NCBI GenBank assembly: GCA_001821395.1 | Contig: MHLM01000012.1 | Span: forward strand, 32,001 to 96,000 | Length of the DNA: 64,000 nucleotides | DNA from: Candidatus Lloydbacteria bacterium RIFCSPHIGHO2_02_FULL_50_18 | GTDB lineage: Bacteria > Patescibacteriota > Minisyncoccia > Phycocordibacterales > UBA6899 | Reading direction: 5' to 3' | Shown here: positions 1-64,000 of the stretch, piece by piece | Position numbering within the stretch: position 1 is the stretch's first letter | How the letters are laid out: the number at the start of each line of letters is the position of its first letter | Translations under genes and position numbers: made by a program | Notes under the pieces: generated by a model | The model's input: the letters and a program-made list of their open reading frames with translations, nothing else | The model's database searches: none | What the model was told of the DNA's origin: nothing

Positions 1-47
1 TTGTTTCATATGCAAGCCTGTTTGGAAGTGTTTTGCCCCACTTCCGT

Positions 48-139
48 GGGAGAATCGAAGCCTTTTCCCTTATTTTTGAAGGATTCATATCCTGAAAAAA
101 TGGGAAATGGGCACTGAAACTGTAAGTTTCGATTCTCCC
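48..139. repeat. Structured repeat element, copy 1 (about 92 nt); the second copy is at 3191-3283
   Basis: About 75% identity to 3191-3283 over roughly 90 nt. A terminal inverted repeat GGGAGAATCGAA...TTCGATTCTCCC encloses conserved inner hairpins (GGATTCATATCC; TTCCC/GGGAA). Confidence 0.6.
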
Positions 140-143
140 TACC

Positions 144-312
144 CGCACTAGGAACGAGCGTGATAAAAGGCCCTTCATAGGGCTTTTTATCACCGAGTGA
201 CGACGTGCGGGAGGCTTTGCCTACGCGCACTAGGATGAACAACGAGCGTGATAAAAGGCCCTTCATAGGGCTTTTTATCACCGAGTGACGACGTGCGGGA
301 GGCTTTGCCTAC
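144..312. repeat. Tandem direct repeat, 2 units (81 and 87 bp), each containing the terminator-like hairpin AAAAGGCCCTTCATAGGGCTTTTT
   Basis: The units are near-identical, with a 6-nt insertion in unit 2; they could be aligned directly by eye. Confidence 0.8.
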
Positions 313-496
313 TCAGCAGTCATTTTTGATCAACTTGAGCTTTTGGTGTGCTGCTCACAAAGAATATACGTTTTTTATGAAATACAGGTAAATGCAAAGC
401 ATTTTCTCCTTAAAAAATTAAACGTCGGCAATAAAATATTTTTTCTGAAATTCGTCAATAATTCCTAAAATATGTGATTTTAAGCATTTTTTGAAC

Positions 497-545
497 TTAT
501 CCACACCTGCTGTGCATAAAAACTGTGGATAAGTCTGTGGAAAGT
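497..545. promoter_or_regulatory. DnaA-box cluster: TTATCCACA (497-505), inverted TGTGGATAA (524-532) and degenerate TGTGGAAAG, next to an AT-rich tract (about 366-480)
   Basis: Two perfect consensus DnaA 9-mers in inverted orientation 18 bp apart, with an AT-rich tract just upstream. Confidence 0.4.
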
Positions 546-706
546 GGGTATAAAGGACATTATAATGACTTTTATTATGTCCTTTAGGAATTTGATTGAG
601 GGCGGCGTTGTGCCGTTTCACGGAAAGCAAAGAATTAATGTTACTACGTAACAAATTAAGCAACAGTACAATATATCTGACTTGAATAACGTAAATTGGG
701 TTTCAC

Positions 707-1126
707 ATGAAACTGAATAGTGAGAAACTTGAAAAAATGGGACAAATTACTGAAAAACAGCAAATAGGGAGGACCGGAGAGGATATTGCATGCTTGTTTC
801 TCGTGAAACGTGGCTTTCAAATCGTTGAGCGTAATTTTTGGAAGAAGGTCGGTGAAATAGATATTATTTGCACAAAAGAGGAAAAATTTTACTTTGTTGA
901 AGTAAAAACGATCGTAAAAAGAGGTGTTTCACGTGAAATGAGCGATAATTATCGTCCAGAAGATAATCTGCATGCTCAAAAGATCGTTCGACTTGGAAGA
1001 GCAATTGATATTTACCTTGAAGAGCAAAATATTGATGGTGATTGGGAAATACTTGGGGTCATGATAATTATTGACCCAAAGACTAAGATTGCAAAAGTGT
1101 CGCTTTTGGAAAATTTCGCCTGGTAG
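707..1126 (+). CDS. yraN: UPF0102 / YraN family endonuclease-like protein
   Basis: GEDIA...GF.IVERN...GEIDII...FVEVK motifs typical of the YraN family; the true start may be M11 at 737. Confidence 0.7.
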   Translation: MKLNSEKLEKMGQITEKQQIGRTGEDIACLFLVKRGFQIVERNFWKKVGEIDIICTKEEKFYFVEVKTIVKRGVSREMSDNYRPEDNLHAQKIVRLGRAIDIYLEEQNIDGDWEILGVMIIIDPKTKIAKVSLLENFAW

Positions 1127-1403
1127 TCTTTTCACGTGAAACATAATGAACGAGAAGGATGACGGACCCAGGTCATAAGGTCGTTTTGTCTATTATGGGT
1201 GTTTCACGTGAAATCCTGCCTCAAATCTGTCTTGATCATCGCTTTGTTTTTGCGGTTTTATGTTTAGTGAAAGATAACTACAAAGTATAAATGAGCATAG
1301 CGCTGCTTGGGGATTACTCTTGAATTTTTTATGAGTATAATATGGAAAAGACAATCTTTATGAACAGGTTGCGTAGTTTAAAATTCTATGATATAATATT
1401 TCC

Positions 1404-1688
1404 ATGACTGATTCAAAACGCACCGAGTTGACACTGCATGCGATCGAGATCATTCACGGATCTCGTCTTTCAAGCGACGAGAAGATGATGCTTGAGGGGA
1501 GAATCCCGTTTATCTCTGATTCCATGCTTGAAATGTTTGTGCAGGTTTGCGATGAAGATCCGTTCGGCGTTGATGCAATCGTTAAAAATCTAAAGAAGAA
1601 ACTTGATGCAGGAGGGAATTTAAAACGATTGCATGAGATCGTAAAACAGGAGCGCAGGGAAATCGAAGATTCATTAGTCCTAGGATAA
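1404..1688 (+). CDS. Hypothetical acidic protein (94 aa)
   Basis: Intact ORF preceded by an AT-rich promoter-like region with TATAAT; no recognizable domain. Confidence 0.4.
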   Translation: MTDSKRTELTLHAIEIIHGSRLSSDEKMMLEGRIPFISDSMLEMFVQVCDEDPFGVDAIVKNLKKKLDAGGNLKRLHEIVKQERREIEDSLVLG

Positions 1689-1698
1689 TAAATTTTAT

Positions 1699-2835
1699 AT
1701 GAGCGAGAAAATTCAGCAACAGGCAGAAGACGGAGAGGTGCAGCAAATTTCTTCCTTGACTGACATTGATTCAAGCACTAGGACGACAAGCACCGAGGAA
1801 GGTGATGGCGTTGTCACGGGTGATATCGGTACATCAGAAACGGTTTTTCCGCAGTTTGGTACCGTCGGAGATGTGGGAGAAACCTATGAATTGACGAGTA
1901 ATTTTTCCGAACTCGGTGATCCGATGCAAACTCTGGAACGATCACAACTACTTTGGGATGCACTTGCGCCGGAGGTTGTTGATCGACTCCTCGCAGATTC
2001 TCCGTTTAGCAGCGAGGAATTTTTGGCACTACCTGATGCAGATAAGAATGCCGCGCTTAATATCGTTGAAGATAGCGCAGTCGCTGCTGCCATGGCGCAG
2101 GAAGCCCCATCCGCCCGTGTCGCAGTGGTTTCATCAGAACTTACCCTAGCTGACGATCAGTCGATCGCGGCGAAGTCGATGAGGTGGGGTCGGTCTCTCG
2201 GTGCCGCATTAATAGTGGGGCTTGGCGCAACCCTTGCGCCGGGTGTTGCAAGTGCCGGTGGTCATGATGATAATATTTTCAAGTCATTTGGAGATAGCAT
2301 CGTGCATGGAGTTAAAAGAGATGTGCGTGAGGCGGGGAGAGATAGCGGCGCGGTGTTGGGAGGGGTTGTGCGCATCATCATCGATCGTTCGGTAAATCAG
2401 ACAGCAGTGCAAATACTTGGAGCGGCCGGAGTGCCGGCACAGCAGGCCCCGGAGGAAGTTGTTGTTGTGCCGAGAAGTGTTCCTGGCGCGTATGGCGGCG
2501 GATACGGAGGTCAATACGAAGTACGCGGACGGAGTGCCGGCGAATACGAAGCGCATGGATACGGCGGTCGCGGAATGGAGAGCAGTGAGCGTATTCGCAT
2601 AAAACAGGATATTAACCGTCTCGTGTCACAAGAGAGGGCACTCACAATTCAGGCGGAAAATTCACGGAGAACGGTAATGCAAACTTACGCTCAGTTGAGC
2701 GGGAGCAGAAATGACCTGAGTCTTCGGGCAAGATATGATGCAGAGCGGAGCCAGTACGAATATACCGTGGGAATGATTAGGACTCTCCGGGGTCAGATCG
2801 GCGACCTGAGCGGTAGACTCAGTCAGACGCCATAA
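1699..2835 (+). CDS. Hypothetical acidic protein with a central hydrophobic segment, a GYGG-repeat region and a C-terminal coiled coil (378 aa)
   Basis: Long ORF ending in a terminator hairpin at about 2857-2890; the composition (TM-like GAALIVGLGATLAPGVASAGG, GYGGGYGG repeats) suggests a surface or secreted protein. Confidence 0.5.
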   Translation: MSEKIQQQAEDGEVQQISSLTDIDSSTRTTSTEEGDGVVTGDIGTSETVFPQFGTVGDVGETYELTSNFSELGDPMQTLERSQLLWDALAPEVVDRLLADSPFSSEEFLALPDADKNAALNIVEDSAVAAAMAQEAPSARVAVVSSELTLADDQSIAAKSMRWGRSLGAALIVGLGATLAPGVASAGGHDDNIFKSFGDSIVHGVKRDVREAGRDSGAVLGGVVRIIIDRSVNQTAVQILGAAGVPAQQAPEEVVVVPRSVPGAYGGGYGGQYEVRGRSAGEYEAHGYGGRGMESSERIRIKQDINRLVSQERALTIQAENSRRTVMQTYAQLSGSRNDLSLRARYDAERSQYEYTVGMIRTLRGQIGDLSGRLSQTP

Positions 2836-2856
2836 GGTGTTGATCAGCGTCTGGTG

Positions 2857-2890
2857 AAAAACATCCCATATTCGATGGGGTGTTTTTATT
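2857..2890 (+). terminator. Rho-independent terminator
   Basis: Hairpin AACATCCCAT...ATGGGGTGTT followed by TTTTTATT. Confidence 0.5.
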
Positions 2891-2956
2891 ATCGCAAACG
2901 AGATAGTTGCCCTAATTTGAATTTTAAGCTACTCTTGCGACACGACCGAAGTATAT

Positions 2957-3037
2957 CGGGGCGTGGTGTAATGGCTAACATGTCTGGTTTTCAGGATAGA
3001 GACCAGATGACAAGAGACAGCGTGACGTAGTGAGGAA
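2957..3037 (+). pseudogene. Partial tRNA-Pro copy: the 5' half duplicated with its upstream flank, an altered 15-nt anticodon loop and no T-arm
   Basis: 2948-2990 is near-identical to 3038-3080, but the downstream sequence does not fold into a T-arm or acceptor stem. Confidence 0.6.
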
Positions 3038-3046
3038 GAAGTATAT

Positions 3047-3119
3047 CGGGGCGTGGTGTAACGGCTAACATGTCTGGTTTGGGACCAGATGACTCCGGGT
3101 TCGAATCCCGGCGCCCCGA
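3047..3119 (+). tRNA. tRNA-Pro (anticodon UGG)
   Basis: Manual cloverleaf: 7-bp acceptor CGGGGCG/CGCCCCG, D-arm, anticodon stem TCTGG/CCAGA with loop TTTGGGA, T-arm CCGGG-TTCGAAT-CCCGG, discriminator A, and no encoded CCA. Confidence 0.85.
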
Positions 3120-3163
3120 CTAAATAAAGAAAAGACCTTCAAGGAGGTCTTTTCTTTATTTAG
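3120..3163. other. Perfect 18-bp-stem hairpin (CTAAATAAAGAAAAGACC / GGTCTTTTCTTTATTTAG)
   Basis: Read directly from the sequence immediately downstream of the tRNA. Confidence 0.7.
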
Positions 3164-3190
3164 TCGAAGGCGCGAGGAGCACAGCTCCGA

Positions 3191-3283
3191 GAGGGATTCG
3201 AAGCCCTTCTCCCATATTTATGAAGGATTCTTATCCTGAGTAAATGGGAAAGGGGTACTGACGCAGTAGGCGTCGAAATTCCC
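3191..3283. repeat. Structured repeat element, copy 2, fused to a duplicated 3' end of tRNA-Pro (TTCCCGGCGCCCCGACTAAATAAA at about 3275-3300)
   Basis: Aligns to 48-139. The tRNA 3'-terminal 24 nt is repeated about 160 bp downstream of the intact tRNA. Confidence 0.6.
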
Positions 3284-3412
3284 GGCGCCCCGACTAAATA
3301 AAAAAACTGCCTTTTGGCGGTTTTTTTATTAAATCTTCAAGATTGAAAATCACCTGCGGCGGTAAGGGTAGATCTCAGTTTTCAATGACTGAGAAGGCGT
3401 CATCGATAAAAA

Positions 3413-3430
3413 GTGTTTCACGTGGAACAC
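3413..3430. promoter_or_regulatory. 18-bp near-palindrome GTGTTTCACGTGGAACAC upstream of the che operon
   Basis: Belongs to the TTTCACGTGAAA motif family clustered at 700-1213; lies 50-90 bp upstream of the cheW start. Confidence 0.4.
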
Positions 3431-3476
3431 CTGCGAGCTCGCAATGAATAACTTCTCACGATAGAATGAGTTTCTT

Positions 3477-4058
3477 GTGAAGAATCCCGAATACGAAGAA
3501 GGTGGACATGATGAAAAAAAAGACCTATTCCTTTTTGAGTTGGACGGGGATCTTTACGCTGTACCCGTTGAACTCGTCGATCGAGTAATGAAAATACCTC
3601 CGATCACTCCGATCCCCAATGCGCCGGCGGCAATTGTTGGTATCTTCCACTTGCGCGGAAAGGTCGTTTTGACCCTCGACCTCTCAAGTCGTATGGGTAT
3701 TTCCAGAATGAAGCCCTTAAGTCAAAACTTTCTTTTTGTCGTGCGGTATAAAAATGATCAGTTCGCCATTTTGATCGATACACCTAAGGTCATTGTACAC
3801 ATCCCAGCGAGCGAAATTCATCGTCCCGACTCCATTCTTACGGCCCGATTATCACCGCAATATGTCCAGGGAACCTTCATGTTTCAGGAGGTAACAAAAG
3901 TGAAAGTCCCTAATCATTCGATCTTCATCGAGCATATTGGTGGGGTTGACCGGAGGCCTGAAGAAATTCCACCATCACTTCGACCGGTACTCCTCCTTGA
4001 CCTTGAGCGAGTCCTTGACCAGGAGGATCTTCAGCACATGTTTATTTCACAGGAGTAA
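3477..4058 (+). CDS. cheW: Chemotaxis coupling protein CheW
   Basis: CheW-like domain (FxLRGxVxxVLDL-like motifs); an alternative ATG start at 3509 has a GAAGGTGG ribosome-binding site. Confidence 0.8.
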   Translation: MKNPEYEEGGHDEKKDLFLFELDGDLYAVPVELVDRVMKIPPITPIPNAPAAIVGIFHLRGKVVLTLDLSSRMGISRMKPLSQNFLFVVRYKNDQFAILIDTPKVIVHIPASEIHRPDSILTARLSPQYVQGTFMFQEVTKVKVPNHSIFIEHIGGVDRRPEEIPPSLRPVLLLDLERVLDQEDLQHMFISQE

Positions 4059-4079
4059 AGTCTATGGTACAATTTTAGT

Positions 4080-4442
4080 ATGGCAAAGGATATAAAAATA
4101 CTTCTTGTTGATGACTCAGCTTTTATGCGTAAGGTATTGCGTGACATCTTTGAAAGTGCCGGATATACGAATTTCATAGAGGCGGGAAATGGAACAGAAG
4201 CGATCCAAAAATTCAGAACAGAGAAGCCCGATTTTATCTTTCTTGATATCATCATGCCTGACGTGAACGGTATGGATGTACTTCGTGAGATCGGGAGCGA
4301 AGCGAAGGTCATCGTCGTATCGGCGGTTGGACAAAAGGATGTGATCGAGCAGGCAAAAACACTTGGTGCACTCGATTACATCGTAAAGCCTTTTGATCGT
4401 GATCAGGTGCTCGAAAAGGCCCAGCGGCATTTCGGTCAGTAA
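4080..4442 (+). CDS. cheY: Chemotaxis response regulator CheY
   Basis: Single receiver domain with DD...D...K residues, 120 aa. Confidence 0.85.
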   Translation: MAKDIKILLVDDSAFMRKVLRDIFESAGYTNFIEAGNGTEAIQKFRTEKPDFIFLDIIMPDVNGMDVLREIGSEAKVIVVSAVGQKDVIEQAKTLGALDYIVKPFDRDQVLEKAQRHFGQ

Positions 4443-4456
4443 GTAGCCCGACACGC

Positions 4457-5566
4457 TTGGTCAAATGTTTCATGAATAGTCAACCAACCGAAAAGATCCG
4501 TGTACTTATTGCAGATGATTCTTTTTTTATACGCACCTATCTTCAGGAGGTATTGAAAGCAAGTGAATCGATCGAAGTCGTTGGGCTTGCTTCATCGGGA
4601 ATCGAAGTAGTTGAGTTGGCACGTAAATTAAAACCCCATGTGATCACGATGGATTATCACATGCCGGGAAAAAATGGAATTGAAGCAACCGCAGAGATTA
4701 TGCGTGATGATCACCCGCTTCCGGCAATCATCATGCTTTCTGCTTTCGAGGGGGATGATGGCGAACATGTTCGAAAGACCCTTTTGTCCACCGGTGCCCA
4801 TGTGATCGAAAAACCGTCGGGAGAAGTGTCTCTTGATATAGAAAAGATTGCACGCACTATCGTACAACGGATCGAGGAGGTCGGGTGGACCGAAGTACGC
4901 ATGCGACACTCCTTTGCCCGCATGAAACACACTAGGGAACGAAGCCTAAATGGGCAGGATCGCACACTGCCATTTTCGGGGGTTGTCGTGATCGGTGCGT
5001 CTACCGGTGGGCCATCCTTGGTTGAAGGTTTGATCAAGTCGTTTGATCAGTATCACGGAATTTCGATCGTGATAGTTCAGCACATGTCTGCATATTTTAC
5101 TTCGCTGTTTGCTGAGCGGCTCGGACACGTTACCTCATTCCGTGTTTATGAAGCAAAGAGCGGAGACGTTCTTCTTCCGAACGATGCCCTCGTTGTCCCC
5201 GGTGGTTCTTTTTTGTTACCTACTTCGCTACCGGGTTCCCCGATGTGCAGCTTTGATATTATCGAAAGTGAAACTCATGCACCGGAGGCGCAGATCGACA
5301 ATTCGATGCGCGCGATAGCCGCTTGTTACCAGGGACCAATCGCCGGCGTATTACTTTCCGGAATGGGAAATGACGGAGCCGTCGGACTGCACGCACTGCG
5401 ATTGCGTGGAGGACTTTGTCTTGCGCAGGATCCGGAAACAGCACCGGTGCGTTCTATGCCGGCGCATGCGATTGATAGCGGTGAGGCAGTCGGAGTGCGG
5501 ATAGAGGATATCCCCGAACGTATCATGAGTCATTTTCGTCGACCATCACCGTCACGGCTTGCGTGA
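4457..5566 (+). CDS. cheB: Protein-glutamate methylesterase CheB (receiver plus methylesterase domains)
   Basis: N-terminal receiver domain followed by a CheB methylesterase domain (GASTGGP, HM..F, GG motifs). Confidence 0.85.
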   Translation: MVKCFMNSQPTEKIRVLIADDSFFIRTYLQEVLKASESIEVVGLASSGIEVVELARKLKPHVITMDYHMPGKNGIEATAEIMRDDHPLPAIIMLSAFEGDDGEHVRKTLLSTGAHVIEKPSGEVSLDIEKIARTIVQRIEEVGWTEVRMRHSFARMKHTRERSLNGQDRTLPFSGVVVIGASTGGPSLVEGLIKSFDQYHGISIVIVQHMSAYFTSLFAERLGHVTSFRVYEAKSGDVLLPNDALVVPGGSFLLPTSLPGSPMCSFDIIESETHAPEAQIDNSMRAIAACYQGPIAGVLLSGMGNDGAVGLHALRLRGGLCLAQDPETAPVRSMPAHAIDSGEAVGVRIEDIPERIMSHFRRPSPSRLA

Positions 5567-7250
5567 TATAATCAACCATATGCCGTTGAACATGAATAAG
5601 TATAAGGATCTCTTCTGCGCGGAAGCAGAGGAGCAGCTTGCAATACTCTCTCGTTTATTGCTTGTGCTTGAGAAATCAACAAACCACATGGAATACCATG
5701 AGGAGTTAATGCGCAGCGCACACACCATCAAGGGTGCCGCTGCGACAATGGGGTATGCTTCAATGGCAGAACTTGCTCATGCGGTTGAAGATATTTTTCA
5801 TGCAGCCGAGCGGGGTGCCCTTGTGGTTGATACACGGATCATTACACTATTGCTCTCAGCGATCGACCTCATGACGCATTCACTCGCCTCGATCAAGAGT
5901 AGTGACGTTGAACTTCCCAGTAAGGAAGTTGTTGATAAATTGAAAAAAATTCTTGAAGAAAATGCCGGTGTACAGACCGTTGTTCCGCAAGAAAAAACCG
6001 GTACTGATGTTCAGCAATTGCATATCGTCACTCCGGATACCATCAAGGTTAGTGTCGAAAAACTCGATACATTAATGGGGCTATTTGAGGAAATGTTGAT
6101 GCTCAGACTGAAGGCAAATTCAATGATCGAGCCTGCTGTGGAATTTGTTCGGACGACGACTGACCCTGTATTGAAGCAGCAATTATTCTTCATTGCCGAG
6201 CTCGAGGCATTGTTTGCAGAACTTGCGCGGCTCATGACTGAGCATCAAGACGCTCTTCTTGCTATTCGCCTCGTTCCCCTTGAACAGATCTTCGGCCAGT
6301 TCCCTCGTATGGTGAGGGATCTGTCGGTGCGAGAAGAAAAAGCGATCGAATTTTTTGTTGAAGGTGGAGATATCGCCTTAGACCGTACCGTGATCGAGGG
6401 CCTTGGCGGTGCACTAGCGCATCTTCTTCGCAATGCGGTCGACCACGGGATCGTTTCACGTGGAACAATATCTCTTTCGGCGGTAAGGGAAAAGGGACGC
6501 GTACGGATCTTTGTGGAGGATTCGGGCGCCGGGATCGATTATGGGCGGGTCAAAGAGGTGGCAACGGCTCAAGGGGTAGGCACGAGTGAAGAGATCGCAC
6601 TTATGGGAAACGAACAGCTCGCAGAATTATTGTTTCATCAAAATATGTCGACCAACAAAGTGGTGACGGATATTTCGGGAAGAGGAGTTGGTCTTGCTGC
6701 GGTGCGCGGGTTTGCTGAGGATGTCGGAGGACGCGTTGAAGTCATTTCTCCCATTCCGGAAATAGGGAAGGGGACCCGCTTTGTTCTTGATCTTCCGATC
6801 TCTCTTGCAACAGTGCGCGTGCTCGTCGTGCAAGCACGAGGGTACACATTTGCGATACCTTTCGATCATGTCATTAAAACACTTCACTTTGAAACGCGGG
6901 AGGTCGGTGACGCGGCGCATCAGGAAACACTTTTTCTCGACGGGACATTGTTGCCGCTGATGCATCTCGATAAAATTCTCAAACTATCATACGGTTCCGC
7001 TCCATCTCCGGAACATTCTCGAACCGCGGTGTTGATCCGAACGGGAGAGAAAACATTTCTTCTCGAAGTAGATGCGTGCACGGGTGAACAAGACCTATTG
7101 ATCAAATCGCTTCCTCCGGTTCTCCGTAATAATAAGGGATTTTCAGGCTCAGCGCTTCTCCCGGACGGACGAACAATATTATTACTCGATGGCCATGGTT
7201 TACTCATACAAGCAATAGACGATATACTGAACACCCAATCATTATCTTAA
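5559..7250 (+). CDS. cheA: Chemotaxis histidine kinase CheA
   Basis: Hpt domain (HTIKGAAATMG), HATPase domain (HLLRNAVDHGI, GRGVGL) and a C-terminal CheW-like domain; overlaps the cheB stop by 8 nt. Confidence 0.9.
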   Translation: MRDIINHMPLNMNKYKDLFCAEAEEQLAILSRLLLVLEKSTNHMEYHEELMRSAHTIKGAAATMGYASMAELAHAVEDIFHAAERGALVVDTRIITLLLSAIDLMTHSLASIKSSDVELPSKEVVDKLKKILEENAGVQTVVPQEKTGTDVQQLHIVTPDTIKVSVEKLDTLMGLFEEMLMLRLKANSMIEPAVEFVRTTTDPVLKQQLFFIAELEALFAELARLMTEHQDALLAIRLVPLEQIFGQFPRMVRDLSVREEKAIEFFVEGGDIALDRTVIEGLGGALAHLLRNAVDHGIVSRGTISLSAVREKGRVRIFVEDSGAGIDYGRVKEVATAQGVGTSEEIALMGNEQLAELLFHQNMSTNKVVTDISGRGVGLAAVRGFAEDVGGRVEVISPIPEIGKGTRFVLDLPISLATVRVLVVQARGYTFAIPFDHVIKTLHFETREVGDAAHQETLFLDGTLLPLMHLDKILKLSYGSAPSPEHSRTAVLIRTGEKTFLLEVDACTGEQDLLIKSLPPVLRNNKGFSGSALLPDGRTILLLDGHGLLIQAIDDILNTQSLS

Positions 7251-7255
7251 GTATT

Positions 7256-7921
7256 ATGCCATCACTATTTCAACTCACAGAAAATGATAATGACCAGTTA
7301 CGAGAACTTGTAAATATCGGAGTTTCGCATGCCGGAGACACGTTGTCTTTGATGATGGGGAAACATATCACGGTAAGTATTCCGGGGATATCCGTACAAA
7401 GCGCATCCACTACGCTCTGTTTGCCGCAAGGTGATGAGGATCTCACCGTCTCAGTGTTGCTCCGCGTATACGGGTTAATTAATGGATATGTCTTTTTGTT
7501 TTTTCCGCGCACTGCCGCTCTCCGCTTGCTGCAAGTACTTTCAGGAAAGAGTATCAGCGATGTGCGCGCACTCGATCGATTCGACCGGTCAATATTTCAA
7601 GAACTAGGAAACGTGATCACCGGCGGTACGTTGAACGGACTATCAAAATTTCTCCACATCGAGATGCTTCACTCCGTCCCCAACGTTGTCGTGGATATGA
7701 GTGGTGCAATATTCAATTCCTTATCAGCATCGATGGTGAAGCAGCACGAGGAATTTCTTTCTCTTGATGTTTCGATCTGCATCGATTCTCCATCGAGCTC
7801 TGCTGTGTGTGTTGATAGCGAGGCCTCCGCTGCGCGCATGTATCTTTTTATGGGACCGGATGCCGTGGAGAGGATCCTTGCGATCACCAATGCGATGATC
7901 GGCAAAAAAAATGACCTATGA
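7256..7921 (+). CDS. cheC: CheC-family CheY-P phosphatase
   Basis: Two ExxN-type repeats (ELVNIGVSHAGDTLS; QELGNVITGG) typical of the CheC/FliY/CheX family. Confidence 0.7.
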   Translation: MPSLFQLTENDNDQLRELVNIGVSHAGDTLSLMMGKHITVSIPGISVQSASTTLCLPQGDEDLTVSVLLRVYGLINGYVFLFFPRTAALRLLQVLSGKSISDVRALDRFDRSIFQELGNVITGGTLNGLSKFLHIEMLHSVPNVVVDMSGAIFNSLSASMVKQHEEFLSLDVSICIDSPSSSAVCVDSEASAARMYLFMGPDAVERILAITNAMIGKKNDL

Positions 7922-8406
7922 GCAATACTATCGAAATACGGATTGCTGAGCTTTTTGTTGGTGATCAGTCGAATGTCATCATCACAAAGGGGGTCGGCTC
8001 ATGTATCGTGATCGTCCTCTATGATCGCCTCGTGCGCATCGGAGGGATGGCACATGCGATACTTCCAGAAGCGAGCATCGAGCATGCAGAGGTTGGTGTG
8101 CATGTGGATTTAGGAAAACGATTTGTGAAGTATGCGGATCTTGCAGTGGACACATTGATCGCTGATATGGAGTCATTGGGTGGAACACGGCAGCATCTTG
8201 TCGCAAAATTGATCGGAGGTGCGCATATGTTTGCGTTGCTTGAAGGTGATACGTTTGGTATCGGGTGGGAAAATACAGAAAGTGCACGCGCGCGATTGGT
8301 CCACCATGGAATACCGATTGAAACGGAGGTGGTAGGCGGAACGGTCGGTCGGAATGTACGTCTTGATTGTGCAACAGGCATCGTCGAGATTATCACGAAG
8401 GTTTAA
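7918..8406 (+). CDS. cheD: Chemoreceptor glutamine deamidase CheD
   Basis: GVGSCIVIVLYD and GMAHAILP motifs typical of the CheD family; start codon overlaps the cheC stop. Confidence 0.8.
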   Translation: MSNTIEIRIAELFVGDQSNVIITKGVGSCIVIVLYDRLVRIGGMAHAILPEASIEHAEVGVHVDLGKRFVKYADLAVDTLIADMESLGGTRQHLVAKLIGGAHMFALLEGDTFGIGWENTESARARLVHHGIPIETEVVGGTVGRNVRLDCATGIVEIITKV

Positions 8407-8472
8407 CCTGAAGGTATCCTCAGTCAACTCACGCTTCATTGAATTTTATCTATTTTGCTATACACTGGGCAA

Positions 8473-8994
8473 ATGCTCATCCGTCGTAACCCACTAACCC
8501 TTTTGTCCTTTGTGCTGTTCGTTATTGCTCTCTACTCTGCGGGCATGCTTTCTTCTTCAGCTCGTGTTACACATGAAACAACGATCCCCGAAAACCTTTT
8601 TTCTGTGAAACAGGGTGTTACTCAGGATGGAACGGTGTCTATTTCCGAGGTTTCACGGGTTCCCGCCGTCCCGATCTTTCTAAAGAGTGCGAATCATCCA
8701 CGAACACTGCGAGCATTTGTCGGACCAAGTCAGGGTGACAAAGCATCACTTTTTATAGAGTCGGTACTACCGCGTGGCTATTTTGTTATTTCAGGAGGTT
8801 ATACTGTTTCACAAGATTTCCCGACACTTTTATGGAATAACGCAGTGACACTTCAGTTTTACGGAACAAAAGAGAACAACGAGCAGCTCTACCGTATTCG
8901 TCTTAACGTGCATGCACTTACGGTTGATGCTTTGCCCGTTGATCCGACAGCAACCAGTAGCGATCCGACGGGGTATCGTGTGACGCCGGATTAA
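8473..8994 (+). CDS. Hypothetical membrane-anchored or secreted protein
   Basis: N-terminal signal/TM segment (LLSFVLFVIALYSAG); ORF-track start 8455 is a TTG, and the first ATG is at 8473. Confidence 0.5.
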   Translation: MLIRRNPLTLLSFVLFVIALYSAGMLSSSARVTHETTIPENLFSVKQGVTQDGTVSISEVSRVPAVPIFLKSANHPRTLRAFVGPSQGDKASLFIESVLPRGYFVISGGYTVSQDFPTLLWNNAVTLQFYGTKENNEQLYRIRLNVHALTVDALPVDPTATSSDPTGYRVTPD

Positions 8995-8998
8995 TACT

Positions 8999-9652
8999 AT
9001 GTCCGATATTCACCTTTGTTCCGATGCAGGATCAAAAAAAGCACGCGCGCTGTGCATGCTACGCAATCTGAAACTCCTGTTTCCTGACGCAAAAATGTTT
9101 TTGCAATTCAGCAACAATTGGGAGCTGCTCGTAGCCGTCGAGCTATCAGCACAATGCACCGATAAGAAGGTGAACGAGATCACCCCGGCGTTGTTTCAGA
9201 AGTATCCGACACTTGAGGACTACATTCGCGCCAAGCCAGTCGAGTTCGAACAAATGATCTTTCAGTCAGGATTTTATCGCAATAAGACGAAAAATATTCT
9301 CGCGGCGGCAAAAATAATTCACGATAAATTTGGGGGAAAAATTCCAAAAACAATGACGGAAATGTTATCGATTCCCGGCGTGGCAAGAAAGACCGCCAAT
9401 GTCGTATTGGGAAATGCGTATGGAATTGTGGAGGGTGTTGCTGTTGATACGCACGTGAAACGATTGGCATCTGTACTCGGTCTTTCTTCAGAAAAAGATC
9501 CGAATAAGATCGAGAAAGACCTCATGGCATTATTTCCAAAAAAAGAGTGGTTTTATCTTACCTATCTTTTGATTGAATTTGGTCGCACCTATTGCCCGGC
9601 GCGTAAACATGACCATGATGCATGCCGGGTACTTCTTGGTCTTAAGCATTGA
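8999..9652 (+). CDS. nth: Endonuclease III-like HhH-GPD DNA glycosylase
   Basis: HhH motif LxxIPGVARKTANVVL followed by a catalytic-region GxxxxD, and a Cys-containing C-terminus. Confidence 0.7.
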   Translation: MSDIHLCSDAGSKKARALCMLRNLKLLFPDAKMFLQFSNNWELLVAVELSAQCTDKKVNEITPALFQKYPTLEDYIRAKPVEFEQMIFQSGFYRNKTKNILAAAKIIHDKFGGKIPKTMTEMLSIPGVARKTANVVLGNAYGIVEGVAVDTHVKRLASVLGLSSEKDPNKIEKDLMALFPKKEWFYLTYLLIEFGRTYCPARKHDHDACRVLLGLKH

Positions 9653-9662
9653 GTAATAATAA

Positions 9663-11006
9663 TTATTTTACGAGATTGATGAGGGAAAGCAGTTCAAGCT
9701 TTTTGTCTTCCAGTATCATCGATGTATCACCCTCAATATTTAATCGTACAAGAGGTTCGGTGTTTGATGCGCGGAGAGAAAACCACCAATTGGGATAACT
9801 GATTTTGATACCGTCTAATGTGTCAAGTTTACCATCAGCATATTTTTCTTTCGTGATTGTAAAAAGTGCAGCAGAATTTTTTATTGCGAAATTCAATTCC
9901 CCGGAGTGTGCATAGCGACTGACATGTTGCACGAGTTCAGAAAGTTTTTTTCCTGATGACGCCATTATGTTCATTATGAGGATTGCGGGAAGTGCCCCCA
10001 TTTCTGCCGCATATCCGTTTTCCGTAAAATAATAATGGCCTGAAAGTTCTCCTGCAAATACTGCTCCTGTTTCGCGCATGTGCTTTTTAATATTTGCATG
10101 ACCAACCATGCATTCTTTCGCGATTCCACCTGCGGCTTCGATCTCTTCTTTTACTGTGCGCGATGAGCGAAGATCATAAAGTATTGTTGCACCTGGATGA
10201 CGTCGCAATACTTCCGGTGCAATGATCGCGGTGATGAGGTCCATCGGGACAGGATTTCCAAGTTCGTCGACAAAGCCAACACGGTCGGCATCACCATCAA
10301 ACGCAACTCCCATATCCGCCTTTTTTTCTTTTACTAGAAGAGAGAGTTCCTCGAGTGTTTCTGTGTTGAGAGGATTTGCTTCATGGGGGCACGTACCGGG
10401 AGCTTCTAGTGTGTCGTAAAGTGAGCCTACAATTTCAATATTTTTAATCTGATGAAAAATTGGAAGCTCAAGTACTCCCATTGCGTGAGCAGGGTCAAAT
10501 GCAAGTCGAAAATTCATGTCATGCAGATCCGCGAATGATAATAAAAAACTGTGATAGTCCGCAGTGATGGAGCGAGTCGTCATATTCCCCCTCTCCCCGT
10601 CTTTTTTAAAATTGGACTTCATCATGATGTCGCGAATGTCACTCAGCCCACTGTTGAGACCAAGCGGTATCGCATTTTCTTGACAGATCTTTAGTCCATT
10701 ATATTGACCTGGATTGTGTGATGCGGTAATCATTACGGCTCCATCAACAGAAAGGGTTGCTGATGCAAAATAGAGCATAGGAGTGGACACAAGTCCGAGG
10801 TCGATAATCGTACAGCCCTCATCCATCGCACCCCTGGTGAATGCGTCAAATAAAGAAGGGGAGGAGTCACGATTGTCACGTCCTACCGCAAGTGATTTTG
10901 CTCTTAGTTTTATAACCGTTGCGTGCCCGATTTTCTCGATAATTTCCTCGTTTAATTCTGAAGGATAAACGCCACGAATGTCATAGGATTTAAAGATATT
11001 GGTCAT
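9663..11006 (-). CDS. Phosphomannomutase / phosphoglucomutase
   Basis: YDIRG N-terminus, TASHNP active-site serine loop, and a four-domain PGM/PMM layout. Confidence 0.85.
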   Translation of the reverse strand: MTNIFKSYDIRGVYPSELNEEIIEKIGHATVIKLRAKSLAVGRDNRDSSPSLFDAFTRGAMDEGCTIIDLGLVSTPMLYFASATLSVDGAVMITASHNPGQYNGLKICQENAIPLGLNSGLSDIRDIMMKSNFKKDGERGNMTTRSITADYHSFLLSFADLHDMNFRLAFDPAHAMGVLELPIFHQIKNIEIVGSLYDTLEAPGTCPHEANPLNTETLEELSLLVKEKKADMGVAFDGDADRVGFVDELGNPVPMDLITAIIAPEVLRRHPGATILYDLRSSRTVKEEIEAAGGIAKECMVGHANIKKHMRETGAVFAGELSGHYYFTENGYAAEMGALPAILIMNIMASSGKKLSELVQHVSRYAHSGELNFAIKNSAALFTITKEKYADGKLDTLDGIKISYPNWWFSLRASNTEPLVRLNIEGDTSMILEDKKLELLSLINLVK

Positions 11007-11088
11007 ACAACCATTATATCGTTGTTTGGATATTGTAAAAGTTGTGCTTGTTGTCTCTCTGCCTTCAATCTGCTAGGATGTGCTCATT

Positions 11089-11159
11089 GCGGGATTAGTT
11101 TAGTGGCAAAATAGGAGTTTTCCAAACTCTTGTCGCCGGTTCGATTCCGGCATCCCGCA
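11089..11159 (+). tRNA. tRNA-Gly (anticodon UCC)
   Basis: Manual cloverleaf: acceptor GCGGGAT/ATCCCGC, anticodon stem GGAGT/ACTCT with loop TTTCCAA, T-arm GCCGG-TTCGATT-CCGGC, discriminator A. Confidence 0.8.
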
Positions 11160-11174
11160 CAGAAATGAGATTCA

Positions 11175-11206
11175 AAGAGCGCATTACTGCGCTCTTTGTA
11201 TTTTTG
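11175..11206 (+). terminator. Rho-independent terminator after tRNA-Gly
   Basis: AAAGAGCGCATTACTGCGCTCTTT followed by a T-run. Confidence 0.6.
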
Positions 11207-11467
11207 TGAACCACAGCGATGTTTCGCCAGCGGGTGAAACTGCAGGGTGGGGCCACGAATACTTACATTTTTTGTGCGAGTAGCTATAAAAAATCTAGTG
11301 ATTCGTGATCTGGGATACGAAACACTACCGATAGATGGTTGTTTTGTATGTGCGCGGAAGGCTGCCAGAATGACTTGGTCAGGGCTAAATCGGAAGGTTC
11401 TTCGACAACGACCGACTAATTTTTTCTTGTAACAGTGTTGCACGTATGGCGATGTCGGTTATATAGT

Positions 11468-12004
11468 ATGTTCATGCCAAAAAAAGAAAAGATCGGAAGC
11501 GACGGATATTCTGAGGAAATTTATGACGCTAAGCGTAATGAGCTTGAGGAGCTGGGAATTGCTTATCAGCCCCCGTCTCCGGAGCGAAATTCCGATGAAG
11601 AGTGGAAATCGCTCAACGATGAGGTCTCGCATGAGGCAAAGAAGATCATCGCAACACTCGATCGACTGAGTGCAAACGCAAAACGACTTGCCGAAAAAGA
11701 TGAGTTACATCGTGAATATCTTGGGCTGGTTCCGAGAGTAGAAGAGGCAAGAGAGGAGATCAAAAAAACTCTTGCAGAGGTTTCTGACACCGCCTCATTT
11801 GGGGTGGTGCGCGAGGCGGGGGAAGTACTGCGGATGGGCGATGAGCTTGAGGATGTATTACAAAGTGAATCGCCGGTTCAGCCGCGTTCACTCGTCAGAA
11901 TGCTTATCGAGGAGTTTTTAAATGCAAAAAAATACGTGTTGGGAAAATTGCGAAAGTGGCTCGGTTTGCAGCATCGGTATGGTGATCCGCTGCCTCCCGC
12001 TTGA
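11468..12004 (+). CDS. Hypothetical acidic coiled-coil protein
   Basis: Intact ORF whose first ATG is at 11468; ends just before a terminator. Confidence 0.5.
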   Translation: MFMPKKEKIGSDGYSEEIYDAKRNELEELGIAYQPPSPERNSDEEWKSLNDEVSHEAKKIIATLDRLSANAKRLAEKDELHREYLGLVPRVEEAREEIKKTLAEVSDTASFGVVREAGEVLRMGDELEDVLQSESPVQPRSLVRMLIEEFLNAKKYVLGKLRKWLGLQHRYGDPLPPA

Positions 12005-12023
12005 CGAATGCTTCTTGTACTAA

Positions 12024-12052
12024 AAAACCCGCCATAAGGCGGGTTTTTTAGT
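12024..12052. terminator. Bidirectional rho-independent terminator (AAAAAACCCGCCATAAGGCGGGTTTTTT)
   Basis: Perfect hairpin flanked by A and T runs, lying between convergent genes. Confidence 0.8.
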
Positions 12053-12070
12053 GTATGTTTGATTCACTGC

Positions 12071-12346
12071 TTATTCCTTGACGGCGTCCTTGAGTGCCTT
12101 TGCGGGGCGGAACTTAGGAACGCGCATTGCTGCGACCTTGATGGCCTCACCTGTGCGTGGATTGCGCGCAGTGCGTGCAGCACGAGTCTTCACGGACCAG
12201 ATGCCGAGGCCGGCAACCGAGACCTCGTCGCCCTTCTTGAGGGCTCCGGTGATCGTCTCGATCATCGTCTCAACAGCCTGCTCTGCAGCGACCTTTGTGC
12301 CGCCGAGCTTTTCGTGGACTGCCTCAACTATTGACTGCTTGTTCAT
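12071..12346 (-). CDS. hup: DNA-binding protein HU
   Basis: MNKQ..IV.A.....G.TK and GF....K..AR.ARNP.TGE signature; 91 aa from the MNKQ start. Confidence 0.9.
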   Translation of the reverse strand: MNKQSIVEAVHEKLGGTKVAAEQAVETMIETITGALKKGDEVSVAGLGIWSVKTRAARTARNPRTGEAIKVAAMRVPKFRPAKALKDAVKE

Positions 12347-12509
12347 CGTTTTCTGATTAGCAGATGCTAATAAATCTTTGTTATGTACGATCACTCGCAA
12401 TAACCCTGCATGCAGAGGTTTCTAGCCTCTATATATATTATATAGGAGCGGTACTTTCGCGCAACAGAGCCATTATTTTGCGGTGGATAACGGAATAAGT
12501 GTCAAAATA

Positions 12510-12538
12510 TTGACAAACATAAAGCAATATGCTAAAAT
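12510..12538 (+). promoter_or_regulatory. Sigma70-type promoter (TTGACA, 17-bp spacer, TAAAAT)
   Basis: Consensus -35 and -10 hexamers with a 17-bp spacer. Confidence 0.6.
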
Positions 12539-12544
12539 ATGACT

Positions 12545-12706
12545 ACGAGTGCGATCTCAGAAAATTGAGGAAAGAGTGAATCAAGAAATTTTTTACTCCA
12601 TGTCACTTCTCTTCAGCAGTATTAAGGATTTAATGGGTAATTATGCCCAGTCAGTAGTATAAAAAAGAGCAGCATTCCCGAAAAACCGCTAGACAAAGCG
12701 GTTTTT
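12545..12706 (+). ncRNA. Candidate small transcript of about 160 nt, either a small RNA or a short-ORF mRNA, bounded by a promoter and an intrinsic terminator
   Basis: Consensus promoter at 12510-12538 and a terminator hairpin AAAAACCGCTAGACAAAGCGGTTTTT at 12681-12706; only 20-29-aa ORFs lie inside. Confidence 0.35.
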
Positions 12707-12713
12707 CAACACA

Positions 12714-12741
12714 TTGACAAATCGCCCAAATCAGGTACAAT
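12714..12741 (+). promoter_or_regulatory. Sigma70-type promoter (TTGACA, 16-bp spacer, TACAAT)
   Basis: Consensus hexamers read directly from the sequence. Confidence 0.6.
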
Positions 12742-12770
12742 CACTGTAGGTCATGTAGATGGAGACATCC

Positions 12771-12875
12771 ATGGGAAACAACTGGATTGGATATTTGGCG
12801 ATAGGGTTTGTGGCATTGGTCGTGTGTTTTGGCGCTTGGGAGGCCTGGCGCGCATATCAGAAAAGACCGCGATAG
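12771..12875 (+). CDS. Unannotated small membrane protein (34 aa, MGNNWIGYLAIGFVALVVCFGAWEAWRAYQKRPR)
   Basis: GGAGA ribosome-binding site 7 nt upstream, a consensus promoter upstream, a single TM helix and a terminator hairpin at 12893-12917; it is not in the ORF track because it is shorter than the cutoff. Confidence 0.5.
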   Translation: MGNNWIGYLAIGFVALVVCFGAWEAWRAYQKRPR

Positions 12876-12892
12876 AATCTGGAGGAGCAGAA

Positions 12893-12917
12893 GCCGCTCG
12901 ACTGAGTGGCTTTTTTT
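12893..12917 (+). terminator. Rho-independent terminator
   Basis: GCCGCTCGACTGAGTGGC followed by TTTTTTT. Confidence 0.55.
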
Positions 12918-12960
12918 ATGCAGTATTCTTACTCCCTACCTACTACTTGATGCACTTTAA

Positions 12961-14490
12961 TTATCTCGCGTACTCGATGCAGCGCATCTCACGGATAACG
13001 GTTATCTTGATCTCCCCGGGATATTTCATTTCCTGCTCTATTTGAAGAGCGATATCTCGTGCGAGTGCATGTGCCTCAAGGTCACTGATTGTCTGCGGTG
13101 TAACGAAGACACGCATTTCGCGGCCAGCCTGAAGCGCGTAGGCTTTTTCTACGCCCGGTTTTGCGCAAGCAATCTTCTCAAGTTCCTCAAGTTTTTTGAG
13201 ATAATTCTCCACCGACGCGCGTCGCGCACCAGGTCTTCCTCCTGAGATCGCATCGGCAGTCTGCACGATGATCGATTCGATCGTTTCATAAGGATATTCC
13301 TCATGGTGGGATTGCATTGCCTTCACGATGCGCTCATCTGCACCGAATTTCGCTAAGATGCGCCGTCCGATCTCCACATGAGTTCCTTGCACTTCATGGT
13401 CAAGCGCCTTTCCGATGTCATGGAAGAGCGCCCCCGCTCGTGCTATCTGCACATTTGCACCCAACTCCTCCGCAAGCATGCCGGAAATATGAGCCATTTC
13501 AATGGAATGCTGAAGCACGTTCTGTCCGTAACTCGTACGGAAGTAAAGCCGTCCGAGAATAGAGACAAGACGGGGATCCATGTTGAGCACGCCGCATTCG
13601 TAGCATGCTTGTTCACCCTTCTCTTTGATGATCTTATTGATGTCGAGGCTGGCTTTTTCCACGAGTTCTTCGATCTTGGAAGGCTGAATGCGTCCGTCGA
13701 GAATAAGATTCTCGAGTGCAACACGTGCGATCTGCCGTCGCACCGGGTCAAATGCGGAAATGATGATCGTTCCCGGAGTGTCATCAACAATGAGTTCAAC
13801 ACCGGCAACGCGCTCGAAGGTGCGGATGTTGCGCCCTTCTTTGCCGATGATCTTACCTTTGATCTCATCGTTTGGAATATTGACCGCTGAGGTCATGATG
13901 TCACCGGCGGTTGACGCAGCGAGGCGTTGAATTGAGGTGGAAAGGATGTCTTTCGCGCGTCGGTCGAGCCGCTCGATGCCCTCGCGCTCCAGCTTTTGTA
14001 ATCGCACACGAAAATCTTCCTCGAACCGTTCGTCGATCTTTTTGACAAGGGCCTGCTTTGCTTCTTCCTCGGAGAGCCCCGCAACCTTCTCAAGTTCCTT
14101 CTCAACAAGCTGTTTCCGCTCTTCGATCGTTGTTTTGATGGCGCGGATCTCTTCTGCTTTTGCCTTGATATTGTCGACTTCCTTGTCGACGTCCTCTTGC
14201 TTTCGGTCGAGTGTTTCCTCCTTCTTTATGAGACGTTCTTCCGTTTTACGCCACTCGTGCTCCTTTTCCTTTTCCTGAGCACGCAATTCTTCGGCTTTTC
14301 TCTCCCCTTTTTTCTCTGATTCTTGAATGATCTTCTGCGCCTCTTCCTTTGCGGAAAGCAGCAATTGCTTGACCTCGATCTCGATCGTACCCTTTTTGCC
14401 TACAGTGAGAGCCCAGCGGATGACATATCCGGCGATAAGGCCGAAAATGCCGCTGCCCACACCAATGGCGATAACCATGGTGAAATCCAT
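12961..14490 (-). CDS. rny: Ribonuclease Y
   Basis: N-terminal TM helix, coiled coil, KH domain and HD domain (HSIEMAHISGMLAEELG, LFHDIGKA). Confidence 0.9.
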   Translation of the reverse strand: MDFTMVIAIGVGSGIFGLIAGYVIRWALTVGKKGTIEIEVKQLLLSAKEEAQKIIQESEKKGERKAEELRAQEKEKEHEWRKTEERLIKKEETLDRKQEDVDKEVDNIKAKAEEIRAIKTTIEERKQLVEKELEKVAGLSEEEAKQALVKKIDERFEEDFRVRLQKLEREGIERLDRRAKDILSTSIQRLAASTAGDIMTSAVNIPNDEIKGKIIGKEGRNIRTFERVAGVELIVDDTPGTIIISAFDPVRRQIARVALENLILDGRIQPSKIEELVEKASLDINKIIKEKGEQACYECGVLNMDPRLVSILGRLYFRTSYGQNVLQHSIEMAHISGMLAEELGANVQIARAGALFHDIGKALDHEVQGTHVEIGRRILAKFGADERIVKAMQSHHEEYPYETIESIIVQTADAISGGRPGARRASVENYLKKLEELEKIACAKPGVEKAYALQAGREMRVFVTPQTISDLEAHALARDIALQIEQEMKYPGEIKITVIREMRCIEYAR

Positions 14491-14763
14491 ATATGTAAAA
14501 ACCGTACCCTACATGACGGATTCGTGTGCGTGCGAAAAAATACGGATGTTCTTTAGGTTTCTTAGCGTAGGTCGGTGAAAGTCGAGAGCATCTGGAGATT
14601 TAAGTGCATACGAGTGGTGTAGGAGGAGGTTCAGATTACGTTGATAAATAACGATATTTCTTCAAATGTCAGTTTGCGTGCCTGCGTGAGATGGATACTG
14701 ACATTCTCAATGTATCAGATTGTCACATAAAGGCAAATTCGATAATGTATTTGGGGATATAAA

Positions 14764-14795
14764 TAAAAAACGACGCATAGTGCGCCGTTGTGGTT
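14764..14795 (-). terminator. Rho-independent terminator for the small membrane gene at 14813-15103
   Basis: On the minus strand, a hairpin CGGCGCACTATGCGTCG followed by a T-run. Confidence 0.5.
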
Positions 14796-14812
14796 GCTGA
14801 GCCCTCGTTTCG

Positions 14813-15103
14813 TCATGAAAGGTATCCCGCATACCAAGTAGTTGCAATAATCATCGCAAGTATTAGTGTTTTTACAAAATAGGTCTTCGATATGTCGCGA
14901 AGCGACGGATGCCAGAGAGCAAAAAACCCGACATAGAGCGCCCAGACCACAATTGCCACAGCAAGTGGAAGGGATCCAATTAGTCCGATTAGCAGGCTAA
15001 TGATCATGACGCGCATGGTCATATTTCTCTCTGAGTGACCGAAGATGATCGCTCCGCCGAGGCGATAGATAGCCTCAAGGCACGTGTAGAAAAACTCCTC
15101 CAT
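14813..15103 (-). CDS. Hypothetical small membrane protein (96 aa, 2-3 TM helices)
   Basis: Hydrophobic ORF with its own terminator. Confidence 0.5.
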   Translation of the reverse strand: MEEFFYTCLEAIYRLGGAIIFGHSERNMTMRVMIISLLIGLIGSLPLAVAIVVWALYVGFFALWHPSLRDISKTYFVKTLILAMIIATTWYAGYLS

Positions 15104-15170
15104 CTATTTCCCCTCTAAAAAACATCCCATGAATATTCTTTCATGGGATGTCTGTTATTGCAAGCAGTGG

Positions 15171-15767
15171 CTATTTGCTGTTCATTTTTGGTTTCAGCAC
15201 CTCATCGATGAGACCATACTTTTTGGACTCATCGGCAGACATGTAGTTGTCTCGGTCGGAGTCTTTTTCTATCTGATCAATGTTTTTTCCGGTGTTTTTG
15301 GCAAGAATACGATTTAAGTTCTCTTTGGTGCGAAGAATATGTTTCGCGGAAATAGCGATATCGGAGGCTTGTCCCTCGACGCCACCCATCACTTGATGGA
15401 TCATGACCTCAGCGTTCGGAAGTGCGAACCGCTTTCCCTTTGTACCGGAGGCGAGCAATACGGCCGCCATGCTTGCGGCGATGCCGACGCAGATCGTCGA
15501 AACATCAGGCTTGATATGATTCATCGTGTCATAGATCGCTAGTCCTGCGCTCACTGACCCGCCAGGGGAGTGAATATATAATTTAATGTCTTTCTTCGGG
15601 TCTTCTGACTCAAGAAAGAGCATTTGTGCAATGATGATATTGGCGGAATCATCATCAATAGCACCGGACATGAAAATGATACGCTCTTTTAAAAGACGTG
15701 AGTAAATATCATATGCGCGTTCGCCCATGGATGTTTTTTCGATGACCGTTGGAATGAGGTAGCCCAT
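15171..15767 (-). CDS. clpP: ATP-dependent Clp protease proteolytic subunit
   Basis: The S-H-D triad context [12 protein letters not shown] and MIHQ; the start was set at MGYLIP. Confidence 0.9.
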
Positions 15768-15821
15768 AGTTTGTAGGTTAGTTAGATAACGGGACCAATG
15801 TAGCACGCAAATCTTCCCTTG

Positions 15822-16553
15822 TCAAAATGCTTTCGTTCCAGCATTTTTGTTTTTTGCTGCAGCGATGAATGCCTGAAAAAGTCTTGTCGACGGTTCATCT
15901 AAGAGCTCTTCCGGATGCCATTGAACACCAATATAAAATGGATGACCCCGTAGTTCGACAGCCTCAATGAGTCCGTCACTGGTCGCACCAGAAGCGGTGA
16001 GTTTGTTAGACAGTCTTTTTATTCCCTGATGGTGAAGACTATTAGTCATAGCTTTCCCCCCTCCATATATTTGTGCGAGCAGCGACCCACTCTTGATTTC
16101 CACTTCGTGTGCGAGAAAGTTGCGTTTTTGACCATCGTGCATGTCGTGTGTGAGTGACCCTGAAAGATCCGTCGTGAGGTGTTGATAGAGTGATCCTCCG
16201 AGAGTAATATTCATTACTTGTAATCCACGACAGATCCCGAGAATTGGTATATTTTTTTCTTGAGCAAGGCGTGCCAGCGTTATCTCTACTCGGTCACGGT
16301 CCTGATCAACGTTGCATGTATGTTCATTTTTTTCTTCTCCGTATGTGTTGGGATCTACGTCATGACCGCCGGCAAGTAAAATTCCATCGATAGTAGAAAG
16401 TAGTTCTTGCAGTGTTTGATCGTCCGGACGTGCAACCATGATAGGGTTGCCACCCGCACGACAGATCGCTTCCGCATATGTTTGATTCAGCTTGTATATT
16501 ATCGGGCGTTGGTCATTTTGAGTAGCGAGCGGGATCAATATGTTTGGTATCAT
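15822..16553 (-). CDS. Class I glutamine amidotransferase-like hydrolase (gamma-glutamyl-GABA hydrolase / peptidase C26 family)
   Basis: GICRGLQ catalytic Cys motif and HH...E near the C-terminus; the start was set at MIPNILIP. Confidence 0.7.
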   Translation of the reverse strand: MIPNILIPLATQNDQRPIIYKLNQTYAEAICRAGGNPIMVARPDDQTLQELLSTIDGILLAGGHDVDPNTYGEEKNEHTCNVDQDRDRVEITLARLAQEKNIPILGICRGLQVMNITLGGSLYQHLTTDLSGSLTHDMHDGQKRNFLAHEVEIKSGSLLAQIYGGGKAMTNSLHHQGIKRLSNKLTASGATSDGLIEAVELRGHPFYIGVQWHPEELLDEPSTRLFQAFIAAAKNKNAGTKAF

Positions 16554-16615
16554 TATTTGTTGAGTATATGAAAACCCACGCTTTGTGTAAACGTGGGTCT
16601 GTGTGCGTAACGATA

Positions 16616-17149
16616 TCAATACCAGGCATGTCGCACCATCTGCGTATGCGATGGAGTGAACCAGTGGATATGTTCTTTGGCGTTTTCTCTCTTGAGGAAT
16701 GAGCGCATGCCCACATTGTCCGACTTGGTGTCGCAATAGAGAGGTAGTGCAAGCAGTGTGGCCAGCCACTTTGCGTTATCAAGCAGCATCGCGCCGTATC
16801 CATTTCCCCGTTCATCAAGAAGAATGATGAGCCTGCGAATGAATATTCCGCTCACTGATGCTTGTTGCACCCCATCAAAAACATATTGCTGTTCATACGC
16901 TGTAGGTTTTGCATTTTGGACGACAGAAACCCCGATACATCCAATTACTGCACCATTCGCATTTGTCATTGTTTTCTCGAGGCGTATCCGCGAGCGGAGA
17001 ACGAGAGTCCTTGCGTTGTATTGTTCCGTGTTTTTTATTTCCGCGAGAATATCCTTCAGATACGGCATGCCACCCATGGCATTTTTCATTTTTGTATCCG
17101 CAGTAAAAAGTTGACGAATACTTTCTATTTTTGAAAGGAGCACGAGCAT
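16616..17149 (-). CDS. Hypothetical protein, possibly a GNAT-like acetyltransferase
   Basis: RGNGYGAMLL resembles GNAT motif A; the assignment is weak. Confidence 0.35.
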   Translation of the reverse strand: MLVLLSKIESIRQLFTADTKMKNAMGGMPYLKDILAEIKNTEQYNARTLVLRSRIRLEKTMTNANGAVIGCIGVSVVQNAKPTAYEQQYVFDGVQQASVSGIFIRRLIILLDERGNGYGAMLLDNAKWLATLLALPLYCDTKSDNVGMRSFLKRENAKEHIHWFTPSHTQMVRHAWY

Positions 17150-17208
17150 TCTCCTCTATATTTTATTCTTTACGCACACTAACAACAGAAAAAACTTTCT
17201 GCAAGACC

Positions 17209-18276
17209 CTAGGAAATTTGAGACTCTAGGAATTCGAACACCTTTTCATTCGTAAGCAGCATGTGTACATAACTGTGAATGCGATCTTTTTCCGCTTCGG
17301 GGTAGCGTGCTTGAAGTGCTTTTACGTCACGCTCAATAAGTGTTTGGTCAGGTTCAATTTTTTCCGCATCGGCGATCTTTCCGACAAGGATCTGAATGAT
17401 CGCTCTTTTGATCGCATCAGGGCGCCAGTCTTTCCGCATGTCTTCTTTTGTTTTTTCAACTTTCTTTAAGTATCCCTCGATATCGAGTCCCATGCGCGCA
17501 ACATCCGCGGAAAATTCATCTTCCATACGCAAAAGCTCCTGGTCGATGATGATCTCGGGAAGTTCGATCTTCGTATCAGCGACGATCGCTTCCATGATGG
17601 CAATACGTTTTTTATCTTTTACTTCGCGCGACTTCTCGGTGAGCATGTTTTCCTGTAATTTCGCCCTGAGTTCCTCAAGGTTTTTGAACTCACCAAGCGT
17701 TGCCACGTACGCATCGTCTAATTCGGGGAGCGGTGCACTCTCATCAAATTCTTTTCCTTCACTCTCCGCTATGCTCTGTGCACGCATACGACGTATCTGT
17801 TCGAGGGTCTTCGTCATGTCTTCCTCGTTCACGGTGACCTCTGCTTTTGTCTTTCCCGCCTTCGCCGCAATCTTTTTGTAGTCGGGGAGTTCATACTCCG
17901 GAAATACGGCTGTTGTGATCGTGAACTCAAGGGGATTCCCTCGTGCGATCTTCGAGATGTGTATCTCCGGTCGTCCAAGTACGTCGATCTTCTCCGCGAC
18001 GACGATCGTCGGATATGCCCTACTGATCGAAATTTCCGCCATTTCCTCAAGGAGCGCAGCTTCCCCGATCTTGGTGATCAAGACCTTCTCAGGAACGTGG
18101 CCTTTCCGGAAGCCCGGAAGTTCGACGTCGGCACCGATACGCCTTATCGCTTCACTCTGCGTCGCGTCAAATTCGTCTGCACCGACAGATGTCTTTATTT
18201 CAATTCGTGAGCCTGATAATTTTTTGATCGCTACCGGATATGTTGTGTTGGTTTGTTGGTCCATAAGTGCGCGCAT
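17209..18276 (-). CDS. tig: Trigger factor
   Basis: N-terminal ribosome-binding domain with the GFRKGHVP signature and a PPIase-like middle region. Confidence 0.8.
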   Translation of the reverse strand: MRALMDQQTNTTYPVAIKKLSGSRIEIKTSVGADEFDATQSEAIRRIGADVELPGFRKGHVPEKVLITKIGEAALLEEMAEISISRAYPTIVVAEKIDVLGRPEIHISKIARGNPLEFTITTAVFPEYELPDYKKIAAKAGKTKAEVTVNEEDMTKTLEQIRRMRAQSIAESEGKEFDESAPLPELDDAYVATLGEFKNLEELRAKLQENMLTEKSREVKDKKRIAIMEAIVADTKIELPEIIIDQELLRMEDEFSADVARMGLDIEGYLKKVEKTKEDMRKDWRPDAIKRAIIQILVGKIADAEKIEPDQTLIERDVKALQARYPEAEKDRIHSYVHMLLTNEKVFEFLESQIS

Positions 18277-18358
18277 AGTAGCGTTTTTGCGGCATTTTCG
18301 CAAGCAAAAAACACGACATCGTGGGATGTCGTGTTTTTCAGCAAAGTGCACGCAACGA

Positions 18359-18658
18359 CTATATGCTATTTATGTCATTGAGCGAGTTGAGGTCTGTTGC
18401 CTCTAGATCCGCATCGATGGCGCTGATCTCGTCCGAGGTGCCTTGCACCTGGAACGCGGCTGTCGCAGTGTCGACCTCGGTGCTTGCCGCACCCGTCGTA
18501 TCCGAAGGGGTTGCTGCAGGCGATCCCGCGTCGTATTGCTGCATGAAGATGTACCAGCCGCCGACGAGGAGGGCGATGAGTAATGATAATCCGGCAATGA
18601 CGTTTCCTAACGTTCGGTGATGCCCCGCTAGTACGGGAATGTTTGTGTCTTGATCCAT
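18359..18658 (-). CDS. Hypothetical membrane-anchored protein (99 aa)
   Basis: A single N-terminal TM helix followed by an acidic tail. Confidence 0.45.
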   Translation of the reverse strand: MDQDTNIPVLAGHHRTLGNVIAGLSLLIALLVGGWYIFMQQYDAGSPAATPSDTTGAASTEVDTATAAFQVQGTSDEISAIDADLEATDLNSLNDINSI

Positions 18659-18667
18659 AGTGATGAA

Positions 18668-19450
18668 TTAATTAACTGTGGATGAAGCGGTGCTTGTAGC
18701 TGCAACCCCCTCGATCTTCACATTGGCTTTTAATGATACTATCGCCACGACAAGCGCCTTGTGTGCTGCGACGACGGCAATGCGGGCTTCCTCGAGGGCT
18801 TCACGGACCGGTTTGCCTGCGTCGCTCGGAGTTGTACTCCCGGTCATCGCATCAGCCTGAGTCGCCGCTCCCAATATTGAAGCTTCTGCTTTTGCGACTG
18901 CCGCTCTAGCCTCAGTAATCTTTGTTCGCGTGATTGCTACATTTGCAGTAGCGGAAGTAGTATCGACCCCTTTTTCTATGAGTTTTGCGATCCGTGAATC
19001 AACACGATCCGCTAATTTTTCGATGCGCTCGATCGCAGCATTCATGCGTCCGATCATTTGCCGAGCCATGCGTTTCAATATTTCGCTGCGGCGCTCTTCT
19101 TTGCGATCATTCATTTCCTGGCGCCGCTCGTCGATGCGCTCCTTGCGCTCCCCAAGAGGTGGCGTGCCACTCCCGATCAATCGGTCGCGTTCCTCCATTT
19201 CACGCTTGATCTGTGGAGGTAATGACCTCGTGCCACTGGCAACCATGCGCTCTTTTGTTGCGGGGGTACCGAGTGGTTGCGACCGCGTCGTCGTGGCACC
19301 ACGCGGGGGCAGCGGCATGACTCTTGGTAAATTGTTGCGCATCATTACCGGCGCAACGGTTGCTTCTTCAGATTGTTGCGCAAGCGCCGAAAGCGGGGTG
19401 CACAGTAAGAGTCCGAGGACACTGAATGAAATGAGTTGTGTTGTTTTCAT
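18668..19450 (-). CDS. Hypothetical secreted coiled-coil protein
   Basis: Signal peptide MKTTQLISFSVLGLLLCTPLSALA, then Arg/Glu-rich coiled coil and an Ala-rich C-terminus. Confidence 0.55.
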   Translation of the reverse strand: MKTTQLISFSVLGLLLCTPLSALAQQSEEATVAPVMMRNNLPRVMPLPPRGATTTRSQPLGTPATKERMVASGTRSLPPQIKREMEERDRLIGSGTPPLGERKERIDERRQEMNDRKEERRSEILKRMARQMIGRMNAAIERIEKLADRVDSRIAKLIEKGVDTTSATANVAITRTKITEARAAVAKAEASILGAATQADAMTGSTTPSDAGKPVREALEEARIAVVAAHKALVVAIVSLKANVKIEGVAATSTASSTVN

Positions 19451-19763
19451 AAAAAGTGTGGATAAATTAATACTAAAATTACTTTCTCCAGTATAGCAAA
19501 ACCCACACTTTTTGTGACGATACCGATCGCAACAGAGAAATTCAGCAAAATGAAAGCCATCCGACCACGCTTCTCCGCGGGGCATTCGCCTCCGCTGGTG
19601 TTCGGTAATAGTGCTTTATTGCCGACGTAGAGCGAGCGACCTAAAATTTCATCGAGTCTCTGCGAGTACTGAAATTTGGAAGTACTCTCTGTGGTGCGAA
19701 ATGAAAAAGTCTTCTTTTTCATTTCCGGGCGACCAATTTTTCTTAGCAGTATTCTGCTTTAGA

Positions 19764-19899
19764 AAAATGGAAGTACTCACCGTGGTGCCGAGGAGAGCTA
19801 AAAAAGGTTTAATACCCCGCGGCACAGCCCTAGACTCGCGCGAGGCTTTGCGAGCCCATCGCGAGTCCAGGGCTTGCCCTGGGGTTTAATACCTTTTAT
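19764..19899 (+). repeat. Repeat element A (about 136 bp), the inverted partner of 61154-61296
   Basis: About 97% identical to the reverse complement of 61154-61296. Contains an 11-bp direct repeat GGTTTAATACC flanking a GC-rich palindromic core; a partial terminal copy lies at 19679-19700. Confidence 0.85.
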
Positions 19900-19904
19900 T
19901 AAAC

Positions 19905-19935
19905 AAAACGTCCCCAATGTAACATTGGGGACGTT
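19905..19935. terminator. Bidirectional terminator (AAACGTCCCCAATGTAACATTGGGGACGTTT)
   Basis: Perfect 12-bp-arm palindrome downstream of hppA. Confidence 0.75.
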
Positions 19936-19957
19936 TGCGCGAAAAGATTGCCCGATA

Positions 19958-21961
19958 CTATTTTGCCATTAAGGCGACAAGGAGCAATGCAACAATGTTC
20001 AAAATCTTGATCATCGGATTGATTGCGGGTCCAGCAGTATCTTTATAAGGATCACCGACCGTGTCACCGGTTACTGCGGCCTTATGGGCATCACTGCCCT
20101 TGCCGCCAAAGTTCCCTTGCTCGATATACTTCTTTGCGTTGTCCCACGCACCTCCACCCGTGGTCATGGAAATTGCCACAAAGAGTCCAGTAACGATGCT
20201 TCCCACGAGGAGTCCACCGAGTGCCTCGGGGCCAAGCACGAACCAAACGATAACTGGAGCAAGCACAGGAATAAGTGCCGGAACGATCATTTCTTTCAGT
20301 GCAGCTGCGGTGACGATCTCAACTGCCTTGGAATAATCGGGTTTTCCGGTACCGTCCATGATTCCCTTGATCTCGCGAAATTGTCTGCGAACTTCTTCCA
20401 CAACGCTCCCCGCTGTTTTTCCGACAGCCTCCATGCAGAGTGCAGCGAAGTAGTAGGGAAGCATTCCTCCGATAAAGAGTCCGACGATAACGTACGGGTC
20501 CCCGAGCTCAAAGACCAATTTGTGACCGATGGCCTCAAACTCCTGCGTGTATGATGCAAAAAGAACGAGTGCCGCAAGTCCTGCTGAGCCGATCGCATAA
20601 CCTTTGGTTACCGCCTTCGTGGTGTTTCCCACGGCATCGAGAGGGTCAGTGATCGCACGTACTGACTCAGGAAGTTCTGCCATTTCCGCAATCCCTCCGG
20701 CATTGTCGGTGATTGGACCGAATGTGTCGATTGCGATGATAACTCCAGCGATAGAGAGCATGCTCATTGCGGCAACTGCGATGCCGTAGATTCCGGCGAA
20801 GGAGTGCGCAATTAAAATTCCCCCCACGATTGCAATGACGGGGAGTGCCGTTGCCTTCATCGAGATTGCCAGTCCTTGGATGACGTTTGTCCCATGTCCT
20901 GAGGTCGACGCCTTCGCTATCGACTGAACTGGTGCGTGGTTTGTGCCAGTGTAGTAGTCAGTAATGACGACAAGCAATCCGGTTACCACAAGACCAACGA
21001 GCGCCGCGATGAAAAGATTAATGGTTGGCCATGATCCGTTGTCGGTCATGAGCATATTTGTGACAGGGTAAAACGCGGCGGCTGATACAATCCCAGATAC
21101 GATGAGCGCCTTATAAAGCGCGCCCATGATATTTTGTGATTTACCGAGTTTGACGAACCACGTCCCTATAATTGATGCGATGATGGAAACTCCGCCGAGC
21201 ACAAGGGGGAACACGACCGCATTGGGAAAGTTGGGGAACATGAGTTCTCCGAGCAGCATCGCTGCGATTGATGTCACTGCATATGTTTCGAATAGGTCTG
21301 CTGCCATTCCTGCGCAGTCTCCGACGTTGTCTCCGACGTTGTCTGCAATGACCGCGGGATTTCGTGGATCATCTTCAGGGATACCTGCCTCTACTTTTCC
21401 AACCAAGTCCGCACCCACATCGGCTGCTTTGGTAAAAATTCCACCACCCAATCGGGCAAAGACAGATATCAAACTCGCACCAAAGCCAAGTCCGATAAGT
21501 GACTTTACATCACCAGTCCACCAAAAGAAGACGGTCAACGAAAGAAGCGCGAGTCCAACCACCATGAGGCCGGTGACGGCACCACCGCGAAATGCGACGG
21601 ATAGCGCGGGTGCTAATCCACCCTTTGCTGCCTCCGCTGTTCGGACGTTGGAGCGCACTGATACGTTCATTCCAATATACCCTGCAATGGCAGATGAAAC
21701 TGCACCAACGAGAAACCCTATTCCCGTAGTAATATCAAGAAAGTACGAGAGCAATCCAAATATGATGAGCGCTATTGGCGCAATCGCTTTGTATTGCTTA
21801 TTGAGGAACGCCTCTGCACCGATACGAATGGCACCCGATATCTCTTGCATGCGTGCGCTTCCCGCACTCATGCTCAAGATGCTTTTTGCAGTCCATAGAC
21901 CATAGAGAATGGCCAACAGAGAACTTGCTATTGCGAACAGAATATAATTACTCATATACAT
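19958..21961 (-). CDS. hppA: Membrane-bound proton/sodium-translocating pyrophosphatase
   Basis: [20 protein letters not shown] and [19 protein letters not shown] signatures; roughly 16 TM helices. Confidence 0.9.
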
Positions 21962-22050
21962 CTTTATACTATTTTTAATAATGAGATTTCCAAAGATTAT
22001 CGCTATTTTACCTACAAAGCACATGCTCGCGCAATACGCGAATGTGACCG

Positions 22051-23397
22051 CTAGTTATTGTCGGTGTTCGTATTTTCCTCGACAACCTCTTTGTCTTCTG
22101 CGGCCTCCTCCGCCTCGGTAACAAGCTCAGTGTTTGGCTCTCCGGCTGACTCGTCGGATGCGATGAATTCCGCCACTTCTTCCTCGGGAGTACTCATTGG
22201 TTCAGCAATCGCTCCCGGTGTCCCCGCATAGGCCTCCCCTTCGGTTGATTTGATGTCGATACGGAATCCCGTAAGTTTTGCGGCAAGGCGTACATTCTGT
22301 CCGCCGCGTCCGATCGCAAGGGAGAGCTGATCAGAGGTAACTTCCACGGTCGCATGTCGTTCTTCTTTGTTGACGATCACACTGCGAACCTTTGCCGGAG
22401 AAAGGGCGTCTGAAATGAATTTTTCGATATCGGGTGACCATTCAATGACATCGATCTTCTCTCCCGCAAGTTCGGAGATGACCGTTGCGACACGTACCCC
22501 GCGTTGTCCGACGCACGAACCAACAGGATCGATGTGTGGATCGTTTGAATACACCGCAATCTTCGTGCGGGATCCCGCTTCACGCGCGATCTCTTTCAGT
22601 TCGACTACGCCGGTGGATACTTCAGGTGCTTCGATCGCAAAGAGTGCGCGAACAAAGTTTGGATGGGCGCGTGAGAGTCGAAGATTAATCCCTCGCGGTG
22701 ATTCCTCAACACTATAGAGGTAACTACGCAAACGTTCTCCGGTACGATAACGCTCCCCCGGGATCTGGTCTTCATATGACAGCAGTCCTGGTGCGCGCCC
22801 AAGGTCAATAAAGATATTTCCGCGCTCGATGCGCTGGACGATACCCGTCACGATCTCCTCTCCCTTTTGTGCGAATTCGTCTAAGACCGAAGACTTCTCA
22901 GCCTCACGGATCTTTTGGATGATCACCTGCTTTGCGGTCTGAGCGGCAATTCGGCCGTAATCATCCTTTGCTTCGAGATTAAAGACGAGCTCTTCGCCAA
23001 GCTCCGCGTCTTTTTTGATGAGTCGCGCATCTTCGATCATGATGTGATGCTCAGGATTGAAGCGCACGCGCGTGTCGATGTCTCCCTCTCCCTCAGCGCC
23101 GACGATCGGCTCGGGTGCGGAAACGAACGGACGCACTGGAGCATCATCTTCTTCCTCCTCTCCCTCGATCGGCTGGCGCACCATCGTGTCGTCGACGACG
23201 ATCTTTACCTGCTCAAAGTCCGTCTTTCCGGTGTCCATGTCGAGTCTTGCGCGCACGATCTGCCCCTTTTTGCCGTAGTCTTTCTTGTATGCGGCAGCAA
23301 GCGCAGCCTCGATGGCGTCGATGATCTTTTCCTTCGAGATACCGCGCTCCTCCTCAAGCTGCTCTAGAGCCGACTTCATTGTTTTTAGATCCAACAT
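22051..23397 (-). CDS. nusA: Transcription termination/antitermination factor NusA
   Basis: NusA N-terminal, S1 and KH domains, with an acidic C-terminal tail. Confidence 0.9.
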
Positions 23398-23518
23398 ATA
23401 TAGTACGAATTATGAATAACTGGTAATTCATGGTTTCCCTTAAATAGGAAAAATTAAAACAGCGTACCGTAGTACCCTGTTTATGATGATTGAATGCTAG
23501 CAAGGGGAGTGATTCCCG

Positions 23519-23944
23519 TCAATGCTTGATCCCGGTTGCGTGATTCTTCTCCGATTTTTTGGCTGAACCATTCTTCTGCACTACGAATTCGGGTGCAAAT
23601 ACGAAATGTTCCCGCTTTTCACCGCATCTCGGACATTTGTACGCGACGCCATAGCTGCGGACATGAGTGTTGAGTCTGTCGGGTCTTCCTCCGAGCCACT
23701 TCAGCTCATATTCTGTATCCGGAGGCAGCGCACCGGAGACCCCAGAGATCACCCCCCTCGCGATGTAGTGCTTATTACTCATAAGGCACTCGCGTTGCTC
23801 CAATATCGTGACCTTGTCCCCGACCTTTGCAACGGCGGCTTCGACCGGCAGTTTTTCGCATGCCTCGCACGCTTTTTTGGATGAATACGCCGTTTTACAC
23901 GTTTTGCAAATATAGGTTGTGACGATCTTCCTCTTCGCTTTCAT
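23519..23944 (-). CDS. Hypothetical zinc-ribbon protein (141 aa)
   Basis: CxxC...CxxC...CPRC motifs. It occupies the position usually held by rimP upstream of nusA. The ORF-track N-terminal extension was rejected because a clean ATG with context lies at 23944. Confidence 0.5.
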   Translation of the reverse strand: MKAKRKIVTTYICKTCKTAYSSKKACEACEKLPVEAAVAKVGDKVTILEQRECLMSNKHYIARGVISGVSGALPPDTEYELKWLGGRPDRLNTHVRSYGVAYKCPRCGEKREHFVFAPEFVVQKNGSAKKSEKNHATGIKH

Positions 23945-24041
23945 GTTCTGACCCCCCTTATGATGAACGACTTTTTGCATCATACACGCAATTATCGGTG
24001 TTGCAACGGGTAATCCTTGATATAATGAATCAAGCAAATTT

Positions 24042-25793
24042 ATGCTCGTCCAAGAAAGCAAATTAAAGAAATTTATTCTCGATTCCGGGCTCACATCACG
24101 GTCGGAGATCCTTGCCGCCGAGAAAGATGCCGAGAAGGAAGGTGGGAGTATCGGAGATGTATTAGTGAAGCAGGGCAAAATATCCTCTGATGACCTGCGC
24201 CGTGTCCAGGCATATATTCTCGGCATTCCATTTGTGGATCTGCGCGGGCAGAAGATCGATTTTGCCATCCTTTCATTGATCCCCGAGCCGATTGCACGCA
24301 AGCACAATATCGTCGCATTTCGAAAAACGGATTCCGGTCTTGAGGTCGCAATGCTTGACGTTGATGATCTTGAGGCGATCGACTTTGTGCGTAAAAAGGT
24401 GGGGTTACGTATTCTCCCGCGATTGACGGATCAAGAGTCGGTAAAGGGATCATTGCTGCAGTATCAAAAATCTCTGAAGGCGGAGTTTGGTGACCTCATT
24501 CAGCAAGAAGCACAGTCGATACAAATGCTTGCCGAAGATGAAGATAATCCTGCGTCAGAAAAAGATCTGAAGAAACTCGCGGAAGACCTTCCTGTGGTGC
24601 GTATTGTTGATACGCTCTTGAATCATGCCATCATTCAGTCAGCGTCCGACATTCATATTGAACCGATGGAAAATCAATTGCTGGTGCGCTATCGCATCGA
24701 CGGTATTCTTCACGATGCCATGGTGCTTCCACGAAATTCTGCACCGGGTATTACCGCGCGTATCAAGGTGCTTTCGAATTTAAAATTGGATGAAAAGCGG
24801 TTGCCTCAGGACGGACGGTTCAAGATCCAATTGAACAATGAGAAGGTCTCTTTTCGTGTCTCGACGCTTCCGACACATCATGGAGAGAAGACGGTTATGC
24901 GTCTTTTGCGCGAATCATCAGGAGGTTTCTCGCTTGAATCATTGGGTTTTCACGGGCAGGGACTTGAGGCGCTCCATTCGGCGATGAATCAGCACGTCGG
25001 AATGCTGCTCGTGACCGGGCCGACCGGTTCCGGTAAGACAACGACGCTCTATACATTGCTCGATATCCTGAATACTCCCGATGTGAACATCTCCACCATT
25101 GAGGATCCCGTTGAGTATCAGATGCCGCGTATCAATCAGACACAAGTGAAGCCGGAGATCGGCCTCACCTTTGCCATGGGGTTACGCGCACTCCTTCGCC
25201 AGGACCCCGATATCATCATGGTGGGAGAGATCCGCGACGGTGAGACAGCCTCACTTGGAATCAATGCCGCGCTTACGGGACATTTAGTGCTGTCGACCCT
25301 GCATACGAATTCCGCCGCCGGAACATTACCGCGTTTCATTGATATGGGCGCAGAGCCGTTCCTCATCATCTCAACGGTGAACGTCATCATCGGACAACGG
25401 CTCGTACGTAAGTTGTGCGCCACGAAAGAGAAATATAATCTCTCAAAGGCGGAGCTTGATGCATTAGGGAAAAAGGCAAACCTCGATATCGTCCTCGCTT
25501 CACTCAAGGAGGAGGGGATAGTAGCAAAAGATATAGCGTGGGCGGATGTCCCGTTTTATAAAGCGAAACCTTCCCCTGAATGTGATGAGGGCTATAAGGG
25601 GCGTCTGAGTATTCATGAAGTGCTACACATGTCGTCGGGGATCCGTGAACTTGCCGTCGCAAGTGCATCTGCAGAAAAGATCGAGATACAGGCGCGCAAA
25701 GAAGGGATGCTGACGATGCTTGAAGACGGGATATTCAAGGCAGCCCAAGGACTCACGTCCATCGAAGAAGTCTATAGAGTAGTCAGCGAGTGA
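24042..25793 (+). CDS. pilB: Type IV pilus assembly ATPase PilB (GspE family)
   Basis: GSPII_E N-terminal domain, Walker A GPTGSGKTTT, and Asp and His boxes. Confidence 0.9.
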   Translation: MLVQESKLKKFILDSGLTSRSEILAAEKDAEKEGGSIGDVLVKQGKISSDDLRRVQAYILGIPFVDLRGQKIDFAILSLIPEPIARKHNIVAFRKTDSGLEVAMLDVDDLEAIDFVRKKVGLRILPRLTDQESVKGSLLQYQKSLKAEFGDLIQQEAQSIQMLAEDEDNPASEKDLKKLAEDLPVVRIVDTLLNHAIIQSASDIHIEPMENQLLVRYRIDGILHDAMVLPRNSAPGITARIKVLSNLKLDEKRLPQDGRFKIQLNNEKVSFRVSTLPTHHGEKTVMRLLRESSGGFSLESLGFHGQGLEALHSAMNQHVGMLLVTGPTGSGKTTTLYTLLDILNTPDVNISTIEDPVEYQMPRINQTQVKPEIGLTFAMGLRALLRQDPDIIMVGEIRDGETASLGINAALTGHLVLSTLHTNSAAGTLPRFIDMGAEPFLIISTVNVIIGQRLVRKLCATKEKYNLSKAELDALGKKANLDIVLASLKEEGIVAKDIAWADVPFYKAKPSPECDEGYKGRLSIHEVLHMSSGIRELAVASASAEKIEIQARKEGMLTMLEDGIFKAAQGLTSIEEVYRVVSE

Positions 25794-26069
25794 CGGGCAT
25801 TCTCGCGGATTATTTCGTTGAAAGCTTGCGAGGCTCATTCACCGTACTCAGAAGTACGCCTCATATCGCTTCGCGCTTTCGCCTCGTACTCCATCGAGAA
25901 TACCAATCACTCTATTCGGCTAAATCTGGCGTCTATATTTGTTAGCGGCCCACTGCCCGTCCTTCCTAGCTTTCGTTTCGCATCAAGATCATTCACTCAC
26001 TCGGGAACAGCGAATGAATGATTTTGCGTTTTATTTGTGAAAAGAGTAGAACTACAAAGGAACAATTGA

Positions 26070-26375
26070 ATGAAATTTCACATGAAACTTATTCGTGACA
26101 AGATACCCGGCATCGCTCATGCAAAGGGTGAACAGCTGCAGTGCCATAAGGCGGATCCCGCAGAATATCGCTATCATCTTCGAGAAAAGATTCTTGAAGA
26201 GGTTCATGAATTTCGTGAGTCTGGAGAGGCAGAGGAATTAGCTGATATTCTGGAGGTTGTACGGGCGATAGCAAATGAGCGCGGTTTATCGATGCGCAAT
26301 CTTTATCTCCTTCGTGATAAAAAGCGCCGAGCACGGGGAGGATTTGACGGACGGATCATTTGGCAAAATGAGTAG
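26070..26375 (+). CDS. MazG-like nucleotide pyrophosphohydrolase (PRA-PH-like small protein)
   Basis: KLIRDKIP N-terminus and EELADILEV motif typical of small all-alpha NTP pyrophosphohydrolases. Confidence 0.55.
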   Translation: MKFHMKLIRDKIPGIAHAKGEQLQCHKADPAEYRYHLREKILEEVHEFRESGEAEELADILEVVRAIANERGLSMRNLYLLRDKKRRARGGFDGRIIWQNE

Positions 26376-26527
26376 ATCGAGCAAGTCGGCTTGTAGGATC
26401 GGACATCGTGTCCGGTCTTTTGTTATTGCCCATGAGAATGCCATGAGTTTCGGTCACGACCATGCGCGAGTAAGGAGTGTGGAAAAGCGTGTCACGCAGA
26501 CTATTTTCCTATATAATAAAATGAACT

Positions 26528-27745
26528 ATGCCCAAGTACACCTATAAAGCACAATTGCTCGCAACTGGTAGTGAGATGGAAGGAACCGCAGAAGCAGCGG
26601 ATAAATTTGAACTTGCAAAGAATATAAAGATGGAAGGAAAACTTCTTCTTAGCGCAACCGAGCTCTCCGATTCACCCTGGAACATGGACAAGATCAACGC
26701 CTTGCTGACGAAGGTTGACCTGCGTGAAAAGATCTTGTTTGCGCGCAATATGGCGACGATGATCCAGGCAGGACTTCCTCTTTCACGAGCATTGCAGATC
26801 TTTGTGAAACAAACGAAGAATCCGAAGTTTCGTACGGTATTGAGCTCCATCATCGAAGACATTAATAAAGGCACTTCTTTTTCCGATGCCATGGGAAAAT
26901 TCGAAGATATTTTTCCGGCCGTCTTCATTTCAATGGTACGTGCAGGTGAGGAATCCGGCGGACTCGTTGAGGCGCTCAATGTTGTTGGCGGACAGATGGA
27001 AAAGACCTATACGATAAAGAAAAAAGTAAAAGGCGCAATGATGTATCCTGGGATCGTCCTCATCGTCATGCTTGCGGTGGGGGTGCTGATGATGATCTAC
27101 GTTGTTCCCGGACTTGCGGCAGGGTTCAAGGAGGCCGGCGCTGAATTGCCCCCCCTGACAAAGGCCATCGTGGCTATAAGTGATTTTCTGCAGAATGACC
27201 TCCTCCTCGCATTGCTCGGTGTCGCCGGTGTCACTGCAGCATTCTGGTGGTACAAGCGCACGACGCTCGGTTCTCGTTCCATTGACTGGCTAGTAATCCG
27301 CCTCCCTGTTTTTGGTAAATTGATCAAGGAGTTCAACTCCGCACTTGCTACTCGTACGCTGTCATCACTCATATCTGCGGGGGTGGATATCGTCCATGCG
27401 ATCGAGATCACCCAAGACGTGCTCGGTAATATCTTTTATAAAGAAACGCTAGAACAGGCGAAGATTAATGTGCAGAAAGGAGTCCCTCTTTCCCAGGTGT
27501 TCATCGAAAATAATGAGATCTACCCGGTCATGGTGGGAGACATGATGGAGGTTGGGGAAGAGACCGGACAGCTCTCGGGAATGCTGCTCAAGATCGCGAC
27601 GTTCTATGAAGAAGAGGTTAGTCAGGCGACCGAGGACATGTCAAAGCTCATCGAACCGCTGCTCATGGCCATCATCGCCGTCTTTGTCGGCATTTTCGCG
27701 GTCGCAATGATCACCCCCATGTACTCGATGATGCAAAATATCTAA
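26528..27745 (+). CDS. pilC: Type IV pilus platform protein PilC (GspF family)
   Basis: Two T2SS-F repeats and three TM segments, 405 aa. Confidence 0.85.
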   Translation: MPKYTYKAQLLATGSEMEGTAEAADKFELAKNIKMEGKLLLSATELSDSPWNMDKINALLTKVDLREKILFARNMATMIQAGLPLSRALQIFVKQTKNPKFRTVLSSIIEDINKGTSFSDAMGKFEDIFPAVFISMVRAGEESGGLVEALNVVGGQMEKTYTIKKKVKGAMMYPGIVLIVMLAVGVLMMIYVVPGLAAGFKEAGAELPPLTKAIVAISDFLQNDLLLALLGVAGVTAAFWWYKRTTLGSRSIDWLVIRLPVFGKLIKEFNSALATRTLSSLISAGVDIVHAIEITQDVLGNIFYKETLEQAKINVQKGVPLSQVFIENNEIYPVMVGDMMEVGEETGQLSGMLLKIATFYEEEVSQATEDMSKLIEPLLMAIIAVFVGIFAVAMITPMYSMMQNI

Positions 27746-27885
27746 GCATTTATTTGTATTATCGTTTCATGAGGTGTGACGACGGAGGATGCATGCGGAG
27801 GGGGCGGACATGCTGCGGTGCTTCGGTCTCGCGGTGATCGTTGGATTTTCGGCAAACGAAAATATTTTAGGCGACATTTCGAATT

Positions 27886-28359
27886 ATGCTCAATTCACAA
27901 CACACAACTCGCGGAGTGACACTCGTTGAAATATTGCTGGTGATCGCAATCACGATACTGCTTGCGTCTGTCGTGCTTTCTTCGTTTGGACAATATCGGT
28001 TGCGGCAGAGTCTCGCAGGTTCGATCGAAAGCGTGCTCGCGGCAATAAGCGCGGCACATCTGAATACCATTTCTTCAAAAAATGACAGTCCTTATGGGGT
28101 CAATCTCAAGCCTGACGAGGCGATCTATTTTGCCGGTGATTCTTATCCGGGAGATACCGATCCCGCTAATATTCATTACGTGCTACCGGCGACGATCGAG
28201 ATCGCAAATGTCAGTCTTAATGGTGGTGATACAAAAATATATTTTAAGAAGCTTATGGGGGCTACCGACAATTATGGAACATTTGATATTCGCGCAAAAA
28301 CAAGCACCGGCGTAGGTACGACAGTGACGATCTATCAGACCGGGGCGACATCCATCTGA
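27886..28359 (+). CDS. Type IV pilin, likely the major pilin (157 aa)
   Basis: Class III signal followed by a hydrophobic helix (RG|VTLVEILLVIAITILLA); it is the first and shortest pilin of the locus. Confidence 0.7.
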   Translation: MLNSQHTTRGVTLVEILLVIAITILLASVVLSSFGQYRLRQSLAGSIESVLAAISAAHLNTISSKNDSPYGVNLKPDEAIYFAGDSYPGDTDPANIHYVLPATIEIANVSLNGGDTKIYFKKLMGATDNYGTFDIRAKTSTGVGTTVTIYQTGATSI

Positions 28360-28373
28360 TTGTTCATATAAAT

Positions 28374-28943
28374 ATGATGAAACTCAAACACACAAAGACA
28401 GCAGTAAGAGCAGCACTGAATGGAGGCAGCTTCTTCCTCACTTGCCGTCCGTCGCGATGCCGTCGAGGTCCGACATCGGGATTTTCCATCGTTGAGATCA
28501 TTCTTGGTATCGGAATGCTGACAACGGCACTCGTTGCTGTTTCAGCGTACTATATAAGGCTGCTCACCGTCAGTGAGTTGACTACCGAGCACATTCAGTC
28601 AGGGTTCTTGCTTGAGGAGGGGGTTGAGGTTATGAAGCTGTTGCGTGACGAGAGTTGGTCGACAACAATCGCCCCACTTTCCACTACGACGACGTACTAT
28701 TTGTCCTGGAATGGAACGAAGTGGACAGCGACAACAACAAAGCAGGTCATAGAGAATATTTTCACACGCTCATTGGAGATCAGTGACGTGAATCGTGACA
28801 ATGTAACCTACAATATTGATCCTACGGGTACATATGATCCTGGAACTAAGAAGGTCACCGTGAGTATTGGATGGCAGAGAAGAGGCGGGAACGTCGCTAC
28901 CGACACGGCGCAAACTTACATCATGAACCTTTTTAATAATTAG
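28374..28943 (+). CDS. Pilin-like protein (minor pilin)
   Basis: G|FSIVEIILGIGML motif; the leader before the cleavage site is unusually long at about 36 aa. Confidence 0.55.
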   Translation: MMKLKHTKTAVRAALNGGSFFLTCRPSRCRRGPTSGFSIVEIILGIGMLTTALVAVSAYYIRLLTVSELTTEHIQSGFLLEEGVEVMKLLRDESWSTTIAPLSTTTTYYLSWNGTKWTATTTKQVIENIFTRSLEISDVNRDNVTYNIDPTGTYDPGTKKVTVSIGWQRRGGNVATDTAQTYIMNLFNN

Positions 28944-28944
28944 T

Positions 28945-29478
28945 ATGATCTTTTTACGAAACAATTCGGACAGGACACAGAGCAGGGGCTTCACTCTTGT
29001 TGAAATGGTCCTTTATATTGGACTGTTCGTATTGCTTTCAACGATGTCGATGACTGCGCTCTTTCAGACGGTTAGGGCTTTCAACGAACTACGGGTATCC
29101 CGCGATATCGATGATTCTGCAGTAAAGATCATGGAGCGACTGACGCGCGATATTAAGAGCTCGACATCTGTCGATCTTGCAAACAGCACCTTTGGGTCAT
29201 CTCCGGGAAGGTTGACGCTATTAACGGTCAATGCCTCAGGAACACCCCTCACCGTCGAATACTATGTCTCAGGTTCCATATTGAGCATAAGAGAGAACGG
29301 CGTCGACAGAGGAGCGCTTATGTCTGCTCGTACGAACATCGATGCATTGGTATTTTATTACATCAGCTCGGGCCCAACATTTGGAATAAAAACAGAATTG
29401 CACATTTCATCGACGCGCGGAAAGGCCGGCGAGGTGGATGATTTCTACGATACCAGTGTCCTACGGGGATCGTATTAA
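28945..29478 (+). CDS. Pilin-like protein (minor pilin)
   Basis: RG|FTLVEMVLYIGLFVLL prepilin N-terminus. Confidence 0.65.
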   Translation: MIFLRNNSDRTQSRGFTLVEMVLYIGLFVLLSTMSMTALFQTVRAFNELRVSRDIDDSAVKIMERLTRDIKSSTSVDLANSTFGSSPGRLTLLTVNASGTPLTVEYYVSGSILSIRENGVDRGALMSARTNIDALVFYYISSGPTFGIKTELHISSTRGKAGEVDDFYDTSVLRGSY

Positions 29479-29483
29479 CGCTT

Positions 29484-31340
29484 ATGAAGATATTTTTTAT
29501 GCAAATTCGCTCACGATCCGCACATATGTTTTCTCATGCAAGTCAGACGAGGGGTGCCGCGCTCATTATCTTGGTCTTCTTTTTTATCTCGATATCTCTC
29601 GCGATCATTCAAACCGCTACCATCGGTGCTCTTGTCGAACTTCGGACCTATCGCACGATTGCGAGCTCTAAGGCCGCGTACGCCGCCGCCGAGGCGGGCG
29701 TTGAAGATATTTTTTACCGCACGATAAATAGTAAGCCCGTCCCAGTAAGCGAGTCACTCACATTGGACGGGGCAACGGCCAGCGTGGGAGTGGCGCCTAT
29801 TTCGGCGTCCCAGAGTGATGTGTATGTCGTCGGCACGGCTGGTAACGGCGAAGTACGCAAGCTGTATCTGTCGATATCGAAGAACAGAACGGCTTCGTTT
29901 TCCTACGGCGCACAGGTCGGAGAGGGCGGGATTATCATGGATAACAACGTGGATATCGATGGTATGGGTCTTGCAAATGGTGATATTTACTCGAACGGTC
30001 AGGTTGTCGGCGGTACGAATGTCCACGTGATGGGTAACGTTATTTCATCATCCAGTTTGTTCGCTGACCAGATCGCAAGTTCCACGTTGTGTGAGAGTGA
30101 TGAGGCTGTCGGCAAAACAAATCCGCGCATTGATTATGCGCAAAGCTTTATGCTCTCTACTACGACGGCGAGCATTGACCTTGCCAGTGTCTCGCTCTAC
30201 ATCAAGCGGAATAATGGTCCGACCGGCGCGAATATTCGCATTACCGCAGATGATAGCGGTAAGCCGTCAACGGTCGCTCTCGCTACTCAACCGCTTCCAT
30301 ATTCAAGTGTCGCCACTACTTACGGATGGGTGACGGTCAGCTTTGCGACACCCGCCACGCTTGACCCCGGGACATTGTACTGGATCGTTCTTGACGCGAC
30401 GCAGAATGCGTCAAAGTATTGGTATTGGTGCAGGAGTAACGCCGACAATTATGCAACCGGTACCCCGGCCTACAAGCTCGACAGTTCTACGTCCGGTGCG
30501 TGGACGGCGGTATCGGGTGATATGGCGTTTGGAACGACATTTGGCGGCGGTATCAGTAAGATCGATGATGTTGACGTCCTTGGTATCGCTAAGGCCGATA
30601 CGATAACAGATTCGCATATTCACAGTGATGCTTACTACAAGACCATCTCCGATTCGACCGTCGACGGGGCGTCCTATGCCGGAACACCGACTCCTCCATA
30701 TGTCCCACTTCCGATCTCGAGTTCGACGATCACACAGTGGGAGGGCGATGCCGCTAGTGGTGGTATCATAAGCGGTGATTGTGGCGTTGGCGGCATCGCG
30801 GCATGCAACACGTTTCCCCTCTCTCTCGGGCCGAAGCGGATCAACGGCAACCTCGTCGTTGATAATGGAGCAGTGCTGACCGTCACTGGGACGATCTATG
30901 TTACCGGGAATGTCGTCATTGATAATGGCGGATCGATCCGTTGCGCATTCGGCTTCATGGGTAATAGCTGTATCATCATCGCAGATGGCCATATCAGTGT
31001 ATCCAACAATGCGACCTTCGGCGGATCCGGAGTGTCCGGAAGTTTTATCATGTTACTGTCAACAAAGGAGGGCTGTCTGGGGACAAGCGGCACCGGCTGC
31101 GCTACAAATTTTAGCGCAATAGGAATAAAGAATAATGTTACCGGTGCGCTCTTCTATACCAGTAGATCGCTTATCGATATTTCGAATCAGGCTACCGTGA
31201 CTGCGGTTGTCGGGTATATGCTTATGCTGCAAAACGGATCCGGAATCATGTATGATCCGCTGGTTGCGAACATCTCATTTGCGCCGGCCACGAGTGGAGT
31301 AACCGGCGCCTGGAATGCAGTTCGCTGGAATGAATATTGA
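29484..31340 (+). CDS. Large pilus-associated protein with a PilX-like N-terminus (618 aa), Gly/Thr/Ser-rich and predicted beta-rich
   Basis: N-terminal hydrophobic helix AALIILVFFFISISLAIIQTAT followed by long low-complexity G/T/S/N-rich repeats. Confidence 0.5.
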   Translation: MKIFFMQIRSRSAHMFSHASQTRGAALIILVFFFISISLAIIQTATIGALVELRTYRTIASSKAAYAAAEAGVEDIFYRTINSKPVPVSESLTLDGATASVGVAPISASQSDVYVVGTAGNGEVRKLYLSISKNRTASFSYGAQVGEGGIIMDNNVDIDGMGLANGDIYSNGQVVGGTNVHVMGNVISSSSLFADQIASSTLCESDEAVGKTNPRIDYAQSFMLSTTTASIDLASVSLYIKRNNGPTGANIRITADDSGKPSTVALATQPLPYSSVATTYGWVTVSFATPATLDPGTLYWIVLDATQNASKYWYWCRSNADNYATGTPAYKLDSSTSGAWTAVSGDMAFGTTFGGGISKIDDVDVLGIAKADTITDSHIHSDAYYKTISDSTVDGASYAGTPTPPYVPLPISSSTITQWEGDAASGGIISGDCGVGGIAACNTFPLSLGPKRINGNLVVDNGAVLTVTGTIYVTGNVVIDNGGSIRCAFGFMGNSCIIIADGHISVSNNATFGGSGVSGSFIMLLSTKEGCLGTSGTGCATNFSAIGIKNNVTGALFYTSRSLIDISNQATVTAVVGYMLMLQNGSGIMYDPLVANISFAPATSGVTGAWNAVRWNEY

Positions 31341-31442
31341 TGGAGCTCGTAAGTGTTTTAGCGCGGAGTATCCCGGAGGCGTCTTTATTTGGTGTTTACG
31401 TTCATCGCCCGTTATACTGCAGATGAACATTCATATTGCATC

Positions 31443-33254
31443 ATGAAGTCATTTTTATCTTTTAACCAGCGACAAGACCAGGGGCTATCACTTATTGAGA
31501 CAGTGATTGGCGCTGCGCTTTTTGCTTTTATTTCGATGATGCTCGCTACTACCTATCAACGGGTCTTTGTCGTTGCGCGGGCGGCGCAGGAACGAGTGGA
31601 TGCGATCGCGCTTGCGAACGCGCAATTTGAAATTGTGCGTAATCTTTCTTATGCAAATGTCGGTACGGTGGGTGGAATTCCCAATGGGGTACTTCCGCAG
31701 GTGAGGACACTCATGAGCGGTGGAAAAACCTTCGTAGCTACGACGACGGTGCGAAATATTGACCTGCCGTTTGATGGTACTGCGGGGGGTGTTCCGGACG
31801 ACCTCTCTCCCGCAGACAATAAGCTCGTGGAAATGGAAGTGACCTGTACAAGTTGCAAAAATTTTCGACCGCTCATCTTCACCACCTCCGTCGGTCCGAG
31901 AGACCTGGAGAATGTATCAACGAATGGCTCCCTCTTTGTGAGGGTGCTTGATGCGAGCGGTGCTCCTGTCCCGGGTGCTACTGTTAAAGTAGTGAACAAT
32001 AGTTTCGTTCCCGCGATCAGTATCATCGATGTGACCAACGCATCGGGAATGCTGCAGATCATTGATGCTCCCCCCGATGTAAAATCATATGAGATCACCG
32101 TGAGTAAGTCCGGATATTCTTCAGAGCAAACGTATGGACCACCCGTGATCAATCCTGTGAAACCTCACGCAACGGTCATTGCACAGACGGTAACACAGCT
32201 TACTTTTGCGATCGATCGTATCGCGACGCTCAACATCTCAAGCGTATCTCCATCCTGTGTTCCTATTACTAATGCACAATTTGAGCTTACCGGATCAAAG
32301 CAGGTATCCTCGCCACCCGGCAAGCCAAAGCACGATAAATTTTTTAGTACTGATGCCTCCGGGCTTAACGTGCTCAATGATATTGAGTGGGATTCGTATG
32401 TTCTGACCGCTACTTCTGCTGCGTATGAGATGGCCGGAGTAACTCCACTTTTTCCATTTGCTGTCGTTGCAGGCTCAGTTCAAGACATACAACTCGTTAT
32501 GGTTCCGAAGGATACTCCCTCTGTCGTGGTGACAGTGATAGATTCGGGGACGGGACTTCCTATCACGGGAGCCACTGTCACAATAGACGATGGCGTTCAT
32601 CCCGCCATGGTGGAGACGACCGGACGAGGGTACATACGCCAGACTGATTGGTCCGGAGGAGGAGCACAAGAGGCAGATGTCGATCAGACGCAATATTGGG
32701 CACATGATGGGAACGTCGACCCGCTCACTACCCCCGGGGAGGTACGGCTTAAGGATATCCTTGGTTCGTATCCTTTGAATGGTTATCTTGAGTCATCGAC
32801 ATTTGATACGGGAGCGCCGGCGAATTTTTTCCAATTTACTTTTCAGCCGACCGTACAACCGACAGACCCGATAGTAGGGGATTCAAAGGCGGAGTTTCAG
32901 ATCGCCACCGGGAATGCTACTTCATCCTGGACATATCTTGGACCGGATGGAACTCCAGATACTTTTTATACATCAACGACAACGGACATTGCGGCTGCAA
33001 ATGATGGAAAGCGGTATTTGCGCTACAAGATGTTTCTTGGTACTGCTTCGACAACACTCACTCCGAGTATTTCAGATATTCAGTTCACCTTCACTTCGTC
33101 TTGTGTCCCTCCAGGGCAGGTCATCTTTCATGGACTGGCGAATGGAGTTGCTGCGCTCTCTGTTGCTGCCTTGGGATATACCGCAGATTCAAGCACTGTG
33201 GTCGTTGATTCGGCTACTCCATGGCAAGAAGTAGTAGTAACTCTTTCCCCTTAA
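31443..33254 (+). CDS. Large pilin-like protein (about 603 aa) with carboxypeptidase-regulatory-like repeats
   Basis: QGLSLIETVIGAALFAFISMML prepilin-like N-terminus; repeated VxVxDxxGxPxxGATV segments. Confidence 0.5.
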   Translation: MKSFLSFNQRQDQGLSLIETVIGAALFAFISMMLATTYQRVFVVARAAQERVDAIALANAQFEIVRNLSYANVGTVGGIPNGVLPQVRTLMSGGKTFVATTTVRNIDLPFDGTAGGVPDDLSPADNKLVEMEVTCTSCKNFRPLIFTTSVGPRDLENVSTNGSLFVRVLDASGAPVPGATVKVVNNSFVPAISIIDVTNASGMLQIIDAPPDVKSYEITVSKSGYSSEQTYGPPVINPVKPHATVIAQTVTQLTFAIDRIATLNISSVSPSCVPITNAQFELTGSKQVSSPPGKPKHDKFFSTDASGLNVLNDIEWDSYVLTATSAAYEMAGVTPLFPFAVVAGSVQDIQLVMVPKDTPSVVVTVIDSGTGLPITGATVTIDDGVHPAMVETTGRGYIRQTDWSGGGAQEADVDQTQYWAHDGNVDPLTTPGEVRLKDILGSYPLNGYLESSTFDTGAPANFFQFTFQPTVQPTDPIVGDSKAEFQIATGNATSSWTYLGPDGTPDTFYTSTTTDIAAANDGKRYLRYKMFLGTASTTLTPSISDIQFTFTSSCVPPGQVIFHGLANGVAALSVAALGYTADSSTVVVDSATPWQEVVVTLSP

Positions 33255-33316
33255 GAACCTCGCTTTTGGGGTATAATGATGCCATATATGATGTCCGCTT
33301 TCCGGTCGCATATTCC

Positions 33317-33979
33317 ATGCTCATGAAATTTACAATACTCAGAACATCTATTACGTCTTATGGGTTTACGCTCATTGAGGCAATCGTTGCAATAGGGATC
33401 ATGACCTTGATCGGTGGAGGTATTGTCGCCTTTCAAAAAAGTGTCATAGTAAATTCAAAAGTGCTTCAAGGTACACTAGTCTCTCAGCAACAGGTCCGGA
33501 AAACCTTCTCAACCTTTTCTGCCGAGCTTCGTTCAGCGAGTCCCTCGGTAAATGGCTCTTACGCGATCGAATCAGTGAGCACTTCGTCGATCGTTTTCTA
33601 TTCAAATATTGATAATGATGCAACGGTCGAACGTGTGCGTTATTTTTACGCTACATCAACAATAGGGAGCACTGTGCTCAATGTGTTGAAAAAGGGTGTC
33701 ACAAGACCGATCGGCGCTGTCTACACCACTGCGCCTGAGACGATCACCACAATTGTTTATGACGTAAAAAATTCTTCCACTACTCCAATTTTTACCTATT
33801 TTGATTCTGCGTATAGCGGGGTCGCCTCCTCGACTGCTCCACTCGCACAACCTGTTCCGATCGCTGAGGTTCGTCTCGTTAAAATGTCACTCGCTATCGA
33901 CCCGAATGCGTCACGGTCGCCCATTTATCAGACCTATGAGACGCAGGTATCCATCCGCAACCTTAAGGACAATCTATGA
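33317..33979 (+). CDS. Pilin-like protein (minor pilin)
   Basis: YGFTLIEAIVAIGIMTLIGGG prepilin N-terminus. Confidence 0.6.
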   Translation: MLMKFTILRTSITSYGFTLIEAIVAIGIMTLIGGGIVAFQKSVIVNSKVLQGTLVSQQQVRKTFSTFSAELRSASPSVNGSYAIESVSTSSIVFYSNIDNDATVERVRYFYATSTIGSTVLNVLKKGVTRPIGAVYTTAPETITTIVYDVKNSSTTPIFTYFDSAYSGVASSTAPLAQPVPIAEVRLVKMSLAIDPNASRSPIYQTYETQVSIRNLKDNL

Positions 33980-35448
33980 AAAAAAACTTTGCGCGCATCT
34001 CTTTTTCTCGCGGTGGCATATTGATCCAGGTCATTGCATTTATGTCCATCGGCATGGTCATCCTTTCGGGGTTCGTCGGTTGGGGAATCATGTCCTCTCG
34101 TGTTGCACGGCACACTGAGGCGCGTGAGCAGGTCTTTGAGATTGCCGAGTCGGGCATCGATTATTACCGTTGGCACTTGGCGCACGCTGATACTGATTAT
34201 CAAGATGGCACTGGGGTGGCAGGTCCTTATGTTCATGATTTTAATGATAAGAATGGAGTCAAGATCGGGACATTCACACTCGATATCACTGCACCCCCAA
34301 CAGGTTCAACGCTGGTCGTCGTGAAGTCAACCGGGGCATTGCTTTCTGATCCGACAATGACACGGACAATCCAAGCTAAATTTGCTAAACCATCCTTCGC
34401 GAAGTATGCACTCGTGACCGATTCCGATGTGTGGGAGGACGCTGTGGAGATATTTGGCCCCTACCATTCAAATGGCGGAGTGCACTTTAGTAACGTCGTC
34501 GCGCACAATGTCGTGACCAGTGCACAAAGAAATTACATTGATCCGGATTTTGGGGGAAATCGTTGGGGTGTTTACACGAGTAAATCTATTGTCGGATATC
34601 CCACCGGAGATCCAAATTATCCGAGCGCATACCCTGTTCGCAATGATGTCTTTGTTGCCGGCCGTACTATTAGCGTGCCGGCGGTTGATTTTGCCGGCAT
34701 GATGTCGGATCTGTCGACGATCAGAACGAATGCACAGACGAGTGGCCGTTATTATGCGCCATCGGGTGCTTTCGGGTATCATATCAAGCTCAAGAATACT
34801 GATAAGTTCGATATCTGGACAGTTACAGCAAAAACTCCTTCACCGAATGGCAGCTGTAAGAGTAACTATTTATCGCAAGACACGCATGGCGGCATGTGGA
34901 GTATTTCGGCTGAGACCGTCCTCGCGTCAAATGTGGATGTACCAACAAATGGACTCATCTTTACTGAAGACGATGTGTGGGTCGAAGGACTGATCGATAC
35001 TGCGCGTGTAACGGTCGCAGCAGCGCGATTTCCCGATAATGCGGCAAATCGAGCAAGCATTATTGTGAATAATGATCTGCTCTATACGAGTACGACAACG
35101 GGAACGGACGTTATTGGGCTTATCGCACAGGGCTATCTGCGTGTTGGCTATGCAAGCGCGGATGACCTTGAGATCGATGCGGCCCTTATCGCACAATCGG
35201 GCGCAATTTGGAGAGATTTTTACTATCAACCTAATTGTGGGGCCTCATCGAAGCGTACGAAGATCACGACGTTTGGTTCATTGATCAGCAATCAGCGATA
35301 CACTTTTTCTTGGTCCTGCGGTGCCAGTTGTACTTCCGGGTATGCGACACAGGTTTCCAATTACGATGTGAATTTGCTTTACGCTCCTCCTCCATCGTTT
35401 CCGCTCACTACCGACAAATATCAGGTGCTCTCCTGGGATGAGATTTAA
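33976..35448 (+). CDS. Large pilus assembly / minor pilin-like protein (PilX-like N-terminus, 490 aa)
   Basis: N-terminal TM helix, then beta-rich sequence; start codon overlaps the preceding stop. Confidence 0.5.
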   Translation: MKKNFARISFSRGGILIQVIAFMSIGMVILSGFVGWGIMSSRVARHTEAREQVFEIAESGIDYYRWHLAHADTDYQDGTGVAGPYVHDFNDKNGVKIGTFTLDITAPPTGSTLVVVKSTGALLSDPTMTRTIQAKFAKPSFAKYALVTDSDVWEDAVEIFGPYHSNGGVHFSNVVAHNVVTSAQRNYIDPDFGGNRWGVYTSKSIVGYPTGDPNYPSAYPVRNDVFVAGRTISVPAVDFAGMMSDLSTIRTNAQTSGRYYAPSGAFGYHIKLKNTDKFDIWTVTAKTPSPNGSCKSNYLSQDTHGGMWSISAETVLASNVDVPTNGLIFTEDDVWVEGLIDTARVTVAAARFPDNAANRASIIVNNDLLYTSTTTGTDVIGLIAQGYLRVGYASADDLEIDAALIAQSGAIWRDFYYQPNCGASSKRTKITTFGSLISNQRYTFSWSCGASCTSGYATQVSNYDVNLLYAPPPSFPLTTDKYQVLSWDEI

Positions 35449-35533
35449 AAATAGATGATGCGCAATATTTGATGGAAGGAGTATCTCTTACTCTCTGGTT
35501 ATCCGGGCTCATTATCGGTTATAATGTTTAACA

Positions 35534-36292
35534 ATGAAATTCATCATTGGAAATTGGAAGATGTTTCCCGCTTCACCCTCCGAGGCAAAGACGATATTTA
35601 GTGGGATCAAGAAGAGCATGAGGGGTGTGACGCATGCGAAAGTGATCATCTGCCCGCCTTCACTGTATGTGGCGCAACTCGCCCTACTTGCCGCAAAAAC
35701 AAAGATCCAGATTGGCGGACAAAATTGCTTTAAGGAAGATGAGGGTGCCTATACTGGCGAGACGTCGCCAAGGGCATTGCGCGCGGTTGGTGCGACGCAT
35801 GTCATTCTTGGTCATTCGGAGCGGAGAGCAATGGGTGAGACGGACTCGGACATTTCGGAAAAGATGTCCGCAGTGATCCGAAATAAACTGACCGTTATCC
35901 TTTGCGTTGGAGAAAAGGCGCGTGATGAACACGGCGGATATTTCAACGAGGTGAGCACAGAGCTGCGCTCTTCTTTGCTCGCGTTTCCCAAGAATGAAGC
36001 GAAACGACTGATCGTAGCGTATGAGCCGATATGGGCGATCGGATCAAGGGCGAAGCGCGTTGCGACCCCCGCGGACTTTCGAGAGATGAGTATCTTGATT
36101 CGCAGAACCCTGACCGAATATTTTGGGAAAAAAGATGCCTTTGCCGTCCCGATACTCTACGGCGGTTCGGTCGATGATCATAATGCTGAGGGTTTTTTGA
36201 AAGAGGGCGGAGCAGACGGGCTGCTTATCGGACGAGTCAGTCTTGACCCCGAGAAGCTTGGCATGATCATCCGCAGTGCGAATACTATTTAA
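35534..36292 (+). CDS. tpiA: Triosephosphate isomerase
   Basis: GNWKM, ILGHSERR and YEPIWAIG motifs. Confidence 0.9.
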   Translation: MKFIIGNWKMFPASPSEAKTIFSGIKKSMRGVTHAKVIICPPSLYVAQLALLAAKTKIQIGGQNCFKEDEGAYTGETSPRALRAVGATHVILGHSERRAMGETDSDISEKMSAVIRNKLTVILCVGEKARDEHGGYFNEVSTELRSSLLAFPKNEAKRLIVAYEPIWAIGSRAKRVATPADFREMSILIRRTLTEYFGKKDAFAVPILYGGSVDDHNAEGFLKEGGADGLLIGRVSLDPEKLGMIIRSANTI

Positions 36293-36301
36293 TTTACCAC
36301 T

Positions 36302-37435
36302 ATGATCATTCTTCCTCATGTGACCGATGCATCCGACCTTTCAGGAAAACGCGTTCTCCTGCGTCTCGATCTCAATGTCCCGATCGAAGGCGGCGAGATC
36401 CGCGATCCGTATCGCATTGAAAAATCACTGCAGACGCTGAATTATTTGCGGGCACAGAACGCACGCATCGTGATCATCAGTCACATCGGAAAAGGCGACC
36501 CGGAAGACACGCTCGCTCCGGTCGCCAGATATCTGAATACAAAGTTCCCCACCACGTTTCTTTCCCGGCTTGAAAGTTCTGAAAATGAACGGCTGACCAA
36601 GGAAATGGAGGACGGTGACGTTGTCATCGTTGAGAATCTTCGGCACAGCAAGGGAGAAGAAAAAAATGACTCGCAGTTTGCGGCATATTTAGCGACCCTT
36701 GGAGACGTGTACGTGAATGATGCCTTTTCTGTGTCCCATCGTGCCCACGCTTCAGTGGTGGGGGTTCCCGCTTTGCTTCCGCATTATGCGGGGATACAAA
36801 TACGTGAAGAGGTCGAAAGAATCGCAGTCGCTTTTAAACCCGCGCGTCCATTCTTGTTCATTGTTGGTGGCGCAAAGATCTCGACAAAGATGCCTCTCCT
36901 CAAAAAATTCATTGGTATTGCTGACCATATTTTTGTCGGTGGTGCTAATGTGAACAACCTGCTCAAGTCAAAGGGGTATGAGATCGGTACATCAGTATAT
37001 GACAAAGATGTGGACGGCGACCTTACGGAGCTCCTCGAAAGTAACCGCTTGATCCTGCCGATCGATGTTGTGGTAAAGAATGATGCGGGGTCCGAGGTTC
37101 GCCCCGTCAATCAGGTGAATTCGGGAGACATGATCGTCGATATCGGTCCGGAGACGATCAAGTATCTGGAGGGAGTCGTTGGGTCTGCACAGCTTATCGT
37201 TTGGAATGGGCCTCTCGGATTTTACGAGCAAGGTTTTACTGAGGCAACCAGAGAGCTCATCTCCCTCGTTTCCGGAAGTCGCGCGACTTCTCTCGTTGGC
37301 GGAGGCGATACGGTCGCCCTTATTGATGAAATGGGCGCAATTGATAATTTTTCATTCGTCTCTACCGGAGGTGGTGCAATGCTCGACTTTCTCGCGAACG
37401 AAACATTACCGGGAATCGAGGCATTGCAAAAGTAA
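36302..37435 (+). CDS. pgk: Phosphoglycerate kinase
   Basis: VLLRLDLNVP N-terminal motif and a two-domain PGK layout. Confidence 0.9.
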   Translation: MIILPHVTDASDLSGKRVLLRLDLNVPIEGGEIRDPYRIEKSLQTLNYLRAQNARIVIISHIGKGDPEDTLAPVARYLNTKFPTTFLSRLESSENERLTKEMEDGDVVIVENLRHSKGEEKNDSQFAAYLATLGDVYVNDAFSVSHRAHASVVGVPALLPHYAGIQIREEVERIAVAFKPARPFLFIVGGAKISTKMPLLKKFIGIADHIFVGGANVNNLLKSKGYEIGTSVYDKDVDGDLTELLESNRLILPIDVVVKNDAGSEVRPVNQVNSGDMIVDIGPETIKYLEGVVGSAQLIVWNGPLGFYEQGFTEATRELISLVSGSRATSLVGGGDTVALIDEMGAIDNFSFVSTGGGAMLDFLANETLPGIEALQK

Positions 37436-37556
37436 TACTTGGCCGGACTTTTGTCTGCAGTAAGGGCACCCGAAGAAGCTTCGAGTGTCTTTACATTTGT
37501 GATAAAACGCTATAGTTTTAGCGAGGATGTAAGATTGATTTTTAAAGGAGCGAATA

Positions 37557-38768
37557 ATGCATGATCATGGTCTTGGAATAAATACTCCGATCTACCCTTC
37601 CGTGACTTTTGGGGTAAGCGACCCGGGTAAACCGGCGGAGTATTTCGCAAACGGTATTCCCGAAGGCAAATATTTGTATGGACGCTTTGGGCACCCCAAC
37701 TATGCTGATTTACGCGAGCGTTTGTCACTCATAGAGGGCGGCGAAGATGCACTCCTCTTTGGGAGTGGCATTGCGGCGACGTTTACGCTCTTTTTTGCGA
37801 TGCTTGCTGTTGGTGATCATATTGTTGTATCGAGCCGTATCTACGGCGGCACACGCGGACAGCTTGCTATGCTTGCAGACAAACTTCATCTTAAGGTGAG
37901 TGTGGTCGACATACTCGACATGAATGCAGTGCGTAAGGCATGTACCAAAAACACCAAGTTGTTGTTTGTTGAAGCGCAATCGAATCCTGAGGTCGTGTTT
38001 GCTGACATTCCCAAACTCGCATCTATTTGTCACACTGAAAAAAGAAAAATTCTTTTGGTGGTGGACAACACGTTCACCATACTTGTTGTGCGCCCACTTG
38101 CACTTGGTGCCGACGTGGTGATGCATAGCCTGACGAAATATGTGAATGGGCGCTCTGATGCGATGGGCGGTGCATTGATAGGCAAAAAGGAACTGCTGCA
38201 GAGTATTGCACACCCGGGAACCGGCGAAGCGTCGCTCATTGGCGCGTTGCTCCATCCGCCGGTAGCGCAGGAAATGGCCGAGCGGCTCTATCAGATCGAA
38301 GATCGGGTACGCGAAGCCGGTGTGAGGGCGAAGTATCTTGCAGAACGCTTCCGTGCACGCGGACTTTCGGTGCATTATCCGACTTCGTGCCCCATGAAGC
38401 ATCGACATTTCGGAGATGACCGGGAGTCATGTTACGGCGGTGTATTTTCGGTCCATTTTCCTTCCGTAGAGGAAGGTGTGCGCTTCGTTGATCTTGCCTG
38501 CGCCGAGATGCTTGATGACCCGATGCTCGGAAAATATCCGCTCTCAACCCCTATGGTTTCATTGGGGAGTGCGCATACGTACGTATGGTGCGCCACCGAA
38601 GCATATGTGCAAAGCACGGTGACAAAGTGGAAATCGCTTCCATTTTCACGGGTGCCGTTCGGCTCAGTGCGCATCGCCGTCGGCTATGCGGGTGACAGGA
38701 CCCTCATGCTTAATGGTTTCGATAAGGTGCTTTATGAATTGGGTTATTTTCGATCAAAAGCTCATTAA
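37557..38768 (+). CDS. PLP-dependent transsulfuration enzyme (cystathionine gamma-synthase / beta-lyase / methionine gamma-lyase family)
   Basis: HSLTKYVNGRSD motif containing the PLP-lysine; Cys/Met metabolism PLP fold. Confidence 0.75.
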   Translation: MHDHGLGINTPIYPSVTFGVSDPGKPAEYFANGIPEGKYLYGRFGHPNYADLRERLSLIEGGEDALLFGSGIAATFTLFFAMLAVGDHIVVSSRIYGGTRGQLAMLADKLHLKVSVVDILDMNAVRKACTKNTKLLFVEAQSNPEVVFADIPKLASICHTEKRKILLVVDNTFTILVVRPLALGADVVMHSLTKYVNGRSDAMGGALIGKKELLQSIAHPGTGEASLIGALLHPPVAQEMAERLYQIEDRVREAGVRAKYLAERFRARGLSVHYPTSCPMKHRHFGDDRESCYGGVFSVHFPSVEEGVRFVDLACAEMLDDPMLGKYPLSTPMVSLGSAHTYVWCATEAYVQSTVTKWKSLPFSRVPFGSVRIAVGYAGDRTLMLNGFDKVLYELGYFRSKAH

Positions 38769-38803
38769 AAGAACATCCCCACATAATGTGGGGATTTTTT
38801 ATC
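38768..38803. terminator. Bidirectional terminator (AAAAGAACATCCCCACATAATGTGGGGATTTTTT)
   Basis: Perfect hairpin between convergent genes. Confidence 0.8.
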
Positions 38804-38812
38804 ACCGCTCGG

Positions 38813-39226
38813 TCATTTGAATTCCTGCGTGATGATATCTTTGATGGTCTCAATTTCTCCGGTCTGATACGGATTTCCATGCCAGTGTGCGTGCCCGTCA
38901 TCATTGAATCGAGGAATGATGTGCGCGTGCAGATGAAAGACCAGTTGCCCCGCGGCAGTTTCATTGTTGATCCCGATATTGATCCCGTCAGCAGCGACCG
39001 CCTGTTTTATTTTTGGAGCAAGGATACGTACAGTGTCCATGACATGTTGGAATACCGACTGAGGTACCGTGTAGATATTTTGATGATGTTCCTTTGGTAC
39101 GACAAGCGTATGCCCGCGGTTGATCGGATGGATGTCAAGAAATGCAAAAGTAAACTCATCCTCATAGATCTTTAGCGATGGAACCTCGCCGTTCACGATC
39201 TTGCAAAAAAGGCAATCGGTTTCCAT
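38813..39226 (-). CDS. HIT-family (histidine triad) nucleotide hydrolase
   Basis: HxHxHxx motif (HLHAHII) and N-terminal CxFC. Confidence 0.85.
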   Translation of the reverse strand: METDCLFCKIVNGEVPSLKIYEDEFTFAFLDIHPINRGHTLVVPKEHHQNIYTVPQSVFQHVMDTVRILAPKIKQAVAADGINIGINNETAAGQLVFHLHAHIIPRFNDDGHAHWHGNPYQTGEIETIKDIITQEFK

Positions 39227-39229
39227 ATG

Positions 39230-39568
39230 CTAAAATACTGATTTTACTCTGTTTATAGTAAGATATTTTCCGAGTACATCGTGGATATGCTTGAGTTTTG
39301 CGGAGCTGTATTTGAAGCGCTTGTTGTTTGCTGCGTCCTTTTCAATATCGGCAACTTCTGCGGGCGACACCTGGGCCCAACCGTACCGCATGTCATTCGG
39401 GGTATCGGGATCCATCGCATCGTCGAGGTCTTCCATGATCTCGTCGACCTCGAAAGAGGTTAATTTATCGGCTGAATGCCCGAAGGGAGCATTTGCTAGC
39501 TCTCCGCGAATAAAATGCAGCTCTTCTTTTGTGATCCCGTTCGGTCGTATCGGTCCAAATAGTGACAT
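39230..39568 (-). CDS. Hypothetical acidic protein (112 aa)
   Basis: Intact ORF immediately upstream of, and co-oriented with, the HIT gene. Confidence 0.45.
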   Translation of the reverse strand: MSLFGPIRPNGITKEELHFIRGELANAPFGHSADKLTSFEVDEIMEDLDDAMDPDTPNDMRYGWAQVSPAEVADIEKDAANNKRFKYSSAKLKHIHDVLGKYLTINRVKSVF

Positions 39569-39659
39569 AGTAAATGCGTAAGCGAATATACCTATAGTAT
39601 ATACGGTGTAACGTTCATCGGGTAGGTCAACTTGGGTTTTCTGCTTTCATGGTGTTACT

Positions 39660-41336
39660 ATGCCTCCTATGAATGACCTTTCCTGCTTGCACCCGCTCAC
39701 ACATCTGCTTTTAGAAAATCGACAGATCATTGACCCCTTGGAAAAACAACGATTTCTTTTTCCTGATTATGAACGGGACGGTAATGATCCCTTCCTCATG
39801 CTGAACATGGAGCGCGCAGTCGACCGCATTTTTCTTGCGATGACAAATAATGAAACGATCATGATCTATGGAGATTATGATTGCGACGGCATTCCCGGTT
39901 CGGTGCTTTTGCATGATCTTTTTAAAAAGATCGGGTACGCACCTGTTCAAAATTATATTCCGCACCGCCATCTTGAGGGATATGGGTTGAACAAGGAAGC
40001 GGTTACGCAGTTCGCAAAAGACGGCATCGCGCTCGTCATTACGGTTGATTGCGGCATCACCGACGTGGAAGAGGTTGCACTCGCGAATGAATTAGGTGTC
40101 GACGTGATCGTGACCGATCACCATCTTCCTCAGGTGATACTCCCACCCGCTTATACGATATTGAATTCGAAGCAAGTTGATGATACCTACCCTGACAATA
40201 TGTTGTGCGGCGCCGGGGTGGCATTCAAGCTAGCACAGGCAATACTCTTGCGCGGAAAGTTTGCGCATATCGGTCAAGGCTGGGAAAAGTGGCTGCTCGA
40301 TATGGCGGGGCTCTCGACGATCACTGACATGGTACCGCTCCGTAAGGAAAATCGCATGCTCGCATATTATGGGTTGAAAGTGTTGCGTCGATCACCTCGT
40401 CCCGGCCTTCAGGCTCTGCTCAAAGATGCGGGTACACTGCAGGCACAGCTCACTGAGGAAGATGTCGGATTTACCATCGGACCACGCATCAATGCGGCCT
40501 CTCGGATGGATGTACCGTTGCGCGCCTTTGAATTACTGGCGACCAACGATGCTATTCTTGCAAAAGAACGTGCAAAGTTTTTGGGTGATCTGAATGATGA
40601 ACGGAAGAGCGAGGTTGCGCGCATGGTCAAGGAGGCAAAACATCGCCTGAAGGAGCGGGTGCTTCGCGAGGTCATCGTGATAGGGAATCCGAACTGGCGC
40701 GTCGGTGTTGTCGGTATCGTTGCGAATCAGATCGCGACGGAATATGACCGTCCGACATTCGTGTGGGGAAAGAGCGGATCGCATGACCTCAAAGGATCAT
40801 GCCGCTCGGATGGTCGGGTGAATCTCGTTGAATTGATGTGCGCCGTTGATCCTGGCATCTTTATCGATCGCGGTGGGCATGAATTTTCCGGAGGATTTTC
40901 AGTGACGCCGGAGCATATTCACACGCTTGAAGATCATCTGGTCGCGGCACATGCAACGATAGCAAAAAAAGAAAAACCGGAGCACGCATATGTGATCGAT
41001 GCTGAATTAACGATCGCAGAAGTGAATGAGCGCACGTATACCGCCATCGCACTTCTTGCCCCGTTCGGCGTTGGGAACCCCAAGCCCCATTTTTTCTTTC
41101 GGCAAGTTGTCGTGCGTGACGTCGGGTTATTCGGCAAAGAAAAAAACCATTTAAAACTCACACTTGCTGATGACGCAGGAAAGACCGCGCAAGCGATAGG
41201 ATTTTTTATGACTGCAGAAAGTTTTGTGTCGGCTGATATTCATGATGGAAAGAAAGTCGACCTTGTTGCTACATTCGAGAAATCGTACTTTCGTGGTCGT
41301 CCGGAATTGCGGCTCAGGATCGTTGATATCTCGTGA
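39660..41336 (+). CDS. recJ: Single-stranded-DNA-specific exonuclease RecJ
   Basis: DHH motifs (DYDCDGI, DHH) and DHHA1 domain. Confidence 0.85.
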   Translation: MPPMNDLSCLHPLTHLLLENRQIIDPLEKQRFLFPDYERDGNDPFLMLNMERAVDRIFLAMTNNETIMIYGDYDCDGIPGSVLLHDLFKKIGYAPVQNYIPHRHLEGYGLNKEAVTQFAKDGIALVITVDCGITDVEEVALANELGVDVIVTDHHLPQVILPPAYTILNSKQVDDTYPDNMLCGAGVAFKLAQAILLRGKFAHIGQGWEKWLLDMAGLSTITDMVPLRKENRMLAYYGLKVLRRSPRPGLQALLKDAGTLQAQLTEEDVGFTIGPRINAASRMDVPLRAFELLATNDAILAKERAKFLGDLNDERKSEVARMVKEAKHRLKERVLREVIVIGNPNWRVGVVGIVANQIATEYDRPTFVWGKSGSHDLKGSCRSDGRVNLVELMCAVDPGIFIDRGGHEFSGGFSVTPEHIHTLEDHLVAAHATIAKKEKPEHAYVIDAELTIAEVNERTYTAIALLAPFGVGNPKPHFFFRQVVVRDVGLFGKEKNHLKLTLADDAGKTAQAIGFFMTAESFVSADIHDGKKVDLVATFEKSYFRGRPELRLRIVDIS

Positions 41337-41349
41337 TATAGTAGTAGAC

Positions 41350-42111
41350 ATGAAAGGACCGAAACCCGATCTCGACAATAGCGCACAGCGGACACATCTC
41401 CTCTTTACCGACGGAAGTTCACTTGGTAATCCCGGCTCGGGCGGGTGGGGCGCGGTGCTCGTCATTGACGGAAACCAGGTGGTCGAGTTGGGTGGACATG
41501 AAAAACATACAACGAACAACAGCATGGAACTCCTTGCGCTCATCAAAGGGCTCGAGAGACTTTCTGAGGAATCAGGAGAAGTAACGATCTTTACTGATTC
41601 AAAATACGTACATAAGGGAGCGACGGAGTGGTCGCATGGGTGGAAGGTGCGGGGGTGGAAAACGATGGCAAAGACTGAGGTGGGGAATCGCGATCTCTGG
41701 GAGGTTGCACTCTCCCTTCTCGATGATCGAAAGAAATTTGGAACTGAAAAGTGGGTTCATGTCCCCGGGCATTCGGGTATTGTTGGAAACGAACGTTGTG
41801 ATGTGATCGCAACAGGGTTTGCAAAAGAAGAAGAGGTACCGCTTTTCCAGGGAACGCTTGGAGATTATGCGGTCGACATCTTGAATATTGCGGTTGATGA
41901 AAAGAAGTCAGAAGCACGCTCGGTTGCACGCGCGCATTCGCGTGCAAAAGCATATTCGTACCTTTCACTTGTCGGAGGCGTAGCAAAGCGTCACCTCACT
42001 TGGGGGGAATGCGAAGGACGCGTGAAGGGGAAGTCGGGAGTAAGATACAAAAAAACGCTCTCATCTTCCGATGAAAGCGCGATACTTCGCTCCTGGGGGG
42101 CCTCGCTCTAG
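41350..42111 (+). CDS. rnhA: Ribonuclease HI with a C-terminal hybrid-binding-domain-like extension
   Basis: Catalytic DEDD residues (TDGS, MELLA, TDSKY, NERCD); the C-terminal roughly 45 aa matches the HBD consensus YxxxxGxxxGIxxxWxECxxxVxGxxGxxYKxF. Confidence 0.8.
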   Translation: MKGPKPDLDNSAQRTHLLFTDGSSLGNPGSGGWGAVLVIDGNQVVELGGHEKHTTNNSMELLALIKGLERLSEESGEVTIFTDSKYVHKGATEWSHGWKVRGWKTMAKTEVGNRDLWEVALSLLDDRKKFGTEKWVHVPGHSGIVGNERCDVIATGFAKEEEVPLFQGTLGDYAVDILNIAVDEKKSEARSVARAHSRAKAYSYLSLVGGVAKRHLTWGECEGRVKGKSGVRYKKTLSSSDESAILRSWGASL

Positions 42112-42437
42112 TTGTCAAATGGTTCCTCCGCAAATGGCTGCTCTCTCGATTCTCCCTTCAGGTAGCGAACCCAACCTTTGATCGCTGACGCGACAAGGAG
42201 GTGCTCGGTTGGGGACATGTGCATACCGTCTTCACTCTGGTCGGGAATGCCCTCATTATATGCATTCACGACGATATCGCTGATCTCGCCCGTTGGCAGA
42301 GTATCAAAACAGTCTTTGCACACCGCCATAATACCGCCTTCTGGGCAGGTCGGGACTGTTTTTGGGAGGCATTGCTTGCCGTTATTTACGCTATACCACT
42401 CGTATCCACAGTGGCCACATGTACCGAATTGGGTCAT
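42108..42437 (-). CDS. Hypothetical Cys-rich (zinc-binding?) protein (109 aa)
   Basis: CxxC...C...CxxxxxxxC...CxxC pattern. Confidence 0.45.
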   Translation of the reverse strand: MTQFGTCGHCGYEWYSVNNGKQCLPKTVPTCPEGGIMAVCKDCFDTLPTGEISDIVVNAYNEGIPDQSEDGMHMSPTEHLLVASAIKGWVRYLKGESREQPFAEEPFDN

Positions 42438-42521
42438 GATGATTACTCCTTTTGTTGATGAACTGGATGAACTACATTATATCACAAAATTACAATTACG
42501 CAAGTAACGAAAATATTAAAC

Positions 42522-44093
42522 TTGGGTAATATTTTTTTTGTGCCGCCATTAAAAGCATTTTTTCAATATCCGCTCATTGCCCTCCTTGTCGGAGTGGGTA
42601 TCGCACCGCTGTTCTCAGCATCTCGACCCCTTATTATCTTTTTACTCCTTCTTTCCGTTTCACTATTGCTGCTCGCGCTTGTTTATCGGCGCAAGGAATT
42701 TCTCTATGTGGTCATTCTCCTCTTATTCGCATTACTCGGTATATTGCGCTATGTGTTTTGGAGAGAGGCGCCCCTCGATCCACTTGTTGAGACAGCGATC
42801 GGAAGTGTGGTTGAGATTAACGGTATGGTCGATGATGAACCTGACATTCGAGAGGGCAGTACGAATCTTCTCGTTTCCATGCGCACGCTTCACCTCACCG
42901 CTACTTCCTCCCTAGTATATGGCCGACTGCAGGTTTCCGTAGCTCGTTATCCCGAGTATCGCTATGGCGACCTGGTCCGCATTAAGGGGAAACTCATGCG
43001 ACCTGAAAAATTCGTTAAAGACGACGGTCGCGTTTTTGATTACCCGTCATATCTCGCGGTAAAAGGTGTTCATTATCAGGTCCCTTTTTCTGTCGTCACT
43101 CGGGAGGATCGTAATGAAGGAAATACAATACTCGGAATGCTTTTTACGATGAAGCATGAGTTTCTCGGGGTATTAAGCACGCTTTTTCCGGAGCCGCACA
43201 ATGCGTTACTTGGAGGGTTGCTCCTTGGGGGGAAGCAGTCGCTGGGTGATGCTTGGCAAGATGTTTTTCGCAGGGCCGGAATTGTGCACGTCGTAGTCCT
43301 CTCCGGGTACAACATGACCATTGTTTCGGAATGGCTGGTGAAGCTGTCTAGTTTTATGGGTTTTTATGGAAGCTTGTCTGTCGGCGGAGTTGGTATCATA
43401 TTGTTTGCGCTCATGGCCGGCGCCGGTGCAACGGTGCTCCGGGCGGCAACCATGGCACTCATTGCGCTCTTGGCGCGTGCAACGGGGCGAACGTATACAA
43501 TGGGTCGCGCACTCCTTATCGCGGGCGTGTGTATGGTCCTGCAAAATCCGAGCATCCTTGTTTCCGATCCCTCTTTTCAGCTTTCATTCCTCGCTTCCCT
43601 CGGCCTTATCTTTGTCACTCCGGTGCTTGAAGCGCGCACGAGACTTTTTGTGCGCTTCCCTGTTTGGCGAGAAATTTTTCTTTCAACCCTTGCGACACAG
43701 ATTATGGTATTGCCGTTGCTACTGTCGCAGACGGGGATGCTTTCCCTCGTCGCCCTTCCGGTCAACATGCTGGTACTTCCCATCATTCCGCTTACGATGT
43801 TATTCGGCTTCCTCGCCGGTGTCATCACGGTCATCGTTCCATCAATCGGGTTCATCGCCGCGATTCCCGCCCATGTATTATTGGCGTGGATCCTTTCCGT
43901 GGCCTCATCCGCGGTGCGCATTCCCTATGCTTCGGTCTCACTCACTCTTTCCTCCGGCGTCATGCTTGCTGTCTATCTGCTGCTTACGTTGTTTCTTTGG
44001 CGTGCACATGCTTCTTTTCTTCGGGTAGATCGAGCAGTAATTCCGCAGTCACCTCTTTTGAGTTTAGCAAACGATAAAAAAGAAAAAGAATGA
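42522..44093 (+). CDS. comEC: ComEC/Rec2 DNA-uptake channel protein (DUF4131 plus competence domain; no beta-lactamase domain)
   Basis: Polytopic protein with the ComEC signature LLGGLLLGGKQSLGDAWQDVFRRAGIVHVVVLSG; ends without a metallo-beta-lactamase domain. Confidence 0.75.
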   Translation: MGNIFFVPPLKAFFQYPLIALLVGVGIAPLFSASRPLIIFLLLLSVSLLLLALVYRRKEFLYVVILLLFALLGILRYVFWREAPLDPLVETAIGSVVEINGMVDDEPDIREGSTNLLVSMRTLHLTATSSLVYGRLQVSVARYPEYRYGDLVRIKGKLMRPEKFVKDDGRVFDYPSYLAVKGVHYQVPFSVVTREDRNEGNTILGMLFTMKHEFLGVLSTLFPEPHNALLGGLLLGGKQSLGDAWQDVFRRAGIVHVVVLSGYNMTIVSEWLVKLSSFMGFYGSLSVGGVGIILFALMAGAGATVLRAATMALIALLARATGRTYTMGRALLIAGVCMVLQNPSILVSDPSFQLSFLASLGLIFVTPVLEARTRLFVRFPVWREIFLSTLATQIMVLPLLLSQTGMLSLVALPVNMLVLPIIPLTMLFGFLAGVITVIVPSIGFIAAIPAHVLLAWILSVASSAVRIPYASVSLTLSSGVMLAVYLLLTLFLWRAHASFLRVDRAVIPQSPLLSLANDKKEKE

Positions 44094-44637
44094 CAAAGGC
44101 AACGAGTGCGAGGATGACCCCGTACGACTTCCACACTTCCGTGCTTTTGCCGAAGAAATATCCGATGCTGATGAACATGAGCGACCAGATCCATGAAGAG
44201 AGGAGCATGAGGGATGCAAATACTCCGCGATGGACACGTCCGAGGGCCGCGGGAATAGGGACAAACACCTTAATAGCCGGGAGGAGTTTTCCTATAAAAA
44301 GGAACCAAAGACCTTTTTTCCTGAACACGATCTCTACTCTTTTAATATCCGCTTTTCGAAACATGCCGAATTTTTCCACATAGTGCAGTCCGCGTGCGCG
44401 GACGATCTCGTAGAGCAATATGTTTCCCACTGTGTTTCCCAGTGCACCGATGATCGATGCTGGAATGATCCCCAGATAGCCCGTACTCACAAAATAGCCC
44501 ACCAAGATATAGAGAATTTGGCTTGAGGGAAAGGAAAGTGCTCCGTTCGTCACCATGAGTCCGAAGATGCCCAAATAACTAAAACCGATGATTATTGCTT
44601 CGGTGTTCATTGGGACATTATAACCTAGTGTAGACAC
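43984..44637 (-). CDS. DedA-family membrane protein
   Basis: DedA/SNARE-associated signature (G.....P.....LYILVG...G); overlaps the comEC 3' end convergently by about 110 nt. Confidence 0.7.
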   Translation of the reverse strand: MSTLGYNVPMNTEAIIIGFSYLGIFGLMVTNGALSFPSSQILYILVGYFVSTGYLGIIPASIIGALGNTVGNILLYEIVRARGLHYVEKFGMFRKADIKRVEIVFRKKGLWFLFIGKLLPAIKVFVPIPAALGRVHRGVFASLMLLSSWIWSLMFISIGYFFGKSTEVWKSYGVILALVAFVILFLFYRLLNSKEVTAELLLDLPEEKKHVHAKETT

Positions 44638-44763
44638 GATTGTTCTTTCAAGGACTTTACATATTATAATTAATATGTTCTGGTGTGAAACTACTTGTCA
44701 GTCACTCGCTGCTCCTTATGATGAAAGTAGTAATAGTTTTTTGTCAATTTCAAGGAGACCGAT

Positions 44764-45438
44764 ATGGCTACTCAGAAATCTGGTAATACGGAATACTTAC
44801 TCTTGCTTCGGACATTCATTGTGCATGCAGTAGGTATCATGCTCATGTTCTTTAGCTACAAGATGGGTTGGCTGCAGAAGGTTATCTCAACCGACACGCT
44901 GTATATCTCTCGCGTGATCATCTTGCTTGGTGTGTTCACACTCGTGATGGGCACTATCAAAGTATGGACTTTTACCAAAGAGCTCAATGTTGCTAGAGAT
45001 GCGACGAAGCGTTTTCGTAGCGGCGGGAAAAGGGCGGTACTCGACCTGCTTTCCGGAAGCAACTCGCGCACTGAAGAATTCGTTAAGCTCAGCATTGATG
45101 CAGGCGCAGAAAATCGTAGCGGTGTAGTGCGTGCATATGTGATGAAACTTGAGCGTAAGGCATCGTCGCTTGATCACTTTCTTGAGATATTGCCCATGCT
45201 CGGACTATTCGGCACGGTCGTTGGTATCATTTCCGCATTCGGCGCACTTGACCCATTGGCACTCGATAAAAGCGGACCCTTGGCGCTCCCGGGATTTATG
45301 ATCGCGCTTATCACGACGGCGGTCGGCATCTGCTTCACCGTGTGGTTCATCTTCATCAGAATGCTGATCGGTGACGGTGTGGGGCAGCTCACTGAAACAC
45401 TGCTCGCGCTTCCTCTCGAGGGAGAAAAAGATGAATGA
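44764..45438 (+). CDS. MotA/TolQ/ExbB-family proton channel protein
   Basis: C-terminal LPMLGLFGTVVGIISAF...ALITTAVGICFTV signature with three TM helices. Confidence 0.65.
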   Translation: MATQKSGNTEYLLLLRTFIVHAVGIMLMFFSYKMGWLQKVISTDTLYISRVIILLGVFTLVMGTIKVWTFTKELNVARDATKRFRSGGKRAVLDLLSGSNSRTEEFVKLSIDAGAENRSGVVRAYVMKLERKASSLDHFLEILPMLGLFGTVVGIISAFGALDPLALDKSGPLALPGFMIALITTAVGICFTVWFIFIRMLIGDGVGQLTETLLALPLEGEKDE

Positions 45439-46051
45439 TTTCAAGTTAAGGATCTCCCGTGCATCAAAGACGATCTTGGGCGATGTTGTCTTCAATATGC
45501 TCATGGTCTTTGCACTGCTGTTCATCGTCCTTCCGCATAGTCCCAAAAAGGAAGAATCGAAGAACGAGGCGGTGAAATCCGCAGGCGACATGATGGTCGA
45601 GATCCATTGGCCGGATAAGGTCGATATCGATATCGATCTCTGGACCAAGTCTCCTGACGATGATCGTCCTGTCGGGTACTCGAATCGTGCAGGGAAGACA
45701 TTCAATCTGTTGCGTGACGATCTGGGGGGGTCAAACGATTCCACTGATCGTAATTTTGAGATGGCATATACGCGCGGACTACCCGCCGGTGAATACATCA
45801 TCAATATCCACTATTTCGTTAACCGTGAACCAGGTTCACCCGGTGATGTACCCGTGGATGTCGTCATCAGTACGAAGGCGGGTGACTCCGGCGGAATGAA
45901 GCAGATCATTACGCGAAGGGCAACGTTGCGCGTTTTGGGTGAAGAGATCACCGTCGTACGATTTGTCATTCGAGAAAATGGTGAATTCGACGAGCAAAGT
46001 GTCAATGATTTTTTTCAGGAGCTACGAGCATGGGTACTACCACCACAATAA
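45431..46051 (+). CDS. ExbD/TolR-like protein with an extended periplasmic domain
   Basis: N-terminal LGDVVFNMLMVFALLFIV resembles the ExbD TM helix; the C-terminus is longer than canonical ExbD; ATGAATGA start/stop overlap with the upstream gene. Confidence 0.45.
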   Translation: MNDFKLRISRASKTILGDVVFNMLMVFALLFIVLPHSPKKEESKNEAVKSAGDMMVEIHWPDKVDIDIDLWTKSPDDDRPVGYSNRAGKTFNLLRDDLGGSNDSTDRNFEMAYTRGLPAGEYIINIHYFVNREPGSPGDVPVDVVISTKAGDSGGMKQIITRRATLRVLGEEITVVRFVIRENGEFDEQSVNDFFQELRAWVLPPQ

Positions 46052-46650
46052 CGCTTTACGCGGTGCTCGTCGCACTCCTTGGATTTGCGTTGGCTTCCGT
46101 CGCGATCTGGTCTCGGCGAGAACTCCGTATGCGTCTGTTCGCCGTCCTGCTTGCGATCGTGGCGGCTCCGGTCTTCTGGTTCGCCTTTTCGCAGTTGCCG
46201 GGGAAACCCGACAGCATAAGCGCCGAGGAATTTCGTGAGCACTATCGGTGCGCGAGAATCACTCCGGTGAAGATCATCGAACGTGTCGGCATCTTTATCC
46301 TTGCTGAAAAGATTCGCACAAAAGAACCCGAGTACCTTTTTGTTCTCTGGAACATGAGACTCGCGTCATCGCTTCAAAAAAGCATGCGTGTCGCAAAGTT
46401 GAATGGCGCCGGTTCGATCATCTACGGCTCTGCATCATGTCAGAATGATGACGAAGAAGGCGGTGGCAACGGTAAGGGAAAGAAAAAGAATGGCAAGAAA
46501 GGGAAACCCAGAATGCAACAGCCCGGAAGTTCCGGACAAGAGCAAGATGGTGGAGACGGTTTCACGTTCTATCCTGACCCCGTTCCTCCCATGCCGGAGA
46601 AGAATTACGGACCACTCTATGAAGGTCCGATCGCGATGCCGGAACGATAA
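46030..46650 (+). CDS. Hypothetical membrane protein with a Gly/Lys-rich, Pro-rich C-terminus
   Basis: Two N-terminal TM helices; overlaps the upstream gene; followed by a terminator at 46667-46700. Confidence 0.5.
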   Translation: MGTTTTITLYAVLVALLGFALASVAIWSRRELRMRLFAVLLAIVAAPVFWFAFSQLPGKPDSISAEEFREHYRCARITPVKIIERVGIFILAEKIRTKEPEYLFVLWNMRLASSLQKSMRVAKLNGAGSIIYGSASCQNDDEEGGGNGKGKKKNGKKGKPRMQQPGSSGQEQDGGDGFTFYPDPVPPMPEKNYGPLYEGPIAMPER

Positions 46651-46666
46651 TAGTACGGCAGAACAA

Positions 46667-46700
46667 GACACCCCCGAATATTCGGGGGTGATTTTTTTTT
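46667..46700 (+). terminator. Rho-independent terminator (GACACCCCCGAATATTCGGGGGTG followed by T9)
   Basis: Perfect hairpin and T-run. Confidence 0.8.
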
Positions 46701-46719
46701 ATATACTGATCATCGTTGA

Positions 46720-47610
46720 TCATTTTTTTCCGCAAGCAGGAACGCTTTGGGAATTTTGCTGCAAATACTCTGAGGGATTGGCGTAAGACATTTGCGTCGG
46801 AACGCCTCTCATCATGATGATCGCCACAACTTGCCCGACAACAGCACCGGTTGCGACCGACACGAGCGGTCCGCCGGAGTTTCCTGGAAGGATCGGCGCG
46901 GTGAACTGGATCTTCGGTGCCCCCTTTTTGCCCGTTTCTTTGTCTTGTGGAACAAAGTCGAGATTGCTGATGAAGCCCGGAGTCATGAAATTCATGTTGC
47001 CAAGCGGCGAGCCAATCGTGAGCACCTCTGCTCCCTCGCGGTAGCTTCCCGGTGCAGCGATCTTCAAATGGGGGAGCGATCCGCCGGGGTGCTCGACGCA
47101 CATGACCGCGATATCGTTTTCTTTGTCCAGCTTGACTAGCTTTGCTCTGAAGACTTTTGTGAACGATTGATTGACCAAGAGACAGAATGTGTCTTTTTTG
47201 CCTTCTTCCCGAAGCGCTGCTTCTTTTTGGCGTCCGACTTCTTTATCCACGGCTTCCTGACTTTTGGGTTCTTCGTTGCTGTTGCCTGTGCAGAAATTTG
47301 TGCCTTCGACGACGTGCACGTTCGTCAGTATGAGGCCGTCTGCGCGCACGGCAAATGCGGAGCCATTAGCGGTTTCAGCATGCATGGCATCAAGAAATGT
47401 GGCATCCCGAAGTTTCTCGACGTCGTCGGTATCCGGAAAGACACTGTAACTTGCGGCACGAGTCTGGACAATGACCTTGTGTCGCTGCATGTCAGCAAGC
47501 ATGATCGCATTTGTTTTTACCATTGATGTTCCGACGCCGTTGTCGTTACATCCGGAAAGACCGCTAAATGCGGCGGTGAGCAAGAGAAGTGCGGTACGAG
47601 CAATCATCAT
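46720..47610 (-). CDS. Trypsin-like serine protease lipoprotein (S1C/HtrA-like without an obvious PDZ domain)
   Basis: Lipobox LSGC; LTNVHVVEG (His) and GNSGGPLV (Ser) motifs. Confidence 0.75.
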   Translation of the reverse strand: MMIARTALLLLTAAFSGLSGCNDNGVGTSMVKTNAIMLADMQRHKVIVQTRAASYSVFPDTDDVEKLRDATFLDAMHAETANGSAFAVRADGLILTNVHVVEGTNFCTGNSNEEPKSQEAVDKEVGRQKEAALREEGKKDTFCLLVNQSFTKVFRAKLVKLDKENDIAVMCVEHPGGSLPHLKIAAPGSYREGAEVLTIGSPLGNMNFMTPGFISNLDFVPQDKETGKKGAPKIQFTAPILPGNSGGPLVSVATGAVVGQVVAIIMMRGVPTQMSYANPSEYLQQNSQSVPACGKK

Positions 47611-47830
47611 TGTTCTCCTCGTGTGAAATGAACTCTATTATCAGACTAGCGAGTGAGCGTATTCTGTCAATGATATTTTGTTATTTTGATGTTTAAGACC
47701 ATAGAAGTGCCTATTGCGGTCAATTGAATAAGTAACAATGAACTGTTACCTGAAACAGTATTGTCCAGCAGCGTTTTCGTTGAGTGTCAACAGTGCATCG
47801 CCATCAGACCCGCGGTAGTCTCAGTAGAGG

Positions 47831-49036
47831 ATGATCTTTGATGGGGGGTGTACTGTAATGAAATTGCCACTTAATCGACCAAAGGATTTGCAAAAAAGGG
47901 ACGAATGCCCAATGTCCGCAGAAGAATCGGAGGCACTCAATAAGCCACTTACGCAAGCCATTGTAGTTGAGGTTGTTGAGATGCTTGTCGCGAGGGCTGA
48001 CCGAAGAGAGCTTGCGCTCAGGCGCGAAAAACGTCGTTCCACAATTTGGAAGTGGGGCACATTTCTTTTTATGTGTACTCTTGCCCCGCTTATTTTTTGG
48101 GGTTGGTTTGGACAAGATTCATCAGAGCCGGTTCAAGTGATCTCAGATCCGATCCGTACGATTGCGCTTACTGGTAAGGGAGGGATTGCTCATGTCGCCT
48201 TTATCCCAATCAGCGGAAGTATCGACGGAGACAGGCACGGTGCTCCGGGTCTTGAAAACACCGAGTGGTATGTGGAAAATGCGCTCAAGCTTGCGGAGAA
48301 GCAAGAGAATATTTCTGCGATCATTTTGAATATCACCTCATATGGGGGTGATGCAGTCGCGAGCGCTCATGGGTATCGCATGATCAAGAAATTTCGTGAG
48401 CGGACAAAAATTCCGGTCATCGCTTTTATTTCGCACTATGCGTATTCCGGTGGGTACTATCTTGCGCTGGGTGCGAATGAGATTGTCGTTGATCCTGATG
48501 CAAATATCGGAAGTGTCGGCGTCATTATGTCGTGGTTCAACACTGCATCGATCGGTAAAGTATTTGATGTAGGAGAGGTCAAGATCGCGACAGGCCCGCT
48601 CAAGTCTTGTATCGGACAGTGGGTTGAATTGACTCCTGCATGCCGTGCGGGATTTGCCCGGAGTATTGACGTGGCATTTAAGGGATTTCTTGGTGCGATG
48701 TCTGATTCACGTGATATTCCTCTCTCTACATTGATCAAGGAGTCACGCTCGAATACCGGTCGCTCAAATGGTGGAACGTTTGCAGCAGAGGATGCAGTTG
48801 CACGGAAGATGGCTGATCGCGTCGAGGACGAAGACCAGCTTGAGGAAAGAATTGCTGCCGATATTGCAAAAAAACATCCGGAATTCAAGAGCGTTGAATT
48901 TATTCAGTACGACATGAAGCTTAGCGTGCTTGCCGAATTGTCAGGCGCCACGAAGAAATCGATTCAAGGCGTGTCGCGCTTCATGGATGCGCTCTCCTCC
49001 ATGGTTAATGCTCGTGCCATGATGCGTGCGGAATAA
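47831..49036 (+). CDS. sppA: Signal peptide peptidase SppA (S49 family)
   Basis: ClpP/crotonase fold with the S49 signature ISHYAYSGGYYLALGANEIVVDP. Confidence 0.75.
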   Translation: MIFDGGCTVMKLPLNRPKDLQKRDECPMSAEESEALNKPLTQAIVVEVVEMLVARADRRELALRREKRRSTIWKWGTFLFMCTLAPLIFWGWFGQDSSEPVQVISDPIRTIALTGKGGIAHVAFIPISGSIDGDRHGAPGLENTEWYVENALKLAEKQENISAIILNITSYGGDAVASAHGYRMIKKFRERTKIPVIAFISHYAYSGGYYLALGANEIVVDPDANIGSVGVIMSWFNTASIGKVFDVGEVKIATGPLKSCIGQWVELTPACRAGFARSIDVAFKGFLGAMSDSRDIPLSTLIKESRSNTGRSNGGTFAAEDAVARKMADRVEDEDQLEERIAADIAKKHPEFKSVEFIQYDMKLSVLAELSGATKKSIQGVSRFMDALSSMVNARAMMRAE

Positions 49037-49045
49037 TATAAAACC

Positions 49046-49075
49046 GGTACTCGTACCGGTTTTTTTTATAAAAAA
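49046..49075 (+). terminator. Rho-independent terminator (AAAACCGGTACTCGTACCGGTTTTTTTT)
   Basis: Perfect hairpin and T-run. Confidence 0.8.
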
Positions 49076-49108
49076 ACACGCACAGGTAGTGCGTGTGTGT
49101 TTGGTACA

Positions 49109-49774
49109 TTACGTAAGATGCGCGGTGTCGTTTAATCTAAGAATGACCCATCCTTCTCCTGTTTCGGAAAAATTGGTCCGCACCTTGTGTGTAAGGATGG
49201 AAAACCCGGTGTTATCGAAACGGAATTGATACGCGTTGAGATCGTGCGATGTGAGGCTCTCCCCGCGCTGTGTTGCCGCAACAAAGAACGTCGCGAATAC
49301 CCCATGTGTGACAAGCGCGATGTGTTCATCAGGAAGCGCGAGGAGATAGGTGATCCCTGCGAGTGCTCGCGCTTTCATCATTGAGAACGTTTCGCCGTCT
49401 CCGTAGATAAAGTCCGGATCATGAAAATGATCACGTCCCTCCATGTGAATAATGGACGCACCGGGGTCAGTTGTCAGTTTCCCCCGGATCACGCTTGGGT
49501 GTCGCCGTTCGACGAAGAGAGGCGAGTGGGTCGGCGCGAGACCGATCGCACCTCCGATCGCTCCGGCAGTTTGCACCGCACGGTCATCGGTGCTGGTGAT
49601 GAGTTTTGTGATCGGATAGCGCATGTGTTCACGTGCGAGTCTTGCCGCAAGTGCTTCCGCTTGTGCTTCACCGCGCTTCGTCAGTGGTTCCGTGTTGTGC
49701 TGGAATCGTCCGTCCACGTTTGAACCTGTTTCTCCATGACGGATGATATACAACGTCTTTTGTTTACTGCTCAT
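49109..49774 (-). CDS. Histidine phosphatase family protein (phosphoglycerate-mutase-like)
   Basis: LYIIRHGETGSN N-terminal RHG motif. Confidence 0.75.
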   Translation of the reverse strand: MSSKQKTLYIIRHGETGSNVDGRFQHNTEPLTKRGEAQAEALAARLAREHMRYPITKLITSTDDRAVQTAGAIGGAIGLAPTHSPLFVERRHPSVIRGKLTTDPGASIIHMEGRDHFHDPDFIYGDGETFSMMKARALAGITYLLALPDEHIALVTHGVFATFFVAATQRGESLTSHDLNAYQFRFDNTGFSILTHKVRTNFSETGEGWVILRLNDTAHLT

Positions 49775-49937
49775 GGTACGAGTACCTCCTGTTGGTGCAC
49801 CTCCGCGGGGCAGAGATGAGCGCTACTATGAATGAACCACTGCTAGGACAATAGCCGTTTTATCGAGCCGGTGCAAACAGCAGTGATATTGTGTCTCAAG
49901 ACCCTACGACGAATTCTTCGTGAGTTGGAGTCAGTTG

Positions 49938-49995
49938 TGGATAGCTGCCCATAGCTCCCTCAGTCCTGATCTTATACACAGATTATACACAGAGT
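49938..49995. promoter_or_regulatory. DnaA-box-like repeats: tandem TTATACACA (two copies) plus TGTGGATAG
   Basis: CTTATACACAGATTATACACAGAG matches the TTATNCACA consensus twice in tandem. Confidence 0.35.
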
Positions 49996-50058
49996 TTTCC
50001 ACAAGATAAAAAAGTCCGCACATTGTGCGGACTGAAGTGTCGGTTAAAAGACCGTCTT

Positions 50059-51105
50059 CTATTTTGTCTTTCTTGCTTTTGAGACCCCACTCACGCTGCC
50101 CCTCACGAGTGTCGATTGATGGATCGCATCCGCGAACAGCATGTCGATGGGTAGATGCGTCAGCCAAGTCTTGTTGCGCTCGTAGTACAGAGGATCTCTC
50201 GGAAGTGTTTCCGTAACGATCACTTTCATACCACTTTGCGCGAACTTATCCTCGGCGGCGGATATTCCTGTCACCTTATCGAGTTTTGCACTGAAGATCG
50301 GATGTGTCGCCATCAGTGTTACCGTTGCCGCACCTTTATCGAACAACATTTTTCCGGCCTTGAGTGCGGTACCACCCGTATCGATCATGTCTTCACTTAT
50401 CCAAACATGTTTTCCTTCGACACTCGGACCGGTTCCATATGCCATTCCCTCAACTTCGTTGGCTGAGACGCGATCTTTGTCGATGATGCCGAACGGTATC
50501 GGTTCAGGAAGTCCGATCGCCTCCGCAGCGTTCCGCGCAAAGGCACGGACGCGCTTACCTCCTCCGACATCAGCGGCGATCGCAACGATGTCTTTTGCTT
50601 CCGGGTGCTTTGCGAGGAAATACGGGAGAAATATCTTTTCGCCGAAGAGGTTGTCAAACGGTCCCGGAAAGAATCCCTGTATCTGGTCCGCATGCAGGTC
50701 AAGTGCGAATAATCTTCGCACTCCCTGAAAGGCAAGCAGGTTCGCGAGAAGCGCCGCGGTGATTGGTTCGCGCGGTTTCTTGCGGTCTTGGCGGGCATTG
50801 GCAAAGTATGGAAGCACGTTGCTGACCGAGTCGGCATCAGCACGCCGAAGCGCATCGTTCACCTGAAGCAGCTCCCAGATACCCTTATTGATATCCGGAT
50901 AAAATGAGTGAATGAAGTAGACGTGCGTGTTGCGTATCGACTCGGGGATGAATGCCTTGAATTCGCCGTCTGCGAACTCGTCATAGCGAACAGTGAGCAA
51001 TTTTCCGCAATCAACCCCTCGCGCCTTCAATGACTGATGTATTGGTTCGGCGACATAGGCCATTCTCGGCGAGGTGAGGATCGTGATCGCCTTTGTTTTG
51101 GGCAT
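50059..51105 (-). CDS. prs: Ribose-phosphate pyrophosphokinase (PRPP synthetase)
   Basis: DLHADQIQGFF and the PRPP-binding loop IAADVGGGKR. Confidence 0.85.
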   Translation of the reverse strand: MPKTKAITILTSPRMAYVAEPIHQSLKARGVDCGKLLTVRYDEFADGEFKAFIPESIRNTHVYFIHSFYPDINKGIWELLQVNDALRRADADSVSNVLPYFANARQDRKKPREPITAALLANLLAFQGVRRLFALDLHADQIQGFFPGPFDNLFGEKIFLPYFLAKHPEAKDIVAIAADVGGGKRVRAFARNAAEAIGLPEPIPFGIIDKDRVSANEVEGMAYGTGPSVEGKHVWISEDMIDTGGTALKAGKMLFDKGAATVTLMATHPIFSAKLDKVTGISAAEDKFAQSGMKVIVTETLPRDPLYYERNKTWLTHLPIDMLFADAIHQSTLVRGSVSGVSKARKTK

Positions 51106-51224
51106 GAAAACTCCTTATAGAGAATAGTTGAAAGAACTGACGCTGGAACCATAACACGCATCAGCGATTTTGTGAAGTGAAGCCAATTCTTTACGACATC
51201 CTTCTCCTGACGTAGTCTCATCAA

Positions 51225-52100
51225 ATGGCACAAGGGTCATTTCTTTTTTGGGTGCGGCGTCACCCATTCCTGCTGATCATATTATTGCTCGTACTTCTTG
51301 ATATTGTCTTGATATGCGGTCTTTTTGTGCGCGAACACCCGGTCCTACGCGTTTCTTTTCTTGATGTCGGGCAGGGCGATGCCGTGCTCATAGAAGCTCC
51401 GAACGGAAATCAGTTGCTCTACGATGCCGGCCCTCCATCCGGTGCAGCACTTCGCGCTTTGTCACGCGAGATGTCATTTTTGGATCGTTCCATTGATGTC
51501 GTGGTGTTATCACATCCCGACGCGGATCATATCGGCGGTTTTCCTGAAATATTCAAACGTTATCGGGTCGGAGCAGTCATTGAACCTCATGTTTCTTCAG
51601 CAACGGGTGTCTACGATGCAACGGAGAAGGCGATTGAGAATGAGCGTAGCGCTCACTTCGTTGCGAAGAGGGGGATGCAGATTGAACTCGGCGATGGTGT
51701 CGTTCTCGATATTCTTTATCCCGATGCCGATCTCCCCGGCGCCGATACCAACAGCGCTTCTGTCGTGATGCTTCTGCATTATGGTGCAACGGCCTTTCTC
51801 CTTTCCGGCGATCTCCCGCAGAAAGAAGAAGAGCAGATCGCAAGAGCATTTGGCGAACGATTGCATGCGCAAGTGCTCAAGCTCGGGCATCATGGGTCAC
51901 GGACCTCAACAAGTCCGTATTGGCTCGCAGCCATTGACCCTGAAACAGTCATCATTTCCGCCGGTCTGAACAATCGCTATGGGCATCCGCATAAAGAGGT
52001 ACTGGAGCTGCTTGAAAAAATAAGTATCCCGTATCTTACTACCTTTAAAGAAGGAACCGTTTCATACGAAAGCGATGGCGAAACCGTGTCCAGAGACTAG
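51225..52100 (+). CDS. Metallo-beta-lactamase-fold protein of the ComEC-associated type, with an N-terminal TM anchor
   Basis: FLDVGQGDAVLIE, VLSHPDADHIGG and KLGHHGSRTS motifs, the same as the C-terminal domain of full-length ComEC. Confidence 0.75.
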   Translation: MAQGSFLFWVRRHPFLLIILLLVLLDIVLICGLFVREHPVLRVSFLDVGQGDAVLIEAPNGNQLLYDAGPPSGAALRALSREMSFLDRSIDVVVLSHPDADHIGGFPEIFKRYRVGAVIEPHVSSATGVYDATEKAIENERSAHFVAKRGMQIELGDGVVLDILYPDADLPGADTNSASVVMLLHYGATAFLLSGDLPQKEEEQIARAFGERLHAQVLKLGHHGSRTSTSPYWLAAIDPETVIISAGLNNRYGHPHKEVLELLEKISIPYLTTFKEGTVSYESDGETVSRD

Positions 52101-52287
52101 CTTAAAAAATACATAGGGCCACCCTATGTATAAAATATAGGTATATTTTTCAACGTTCTCTTGTGTGCTAGGGGCGTCGCCCGCGCAAATCGGTGAGATG
52201 GAGAGAATGGGGTTGTGCTATTTATTAAACTGTGATATAATATATCCGCGTTTGTTTGTTCTTTAATTTACTTATGGAGGTGCCATC

Positions 52288-53067
52288 ATGGCCCAAACTC
52301 TCGGTTCTCTCAATGCGAGTGTCCGCAAGGTCACTCTGCAGTTTTCAATGTCACATGGAAATCAGGTCCCCCGCTGGGTGACGTGGATCAAGCCCGAATG
52401 TTTCGCTGAGCGTAGCCTGCGCAAGGCAGCCGCTGTTCCTGGAGAACAATTCTTGATCCCGGAAAACGATGCATCGGGTCGTGGTGTCAACGATGTCAGT
52501 TTGATTTATGTCGTCGATGACCTTATTGCTGCCGGTTTCACGCTTGTTGAGGCGATCGCTCAGGAGCGTTCTTCCAACAAGGCCGGTGCCCCGGCTTATG
52601 CGATGGTGCGGTATTCATTCTATCGGAATGAACTTGCCAAACATTCATCGGACTTCCTACAAAATATGGCGAACATTGTTCGTGATCTTCAAGAATTCCT
52701 CGAACTCGCTCTGTGGCGCGTGCGGGGCTTCAGAAATCTGTATTTTCAGGAAGATGGCACAGTGATGGACGGTGCGTATGGCATCTCCGTCAATATGGAG
52801 GCGCGAAACCCGCTCTTTGTCGGAAATGACATGACAAAGCCGCAGGTTCGCTGGCAAAAAGATGCTAACGGCGATCGCGTGGGCGATGCCCCTCTTCCGG
52901 TCGTTCCGGGGTCCTATGTCAGCGTCATCGACAACGAGGTCAGTCTCTGCGTCGAGCAATCAGCCGAGGTTTCCGACGCTGAGATGCTCGATAGTCAGGG
53001 TCGCACATGGTCGCAGGTGCTGCGCGAAGAAGATCAAGTGCGTGAAGCATTGTTTGCACAATCGTAA
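52288..53067 (+). CDS. Hypothetical protein (259 aa), monocistronic
   Basis: TATAAT-containing upstream region, a GGAGG ribosome-binding site and a strong terminator at 53080-53108; no recognizable domain. Confidence 0.55.
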   Translation: MAQTLGSLNASVRKVTLQFSMSHGNQVPRWVTWIKPECFAERSLRKAAAVPGEQFLIPENDASGRGVNDVSLIYVVDDLIAAGFTLVEAIAQERSSNKAGAPAYAMVRYSFYRNELAKHSSDFLQNMANIVRDLQEFLELALWRVRGFRNLYFQEDGTVMDGAYGISVNMEARNPLFVGNDMTKPQVRWQKDANGDRVGDAPLPVVPGSYVSVIDNEVSLCVEQSAEVSDAEMLDSQGRTWSQVLREEDQVREALFAQS

Positions 53068-53079
53068 TTTACGTTACAC

Positions 53080-53108
53080 ACACGCCTCCTTCGGGAGGCG
53101 TTTTTCTT
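53080..53108 (+). terminator. Rho-independent terminator (CGCCTCCTTCGGGAGGCG followed by TTTTT)
   Basis: Perfect hairpin and T-run. Confidence 0.8.
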
Positions 53109-53180
53109 TAACCGAACGATTCCTATTGTTTTAGGTTTTTGCAACAAAAAACATCCGTGAGGATGTTTTTCTACTTTTGT

Positions 53181-53411
53181 CTACTTGGCCTTTAATTCAA
53201 GATGTTTGCTTGCCTTCATGCAGCGCGTGCAGATCTTGATGCGTCCCCCTGAAAGTCCAGATGCGGTCTTCGCGAGCGCGACCCATTGCAGATTCGGATA
53301 TTTACGGCGGTCACCGCTTGGGTTGAACTTGGTCGCACGGATACGGTTCGAATAGCCCCCTGCCATTTTGGAGCCCTTGTCGCAAAGTTTACATACATTT
53401 GATGATGCCAT
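53181..53411 (-). CDS. rpmB: 50S ribosomal protein L28
   Basis: CxxC...GN.VSH.....R.F.PNL...CTRC pattern; about 76 aa from the MASSNV start. Confidence 0.8.
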   Translation of the reverse strand: MASSNVCKLCDKGSKMAGGYSNRIRATKFNPSGDRRKYPNLQWVALAKTASGLSGGRIKICTRCMKASKHLELKAK

Positions 53412-53487
53412 ATGGTTTTTCCCTCCCCGCACATTACTTTCGTGCTTAGAGTTTGGTGACCGCCATGCTATCATGGGAGCTAATCAC

Positions 53488-54108
53488 ATGCAAGACGTCG
53501 ACCTCATCCAGACTATTTTTTCTATAGCGATCCTTATTTTTTCCGTCGTTGCGCACGAAGTGTCTCACGGCTATATGGCTCAATACCTCGGAGATCCAAC
53601 CGCACGGCTGGCGGGTCGACTAACCATGAACCCACTGCGGCATATCGACCCGATAGGGTCAATCTTGGTTCCGCTCATCACACTCTTGATTCCACCCCAT
53701 TTCGTTTTTGGATGGGCGAAGCCGGTACCCTATAATCCATACAATCTCCGTGATCAAAAATGGGGGGATTCCAAGGTCGCACTCGCCGGGCCGCTCACGA
53801 ACCTCGCTATCGCCTTTATTTTTGGACTGTTTATCCGCTTCGGAGGCGACCTCTTTTCCGGATCAATGATAACCATCATGCATCTTATTGTGTATATCAA
53901 TATCCTTCTCGCGGTGTTCAATCTCGTTCCGATCCCGCCGTTTGATGGTTCAAAAGTGGTCTTGAATGCACTACCACTGCGCCGGCGCTATATCGGCGAC
54001 TACTTACAGCGCTATTCGCTCCTACTGCTCGTCATTTTTGCATTTTTCCTTTGGGGGCCATTTTTGCAGCTTATTGATCTGATTTACTCACTATTCGTCG
54101 GTCTTTGA
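53488..54108 (+). CDS. Site-2 protease family (M50) zinc metalloprotease
   Basis: HEVSHG HExxH motif within a TM helix; polytopic membrane protein. Confidence 0.75.
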   Translation: MQDVDLIQTIFSIAILIFSVVAHEVSHGYMAQYLGDPTARLAGRLTMNPLRHIDPIGSILVPLITLLIPPHFVFGWAKPVPYNPYNLRDQKWGDSKVALAGPLTNLAIAFIFGLFIRFGGDLFSGSMITIMHLIVYINILLAVFNLVPIPPFDGSKVVLNALPLRRRYIGDYLQRYSLLLLVIFAFFLWGPFLQLIDLIYSLFVGL

Positions 54109-54250
54109 TCGAATTCGGGCGCTTAAATGCTCGACCTCCTCACGAAAGGTTGCACTTTTCCACCTCTTATAGTAGATTACCGCTACCTAGCCGTACTCCA
54201 TAAGCGCGTGCGATCAGGATCACAAATTTCATTTATCGAATATTTAAGTT

Positions 54251-54667
54251 ATGCCAACGATCAACCAACTCGTAAAAAGCAGCAGAAAGCAGGTCGCCCA
54301 AAAATCGAAGGCGATTGCGATGGGTCGCGGTTTCAACTCGATCCAGAATCGACCGATCTTTTACAATTCCCCGTTTAAGCGTGGTGTTTGTACGAAGGTG
54401 ACGACCATGACTCCCCGCAAGCCGAACTCCGCTATCCGAAAGATCGCACGTGTACGCCTCACGAATGGCATGGAGGTCACTGCCTACATCCCGGGAATCG
54501 GACACAAGCTCCAGGAGCACTCAGTGGTCATCGTGCGCGGCGGCCGCGTGAAGGACCTTGGTCTTCGCTATCATATCGTTCGCGGACGACTCGATGCTAC
54601 CGGTGTGGACAAGCGCCAGCAGGGCCGCTCGTTGTACGGTGCAAAGCGTGCAGAGGTGAAGAAGTAG
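54251..54667 (+). CDS. rpsL: 30S ribosomal protein S12
   Basis: MPTINQLV N-terminus and [16 protein letters not shown] motif; carries an insertion of about 14 aa relative to the typical 124 aa. Confidence 0.95.
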
Positions 54668-54751
54668 TAGTATTCAAGTCTTTACAGAAACTAATATCGC
54701 ACTGGAGTACCGACGACTTGCGGGAAAGACCAGTCGAACAAATAAAACAAT

Positions 54752-55222
54752 ATGCGCGGACCAGTAAAGAATCGTAATATCCGAAAGCCGGATGCAAAGT
54801 ATCATTCAGTAGAAGTTTCGACACTCATCAACTACGTGATGTGGGAAGGAAAAAAGACCATCGCAACGACGGTCGTTTATGATGCACTTGAGCTCATCAA
54901 AACTCAGCTAAAAGTAGAGGACCCTATCGAAGTCTACAAGGAAGCACTGCGCAACGCCGGACCGATCATGGAAATTCGTTCACGCCGCGTCGGTGGCGCC
55001 AATTATCAGGTTCCCCGTGAGGTCCGACCCGAGCGCCGCATCTTCCTCGCGCTGCGCTGGATCATCGATGCCGCTCGCTCAAAGAAGGGAGCCGGAATGG
55101 CCAAGAAGCTTGCCGATGAGATCATCTCCGCTTCAAAGAACGAGGGTGAAGCTATCAAGAAACGTGAGAATGTGCACAAGATGGCGGAAGCGAACAAAGC
55201 CTTCGCGCACTTCGCCTGGTAA
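54752..55222 (+). CDS. rpsG: 30S ribosomal protein S7
   Basis: Collinear S7 sequence at the usual position after rpsL. Confidence 0.95.
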   Translation: MRGPVKNRNIRKPDAKYHSVEVSTLINYVMWEGKKTIATTVVYDALELIKTQLKVEDPIEVYKEALRNAGPIMEIRSRRVGGANYQVPREVRPERRIFLALRWIIDAARSKKGAGMAKKLADEIISASKNEGEAIKKRENVHKMAEANKAFAHFAW

Positions 55223-55497
55223 AAATTTTGTAATTCTGGCGCCCTTCGCGCTTGACTTTGAACGCGAGTCCGACGAACGTACTATGAGGAGTACGTCCGC
55301 ACGGACATCGCATTCTTGCCGCGCGCGAATTGCATCCAGAATAACAAAATTTTTCGTATCGGCTGCAAAATGCAGCAAATAAAATTCCCTCGAAAGGGGA
55401 ATTTTAATTTTACTAAATCGCGTTGCGGACGTAGTGTTTTATGTTATGGTGACGGAAGATCGTTCAAATTTAATGGAGGAGTGCGTTATGTCCAAGA

Positions 55498-56075
55498 ATT
55501 CTTGTGTCACCGTCATCTACCCGAAATCAATTCCAGTGAATAATGGAGCGGAGAATTGTTTTCTCCTTGGGCCCTGCACAAACGCGCCGCCATATCACGA
55601 GGATGTTATTGATATTTTTGCCCGACTCGCGAGAGAAGACAAAAAAATGATCTCCTTGCGCATCAATTGCCCGAAGCGAGAAGGGGAGATGGTCCGTGCG
55701 CTTGATGTTGTTGCTCCTCCCGCAGAGATCCATCATACCTATGCCCGTCAGCGGGAATGGGAGTTCGAGACTCAGGAGAGTGCCGCATTTTCTGCCGGTC
55801 TCTTGTTCTGTTTCGTTAAGCAGGGGAATAATGCTGTTCCCGAGAAGGTCTACGGAGCGATCACCCAAGTGGAGTTTGGCTATTGGCTTGCGCGGGCATC
55901 GGTCGATAGGCGCATACGCATCGCGTATTACTCTGATGGGATATACAACCACCAACTCCGCGTGCTCCTCCATGACATTGAGCGTCTTGCACCATGGCTT
56001 CTCCCGATGCATACTTCGTTTGAGTCATTGTGTGCGCAGTCGCTCGCATGGGCCAAGCAAGGCCCCTCAAAATAG
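55498..56075 (+). CDS. Hypothetical protein (192 aa) inside the str operon
   Basis: GGAGGA ribosome-binding site before ATG 55498; terminator at 56093-56117; no recognizable domain. Confidence 0.5.
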
Positions 56076-56092
56076 TCCATCAAGCAAGCAAT

Positions 56093-56117
56093 ACGAACCG
56101 ATCCTCGGTTCGTTTTT
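56093..56117 (+). terminator. Rho-independent terminator (ACGAACCGATCCTCGGTTCG followed by TTTTT)
   Basis: Perfect hairpin and T-run. Confidence 0.75.
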
Positions 56118-56192
56118 CATTGCAATTTGTGATTCTTAGCCATATTTTCCCGCTTTTTTGTCAAGGTTAAACCTTGACATTGATATATAAAG

Positions 56193-56225
56193 AAAAAACC
56201 TCCGATGAGTCGGAGGTATTTTTAC
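56193..56225. terminator. Bidirectional terminator (AAAAAACCTCCGATGAGTCGGAGGTATTTTT)
   Basis: Perfect hairpin flanked by A and T runs, downstream of the minus-strand gene pair. Confidence 0.75.
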
Positions 56226-56434
56226 GTTTGTTTGCTTGGAACTTTTTCTACTCGGTCGCGAGAGTAGTGCCCGTCAAGCCCGGGAATGTCCGTTGAAGTG
56301 CATACGTTGCTTCCATCACAGTGCCGGACAATGTAGATATTGCCGACCGTGAGCGGTAACGTACGCGATGTTTGCCCCGTTGGCTTCGAAAGCAATTTGA
56401 CTCGGTCATTCGAGCGCAGTGTTTGATCAGACAT
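56222..56434 (-). CDS. Hypothetical small protein (70 aa), downstream member of an overlapping gene pair
   Basis: ATG overlaps the stop of the 116-aa gene (CATGTCTGA) and has a GGAGGA ribosome-binding site 9 nt upstream. Confidence 0.5.
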   Translation of the reverse strand: MSDQTLRSNDRVKLLSKPTGQTSRTLPLTVGNIYIVRHCDGSNVCTSTDIPGLDGHYSRDRVEKVPSKQT

Positions 56435-56777
56435 GAGCATCCTCCATAAATAGATCCGTTTCCGGGGTGATCCCAATACTTTTGATGATCTGCCCGTTGT
56501 CACTCCGTTCGTTCAGGGTGAAACATACCGTTGCAGTACTGTATCCCACGTGACACTTGCTCAGTTTTCCGAGTAATTTGCCTTGCGCGTAGGCGCTGAC
56601 TGTTTTACCGGTGAGCGTGCAAAGTGCAGTGAGATATTGGTCGTTGCGTGCATGGCCCAAGGCTACCGCACTTAGCTCTTTTGCCAACGGATGTCCCATT
56701 TTATTGAGTACATTGACGGCATTTCGGTATTGTTCCTCACGGTACTTGTGGAGTACGTAGGGAATGGGGAATTGCAT
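56427..56777 (-). CDS. Hypothetical protein (116 aa), upstream member of an overlapping gene pair
   Basis: Strong ribosome-binding site AAGGAGAGGCAA before the ATG; no recognizable domain. Confidence 0.5.
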   Translation of the reverse strand: MQFPIPYVLHKYREEQYRNAVNVLNKMGHPLAKELSAVALGHARNDQYLTALCTLTGKTVSAYAQGKLLGKLSKCHVGYSTATVCFTLNERSDNGQIIKSIGITPETDLFMEDAHV

Positions 56778-56856
56778 TTGCCTCTCCTTGTTTTGATTTT
56801 GAACTCCTGTGTAAAACTATACATAAGATATTGTTCTTGTAAAGATTCTTTGCAGG

Positions 56857-56885
56857 TTGCTCAAAAGGGGAGTTTTCTATATAGT
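56857..56885 (+). promoter_or_regulatory. Putative sigma70 promoter (TTGCTC, 17-bp spacer, TATAGT) for fusA, followed by a leader hairpin at about 56895-56925
   Basis: Hexamers with a 17-bp spacer; a terminator-like hairpin AACGCCATTAAGTGCCCTTTGTGGCGTTTTT lies in the leader. Confidence 0.4.
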
Positions 56886-56975
56886 AACGCCATTAAGTGC
56901 CCTTTGTGGCGTTTTTGTTTACGCGGCAGTTCGCGTTACGGGGAAGATCATTTATTCGTTTTTTATTCACTTTTT

Positions 56976-59123
<2,148 letters not shown>

Positions 59124-59146
59124 ATATATTTCTCGTAGATAAATAA

Positions 59147-59182
59147 AAGCGATCATTATTTAATGGTCGCTTTTATTTTTGC
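59147..59182 (+). terminator. Rho-independent terminator after fusA
   Basis: AAGCGATCATTATTTAATGGTCGCTT hairpin followed by a T-run. Confidence 0.65.
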
Positions 59183-59194
59183 TATACTATATCC

Positions 59195-59746
59195 ATGTAC
59201 GATGATGAAGATGATGACGACGAAGACGAGGGTGAAATAGGGCTTGATGCAGAAACAGTGCGACGCGAAGAGGCCGAGGTCGTGCAGGGGAAAGCATCCC
59301 GTGCTTTTTATGATGACCTCGCAAAAAAAGAAGATGATCGTCACAATGCGATGCGTCTTGACATGCAACAGCGCGCACTTGCCGCGGGTGAACTCCGTCA
59401 AAAATTACGCAATAAAGAAACCGAGCTGCACGCGCTCCAACTCAAGATCACTATTGAGGAAGACCGTATCGATTATGAAAAAAAGAAAGCGTACCGTCTT
59501 GGAGGAGGTGAATCTATCGCTACGGGAGATGGAGCAACACGATCTGTCCCGATCCCCATACTCTCAAAAGATGTTGACGCTAAGGATGCTGATCAAGAAT
59601 TTTCGGTAGAACACGCTGAAATACACATCAAGCAATTGCAGAGTGAAAAATTGGAGCTTGAAAAGGTGTTGAGCGGAATGAAGGAGCATTTGAATGAAGA
59701 AGAGCGTGCGTTGTCACAACTTCAGCATCAACTCGTTCGCATGTAA
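59195..59746 (+). CDS. Hypothetical acidic coiled-coil protein (183 aa; N-terminal poly-Asp/Glu)
   Basis: Intact ORF with biased composition and predicted coiled coil. Confidence 0.45.
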   Translation: MYDDEDDDDEDEGEIGLDAETVRREEAEVVQGKASRAFYDDLAKKEDDRHNAMRLDMQQRALAAGELRQKLRNKETELHALQLKITIEEDRIDYEKKKAYRLGGGESIATGDGATRSVPIPILSKDVDAKDADQEFSVEHAEIHIKQLQSEKLELEKVLSGMKEHLNEEERALSQLQHQLVRM

Positions 59747-59777
59747 TGGCGTTCTTCTTTTTGTTGCATGATATAAT

Positions 59778-61043
59778 TTGGTCATGCCCGAAGATGAAGC
59801 CAACCAATCCTCAGCCGCATCCGGGAGTCTAGGCGGTCTTCCCGATAGTGTAGCTCCTTCGGCCAGCGTGGAACCAAAAATAATTTCATCACCAGCACCA
59901 ATGGTCTCCTCTGTTGTGTTACCCGTGGCGAATCCTATCGATCCTGCGGCGACAGAGAGTTCCGCAAATAATGAGAAGCATCTGCTACTCATTGCGCATC
60001 TATTGAATCAGGTTCGCATCAAAAAGTCTGAGATAGGTGCTGCTCGCGATAAGATGGGTCAATTGGGGCGCGAGAGCGCGCAATTGCAAACCGAAATGCA
60101 CCATATTGAGCAAGACGTGCGCCGTGTTGAGGGAGAGTTGTACCAGGTCAAGCTTGATGCCAATAAGCAAGAGAGCACGTCAAAAGGAGAGCAGGTTGGC
60201 ATGAACGATAAAGATACGGAACTGAAAAGGCGGAGCGATGGCATCGCGAGGCTCGAGCGAGATATCGATAAATTGAAGCAAGCGATCGCCGAGCGAGAGC
60301 AACGAATAGCTGAGATAAAAACTGAAAATAGTTCACTTGCGAAATCAAAGGAGGACCTCAGGCGAAAGATCGAGCTCGAACTTGCAGGCATCAGGGTCAA
60401 GGCCGAAAAAGCACGCGAGAAGGAAACCGCGATACGGCGCATAAAACAAGATCATGAACGGAAAAAGATGGAGATCTTTCACAAGAAGAGTGCGCCTGTT
60501 GACCGCTTACACTCAGCTCTAGATAACCAGCGGGAGGTTTCCCGACTGGAGTCCGACCTGCGGCATATTGAGCAGGAACTGTCGCGCACAGAGGGCGAGC
60601 TCCGTCTTATCGAAACGAGTGAGCACCAAGAAGAGAATACATCAAGGGTGGATCAGGGTGAGATGCGCAATAGGGATATGGTGATCTATAAAACAGGAGA
60701 TGAGGTTGTTAAGCTCGGCAGAGAGATAGGGCGGCTGAACGTTGAGATTGCCGAGAAGGAAAGTGAGATAGCAAAGCTGGGCGGTGAAGGTCAGGAGTTG
60801 AGAAAGGGAAGAGAGGAGTTACGGCGACGGTATGAACTCGAGCATTTTAGTGCAAACTCAGGATTTACGCTTGCGCATGAGAAAGAGCTTCAGCTCTCTC
60901 GTTTTAAGCAGGGATTTCTTTTGAAGGAGGATAAGATCAAAAAGAACGAACATGCGCAAATACAACTACGCCATGACCTCATCTCCCTTGAGCAAGATCT
61001 GGCAACGGTTGAAGCAGAATTGCGTCATGCTAACAGTGCATAG
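59778..61043 (+). CDS. Hypothetical long coiled-coil protein (421 aa)
   Basis: Heptad-rich sequence with Glu/Arg/Lys/Leu repeats; SMC-like or tropomyosin-like composition. Confidence 0.45.
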   Translation: MVMPEDEANQSSAASGSLGGLPDSVAPSASVEPKIISSPAPMVSSVVLPVANPIDPAATESSANNEKHLLLIAHLLNQVRIKKSEIGAARDKMGQLGRESAQLQTEMHHIEQDVRRVEGELYQVKLDANKQESTSKGEQVGMNDKDTELKRRSDGIARLERDIDKLKQAIAEREQRIAEIKTENSSLAKSKEDLRRKIELELAGIRVKAEKAREKETAIRRIKQDHERKKMEIFHKKSAPVDRLHSALDNQREVSRLESDLRHIEQELSRTEGELRLIETSEHQEENTSRVDQGEMRNRDMVIYKTGDEVVKLGREIGRLNVEIAEKESEIAKLGGEGQELRKGREELRRRYELEHFSANSGFTLAHEKELQLSRFKQGFLLKEDKIKKNEHAQIQLRHDLISLEQDLATVEAELRHANSA

Positions 61044-61153
61044 CTCTTGATGTGTAACACACTCTGCCGTCACGGGAGACGAACTCTTGCGGGGAAATCT
61101 AAGGACAACGTCAGGTGATGATATGGTTGTGCTTCGATAGTTTATTGTTCAGT

Positions 61154-61296
61154 AAAAGGTATTAAACCCCAGGGCAAGCCCTGGGCTCGCGATGGGCTCG
61201 CAAAGCCTCGCGCGAGTCTAGGGCTGTGCCGCAGGGTATTAAACCTTTTTTAGCTCTCCTCGGCACCACGGAGAGTACTTCATTTTTTTATGTTCA
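61154..61296 (-). repeat. Repeat element B, the inverted copy of 19764-19899
   Basis: Reverse complement is about 97% identical to element A; a partial terminal copy lies at 61381-61397. Confidence 0.85.
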
Positions 61297-61343
61297 GAAT
61301 ATTATCTTAACCTATGCTATAGCATAGGTTAAGATAATATTCT
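61296..61343. repeat. 48-bp perfect palindrome (AGAATATTATCTTAACCTATGCTA | TAGCATAGGTTAAGATAATATTCT)
   Basis: Checked base by base: 24-nt arms with no spacer. Confidence 0.9.
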
Positions 61344-61494
61344 TGATGTAGATATACATGTGTACACTTTTTTAATCGCACCACGAGAGTACTTCCATTC
61401 TTCTAAGGTGGAGTACCACCAAGAAGAATTGGTCGCTCGATGAAATCGCTCTACATCGGCAATAAAAAAACGAACCCGAGGGTTCGTTTTGTCT

Positions 61495-62235
61495 TCATTC
61501 AGTGTGCTGGCGCATTTTTCGCGCTTCGGCAACAAGTCGCTCGAGCGTGTCCGTTGCGATATGGTTTACCATCTCCGATTCAGTCATTGTGGTCGTATCG
61601 ATGAGTTGGATCTGCGGATATTTCGGCGAAAGTTCTTCATGCATCGTCCGATAGCGGTCCACGAGTTTGCGGATCGACGCGGGGTTCGATGTCTCACCGA
61701 GCTTGTCCGAGAGTGCGATACGTTGTCCGCGGCGCATTGCTTCTTCAGGTTCACATACCACGACATAGGAGGCGATGATACGGTCTACCCAAAAACGCAG
61801 CAGGAAGAATTGCTGGATGAGTTCACGCTCTTCACCGGAGAGCAGTCCCTTGTCTTGCCAGTACATCATCCACGCGTACGGGTCAAAGATCGAACGATCA
61901 AAGATCACCACATCGTAAGCATGACCATGTGTGTAGTCGATGACCATCTCGAGCGCATAGAGTGCGGTGCGGATGTTGTATTCCGGAGTCGTACGCGGAA
62001 TATGTCCGATTACTTCGGCGCCTTCTTGCGGAATGTGCACGCGCAATCCTCTGCGTTTCAAGAATTTATAAAGTTCCTTGATGCAGGTCGTTTTTCCCGA
62101 ATCCGGAGAACCGGTGAATTCGATAAGGAATGGGCGTGGCAAGAATGTACCTCCGTAACGCACGTCCGTTCGCAGGTATCCGTGCAGCATGTCCGCCATG
62201 AGTTCGAGGCGGGCAATGTCGATGGTTTTTGACAT
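61495..62235 (-). CDS. Deoxynucleoside-kinase-like P-loop kinase
   Basis: Walker A FTGSPDSGKTT and a DRS motif (VVIFDRSIFD) typical of the dNK/dCK/TMPK fold; followed by a terminator on the minus strand at about 61460-61493. Confidence 0.5.
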   Translation of the reverse strand: MSKTIDIARLELMADMLHGYLRTDVRYGGTFLPRPFLIEFTGSPDSGKTTCIKELYKFLKRRGLRVHIPQEGAEVIGHIPRTTPEYNIRTALYALEMVIDYTHGHAYDVVIFDRSIFDPYAWMMYWQDKGLLSGEERELIQQFFLLRFWVDRIIASYVVVCEPEEAMRRGQRIALSDKLGETSNPASIRKLVDRYRTMHEELSPKYPQIQLIDTTTMTESEMVNHIATDTLERLVAEARKMRQHTE

Positions 62236-62288
62236 GAAATACTCTCTTTCTTTTGAAAAAGTACCAAGCTGTGTTTTACTATACCTGA

Positions 62289-62882
62289 ATGATGCTCAAA
62301 AATAATACTATACAAACAGGGCCCCGTATTGTGGGCTTTGACATGGATGGGGTGATCATCAACCATGCTCCGAATAAGATCATGCTTGCAAAGCGTTATG
62401 CCGTAACACTGCGTCCCGAGGAGACGCACTCGGAACTCCTGCCCGGCAAATTCCCCCGCGAGGAGTATCTTGCCTTCCAGAATATGCTTTATGGTAATTC
62501 GGATTTTGCGCTTTCGGCACCGCTCATGCTCGGTGCATTCGATGTTTTGCACGAGATGAAAGATCGTGGCATCCCCTTCGTGCTGATATCCCGCCGCAGG
62601 GAACCCGAAAATGCCATCAGACTTCTTAAGGAGCGCAAATTGTGGGGCGACTTTTTTACCGAAGCAAATGCTTTTTTTGTCGGCACACCGGAAGAAAAGA
62701 ATGTCGCAAGCGTACGAGAGGGCGTCACTCATTTCTTTGATGATGAGCGTAAGGTGTTGCGCGCCATACCGGACGTGAAAAGGAGATTTCTCTTTGATTC
62801 ACTTCGCCAATTCAATGATGAAGATGAGTTTGAGCGTGTATTTGATTGGAAAATGCTCCGTCAGATCGTTTTTGAGGAATAG
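62289..62882 (+). CDS. HAD-superfamily 5'(3')-deoxyribonucleotidase-like hydrolase
   Basis: N-terminal FDMDGVI (DxDGV motif I), a K in the middle region and a late DD (FFDDE). Confidence 0.5.
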   Translation: MMLKNNTIQTGPRIVGFDMDGVIINHAPNKIMLAKRYAVTLRPEETHSELLPGKFPREEYLAFQNMLYGNSDFALSAPLMLGAFDVLHEMKDRGIPFVLISRRREPENAIRLLKERKLWGDFFTEANAFFVGTPEEKNVASVREGVTHFFDDERKVLRAIPDVKRRFLFDSLRQFNDEDEFERVFDWKMLRQIVFEE

Positions 62883-62956
62883 GACAAAACGCGGAAGGTG
62901 CATAAGTCGCTTTGAAGGCTGCGGGGGTCTGATACGATGAAGATGAGGAACCTCTT

Positions 62957-63544
62957 ATGACCATTATGCACGAAGAAGGAATAGTCCTTGGGTTTGATCT
63001 CGACGGGGTCATCATCGACCACACGCAAAATAAAATGCTGATCGCTTCGCGCTACGGTATTGAATTAAGTCCAAAAGATACTCACGCCGAGCACATGGGT
63101 ACGCATTTTACTCCTGAACTCTATCGCGTGATCAAATCCCAGCTTTATGATTCAACTGCGCTCGCGCTCGAGGCTCCTTTGATGGCGGGAGCTTTCGCGA
63201 CATTGGCAAAACTCCGCGAACAAGGGATCCCATATTTCCTCGTTTCGCTTCAGAAGAATCCCATGCATGCTGCGCATTTGCTCGAAGAGCGGGGTTTGTG
63301 GGGTACGTACTTCACTCCCGAGAATACGTTATTCGCACGGAATGCTGATGAAAAGCATGCACTCGCGGCGCAGATCGGTGTCACCCACTTCATTGATGAT
63401 GAACCAAATATCCTCGACGTGATGATCTCGATCCCGAACCGTATATTATTTGATGCGCGCGGACTGTTTCCCGAAAAAACTGACTATTGCCATGTAGAGA
63501 GCTGGAGTGAGCTTGCTGAAACACTGGGAATGGCGAATCGTTAG
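62957..63544 (+). CDS. HAD-superfamily 5'(3')-deoxyribonucleotidase-like hydrolase, a tandem paralog of 62289-62882
   Basis: FDLDGVIIDH motif I and FIDDE; collinear similarity of roughly 40% to the upstream gene. Confidence 0.5.
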   Translation: MTIMHEEGIVLGFDLDGVIIDHTQNKMLIASRYGIELSPKDTHAEHMGTHFTPELYRVIKSQLYDSTALALEAPLMAGAFATLAKLREQGIPYFLVSLQKNPMHAAHLLEERGLWGTYFTPENTLFARNADEKHALAAQIGVTHFIDDEPNILDVMISIPNRILFDARGLFPEKTDYCHVESWSELAETLGMANR

Positions 63545-63654
63545 CCTCGTACCAGTATCTCAGGTTCATTTTTGCGCTTTGTGGATTTTATGTTATGTTT
63601 TTTCATACGCTGTGAATACCGCGCGTAAGTTCTTTTGAATAAAGGAGTTCGAGT

Positions 63655-63966
63655 ATGACTGAGGCATTGCCTTCTTGTCGGGACATGCTGTGTGACGCGT
63701 TTGTCCGTGAATTTGATGAATTGCCGACAGATTCGATCTGGCTGGTAAGCAAGATAGGTTCCGAATTCGCGCTGTCCTCCGCGACGTCGATCGCTTTTAA
63801 GGAGTGGCTTCGACAACATCAGGGATTTTTCAGTAAATTTCCCCGCAGATATTGTGACTGGAAACGGAGCGATGTGCTGCGGTCGTCAAAGATCATCTCC
63901 GCTTACCGATCGACTTTTTACGTATACATCCTGCCCGATGAGCTAAAGACTTTTCCGGAGTCATGA
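63655..63966 (+). CDS. Hypothetical protein (103 aa)
   Basis: AAGGAG ribosome-binding site 7 nt upstream of the ATG. Confidence 0.45.
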   Translation: MTEALPSCRDMLCDAFVREFDELPTDSIWLVSKIGSEFALSSATSIAFKEWLRQHQGFFSKFPRRYCDWKRSDVLRSSKIISAYRSTFYVYILPDELKTFPES

Positions 63967-64000
63967 GCATTCCCCGTACCTTTTTGTGTTTCAACACCGA

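What the first reader, a model, noticed from the sequence alone, without database searches (positions are those of the whole stretch)
3477..8406. Chemotaxis operon cheW-cheY-cheB-cheA-cheC-cheD without MCP or CheR, 16 kb from a type IV pilus/competence locus
Six che genes form one compact operon with overlapping stops. CheB and CheD both modify methyl-accepting chemotaxis proteins, and CheC and CheD are present together as in the Bacillus-type adaptation system. Yet no receptor or methyltransferase is encoded in the window, and no flagellar gene is present. The only motility or surface machinery in 64 kb is type IV pili. This suggests a chemosensory pathway controlling pilus-based behaviour (twitching, attachment or DNA uptake), which would be noteworthy in a small-genome organism.
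Basis: partly seen in the sequence, partly recalled or inferred. Interest (0 to 1): 0.5.

Follow-up and report, generated by a model that had tools for sequence, protein, structure and literature searches.

The report
Pilus-linked chemotaxis operon in CPR bacterium
An intact six-gene chemotaxis-type signalling operon sits in a tiny-genome groundwater bacterium (Candidatus Lloydbacteria), a group usually said to lack chemotaxis; in related bacteria the same operon is fused to type IV pilus genes, so it most likely steers pilus-based behaviour rather than flagella.

Summary
Window 3477-8406 (+) encodes CheW, CheY, CheB, CheA, CheC and CheD as one compact unit. The window holds no MCP, CheR or flagellar gene.

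The organism is Candidatus Lloydbacteria bacterium RIFCSPHIGHO2_01_FULL_49_22 (CPR/Patescibacteria). The "missing" receptor exists elsewhere in the same MAG: A2845_05355, 414 aa, a two-helix membrane hairpin with no sensor domain.

The CheA belongs to a Patescibacteria-only clade of about 100 sequence clusters. In 6 of 11 related lineages the operon is contiguous, on the same strand, with cheY2-pilB-pilC-pilins-pilM. Only 2 of 80 non-CPR CheA neighbourhoods show a PilB homologue. This supports a pilus-directed pathway.

The pilus locus 15.6 kb downstream in this window is a paralogue, not the cognate one. Its PilB is 41-43% identical to the che-linked PilBs, which are 73-78% identical to each other.

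Gene content and best-matching models are F1-like (CheC and CheD; haloarchaeal and Thermotogales models), but CheA has no P2 domain. No CheR lies near any clade member. The clade's receptors carry Gln-Gln, not Glu-Glu, at consensus modification sites. Genome-wide absence of CheR and flagella could not be tested.

Verdict: a new variant of a known kind.

The parts
3477..4058 (+). cheW, coupling protein, 193 aa, with an insertion of about 30 aa relative to the Pfam model
   Evidence: Pfam PF01584, 2.2e-23. Orthologues hold the same position in L007, L090, L100 and L101.
4080..4442 (+). cheY (CheY1), single-domain response regulator, 120 aa, the presumed output
   Evidence: Pfam REC, 4.5e-28. The best NCBIfam model is CheY_Halo. 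It is 71-74% identical across relatives whose CheA is only 50-53% identical. The DD, D, S and K-P-F positions are conserved in 9 of 9 sequences.
4472..5566 (+). cheB, REC plus receptor methylesterase/deamidase. The ORF opens at 4457; gene callers start it at 4472 (364 aa).
   Evidence: Pfam CheB_methylest, 2.1e-43, plus REC. The GASTGG Ser, QHM His and GMGxDG Asp motifs are conserved in 9 of 9 relatives.
5580..7250 (+). cheA, histidine kinase with P1-P3-P4-P5 and no P2 domain. The ORF opens at 5559; the called protein is 556 aa.
   Evidence: Pfam Hpt, HATPase_c and CheW domains. Residues 160-548 align with P3-P4-P5 of T. maritima and E. coli CheA structures. It is 100% identical to OGZ06235.1. 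The phospho-His motif SAHTIKG is present.
7256..7921 (+). cheC, CheY-P phosphatase with both active-site motifs
   Evidence: Pfam CheC/CheX. NCBIfam CheC_Thtogales, 7.5e-29. D-x3-E-x2-N-x22-P and S-x3-E-x2-N-x22-P can be read in the sequence. The D/S-x3-E-x2-N cores are conserved in the eight relatives with a complete N-terminus; the L100 gene call lacks the first motif.
7918..8406 (+). cheD, receptor glutamine deamidase / CheC partner
   Evidence: Pfam PF03975, 5.7e-23. NCBIfam CheD models, 3e-30. The GSC Cys and AH His are conserved in 9 of 9 relatives.
8473..9652 (+). Co-oriented downstream genes: a 173-aa membrane-anchored protein of unknown function (8473-8994) and endonuclease III, nth (8999-9652). 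They are probably co-transcribed but not shown to belong to the pathway.
   Evidence: The same pair lies between cheD and cheY2-pilB in L090 and L101, and is absent in L008. There is no Pfam or NCBIfam hit for the 173-aa protein. Its AlphaFold model was unusable, pLDDT 40.6.
24042..35448 (+). Type IV pilus locus: pilB 24042-25793, pilC 26528-27745, prepilins 27886-29478, 31389-33254 and 33221-33979. It is paralogous to the che-linked pilus cluster of relatives and is a possible but unproven target.
   Evidence: Pfam T2SSE and T2SSF. Prepilin motifs are present. Identity matrix: PilB 39-43% and PilC 25-31% to the che-linked loci, against 73-78% and 67-75% among the che-linked loci of the same subclade.

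Best explanation
This is a functional chemosensory (Che) operon of a Patescibacteria-specific, F1-like family whose ancestral job is to control a type IV pilus machine, not a flagellum.

Proposed mechanism:
1. A membrane-anchored receptor encoded elsewhere in the genome (A2845_05355: two transmembrane helices, no sensor domain, roughly 44-heptad signalling hairpin) assembles with CheW and CheA.
2. CheA autophosphorylates on its P1 histidine and passes the phosphate to CheY and CheB.
3. CheY-P acts on the pilus motor or platform (PilB/PilC/PilM). This biases pilus extension and so twitching, attachment to a host cell or DNA uptake.
4. CheC removes the phosphate from CheY-P.
5. CheD and CheB-P deamidate the receptor's Gln-Gln sites to set or adapt its signalling state.

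In this particular genome the operon has been uncoupled from its cognate cheY2-pilB-pilC cluster. About 14 kb of opposite-strand housekeeping genes follow nth, and the pilus locus 15.6 kb downstream is a paralogue. Which pilus machine it now addresses is therefore unresolved.

Shown: gene presence, intact catalytic motifs, the receptor in the same MAG, synteny in relatives, and paralogy of the nearby pilus locus.
Inferred: array formation, phosphotransfer, the CheY target, and the role of deamidation.
For: - Domains and motifs are intact and conserved in 9 of 9 relatives.
- The operon recurs on at least 18 contigs from independent assemblies.
- The CheA clade has about 100 clusters at 90% identity (P0001-P0103). 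It is monophyletic in an NJ tree, with two subclades, and separate from the cyanobacterial clade.
- che is contiguous with cheY2/pilB/pilC/pilM in L008, L009, L090, L091, L092 and L101. Only 2 of 80 non-CPR neighbourhoods have a PilB homologue.
- A2845_05355 was retrieved at E = 4.7e-82 with a profile of MCPs taken from those che-pil clusters. It carries the same MAG locus-tag prefix as CheA A2845_00305.
- Literature: the phylum has type IV pili that drive twitching in Saccharibacteria (PMC12206443), and flagellar genes are largely absent (PMC13293708).
Against: - The cognate pilus cluster and cheY2 are not next to the operon here. No cheY2 orthologue attributable to this MAG appeared among 19 database hits.
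- Five of 11 lineages lack pilB within 10 kb: the window type, L100, L007, L102 and the P0102 locus.
- Only one receptor was found, and it has no sensor domain.
- CheB is present but no CheR was found.
- The rest of the genome, about 1 Mb in many contigs, could not be scanned for flagellar genes, CheR, PilT or a second pilus locus.
- No expression or biochemical data exist.
Confidence: 0.62

Rival explanations
1. One reading: the che operon directly controls the pilus locus at 24-35 kb in this window, and their proximity reflects a functional unit.
For: The two lie on the same strand 15.6 kb apart. It is the only pilus machine seen in the DNA available for this organism. After loss of the cognate cluster, rewiring to a remaining pilus system is plausible.
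Against: PilB and PilC of this locus are far too diverged to be orthologues of the che-linked ones: 41-43% and 25-28%, against 73-78% and 67-75% among relatives at equal CheA distance. No response regulator gene precedes pilB here. The intervening 14 kb is unrelated opposite-strand housekeeping: PGM, RNase Y, ClpP, trigger factor, H+-PPase and NusA.
Confidence: 0.25
2. The pathway controls something other than pili, an 'alternative cellular function' such as gene expression, cell envelope or development, with CheY acting on a non-pilus target.
For: In 5 of 11 lineages no pilB lies within 10 kb. The receptor has no recognisable sensor domain. Many Che systems in other phyla have non-motility outputs (PMC10782961).
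Against: No output-domain protein (DNA-binding, GGDEF and the like) occurs in any of the clusters, only single-domain CheYs and CheC-like proteins. Synteny with pilB spans both deep subclades.
Confidence: 0.1
3. It is an ordinary flagellar chemotaxis operon, with flagellar, mcp and cheR genes elsewhere in the genome.
For: Gene content (CheA/W/Y/B/C/D) is that of flagellar F1 systems of Firmicutes and Thermotogae. The rest of the genome was not scanned.
Against: Flagellar genes are reported as largely absent from the whole phylum. The orthologous operon is fused to pilus genes in six lineages. No scanned ORF in the window matched a flagellar family, and gene tables for about 190 kb of related loci list none.
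Confidence: 0.03
4. It is a decaying relic left after loss of the cognate pilus cluster and cheY2, and is no longer functional.
For: cheY2 and the cognate pilB/pilC are missing from this position. CPR genomes are under reductive evolution.
Against: All six genes are full length with every catalytic motif intact. The same uncoupled arrangement persists in lineages with 73% (L100) and 51% (L007) CheA identity, which indicates long-term purifying selection after uncoupling. The matching MCP is retained.
Confidence: 0.05

Closest known systems
F1-class chemotaxis systems (Bacillus subtilis / Thermotoga maritima CheA-W-Y-B-C-D; haloarchaeal Che)
   Same: - Gene set with both CheC and CheD plus CheB.
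- Best-matching curated models are CheA_Halo (323 bits against 232 for the E. coli type), CheY_Halo, CheC_Thtogales and Thermotoga/Bacillus-type CheD.
- The receptor arm length fits the long, roughly 44-heptad type.
- CheC has two active sites.
   Different: - All scores are below the models' equivalog cut-offs.
- CheA lacks the P2 domain: no PF07194 hit, and P3 starts at residue 160.
- No CheR is in any of the neighbourhoods examined, against 41 CheR hits in 80 non-CPR neighbourhoods.
- No flagellar or archaellar genes are nearby; pilus genes are instead.
- Receptors carry Gln-Gln rather than Glu-Glu at consensus sites.
Tfp-class chemosensory systems (Pseudomonas aeruginosa Pil-Chp; cyanobacterial Tax/Pix)
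   Same: The presumed output is a type IV pilus. che genes are clustered with pil genes in relatives. There is more than one CheY-like regulator (CheY1 plus pilB-adjacent CheY2), reminiscent of PilG/PilH (established knowledge; PMC10782961).
   Different: - CheA here has a single Hpt and no C-terminal receiver, unlike ChpA-type kinases.
- The CPR CheAs do not group with the cyanobacterial CheAs in the NJ tree.
- CheC and CheD are present.
- No CheR (PilK) was found.
Archaeal Che-archaellum coupling (CheY-CheF-ArlCDE)
   Same: An F1-like Che system is paired with a type IV filament machine whose ATPase is a PilB homologue. One archaeal neighbourhood in my sample (L058, Methanolinea) also shows CheA next to a PilB-family gene.
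   Different: No CheF (DUF439) or ArlCDE-like gene was annotated in any CPR cluster. The filament genes here are bacterial-type pilB/pilC/pilM/prepilins.

Membership tests
Chemosensory (Che) pathway | CheA with Hpt (P1), dimerisation (P3), kinase (P4) and CheW-like (P5) domains | tested here: met
   Pfam finds Hpt, HATPase_c and CheW. P3 is not seen by Pfam, but residues 160-548 align with P3-P5 of the 1b3q and 6s1k CheA structures.
Chemosensory (Che) pathway | CheW, CheY and at least one MCP in the same genome | tested here: met
   CheW and CheY are in the operon. The MCP A2845_05355 (PF00015, 5.9e-36) carries the same MAG locus-tag prefix and lies on contig MHLI01000022.1. The caveat is that a MAG bin is not a closed genome.
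Chemosensory (Che) pathway | Methylation-based adaptation pair CheR plus CheB | tested here: inconclusive
   CheB is present with an intact triad. A CheR HMM finds nothing in the window plus 19 related loci, and Pfam gene tables for four further contexts list no CheR. The rest of the genome could not be searched.
F1 class (Wuichet and Zhulin classification) | CheA groups with F1 CheAs under the class-specific models or phylogeny (MiST) | not testable with these tools
   MiST class HMMs are not available. Proxy evidence: the best NCBIfam model is haloarchaeal CheA. In the NJ tree the CPR clade is separate and not nested in any sampled group; there was no bootstrap.
F1 class (Wuichet and Zhulin classification) | Accessory genes CheC and CheD present | tested here: met
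Tfp class (Pil-Chp / cyanobacterial Tax) | CheA of ChpA/PixL type: multiple Hpt domains and/or a C-terminal receiver domain, grouping with Tfp CheAs | tested here: not met
   There is a single Hpt and no receiver domain. The clade is separate from the Nostocales/Microcoleus/Leptolyngbyaceae CheAs.
Tfp class (Pil-Chp / cyanobacterial Tax) | che genes clustered with pil genes | tested here: inconclusive
   Met in 6 of 11 related lineages. Not met for this window, where the nearby pilus locus is a paralogue 15.6 kb away.
Type IV pilus system (the nearby locus) | PilB-type ATPase, PilC platform protein and prepilins with a class III signal motif | tested here: met
Type IV pilus system (the nearby locus) | Retraction ATPase PilT, prepilin peptidase PilD and PilM/N/O alignment proteins | tested here: not met
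   Pfam finds none in the window. PilM of the relatives has no BLAST match in the window. These genes may lie elsewhere in the genome.

The most novel reading that the evidence does not exclude
A lineage of CPR bacteria runs a CheR-less chemosensory system in which receptors are synthesised fully amidated (Gln-Gln at every modification site). They are then modified only in one direction, by the deamidases CheD and CheB. This would be a deamidation-only or timer-like form of adaptation, coupled to a dedicated type IV pilus for finding or attaching to host cells. It would also be a second, bacterial instance of an F1-type Che system driving a type IV filament, parallel to the archaeal archaellum.
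Probability: 0.18. Interest if true: 0.8.

Novelty: new variant of a known kind. Interest (0 to 1): 0.58.

Why it matters
CPR/Patescibacteria are described in surveys and reviews as lacking chemotaxis (PMC7137472, PMC11974145; the 2026 review PMC13293708 does not mention it). Their type IV pili are now known to drive twitching and host attachment in cultured Saccharibacteria (PMC12206443).

A conserved Che system wired to a dedicated pilus cluster would mean that some of these ultrasmall, probably host-dependent bacteria can sense signals and direct pilus activity. That bears on the open question of how episymbionts find hosts.

For chemotaxis research it offers three things:
- a minimal, P2-less, F1-like system with a non-flagellar output;
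- receptors with Gln-only modification sites;
- possibly no methyltransferase.

Each of these is directly testable with recombinant proteins.

Tried and rejected
1. The single genome-contig scan with a 14-sequence CheA alignment was wasted. Those 80 loci were reused as a comparison set.

2. The metagenome-contig scan with CheA returned only 5 short loci.

3. Genome-wide tests for CheR, flagellar genes, PilT and a second pilus locus in this MAG were not possible. The protein-search tools list only the nearest relatives of a query, and contig look-ups are by exact protein.

4. A search for the pilB-adjacent cheY2 gave 19 hits.

5. I asked whether the conserved upstream 378-aa protein (1699-2835) or the downstream 173-aa protein (8473-8994) could be a divergent receptor, sensor or adaptor.
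   - Neither has a Pfam hit, and the 173-aa protein has no NCBIfam hit either.
   - Alignments show fast-evolving membrane or low-complexity proteins.
   - The single-sequence AlphaFold model of the 173-aa protein was unusable (pLDDT 40.6).
   - The pair 173-aa plus nth is absent in L008, so it looks like an insertion. It was rejected as a pathway component for lack of evidence.

6. The MotA_ExbB-family ORF was considered as a flagellar stator and rejected, because its best matches are TolQ/ExbB.

7. Horizontal-transfer or contamination artefact was rejected. GC is uniform across the window. The operon sits among CPR-type housekeeping genes on contigs up to 182-250 kb in independent assemblies.

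8. Literature searches for any prior description of Che systems in CPR, Parcubacteria or Lloydbacteria found none.


Full report
**1. What is there**

ORF listing and Pfam scans confirm six co-oriented genes at 3477-8406 (+), in the order cheW, cheY, cheB, cheA, cheC, cheD.
- Gene callers on identical contigs start CheB at 4472 (364 aa) and CheA at 5580 (556 aa).
- Spacing is tight: 21, 14-29, about 13 and 5 bp, with a 4-bp cheC/cheD overlap.
- No + strand terminator-like site lies before 9652. The next two genes, a 173-aa membrane protein and endonuclease III, may therefore be co-transcribed.
- tRNA-Pro (3047-3120) and hairpins bound the unit upstream.

Every functional motif I could read is intact:
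- CheA has the phospho-His motif SAHTIKG, an N box, a DxGxG G1 box and a GRGVGL G2 box.
- CheY and the CheB receiver domain keep the DD / D / S / K positions.
- CheB keeps GASTGG, QHM and GMGxDG.
- CheD keeps the GSC cysteine and AH histidine.
- CheC has two complete [D/S]-x3-E-x2-N-x22-P sites.

CheA residues 160-548 align with P3-P4-P5 of solved T. maritima and E. coli CheA structures. The dimerisation domain is therefore present although Pfam misses it. There is no P2 domain.

**2. The rest of the window**

Pfam scans of the larger ORFs and local HMM searches of all ORFs of at least 50 aa find no MCP and no CheR. No scanned ORF matched a flagellar family. The single MotA_ExbB-family ORF (44764-45438) matches TolQ/ExbB best.

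A type IV pilus locus lies at 24042-35448. It holds PilB, PilC and five prepilins with class III signal motifs. ComEC is at 42522-44093. GC content is even across the window.

**3. Organism**

CheA is identical to OGZ06235.1 / A2845_00305 of Candidatus Lloydbacteria bacterium RIFCSPHIGHO2_01_FULL_49_22, a Rifle groundwater MAG in the Parcubacteria group of the CPR. The operon recurs on at least 18 contigs from independent assemblies. It is therefore not an assembly artefact.

**4. The receptor is not missing**

I took MCPs found next to orthologous che clusters in related Patescibacteria (L009, L091, L092), built a profile of their signalling domains and searched the protein collection.
- One of the best hits (E = 4.7e-82) is A2845_05355 of the same MAG, 414 aa, with PF00015 at 5.9e-36.
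- It sits alone between guanylate kinase and NAD kinase on contig MHLI01000022.1.
- It has two transmembrane helices joined by a few residues, no periplasmic sensor domain and no HAMP.
- Its signalling hairpin has arms of about 150 residues, which is roughly 44 heptads. This is my estimate from tip position 223.

**5. Relatives: the link to pili**

CheA has about 100 close clusters in the collection (P0001-P0103, 35-100% identity). Beyond them come ordinary CheAs with P2 domains. In an NJ tree with 80 non-CPR CheAs, the CPR sequences form one clade with two subclades. That clade is separate from the cyanobacterial (Tfp-type) CheAs (no bootstrap, deep placement unresolved).

I obtained gene neighbourhoods for 10 further lineages.

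Contiguous with pilus genes on the same strand (6 lineages):

| Locus | Gene order |
|---|---|
| L008 | che - cheY2 - pilB - pilC ... pilM |
| L090 | che - 171aa - nth - cheY2 - pilB - [retroelement] - pilC - pilin |
| L101 | che - 192aa - nth - cheY2 - pilB - pilC - pilin |
| L009 | pilins - MCP - ... che ... - pilB |
| L091 | MCPs - che - cheY2 - pilB - pilC ... pilM |
| L092 | MCP - che - three cheY - pilB - pilC ... pilM |

Not contiguous within 10 kb (4 lineages):
- L100 and L007, which share the window's arrangement.
- L102, which is 'Patescibacteria group bacterium AH-259-L07'.
- The P0102 locus.

By contrast, a PilB homologue lies within 10 kb of CheA in only 2 of 80 non-CPR neighbourhoods. 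One of those is an archaeon, where the gene is probably the archaellum ATPase. Conserved same-strand adjacency across subclades that share only 35-38% CheA identity is strong evidence for a functional link between this Che family and a type IV pilus machine.

**6. The pilus locus in this window is not the cognate one**

Among L090, L101 and L008 the che-linked PilBs are 73-78% identical and the PilCs 67-75%. Their CheAs are only 50-55% identical to each other, the same distance as to the window's CheA.
- The window's PilB is 41-43% identical to them and its PilC 25-28%.
- That is no closer than to the other subclade, and slightly more distant than the two che-linked groups are from each other, 44-47%.
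- Nth, CheY1 and CheD are 72%, 71-74% and 64-70% identical between the window and these relatives.

The window's locus is therefore a paralogous pilus system.

The receiver gene that precedes pilB in the relatives (cheY2) has no orthologue or remnant in the window. None of 19 database homologues can be attributed to this MAG. That is weak evidence, since MAGs are incomplete.

In the window, L100 and L007, nth is followed instead by opposite-strand housekeeping genes. The operon has nevertheless stayed intact in this uncoupled sub-lineage down to 51% CheA identity, which argues for continued function.

**7. What kind of Che system**

Gene content (CheC, CheD and CheB) and the best curated models point to the F1 type known from Firmicutes, Thermotogae and Archaea. 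Those models are CheA_Halo at 323 bits against 232 for the E. coli type, CheY_Halo, CheC_Thtogales and Thermotoga/Bacillus-type CheD. All scores are below the equivalog cut-offs. It is not the Tfp class: there is a single Hpt, no receiver domain, and the tree position differs.

Three features are unusual for F1:
- **No P2 domain.**
- **No CheR nearby.** A CheR HMM built from 24 CheRs of the comparison loci (bait checked by Pfam) hits 41 ORFs in the 80 non-CPR neighbourhoods. It hits none in the window plus 19 patescibacterial loci.
- **Gln-rich receptor sites.** The consensus motif is [ASTG]2-x2-[EQ]2-x2-[ASTG]2. The five receptors from CPR contexts have 16 QQ, 3 QE, 1 EQ and 0 EE at these sites, although E and Q are about equally frequent in these domains. 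The 39 MCPs of the comparison loci have 71 EE, 18 EQ, 14 QE and 6 QQ.

The top 20 profile hits show the same bias (92 QQ, 1 EE), but they were selected by a Q-rich profile, so I give them little weight.

Subclade 2 clusters also carry extra proteins of about 195 aa with a CheC-type S-x3-E-x2-N motif that Pfam does not recognise.

**8. Mechanism**

See the best explanation. The pathway logic (MCP-CheW-CheA to CheY/CheB, CheC as phosphatase, CheD/CheB as receptor deamidases) follows from established knowledge of these families and the intact motifs. The pilus output rests on synteny. The identity of the CheY target and the meaning of the Gln-only sites are inference. Whether CheR is truly absent is open.

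**9. Literature**

Full-text searches found no paper describing Che systems in CPR, Parcubacteria or Lloydbacteria.
- Surveys state that the group lacks chemotaxis and flagella (PMC7137472; PMC11974145; PMC11809585).
- The large CheA architecture survey does not mention Patescibacteria (PMC10782961).
- The 2026 phylum review stresses type IV pili and the absence of flagella, and does not mention chemotaxis (PMC13293708).
- Pilus-driven twitching is demonstrated in Saccharibacteria (PMC12206443).

**10. Verdict**

- Right: a pilus-linked, non-flagellar Che system in a small-genome bacterium.
- Wrong: that there is no receptor, and that the neighbouring pilus locus is significant.
- Open: whether CheR is absent.

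This is a new variant of a known kind. It is moderately interesting for CPR biology and for chemotaxis research, and it comes with clear, cheap computational tests that I could not run here.

Noticed in passing
window 2948-3330: tRNA-Pro(TGG) at 3047-3120 is flanked by partial copies of itself. A 5' half lies at 2948-3011 (43 nt at 98% identity, then 21 nt at 81%, with 11 nt replacing the 3-nt anticodon GGG). The 3' end plus a second hairpin terminator lies at 3280-3330 (76% over 51 nt). This looks like a scar of recombination or integration at the tRNA gene, just upstream of cheW.
   Followed up: partly
window 44764-46650: A TolQ/ExbB-like proton-channel gene (MotA_ExbB family, 6.5e-13) is followed by two ORFs of 226 and 206 aa with no family match. 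It lies next to ComEC, in a lineage thought to lack an outer membrane. What it energises is unknown.
   Followed up: partly
L090 17732-19138 (relative, GCA_043736515.1): A bAvd gene plus a reverse transcriptase gene, the parts of a diversity-generating retroelement, lie between pilB and pilC of the che-linked pilus cluster. This suggests targeted hypervariation of a pilus-associated protein.
   Followed up: no
L009 5359-5955 and 6988-7572; L092 7955-8542; L102 959-1537: Unannotated proteins of about 195 aa in subclade 2 che clusters carry a CheC-type motif (DRSA[IVL]KETLNILSNSY) and hit the window's CheC at 28% identity, but have no Pfam hit. L009 7569-8561 appears to fuse a receiver domain to a similar module. 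They are probably extra CheY-P phosphatases or adaptors.
   Followed up: partly
P0135 (A2845_05355), L093 10001-11245; MCPs in L009, L091, L092: Patescibacterial MCPs have Gln-Gln at nearly all consensus methylation/deamidation sites (16 QQ, 0 EE in 20 sites). MCPs from other phyla have mostly Glu-Glu (71 EE, 6 QQ).
   Followed up: partly
window 9663-24000: About 14 kb of opposite-strand housekeeping genes (PGM, tRNA-Gly, RNase Y, ClpP, C26 peptidase, trigger factor, H+-pyrophosphatase, NusA, a zinc-ribbon protein) occupies the position where relatives L090 and L101 have cheY2-pilB directly after nth. This marks a rearrangement that uncoupled che from its pilus cluster.
   Followed up: partly
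window 1404-2835: A 94-aa and a 378-aa protein lie upstream of cheW, after a UPF0102 gene. The 378-aa protein is acidic and low-complexity, with one hydrophobic segment and a C-terminal coiled-coil-like region. A protein pair holds the same position in the four Lloydbacteria-like relatives whose upstream region is available (L007, L090, L100, L101), and only the 94-aa protein shows detectable sequence similarity. Their function is unknown and there is no evidence of a link to che.
   Followed up: partly

What the first reader, a model, noticed from the sequence alone, without database searches (positions are those of the whole stretch)
12505..12917. Two consensus promoters, a roughly 160-nt terminator-bounded transcript and an unannotated 34-aa membrane ORF between hup and rny
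Promoter 1 (TTGACA, 17-bp spacer, TAAAAT at 12510-12538) would drive a transcript ending at the hairpin at 12681-12706. That transcript contains only 20-29-aa ORFs, so it is a candidate small RNA or micropeptide mRNA. Promoter 2 (TTGACA, 16-bp spacer, TACAAT at 12714-12741) drives a well-formed 34-aa single-TM ORF (12771-12875) with a ribosome-binding site and its own terminator at 12893-12917. Neither is in the ORF track. Near-consensus promoters this strong are rare in the window.
Basis: seen in the sequence. Interest (0 to 1): 0.5.

Follow-up and report, generated by a model that had tools for sequence, protein, structure and literature searches.

The report
Novel small RNA plus micro-membrane-protein cassettes
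Between the hup and rny genes of an uncultivated ultrasmall (Patescibacteria, Lloydbacteria-like) bacterium sit two self-contained mini-genes, each with its own very strong promoter and terminator: a roughly 165-nt folded non-coding RNA with no match in Rfam, and a 34-residue membrane peptide gene. Both are probably real, but they occur only in a narrow clade and their function is unknown.

Summary
P1 (12510-12538) and P2 (12714-12741) each match the sigma-70 consensus at 11 of 12 positions. They are the only such sites on either strand of the 64-kb window (0.77 expected by chance).

P1 is followed by a unit at 12545-12710. I find it, always with its own promoter and terminator, in 8 sequence variants from close relatives. 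All fold into the same three-way junction (P1, P2, P3) followed by a terminator hairpin. In the model, 93.5% of pair cells are paired, against 31-49% in slid controls, and 9 pairs show compensatory changes (0 of 500 shuffles reach this). No reading frame is conserved and no Rfam family matches. In 2 variants it is followed directly by the convergent rny, with no same-strand gene, so it is a stand-alone sRNA gene and not a leader or a micropeptide mRNA.

The 34-aa ORF (12771-12875) has a GGAG site 6 nt upstream and its own terminator. In the nearest genome an annotated 39-aa single-TM ORF sits at the same position. The ribosome-binding site and terminator DNA are conserved there, but the peptide sequences are not.

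The two units occur independently of each other and of other small cassettes, so the hup-rny spacer is a shuffled array of small genes. Transcription and function were not tested.

The parts
12500..12515 (.). Inverted repeat TGTCAA-AATA-TTGACA that contains the -35 box of P1. It could be an operator or a back-to-back -35 element.
   Evidence: Read directly from the sequence. TGTCAAAA-N2-3-TTGACA is retained in every relative, including those that lack the sRNA.
12510..12538 (+). Promoter P1: TTGACA, 17 nt, TAAAAT (extended TG). It drives the sRNA.
   Evidence: Scores 11/12. It is one of only two such sites in 64 kb. The -35 is invariant in relatives and a -10-like hexamer sits at the same distance.
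12545..12679 (+). sRNA core: a three-way junction. P1 is the closing stem GAGUGCGAU/AUUGCAUUC. P2 is a long hairpin with the invariant GUGAAUCA...CAYGYCAC. P3 is a hairpin whose sequence varies.
   Evidence: Fold z = -5.5. All variants share the same architecture. Covariance-model hits score 44-149 bits in 8 variants. 93.5% of cells are paired and 9 pairs are compensatory, reached by 0 of 500 shuffles. No frame is conserved. No Rfam hit.
12680..12707 (.). Terminator T1 of the sRNA. It is a symmetric A5-stem-U5 hairpin, so it could also stop minus-strand transcription coming from rny.
   Evidence: -16.0 kcal/mol on the + strand and -17.8 on the - strand. The stem covaries: CCGC/GCGG, CAGC/GCUG, GCCUCC/GGGGGC.
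12714..12741 (+). Promoter P2: TTGACA, 16 nt, TACAAT. It drives the small-ORF mRNA.
   Evidence: Scores 11/12. A TTGAC-type -35 directly after T1 is present in every relative that has a same-strand gene downstream of the sRNA (L003, L004, L090, L093, L102). It is absent where rny follows directly (L087, L097).
12761..12764 (+). Shine-Dalgarno site GGAG, 6 nt before the ATG at 12771.
   Evidence: The 9-mer ATGGAGACA is identical in L006/L092/L095, in front of their 39-aa ORF.
12771..12875 (+). 34-aa single-pass membrane peptide gene encoding MGNNWIGYLAIGFVALVVCFGAWEAWRAYQKRPR.
   Evidence: ORF list. Maximum Kyte-Doolittle hydropathy over a 15-residue window is 2.6. The positional counterpart P0001 (39 aa) is annotated at NCBI. 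No Pfam or NCBIfam family matches.
12892..12917 (+). Terminator T2 of the small-ORF mRNA: 8-bp stem, GACU loop, U7.
   Evidence: -17.3 kcal/mol, z = -4.5 on the + strand. On the - strand it is weak and has no U-tract. The DNA is conserved with L006 (AAGCCGCTC.AC..GGCTTTTT).

Best explanation
The hup-rny spacer holds two independent, tandem mini-genes on the + strand.

**1. A stand-alone structured small RNA.** It runs from about 12545 to about 12708, roughly 165 nt. It is transcribed from near-consensus promoter P1 and ends at intrinsic terminator T1. The RNA folds into a three-way junction. Stems P1 and P2 are conserved in sequence, including the internal-loop nucleotides GUGAAUCA and CAYGYCAC. 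Stem P3 is conserved only as a helix.

**2. A small mRNA.** It runs from about 12748 to about 12917, from promoter P2 to terminator T2. It encodes a 34-aa peptide that, by the positive-inside rule, would sit N-out/C-in as a single-pass membrane protein.

**What is shown.**
- The sequence signals are present.
- The RNA unit is conserved from its predicted +1 to its terminator.
- The RNA structure is supported by covariation.
- The RNA is non-coding.
- The two units occur independently of each other and of any particular neighbouring gene.

**What is inferred.**
- Both units are transcribed.
- The peptide is translated.
- Mode of action of the RNA: my best guess, at roughly 40% of the probability mass, is that it acts in trans as a protein-binding or scaffold RNA, not as an antisense regulator. 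The reason is that conservation sits in helices and internal loops and not in an exposed single-stranded seed. It also has no complementarity to its neighbours. Base-pairing with unlinked mRNAs is the next option, at about 30%.

The RNA is accessory, not housekeeping. Closely related strains lack it at this locus, including some with an identical or 99%-identical HU protein.
For: **Signals.**
- Promoters.
- Terminators.

**Organism.** A Patescibacteria MAG, Lloydbacteria-like.

**sRNA homologues.** They were found by nhmmer, covariance model and pattern scan in L003, L004, L090/L091, L093/L094, L087/L088/L089/L096, L097 and L102.
- In every variant whose upstream flank is held, the RNA follows a TTGACA-type promoter. 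L102 starts inside the RNA.
- In all 8 it is followed by a terminator.

**Structure.**
- The single-sequence folds share one architecture.
- 36 pairs, 93.5% of cells paired, against 31-49% when the partners are slid.
- 9 pairs have changes on both sides, reached by 0 of 500 shuffles. All 5 distal P3 pairs covary.
- L087 and L097 replace P3 with an unrelated hairpin.

**Non-coding.** Stops and frameshifts occur in all three frames across the variants.

**Stand-alone.**
- L087/L096 and L097 have the convergent rny immediately after the terminator.
- Elsewhere the downstream gene differs: the 34-aa TM ORF, a 65-aa protein, or a 76-aa TM protein.
- The RNA is absent from L006/L092/L095, L098, L099 and L101.

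**No complementarity to neighbours.** The z-score is 0 or higher.

**Small ORF.**
- The Shine-Dalgarno spacing is right, and the ORF nearly fills its transcript.
- The L006 counterpart has conserved ribosome-binding-site and terminator DNA and the same TM plus WR plus basic-tail layout.
Against: - There are no transcriptome data, so neither transcript has been observed.
- The RNA family is tiny: 8 variants from one narrow clade. Stems P1 and P2 show only one-sided (G-C/G-U) changes and a few mismatches, so they are supported by conservation and not by covariation.
- The exact register of P2 is ambiguous. I read two alternative pairings by hand from the alignments.
- The covariance-model alignment is fitted to the model structure.
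- The two peptides share no detectable sequence similarity, and no other homologue exists among 5.8 billion protein clusters. The coding claim therefore rests on architecture and flanking signals alone.
- The proposed protein-binding mode has no direct support. No partner protein is linked to the RNA.
Confidence: 0.6

Rival explanations
1. Transcript 1 is a cis-acting leader or riboswitch. The three-way junction would be an aptamer and T1 its expression platform. Read-through would control the gene downstream, or would produce antisense RNA into rny.
For: - The RNA has an aptamer-like three-way junction with sequence-conserved core helices and a variable peripheral stem.
- A terminator follows immediately.
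- In 5 of 8 variants a same-strand gene follows. In L003 the contig ends before one can be seen.
- In the window, rny has no good minus-strand terminator of its own, so sense/antisense interplay is conceivable.
Against: - In L087/L096 and L097 no same-strand gene follows.
- The downstream genes are unrelated to one another.
- Each downstream gene has its own strong promoter between T1 and its ribosome-binding site.
- In L006/L092/L095 the same small ORF is expressed from P1 with no RNA element.
- By inspection I found no conserved antiterminator pairing that covaries with the very different T1 stems.
- P1 and T1 coexist in every minimum-free-energy fold.
- No Rfam riboswitch matches.
Confidence: 0.1
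2. The pair is a type I toxin-antitoxin module. The 34-aa hydrophobic peptide would be the toxin and the adjacent sRNA its RNA antitoxin.
For: - The peptide is small and single-TM with a basic tail, like Fst, Ldr or TisB-type toxins (recalled from memory).
- A strongly expressed sRNA lies next to it.
- The locus is patchy and variable.
- The peptide evolves fast.
Against: - The sRNA and the ORF are on the same strand and do not overlap.
- No complementarity exists: the duplex energy of the sRNA against the ORF mRNA is no better than shuffles (z = +2.2, +1.0, 0.0), and the longest exact complement is 7 nt of A-run.
- The two parts occur separately. L006/L092/L095 have the ORF without the sRNA. 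L087/L097 have the sRNA without the ORF.
- No toxin family matched in Pfam or NCBIfam.
Confidence: 0.04
3. The sRNA is a trans-acting base-pairing regulator. Its conserved 5' end (ACGAGUGCGAU) or the P2 apical loop (AAUCAAG / CCAUGU) would be a seed for unlinked mRNAs.
For: - The size, promoter and terminator layout is typical of bacterial base-pairing sRNAs.
- The first 11 nt are nearly invariant, and P1 shows no compensatory change, so its conservation could reflect a seed and not a helix.
Against: - The 3' strand of P1 is equally conserved, and 95% of its cells are paired.
- No target stands out in the 64-kb window (which is uninformative), nor among the neighbours.
- Most of the conserved nucleotides lie inside helices.
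Confidence: 0.2
4. The 34-aa ORF is a chance ORF inside a second non-coding transcript.
For: - There is no amino-acid similarity to the positional counterpart.
- There are no homologues in the protein database.
- A 34-codon open frame has roughly a 20% chance per frame in about 49% GC sequence (my estimate).
Against: - The conserved GGAG sits at optimal spacing in both lineages.
- Both ORFs begin right after it and end 17-35 nt before the terminator.
- Both encode a hydrophobic helix of about 19-20 residues followed by (E/D)xWR and a basic tail.
- The P2 transcript has no exceptional RNA structure (z = -1.2).
Confidence: 0.15

Closest known systems
Stand-alone bacterial small RNAs with a sigma-70 promoter and an intrinsic terminator (for example 6S RNA, and Y-RNA-like or other protein-binding sRNAs)
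   Same: - It is a discrete unit of about 165 nt in an intergenic region.
- It has a strong promoter and a Rho-independent terminator.
- It has a stable conserved fold with paired 5' and 3' ends.
- It is non-coding.
   Different: - No Rfam family matches, including 6S.
- The fold is a three-way junction, not the rod with a central bubble that defines 6S.
- It is accessory and restricted to a narrow clade.
- No partner protein is linked to it.
Riboswitch or orphan-riboswitch-like aptamers built on a three-way junction
   Same: - The architecture is a three-way junction.
- The core helices and internal loops are conserved in sequence, while a peripheral stem is variable but base-paired.
- A terminator lies immediately 3'.
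   Different: - It is not consistently upstream of any gene.
- A separate promoter lies between it and the next gene.
- No alternative antiterminator pairing is seen.
- It matches no known riboswitch class.
Small single-pass membrane proteins and type I toxins (Fst, Ldr, TisB, and AcrZ/KdpF-like regulators)
   Same: - It is 34 aa with one hydrophobic helix and a basic C-terminus.
- It has its own promoter, ribosome-binding site and terminator.
- It was missed by annotation.
- Its sequence evolves rapidly.
   Different: - It has no antisense partner.
- It has no family match.
- It is not next to a transporter or other obvious client.
- Toxicity was not tested.

Membership tests
Any Rfam 15 family | The covariance-model score reaches the family's gathering threshold. 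| tested here: not met
   In the window only two tRNAs pass. At E up to 10, the region and six relatives give only terminator-type partial hits, and no family recurs over the core.
6S RNA | A rod of about 180 nt with a closing stem, a large central bubble and a terminal stem; detectable with RF00013 or related models. | tested here: not met
   No 6S hit even at E up to 10. The covariation-supported fold is a three-way junction with two self-contained hairpins.
Riboswitch / transcription-attenuation leader | It lies in the 5' UTR of the gene it controls, consistently across homologues. | tested here: not met
   Two of 8 variants (L087/L096 and L097) have no same-strand downstream gene. The others have unrelated genes with their own promoters.
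Riboswitch / transcription-attenuation leader | Mutually exclusive terminator and antiterminator pairings. | tested here: inconclusive
   By inspection I found no antiterminator, and P1 and T1 coexist in all minimum-free-energy folds. I did not run a systematic search of suboptimal folds.
Type I toxin-antitoxin | The antitoxin RNA is complementary to the toxin mRNA, either as a cis-antisense overlap or through an extended trans duplex. | tested here: not met
   The two are on the same strand and do not overlap. Duplex energies are no better than shuffles.
Type I toxin-antitoxin | Toxin and antitoxin are inherited together. | tested here: not met
   The ORF occurs without the sRNA in L006/L092/L095. 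The sRNA occurs without the ORF in L087/L096/L097.
Type I toxin-antitoxin | The peptide is toxic when over-expressed. | not testable with these tools
   This needs an experiment.
Sigma-70-type promoter | -35 and -10 hexamers with 16-18 nt spacing. | tested here: met
   Both sites score 11/12 and are unique in the window. The -35 is conserved in relatives. Activity was not tested.
Intrinsic (Rho-independent) terminator | A stable GC-containing hairpin followed by a U-run. | tested here: met
   T1 folds at -16.0 and T2 at -17.3 kcal/mol, each with a U5-U7 run. The stems covary. The simple scanner did not call them. Function was not tested.
Bona fide small membrane protein gene | A Shine-Dalgarno site plus start codon, a hydrophobic helix, and a reading frame kept in orthologues. 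| tested here: inconclusive
   The Shine-Dalgarno site and the TM helix are met. One positional orthologue keeps an ORF of similar design. There is no sequence similarity, and two sequences are too few for a dN/dS test.

The most novel reading that the evidence does not exclude
The RNA is a new class of structured RNA specific to Lloydbacteria-type Patescibacteria. It would work with the nucleoid protein HU, for example as an HU-bound nucleoid-associated or HU-titrating RNA. HU is known (recalled from memory) to prefer junction and kinked nucleic acids.

The reasons to consider this reading:
- In every variant whose upstream flank is held (7 of 8), the RNA is divergently paired with hup, either through a shared, invariant palindromic -35 region or, in L097, one promoter-terminator unit away from it.
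- Everything on its other side is shuffled.

Alternatively, it could be a free-standing ligand-sensing aptamer.
Probability: 0.1. Interest if true: 0.75.

Novelty: new member of a known kind. Interest (0 to 1): 0.42.

Why it matters
Regulatory RNA biology in Patescibacteria (the Candidate Phyla Radiation) is essentially uncharted. Full-text searches found no paper on sRNAs in this group, and a 2024 perspective on their biology never mentions them.

This finding offers a concrete candidate that can be tested:
- a covariation-supported structured RNA driven by the strongest promoter type in the window;
- a neighbouring micro-membrane-protein gene that annotation missed;
- a locus where small promoter-gene-terminator cassettes are visibly shuffled between near-identical strains.

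The limits are plain. The family is tiny, it is accessory, and its function is unknown. It is therefore a useful lead and not a surprise that changes a field.

Tried and rejected
- **Rfam.** I searched at gathering thresholds and at permissive E-values, on the window and on six relatives. Only terminator look-alikes came back.
- **Exact-sequence look-up of the peptides.** The 34-aa and 38-aa sequences are not on record as called genes.
- **Profile search with the two small peptides.** It returned only L006's own annotated 39-aa protein.
- **First metagenome pattern (ACGAGTGCGATCTC...ATTSAGGAAR).** It gave 0 hits. A relaxed pattern gave 2 loci. Viral contigs gave 0 hits twice, so there is no sign of a phage origin.
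- **nhmmer and covariance-model searches of 80 GTDB HU loci.** They found no further homologues. The RNA is therefore not a general feature next to hup in Parcubacteria. It could still sit elsewhere in those genomes, which I could not scan.
- **Window-wide RNAduplex target scan.** It was uninformative: only the self-antisense stands out, and the long-loop duplexes are meaningless.
- **A resemblance I noticed.** The P2 sequence GAGGAAAG looks like the RNase P CR-I motif (from memory). I rejected it as chance. The RNA is about 135 nt, no RNase P model hits even at E up to 10, and the RNA is absent from close relatives.
- **SRP RNA and Y RNA.** I considered both from memory and dropped them. There is no domain-IV-like motif, no GNRA loop, and no Rfam hit.
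- **Micropeptide mRNA reading of transcript 1.** Rejected because no frame is conserved.
Full report
**Context**

The window comes from an uncultivated Patescibacteria (CPR) bacterium.
- Its HU protein is 99% identical to that of a Candidatus Lloydbacteria MAG (L006, JAYUQK010000056). All other close HU loci are from Parcubacteria or Paceibacterota-type MAGs.
- The finding lies in the 614-bp spacer between hup (12071-12346, minus strand) and the 3' end of rny (12961-14490, minus strand).

**1. The observation**

Promoters:
- P1 is TTGACA-17-TAAAAT at 12510-12538, with an extended TG. P2 is TTGACA-16-TACAAT at 12714-12741. Each matches the sigma-70 consensus at 11 of 12 positions.
- I scanned the whole 64-kb window on both strands. 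These are the only two sites at 11/12 or better. First-order Markov random sequences of the same composition give 0.77 +/- 0.94 such sites. Two of them, 204 nt apart, on the same strand and in one spacer, is not a chance pattern.

Terminators:
- T1 (12680-12707) folds at -16.0 kcal/mol (z = -6.9).
- T2 (12892-12917) folds at -17.3 kcal/mol (z = -4.5) and is followed by seven U.
- The simple terminator scanner listed neither. For T1 the reason is that the hairpin is symmetric (GAAAAACCGC...GCGGUUUUUC), so the U-run is absorbed into the stem. It folds equally well on the minus strand (-17.8 kcal/mol), which makes it a bidirectional terminator.

Small ORF:
- The 34-aa ORF at 12771-12875 is preceded by GGAG (12761-12764) at a 6-nt spacing.
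- The in-frame ATG at 12759 would give 38 aa but has no Shine-Dalgarno site. It would lie only about 11 nt from the predicted transcript start.

One detail of the finding is slightly off. Transcript 1 also contains a 37-aa GTG-initiated ORF (12549-12662).

**2. What transcript 1 is**

Fold of the window sequence:
- The stretch 12545-12712 folds far better than shuffles (-47.5 against -28.5 +/- 3.5 kcal/mol, z = -5.5).

How I found relatives:
- An exact-protein look-up of HU, and of close HU variants.
- A look-up of a 65-aa neighbour protein.
- A degenerate DNA pattern scan of metagenomes.

The homologues:
- nhmmer and a covariance model built from five sequences (R1) identify eight distinct variants of the element: the window, L003, L004, L090 (same as L091), L093 (same as L094), L087 (same as L088, L089 and L096), L097 and L102.
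- Scores run from 44 to 149 bits.
- In every variant whose upstream flank is held, sequence conservation starts at ACGAGTGCGAT, 6-7 nt after a -10-like hexamer. That is where a transcript from the TTGACA promoter should start. L102, a short Logan contig, starts inside the element.
- In all eight the element ends at a hairpin with a U-run. The stem of that hairpin differs between variants but stays paired: CCGC/GCGG, CAGC/GCUG, GCCUCC/GGGGGC.

Architecture. All variants whose full length is held fold on their own into the same shape:
- **P1** is a closing stem, GAGUGCGAU/AUUGCAUUC.
- **P2** is a long hairpin. Both strands and the apical flanks, GUGAAUCA and CAYGYCAC, are nearly invariant.
- **P3** is a hairpin of variable sequence. 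L087 and L097 carry entirely different P3 hairpins.
- The terminator follows.

Covariation on the model-guided alignment of eight sequences:

| Measure | Observed | Control |
|---|---|---|
| Pair cells forming standard pairs | 93.5% | 31-49% when partners are slid by 1-3 columns |
| Pairs with changes on both sides | 9 | reached by 0 of 500 column shuffles |
| Distal P3 pairs that covary | 5 of 5 | not applicable |

- P1 and P2 vary only by one-sided G-C/G-U/A-U changes. They are supported by conservation and not by covariation. The register of the lower P2 helix is ambiguous.

Other properties:
- No reading frame is shared. All three frames carry stops in several variants, and indels shift the frame.
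- Rfam gives nothing at curated thresholds. At E up to 10 it gives only terminator look-alikes, both in the window and in six relatives.

The element is therefore a structured, non-coding RNA gene that belongs to no Rfam family.

**3. Stand-alone gene, not a leader**

What lies 3' of the RNA differs between variants:

| Variant | Downstream of the sRNA terminator |
|---|---|
| Window | P2, then the 34-aa TM ORF |
| L004, L090, L102 | A TTGACA promoter, then a 65-aa soluble protein (MPKKEKF...) |
| L093 | A 76-aa TM protein |
| L003 | A TTGACA -35 box, then the contig ends |
| L087/L096, L097 | Nothing on the same strand; the convergent rny stop codon follows within about 50 nt |

Close relatives that lack the RNA at this locus:
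- In L006, L092 and L095 the same P1, with the same palindromic -35 region, directly drives a 39-aa TM ORF.
- In L098, P1 drives an 84-aa homologue of the 65-aa protein.
- L099/L100 and L101 have neither.
- L092/L095 and L093/L094 encode the identical HU protein yet carry different cassettes.
- None of the 80 HU loci from GTDB species representatives has the RNA.

Conclusions from this pattern:
- The spacer is an array of small promoter-gene-terminator cassettes that are gained, lost or exchanged between very close strains.
- The sRNA is one such cassette. It is accessory, and it is independent of the small ORF.
- The short repeat ATTGACAAA at both P1 and P2 offers an obvious route for deleting the sRNA by recombination. 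That step is inference.

**4. The 34-aa ORF**

Evidence that it codes:
- A correctly spaced GGAG.
- An ORF that fills its transcript: about 23 nt of 5' UTR, and 17 nt from the stop codon to the T2 stem.
- A hydrophobic helix of about 19-20 residues (Kyte-Doolittle maximum 2.6), followed by EAWR and a basic tail.
- A positional counterpart in L006/L092/L095, MNLENMSFIFVGLLCVAWTFFDSWRVVKYAREGRADELF, which is annotated at NCBI as P0001.
- At the DNA level the 9-mer ATGGAGACA and the terminator (AAGCCGCTC.AC..GGCTTTTT) are conserved between the two lineages, while the coding part is not.

Evidence that leaves it open:
- BLASTP finds no similarity between the peptides.
- The profile search of 5.8 billion clusters finds nothing else.
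- Pfam and NCBIfam give nothing.
- The P2 transcript has no exceptional RNA structure (z = -1.2), which fits an mRNA.

My reading is a real but very fast-evolving small membrane protein gene, at about 0.7 to 0.8 probability.

**5. Mechanism**

Antisense or toxin-antitoxin relationships with the neighbours are not supported:
- The sRNA and the ORF are on the same strand and do not overlap.
- Duplex energies of the sRNA against the small-ORF mRNA, the hup leader and translation-initiation region, and the rny translation-initiation region are no better than shuffles. The longest exact complement is 7 nt.
- The parts occur separately.

A riboswitch reading is weak for the reasons given in section 3.

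What remains is a trans-acting RNA:
- Conservation sits in helices and internal loops (P1, P2), while a peripheral helix (P3) is kept only as structure. For that reason I favour a protein-binding or scaffold role (roughly 40%) over base-pairing with unlinked targets (roughly 30%). Nothing here tests either.
- The only constant neighbour is hup. In the seven variants whose upstream flank is held, the RNA is transcribed divergently from hup, either from a shared control region that contains an invariant inverted repeat (TGTCAA-N4-5-TTGACA) or, in L097, one promoter-terminator unit further away. A functional link to HU is a speculative but testable idea.

**6. Comparison and novelty**
- The RNA is a new family of a familiar kind: a stand-alone bacterial sRNA with a sigma-70 promoter and an intrinsic terminator.
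- It is not 6S, SRP RNA, RNase P RNA, a known riboswitch or a type I antitoxin, by the tests in the membership table.
- The peptide is a new instance of the familiar class of unannotated small membrane proteins.
- I found no literature on sRNAs in Patescibacteria.

**Verdict**
- Novelty is moderate. The clade is narrow, there are no expression data and the function is unknown.
- Interest: 0.42.

Noticed in passing
window 12347-12442 (minus strand); also L004, L006, L007, L087, L093, L097-L101 upstream of hup: hup has a conserved, structured 5' leader of about 90 nt behind a TTGCGC-16-TATAAT promoter (-35 at 12464-12459, -10 at 12442-12437). It holds an invariant hairpin AGAGG...CCUCU, the palindrome CUGCAUGCAG, a middle hairpin that covaries, and the hairpin UUAGCA-UCU-GCUAA just before the start codon. 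There is no recognisable Shine-Dalgarno sequence. It could be an autoregulatory element of HU. No Rfam hit.
   Followed up: partly
window 12500-12515: The -35 box of P1 is one arm of an inverted repeat, TGTCAA-AATA-TTGACA. The repeat is conserved in all relatives, including those without the sRNA. In L101 it is extended into a full hairpin (GAAAAACTGTCAAAAATTGACAGTTTTTC). It could be an operator or a back-to-back -35 element.
   Followed up: partly
window 12483-12491: GTGGATAAC lies between the hup promoter and P1. It matches the DnaA-box consensus TGTGGATAA (from memory) at 8 of 9 positions. Several relatives keep it in similar form (GTGGATAAC/GGGGATAAC/GTGGACAAC).
   Followed up: no
window 12892-12960 and 12680-12707 (minus strand): rny (stop codon at 12961) has no convincing terminator of its own. 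T2 is weak on the minus strand and has no U-tract there. The next good minus-strand terminator is the reverse of T1. The rny 3' UTR may therefore run antisense across the whole 34-aa ORF. L006 instead has a separate bidirectional hairpin right after rny.
   Followed up: partly
L004:1-160, L090:1-195, L091, L102:269-466, L098:1063-1317: A 65-aa protein of unknown function (MPKKEKF(I/V)VATKKE...PLGEYR..EFA.H.LP; 84 aa in L098) is another cassette at the same locus, with its own TTGACA promoter and AAAGGAG ribosome-binding site. Only 3 clusters exist in the 5.8-billion-cluster protein database, and there is no Pfam or NCBIfam match.
   Followed up: partly
L093:619-849 (same as L094): A 76-aa membrane protein (MSFYDLVSQTYAEQGLLITVLISVFVAVIYGIITILCVRVIIWGLGVGWRSSERIEEK...) follows the sRNA in this variant. 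Like the 34-aa and 39-aa peptides, it has a W-R motif immediately after the hydrophobic stretch.
   Followed up: no
L097:905-1050 (minus strand): In this more distant relative an extra promoter-to-terminator unit of about 95 nt sits between hup and the sRNA: TTGACA-16-TATTAT ... GGCCCCGACAGAGATGTTGGGGCC-U-run. It has no convincing ORF and may be another small RNA cassette.
   Followed up: no
L005:1-123; L102:1-30: L005 shares only the first 14 nt of the sRNA (ACGAGTGCGATCTC) and then diverges completely. L102 has the sRNA from P2 onward but a different 5' end. These could be recombinant variants or chimeric short-read contigs.
   Followed up: no
L092/L095 versus L093/L094: These contigs encode the identical HU protein (P0005) but carry different cassettes upstream: the 39-aa ORF alone, or the sRNA plus the 76-aa protein. 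The L092 upstream region becomes identical to L006 about 130 nt from hup. This points to recombination within the spacer, or to assembly chimeras.
   Followed up: no
window 11435-12055: A 189-aa ORF with no Pfam family lies downstream of tRNA-Gly (11089-11160). It converges with hup on a long bidirectional terminator at 12016-12055 (18 bp; AAAAAACCCGCC...GGCGGGTTTTTT).
   Followed up: no

What the first reader, a model, noticed from the sequence alone, without database searches (positions are those of the whole stretch)
19673..19899. ~140-bp repeat element in inverted orientation at two sites 41 kb apart (19.76 kb and 61.2 kb)
19764-19899 and the reverse complement of 61154-61296 are about 97% identical. 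Each site also carries a partial copy of the element terminus (GGAAGTACTCNCNGTGGTGC) about 75 bp outside the full copy, giving the two sites mirror-image architecture. The core is bounded by an 11-bp direct repeat GGTTTAATACC and has imperfect terminal inverted repeats, giving a MITE-like organization with GC-rich internal palindromes. Such inverted copies can mediate large chromosomal inversions. Here they bracket the type IV pilus, ComEC and str-operon region. They may also be a structured RNA or a protein-binding family.
Basis: seen in the sequence. Interest (0 to 1): 0.55.

Follow-up and report, generated by a model that had tools for sequence, protein, structure and literature searches.

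The report
Nested mini mobile repeats, CPR bacterium
The two inverted 140-bp copies are not one transposon poised to flip 41 kb; they are two copies of a small dispersed non-coding repeat that has itself been invaded by an even smaller (~60 nt) hairpin element, undescribed as far as I could find, which occurs across Patescibacteria (CPR bacteria) and, where it sits at the end of a tRNA gene, supplies the only genome-encoded CCA tail.

Summary
The repeat is real: 129 of about 134 shared positions are identical, inverted, 41 kb apart. It is a composite of three nested layers.

1. A dispersed "unit" of about 170 nt (19621-19900 +; 61152-61460 -). It starts at the U-tract of a neighbouring terminator (TTTATT|GCCGACGTAGAG), carries a small hairpin H0, and ends in a ~100-nt hairpin closed by AAAAGGTTTAATACC/GGTTTAATACCTTTT. 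Copies in other CPR contigs usually lack layer 2.
2. A hairpin "module" of about 60 nt (GCGAC-stem-loop-stem-GGAAGTACTC-NN(N)-GTGGTGC). Modules show precise presence/absence inside otherwise collinear units. Their stem covaries (11/11 pairs). They occur in Parcubacteria-group and Saccharibacteria MAGs, in tandem, and exactly at tRNA gene 3' ends, where they restore A73 and add CCA.
3. The GC-rich interior between the GGTTTAATACC copies, itself present or absent.

No inverted isomer appears in any contig shown spanning the sites. The orthologous site 2 in a Lloydbacteria sister genome is empty. No recombinase was seen among the genes examined.

Best reading: nested non-autonomous mobile hairpin elements, possibly moved as single-stranded DNA. 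The enzyme is unidentified. Rfam, the papers searched and the phage/plasmid collections gave no match.

The parts
19621..19900 (+). Unit copy 1. A dispersed non-coding repeat (about 170 nt without insertions) running from GCCGACGTAGAG to GGTTTAATACCTTTTATT. Here it is expanded to 280 nt by two module insertions.
   Evidence: Aligned with module-free units L140, L131, L121 and L123. Left-end and right-end motifs located.
19636..19697 (+). Module A. A 60-nt hairpin element (GCGACC ... GGAAGTACTCTCTGTGGTGC) inserted at unit position GAGCGA|AATG.
   Evidence: Covariance-model hit of 48.1 bits. The same insertion position is filled in L142 and empty in L140, L131, L121 and L123.
19698..19725 (+). 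H0, the small hairpin of the unit (GAAATGAAAAAG tctt CTTTTTCATTTC).
   Evidence: Conserved, with compensatory variants, in other units.
19729..19788 (+). Module B (GCGACC ... GGAAGTACTCACCGTGGTGC), inserted at unit position CCGAGC|CGAGG.
   Evidence: Covariance-model hit of 67.3 bits. The same position is filled in L119 and empty in the other units.
19800..19899 (+). Long terminal hairpin of the unit. It is closed by AAAAAAGGTTTAATACC / GGTTTAATACCTTTTAT, with an A-run on one side and a T-run on the other, giving the form of a bidirectional terminator. The GGTTTAATACC copies lie at 19806-19816 and 19883-19893.
   Evidence: Fold energy -80.7 kcal/mol for 19729-19910, z = -8.3; the other strand gives z = -7.5. 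Closing helix and sub-hairpins H1 and H3 across 17 copies.
19817..19882 (+). This genome's version lacks the 3' half of sub-hairpin H1.
   Evidence: Short-form units without it: L036 about 2825-2845 and L144 about 7520-7625. Long forms lie on the same contigs. Alignment.
19906..19936 (-). Intrinsic terminator of the H+-pyrophosphatase gene (19958-22024, -). It flanks the unit and is not part of it.
   Evidence: Pfam H_PPase.
61152..61460 (-). Unit copy 2, rearranged. Most of H0 is deleted, and two modules sit in tandem at the module-B position.
   Evidence: It starts directly at the U-tract of the kinase-like gene's terminator, 61467-61490.
61378..61436 (-). Module C, 81% identical to module B, with compensatory stem changes (AGCAG/CTGCT versus GGTGG/CCACC).
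   Evidence: Covariance-model hit of 69.8 bits; inverted pair I2.
61263..61377 (-). Atypical or truncated module D. It keeps the normal 3' tail GAAGTACTCTCCGTGGTGC (61263-61281), but the usual hairpin is replaced by about 95 nt that include a perfect 49-nt palindrome (61296-61344).
   Evidence: Covariance-model hit of 17 bits for 61260-61308, tail only. Sequence; self-inverse BLAST match.
61152..61251 (-). Long terminal hairpin of unit copy 2. The GGTTTAATACC copies lie at 61158-61168 and 61235-61245. It probably serves as terminator for the convergent coiled-coil ORF 59778-61043 (inference).
   Evidence: No other terminator-like site was found between 61043 and 61152.

Best explanation
The two inverted copies are paralogous copies of a composite built from nested, small, non-autonomous repeat elements of Patescibacteria (CPR) genomes.

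Layer 1, the unit (about 170 nt). It sits immediately after the TTTATT of a neighbouring terminator and ends in TTTTAT(T). It carries a small hairpin about 18 nt from its left end. Its right end is a ~100-nt composite hairpin that looks like a bidirectional intrinsic terminator.

Layer 2, the module (about 60 nt). It consists of a covarying AT-rich stem with a variable apical part and an invariant 19-nt tail. It inserts at a GC dinucleotide so that GC is present at both junctions: ...GC[GACC-hairpin-GGAAGTACTC-NN-GTGGT]GC... Read on the other strand, it starts with ACCAC and ends with hairpin + (T)GGTCGC. That resembles the T-arm + 7-nt acceptor strand of a tRNA gene. This would explain why it is found inserted exactly between nucleotides 72 and 73 of tRNA genes, where it restores A73 and adds a CCA that these genomes otherwise do not encode.

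Layer 3, the GC-rich interior of the long hairpin, is also present or absent between copies.

Shown: the nesting, the precise presence/absence of layers, the covariation, the tRNA junctions, the cross-phylum distribution, the empty orthologous site in a sister genome, and the absence of an inverted isomer.

Inferred: the elements move as DNA, most likely as single-stranded hairpin substrates of a HUH/Y1-type enzyme, as in IS200/IS605 derivatives and REPs. That mechanism fits a 57-nt element with no terminal inverted repeats, insertion 3' of a short motif that is also the element's own 3' end, and tandem head-to-tail arrays. The enzyme was not found. The inverted orientation of the two copies is incidental. 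Their 97% identity reflects a recent duplication or gene conversion of the right part of the unit within this lineage.
For: - Unit family: 17 long-form copies in other CPR contigs share the same ends and have different interiors. Left-end to right-end distance is 147-157 nt when empty. H1 and H3 show compensatory changes. Units lie at non-orthologous positions. The 5' TTTATT is usually the U-tract of an upstream terminator hairpin.
- Module: the covariance model gives 77 hits in 58 sources, about 69 of them above the ~33-bit noise level. Covariation: 11/11 pairs change on both sides, 87% of cells pair against 44-54% in slid controls, and 0/500 shuffles reach the observed covariation score.
- Presence/absence: units L140, L131, L121 and L123 are empty. 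Site A is filled in the window and in L142. Site B is filled in the window and in L119. The L142 and L119 modules differ by a single compensatory pair. L036 has paralogous sites with and without a module.
- Tandem arrays overlap as GTGGTGCGACC.
- tRNA junctions: five exact junctions (Val, Phe, Leu, Val, Ile). Of 30 tRNA genes in these loci, 25 lack an encoded CCA, and the five with ACCA are exactly the ones abutted by a module. 17 of 77 modules lie within 250 nt of a tRNA gene.
- Distribution: Lloyd-, Vogel-, Taylor-, Kaiser- and Nomurabacteria, Paceibacterota and Saccharibacteria MAGs. Non-CPR loci give motif-only hits of 24-30 bits.
- The sister genome L006 (EF-G 89% amino-acid identity) has syntenic genes, but its orthologous site 2 is an ~80-bp intergenic region with one hairpin.
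- No inversion.
- No Rfam family, no paper containing the motif, no phage or plasmid match.
- IS200/IS605-family (TnpB/IStron) elements are reported in Patescibacteria (PMC13011429).
Against: - No transposase of any kind was found next to modules or units. A phmmer probe with two Y1 transposase sequences (written from memory) found nothing in the 1.37 Mb held. That sample is only about 8 kb per genome.
- No full-length autonomous element with the same ends was seen.
- The two unit copies in the window lie in opposite orientation on what looks like one replichore. This does not fit the strict lagging-strand bias of IS200/IS605 elements, though n = 2 and one copy may be an inverted duplication.
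- The strand carrying the structure is not resolved: 34 G.T versus 22 A.C mismatches.
- The 19-nt tail is nearly invariant across candidate phyla. That is unusual for selfish DNA and could instead reflect a conserved host factor or an RNA function.
- Many apical loops look like GNRA or tandem G.A RNA motifs.
- GGTTTAATACC invariance and the GC before ACCAC are partly imposed by my own search patterns.
- Module copy number per genome is unknown.
Confidence: 0.7

Rival explanations
1. The module and/or the unit are functional RNA elements, not selfish DNA or not only that. The unit would act as a bidirectional terminator or insulator cassette. The module would act as an RNA processing or stability signal, or as a mimic of a tRNA 3' end (hairpin + UGGUCGC-A, then CCA or a CAAAA trailer) recognised by tRNA-end enzymes such as RNase Z, RNase P or the CCA-adding enzyme, or by RNase III when two inverted copies bracket a gene.
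For: - On the GCACCAC strand the module ends like local tRNA genes. In L033, GGTGGCACAAAAACAAAAGCGAGCC compares with tRNA-Leu GGGCACAAAAACAAAAGAGCC.
- It begins with ACCA.
- Apical parts often carry C-G + tandem G.A + GNRA or GAA loops on the other strand.
- Folding is usually 1-3 kcal/mol better on the GCGAC-to-GTGGTGC strand.
- The 19-nt tail is conserved across candidate phyla.
- In L109, 144-nt inverted arms that include modules bracket only rpsB.
- The unit's long hairpin is flanked by A- and T-runs, and at site 2 it is the only terminator-like structure after the coiled-coil ORF.
- A module lies within 250 nt of a tRNA gene in 17 of 77 cases.
Against: - Modules occur in both orientations relative to neighbouring genes, with only a weak bias.
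- They are precisely present or absent within otherwise identical contexts.
- They form tandem arrays, and they interrupt another repeat at two different positions.
- The two candidate 'RNA strands' are supported by different features, and the G.T/A.C test is weak.
- There is no Rfam family.
- The conserved apical motif is strand-specific by common descent, so it is not independent evidence for RNA.
- An RNA role and DNA mobility are not mutually exclusive.
Confidence: 0.2
2. One reading: the inverted copies are substrates for homologous or site-specific recombination that flips the 41-kb segment carrying the type IV pilus genes, RecJ, ComEC and the str operon.
For: - The inverted copies are 157 nt long at 92% identity, and about 97% over about 134 nt.
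- The gene content of the bracketed segment is confirmed: T2SSE/T2SSF, ComEC and RecJ, S12/S7/EF-G.
Against: - Every contig shown that spans the sites has the parental junctions: four for site 2 and two for site 1. At each site seven further places were collapsed by the tool because they have mostly the same neighbouring genes. These come from several samples and include a 107-kb contig carrying both sites in the same relative orientation.
- No recombinase or invertase gene was seen among the genes examined near either site or in the segment.
- Flipping would put the str operon and most genes of the segment against the replication direction indicated by GC skew.
- Synteny around site 2 is conserved in the Lloydbacteria sister contig, which lacks the repeat.
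- 134 nt at 97% identity is a marginal substrate for RecA.
Confidence: 0.03
3. A classical DDE-type MITE: the 66-bp GC-rich core with imperfect terminal inverted repeats, which inserted into a small hairpin and made an 11-bp target-site duplication (GGTTTAATACC).
For: - Short-form sites (AAAGGGTTTAATACCCTTTAT) and long-form sites (the same 11-mer duplicated around a 50-80-nt GC-rich insert) coexist on the same contigs.
- The interior ends are imperfect inverted repeats: CCGCGGCAC.. / ..CCAGGGCAAGCCCTGG.
Against: - The 'duplication' has the same sequence in every long-form copy although the interiors differ. This means either extreme target specificity or that the 11-mers are part of the structure. 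The pattern used for the scan did require them.
- Direct repeats around a strong hairpin are also the classic substrate for slippage deletion, so the short forms may be deletion products.
- No related IS with matching terminal inverted repeats was found.
- This rival addresses only layer 3, not the module or the unit.
Confidence: 0.07

Closest known systems
REP / REPIN elements mobilised by RAYT (TnpA-REP) Y1 transposases
   Same: Short extragenic hairpins with an unpaired conserved tag at the foot. They are numerous and dispersed, mostly intergenic and downstream of genes. They are often clustered into mosaics, are non-autonomous, and are thought to be handled as single-stranded hairpins (PMC3733652, PMC3116915, PMC8266576; listed).
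   Different: - The tag is GCGAC/GTCGC, not GTAG or CGTC.
- The stem is AT-rich and 9-11 bp with a variable apical extension.
- A further invariant 19-nt single-stranded tail has no REP counterpart.
- Copies occur singly or in direct tandem, not as inverted REPIN doublets.
- Distribution spans candidate phyla, whereas REP families track one RAYT lineage.
- No RAYT was found.
ORF-less derivatives of IS200/IS605 (palindrome-associated transposable elements, PATEs)
   Same: - No terminal inverted repeats and no clear target duplication.
- Subterminal hairpins.
- Insertion 3' of a short motif that resembles the element's own 3' end: unit TTTATT|...TTTTATT|; module GC|...GC|.
- In the unit, the left hairpin lies about 18 nt from the left junction, similar to the 19 nt I recall for IS608 (from my own knowledge of the family).
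- IS200/IS605 relatives (TnpB, IStrons) exist in Patescibacteria (PMC13011429).
   Different: - The module has a single hairpin, where these elements have a left and a right one.
- No autonomous copy with the same ends was found.
- No TnpA was found in the sequence held.
- No consistent orientation relative to replication in the window.
Bacterial interspersed mosaic elements (BIMEs), and nested small repeats such as ERIC, Correia and Rickettsia palindromic elements
   Same: Mosaic, nested arrangement of several small palindromic modules in intergenic regions. Copies can act as terminators or mRNA-processing sites. Rickettsia palindromic elements also tolerate insertion into RNA genes (established knowledge).
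   Different: - No sequence relationship to any of them.
- The hosts are genome-reduced CPR bacteria.
- The junction with tRNA genes, which restores A73 and adds CCA, is to my knowledge not described for those families.
Integrative elements that use tRNA 3' ends as attachment sites
   Same: The junction lies at the 3' end of tRNA genes, and the inserted DNA reconstitutes the tRNA end.
   Different: - Only 2-3 nt are shared at the junction (GC or GCA), whereas attachment sites share 15-50 nt.
- The insert is 57 nt and carries no integrase.
- Most copies are not at tRNA genes.

Membership tests
MITE (DDE-transposase type) | Terminal inverted repeats matching those of an autonomous IS | tested here: not met
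   The module has no terminal inverted repeats: GCGAC... against ...GTGGTGC. The unit ends GCCGACGTAGAG / GGTTTAATACCTTTTAT are not inverted repeats. Only the GC-rich interior has imperfect inverted ends. No IS with such ends was found in the sequence held.
MITE (DDE-transposase type) | Target-site duplication of fixed length and variable sequence | tested here: not met
   The 11-bp repeat has the same sequence in all long-form copies, with the caveat that it was part of the search pattern. Module junctions share only GC.
REP / REPIN-RAYT | A 20-40-nt imperfect palindrome with a conserved GTAG or CGTC tetranucleotide at the 5' foot | tested here: not met
   A hairpin with covariation is present. 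However, the tag is GCGAC, and there is an extra 19-nt conserved tail. In the unit, GACGTAG lies 8 nt before H0, which is suggestive only.
REP / REPIN-RAYT | A single-copy RAYT gene in the same genome, co-distributed with the repeats | not testable with these tools
   Only 64-107 kb of this genome and about 8 kb per other genome are held. The Y1 probe found nothing in 1.37 Mb.
REP / REPIN-RAYT | High copy number (tens to hundreds per genome) | tested here: inconclusive
   The window has 4 modules and 2 units in 64 kb. No further module was found in the ~10 kb beyond the window end covered by L145. Five contigs of one metagenome carry units. No whole-genome count was possible.
IS200/IS605-derived non-autonomous element | Insertion 3' of a specific short motif, no duplication, with the element's 3' end resembling the target | tested here: met
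   For the nine main-family copies inspected, the unit starts after TT(T)ATT and ends in TTTTAT(T), with TTTTACT at window site 2. For the module, empty/filled pairs give ...GC|GACC...GTGGTGC|.... A 2-bp duplication cannot be excluded.
IS200/IS605-derived non-autonomous element | Subterminal hairpins at both ends, recognised on one strand | tested here: inconclusive
   The unit has H0 near the left end and hairpins near the right end. The module has a single hairpin. The strand is unresolved.
IS200/IS605-derived non-autonomous element | Orientation bias relative to replication (active strand on the lagging-strand template) | tested here: not met
   The two unit copies lie in opposite orientation within a window of uniformly positive cumulative GC skew. 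n = 2, so this is weak.
Programmed invertible segment | Both orientations present in the population, and an adjacent invertase/recombinase | tested here: not met
   Only the parental junctions appear in the contigs shown spanning the sites. No recombinase was seen among the genes examined.
Described structured RNA family (Rfam 15) | A match to a curated covariance model | tested here: not met
   The window at gathering threshold gave only two tRNAs. Site 1 at E up to 10 gave only generic hairpin hits far below threshold. Canonical units gave nothing. 18 module-bearing loci gave only tRNAs.

The most novel reading that the evidence does not exclude
The ~60-nt module is a previously undescribed mobile element, or mobile functional RNA cassette, shared across Patescibacteria candidate phyla. 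Its insertion rule (hairpin + 6-7 nt ending in GC, then ACCA...) mimics the T-arm/acceptor end of tRNA genes. As a result it can colonise tRNA gene ends without harm, and it becomes the source of the only genome-encoded CCA tails in these organisms. The near-invariant 19-nt tail would mark recognition by an unidentified, CPR-wide enzyme: either a domesticated HUH-type transposase or a tRNA-end-processing factor.
Probability: 0.4. Interest if true: 0.65.

Novelty: new variant of a known kind. Interest (0 to 1): 0.5.

Why it matters
CPR/Patescibacteria genomes are very small and are usually regarded as poor in repeats and mobile DNA. This locus shows that they carry families of tiny nested hairpin elements. 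One of them is conserved across candidate phyla and has a precise relationship to tRNA gene ends.

If these elements are mobile, they are a new handle on genome dynamics and on an unknown transposition enzyme in uncultured bacteria. If they act as RNA, they point to a CPR-specific signal for RNA processing or termination.

There are also practical consequences. They break short-read assemblies (several contigs end inside them). They create spurious ORF calls (a 91-aa 'gene' is called inside site 1). They can make tRNA genes look as if they encode CCA.

For the original question, the result is reassuring and ordinary: there is no sign that the pilus/ComEC/str region is an invertible segment.

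Tried and rejected
- Rfam at gathering and permissive thresholds, on the window, on canonical units and on 18 module loci: only tRNAs and sub-threshold generic hairpin hits.
- Full-text search for the motif string in either orientation, DNA or RNA: 0 papers. Searches for CPR plus REP/MITE/IS200/RAYT found no relevant paper. The HUH survey PMC6006769 does not mention CPR lineages.
- Viral contigs: 24 motif matches, but only one weak model hit. Phage and plasmid collections: no match.
- Y1 transposase probe: nothing.
- Search for autonomous elements between module pairs. L109 brackets rpsB. L143 brackets an unannotated 188-aa ORF that I did not scan against Pfam. L079 brackets two tRNAs. None looked like a transposase gene.
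- Promoter idea: TTGCCG-17-TAAAAT at 19619-19647 exists only because module A supplies the -10 box. It is at chance level and absent from other units.
- Coding idea: the ATG before GAAGTACTC is not in a conserved frame (ATGGAAG versus ATGAAG versus CAAGAAG).
- Ideas considered from memory and dropped for lack of the defining motifs: T-box-like pairing of UGGUGC with the tRNA NCCA end, a group II intron 5' end (GUGCGAC), integron attC (GTTRRRY), DnaA box, Chi, and dif/Xer sites. TIGR arrays have a 36-nt period per the abstract shown, unlike the ~60-nt modules.
- Gene-orientation statistics from crude ORF calling gave only a weak bias, and the calling made at least one error, at site 2.
- The strand test by G.T versus A.C mismatches was weak.
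- Rows L133 and L139 of alignment A3 used wrong coordinates and should be ignored.
Full report
**Observation.** The repeat is real. The repeat finder reports inverted arms 19750-19906 / 61145-61301 (157 nt, 92%). It also reports a second pair, 19726-19778 / 61387-61439 (53 nt, 81%). The motif GAAGTACTC-N2-3-GTGGTGC occurs four times, only at these sites. GGTTTAATACC also occurs four times. TTGCCGAYGTAGAGCGA occurs once at the outer edge of each site.

Site 1 lies between the stop of an H+-pyrophosphatase gene (19958-22024, -) and the start of a 260-aa secreted-protein gene (18668-19450, -). Site 2 lies between a coiled-coil ORF (59778-61043, +) and a convergent P-loop kinase-like gene (61495-62235, -).

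**The 'partial terminus' is the tail of a separate 60-nt module.** In 56 of them, all of them Patescibacteria or unclassified MAGs except one weak (27-bit) hit in a MAG labelled Gallionella, the motif is preceded by GCGAC, a 9-11-bp AT-rich stem, a variable apical part and the complementary stem. The remaining loci are GC-rich genomes where only the 19-mer matches, and they score 24-30 bits with the model.

On a 32-sequence seed, 10 of 11 stem pairs change on both sides. On all 77 matches, 11 of 11 do, with 87% of cells paired against 44-54% in slid controls and 0/500 shuffles reaching the covariation score.

The window holds three complete modules: 19636-19697 +, 19729-19788 + and 61378-61436 -. 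It also holds one atypical copy, 61263-61377 -, whose hairpin is replaced by sequence that includes a perfect 49-nt palindrome at 61296-61344. Carriers include Lloyd-, Vogel-, Taylor-, Kaiser- and Nomurabacteria, Paceibacterota and Saccharibacteria MAGs. These belong to the Parcubacteria group and to Saccharimonadota.

**The 'core' belongs to a ~170-nt unit.** L036 has two paralogous sites with the same flanks. One has a module and an intact small hairpin, AAAGGGTTTAATACCCTTTAT. The other has no module, but its hairpin is split by a 64-nt GC-rich insert flanked by GGTCTAATACC / GGTTTAATACC.

A metagenome scan for this architecture gave 26 loci. Seventeen of them are clear relatives, and the rest are AT-rich unrelated repeats. 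The relatives define the unit as follows:

[terminator hairpin + TTTATT] GCCGACGTAGAGCGAGCG - H0 hairpin - CGAGCCGAGGAGAGCTAAAA - AAGGTTTAATACC - H1/H2/H3 - GGTTTAATACC - TTTTAT(T)

The left and right ends lie 147-157 nt apart when no module is inserted. H1 and H3 show compensatory changes between copies. The invariance of the 11-mers is imposed by my search pattern. The long hairpin folds strongly on either strand (z = -8.3 and -7.5) and is flanked by an A-run and a T-run, which is the form of a bidirectional terminator.

Short-form and long-form units coexist on one contig, in L144 and in L036. The GC-rich interior is therefore a third present-or-absent layer. Whether it arose by insertion or was lost by slippage deletion between the 11-mers is open. 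Units in other genomes are not next to homologues of the window's genes. No Rfam family matches them.

**Modules are insertions.** In alignment A3 (ignore rows L133 and L139, which used wrong coordinates), units L140, L131, L121 and L123 are empty. The window's module A and the L142 module occupy GAGCGA|AATG. The window's module B and the L119 module occupy CCGAGC|CGAGG. The L142 and L119 modules differ only by one compensatory pair, although they sit at different positions.

The junctions reduce to ...GC[GACC...GTGGT]GC.... Modules also occur in head-to-tail arrays that overlap as GTGGTGCGACC.

In five loci the module abuts a tRNA gene exactly: Val, Phe, Leu, Val and Ile. On the tRNA strand this reads ...C72|ACCAC-NN-GAGTACTTC-hairpin-GGTCGC|ACAAAA, so the displaced native trailer follows the module. 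Of 30 tRNA genes in these loci, 25 lack an encoded CCA and end N73 + CAAAA-like. The five with ACCA are exactly the five with a module. On that strand the module ends with hairpin + 6-7 nt + GC|, like the T-arm plus acceptor strand of a tRNA gene. That may explain the target choice (inference).

**Inversion.** The window is JGI 3300002502 contig C687J35174_10000429. The same genome occurs in many assemblies, including a 107-kb contig that carries both sites about 42.8 kb apart in the same relative orientation. Every contig shown that spans a site has the parental junctions at 99.8-100% identity. Short contigs end inside the repeat or its palindrome.

GC skew is positive over the whole window, and the minus-strand gene block at 9.6-24.3 kb has boundaries unrelated to the repeats. 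No recombinase was seen among the genes examined.

In the Lloydbacteria sister contig L006 (EF-G 77% nucleotide and 89% amino-acid identity), the order EF-G, coiled-coil, kinase-like, HAD is conserved. The orthologous site 2 there is about 80 bp with a single hairpin. The composite is therefore a lineage-specific acquisition, not a conserved recombination site.

**Mechanism.** Several features resemble IS200/IS605 derivatives and REPs, which are handled as single-stranded hairpins by HUH/Y1 enzymes:
- The module is only about 57 nt long.
- There are no terminal inverted repeats.
- Insertion occurs 3' of a short motif that is also the element's own 3' end. This holds for the module (GC) and for the unit (TTTATT).
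- Modules form tandem arrays, and the stem covaries.

IS200/IS605 relatives are reported in Patescibacteria (PMC13011429). I rate this mechanism at about one in three, for these reasons:
- No transposase was found.
- The orientation of the two copies relative to replication is inconsistent.
- The active strand is unresolved.
- The tail is conserved to a degree more typical of a host-factor site.

An RNA role (terminator, processing signal or tRNA-end mimic) is compatible with the data and is not exclusive of DNA mobility.

**Comparison and novelty.** The closest known kinds are REP/REPIN, PATE-like IS200/IS605 derivatives and BIME-type mosaics. The defining tags (GTAG/CGTC), the doublet organisation and the associated transposase were not met or could not be tested. 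I therefore file this as a new variant of a known kind, not as a member of any of these families. The motif string occurs in no paper searched, and no Rfam family, phage record or plasmid record matches.

**Verdict.** The inversion idea is not supported. The interesting part is the nested architecture and the cross-phylum 60-nt module with its tRNA-end junction. Interest 0.5.

Noticed in passing
L109 4024-5061 (Paceibacterota MAG JAQVIY010000002): 144-nt inverted arms at 97% identity, each containing a module, bracket exactly the ribosomal protein S2 gene, between a release-factor ORF and tsf. The 5' and 3' flanks of the rpsB transcript would be complementary over 144 nt. Whether this is a processing stem or just an inverted duplication is unexplained.
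   Followed up: partly
window 480-540: Two perfect DnaA-box 9-mers (TTATCCACA / TGTGGATAA) in inverted orientation. They lie upstream of a 378-aa ORF (1699-2835) that has no Pfam hit. Cumulative GC skew rises from here across the whole window, so the replication origin may lie at the window start.
   Followed up: partly
window 2948-3330: The tRNA-Pro gene (3047-3120) is flanked by partial copies of itself. Its 5' half plus 9 upstream nt is repeated at 2948-2990 (98%). Its last 14 nt plus CTAAATAAA is repeated at 3280-3302, 174 nt downstream, and each 3' copy is followed by a different terminator hairpin. This looks like a remnant of an integration or duplication at a tRNA end.
   Followed up: no
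window 153-312: A perfect 72-nt direct repeat (153-224 and 241-312), 88 nt apart start to start, containing the hairpin GATAAAAGGCCCTTCATAGGGCTTTTTATC. It belongs to another small repeat family that I did not examine.
   Followed up: no
window 422-435 (-) and L033 2547: The unit's left-end motif TTTATTGCCGACGT occurs alone, without the rest of the unit. In the window it lies about 20 nt upstream of a Shine-Dalgarno sequence and an ATG.
   Followed up: no
window 61296-61344: A perfect 49-nt AT-rich palindrome inside the atypical module at site 2. Two short contigs from other samples end exactly within it.
   Followed up: partly
window 19619-19647: The insertion of module A next to the unit's TTGCCG creates a promoter-like site, TTGCCG-17-TAAAAT, pointing into the unit. 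The scan finds such sites at about chance level in this region.
   Followed up: partly
L151 1343-1354 (short contig, other sample): A variant of site 2 in which about 35 nt of the right half of the GC-rich interior (window 61149-61183) are replaced by 10 nt. This is either a population variant or an assembly artefact in the hairpin.
   Followed up: no
L079 2436-2497; L061 3113-3203: The 3' end plus trailer of a tRNA gene is followed by its own inverted copy: a perfect 30-nt palindrome in L079 and an 80%-complementary inverted copy in L061. It forms a hairpin that includes the acceptor end and may be how these CPR tRNA genes terminate transcription.
   Followed up: no
L153 9729-10004 (= window about 19450-19725): Public gene calls place a 91-aa ORF with no Pfam hit inside the repeat at site 1. 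It is almost certainly a false gene call caused by the repeat.
   Followed up: no
L046 6087-6144, L092 2282-2342, L017 7725-7783: In two GW2011 Parcubacteria genomes, modules with different hairpins sit within the same longer flanks (GAGACATTTTGTG...GAAATGCGACC[module]GTGGTGCGCCGTTTGCGTAAGT). This points to another host repeat for the module, or to exchange of hairpins between copies.
   Followed up: no
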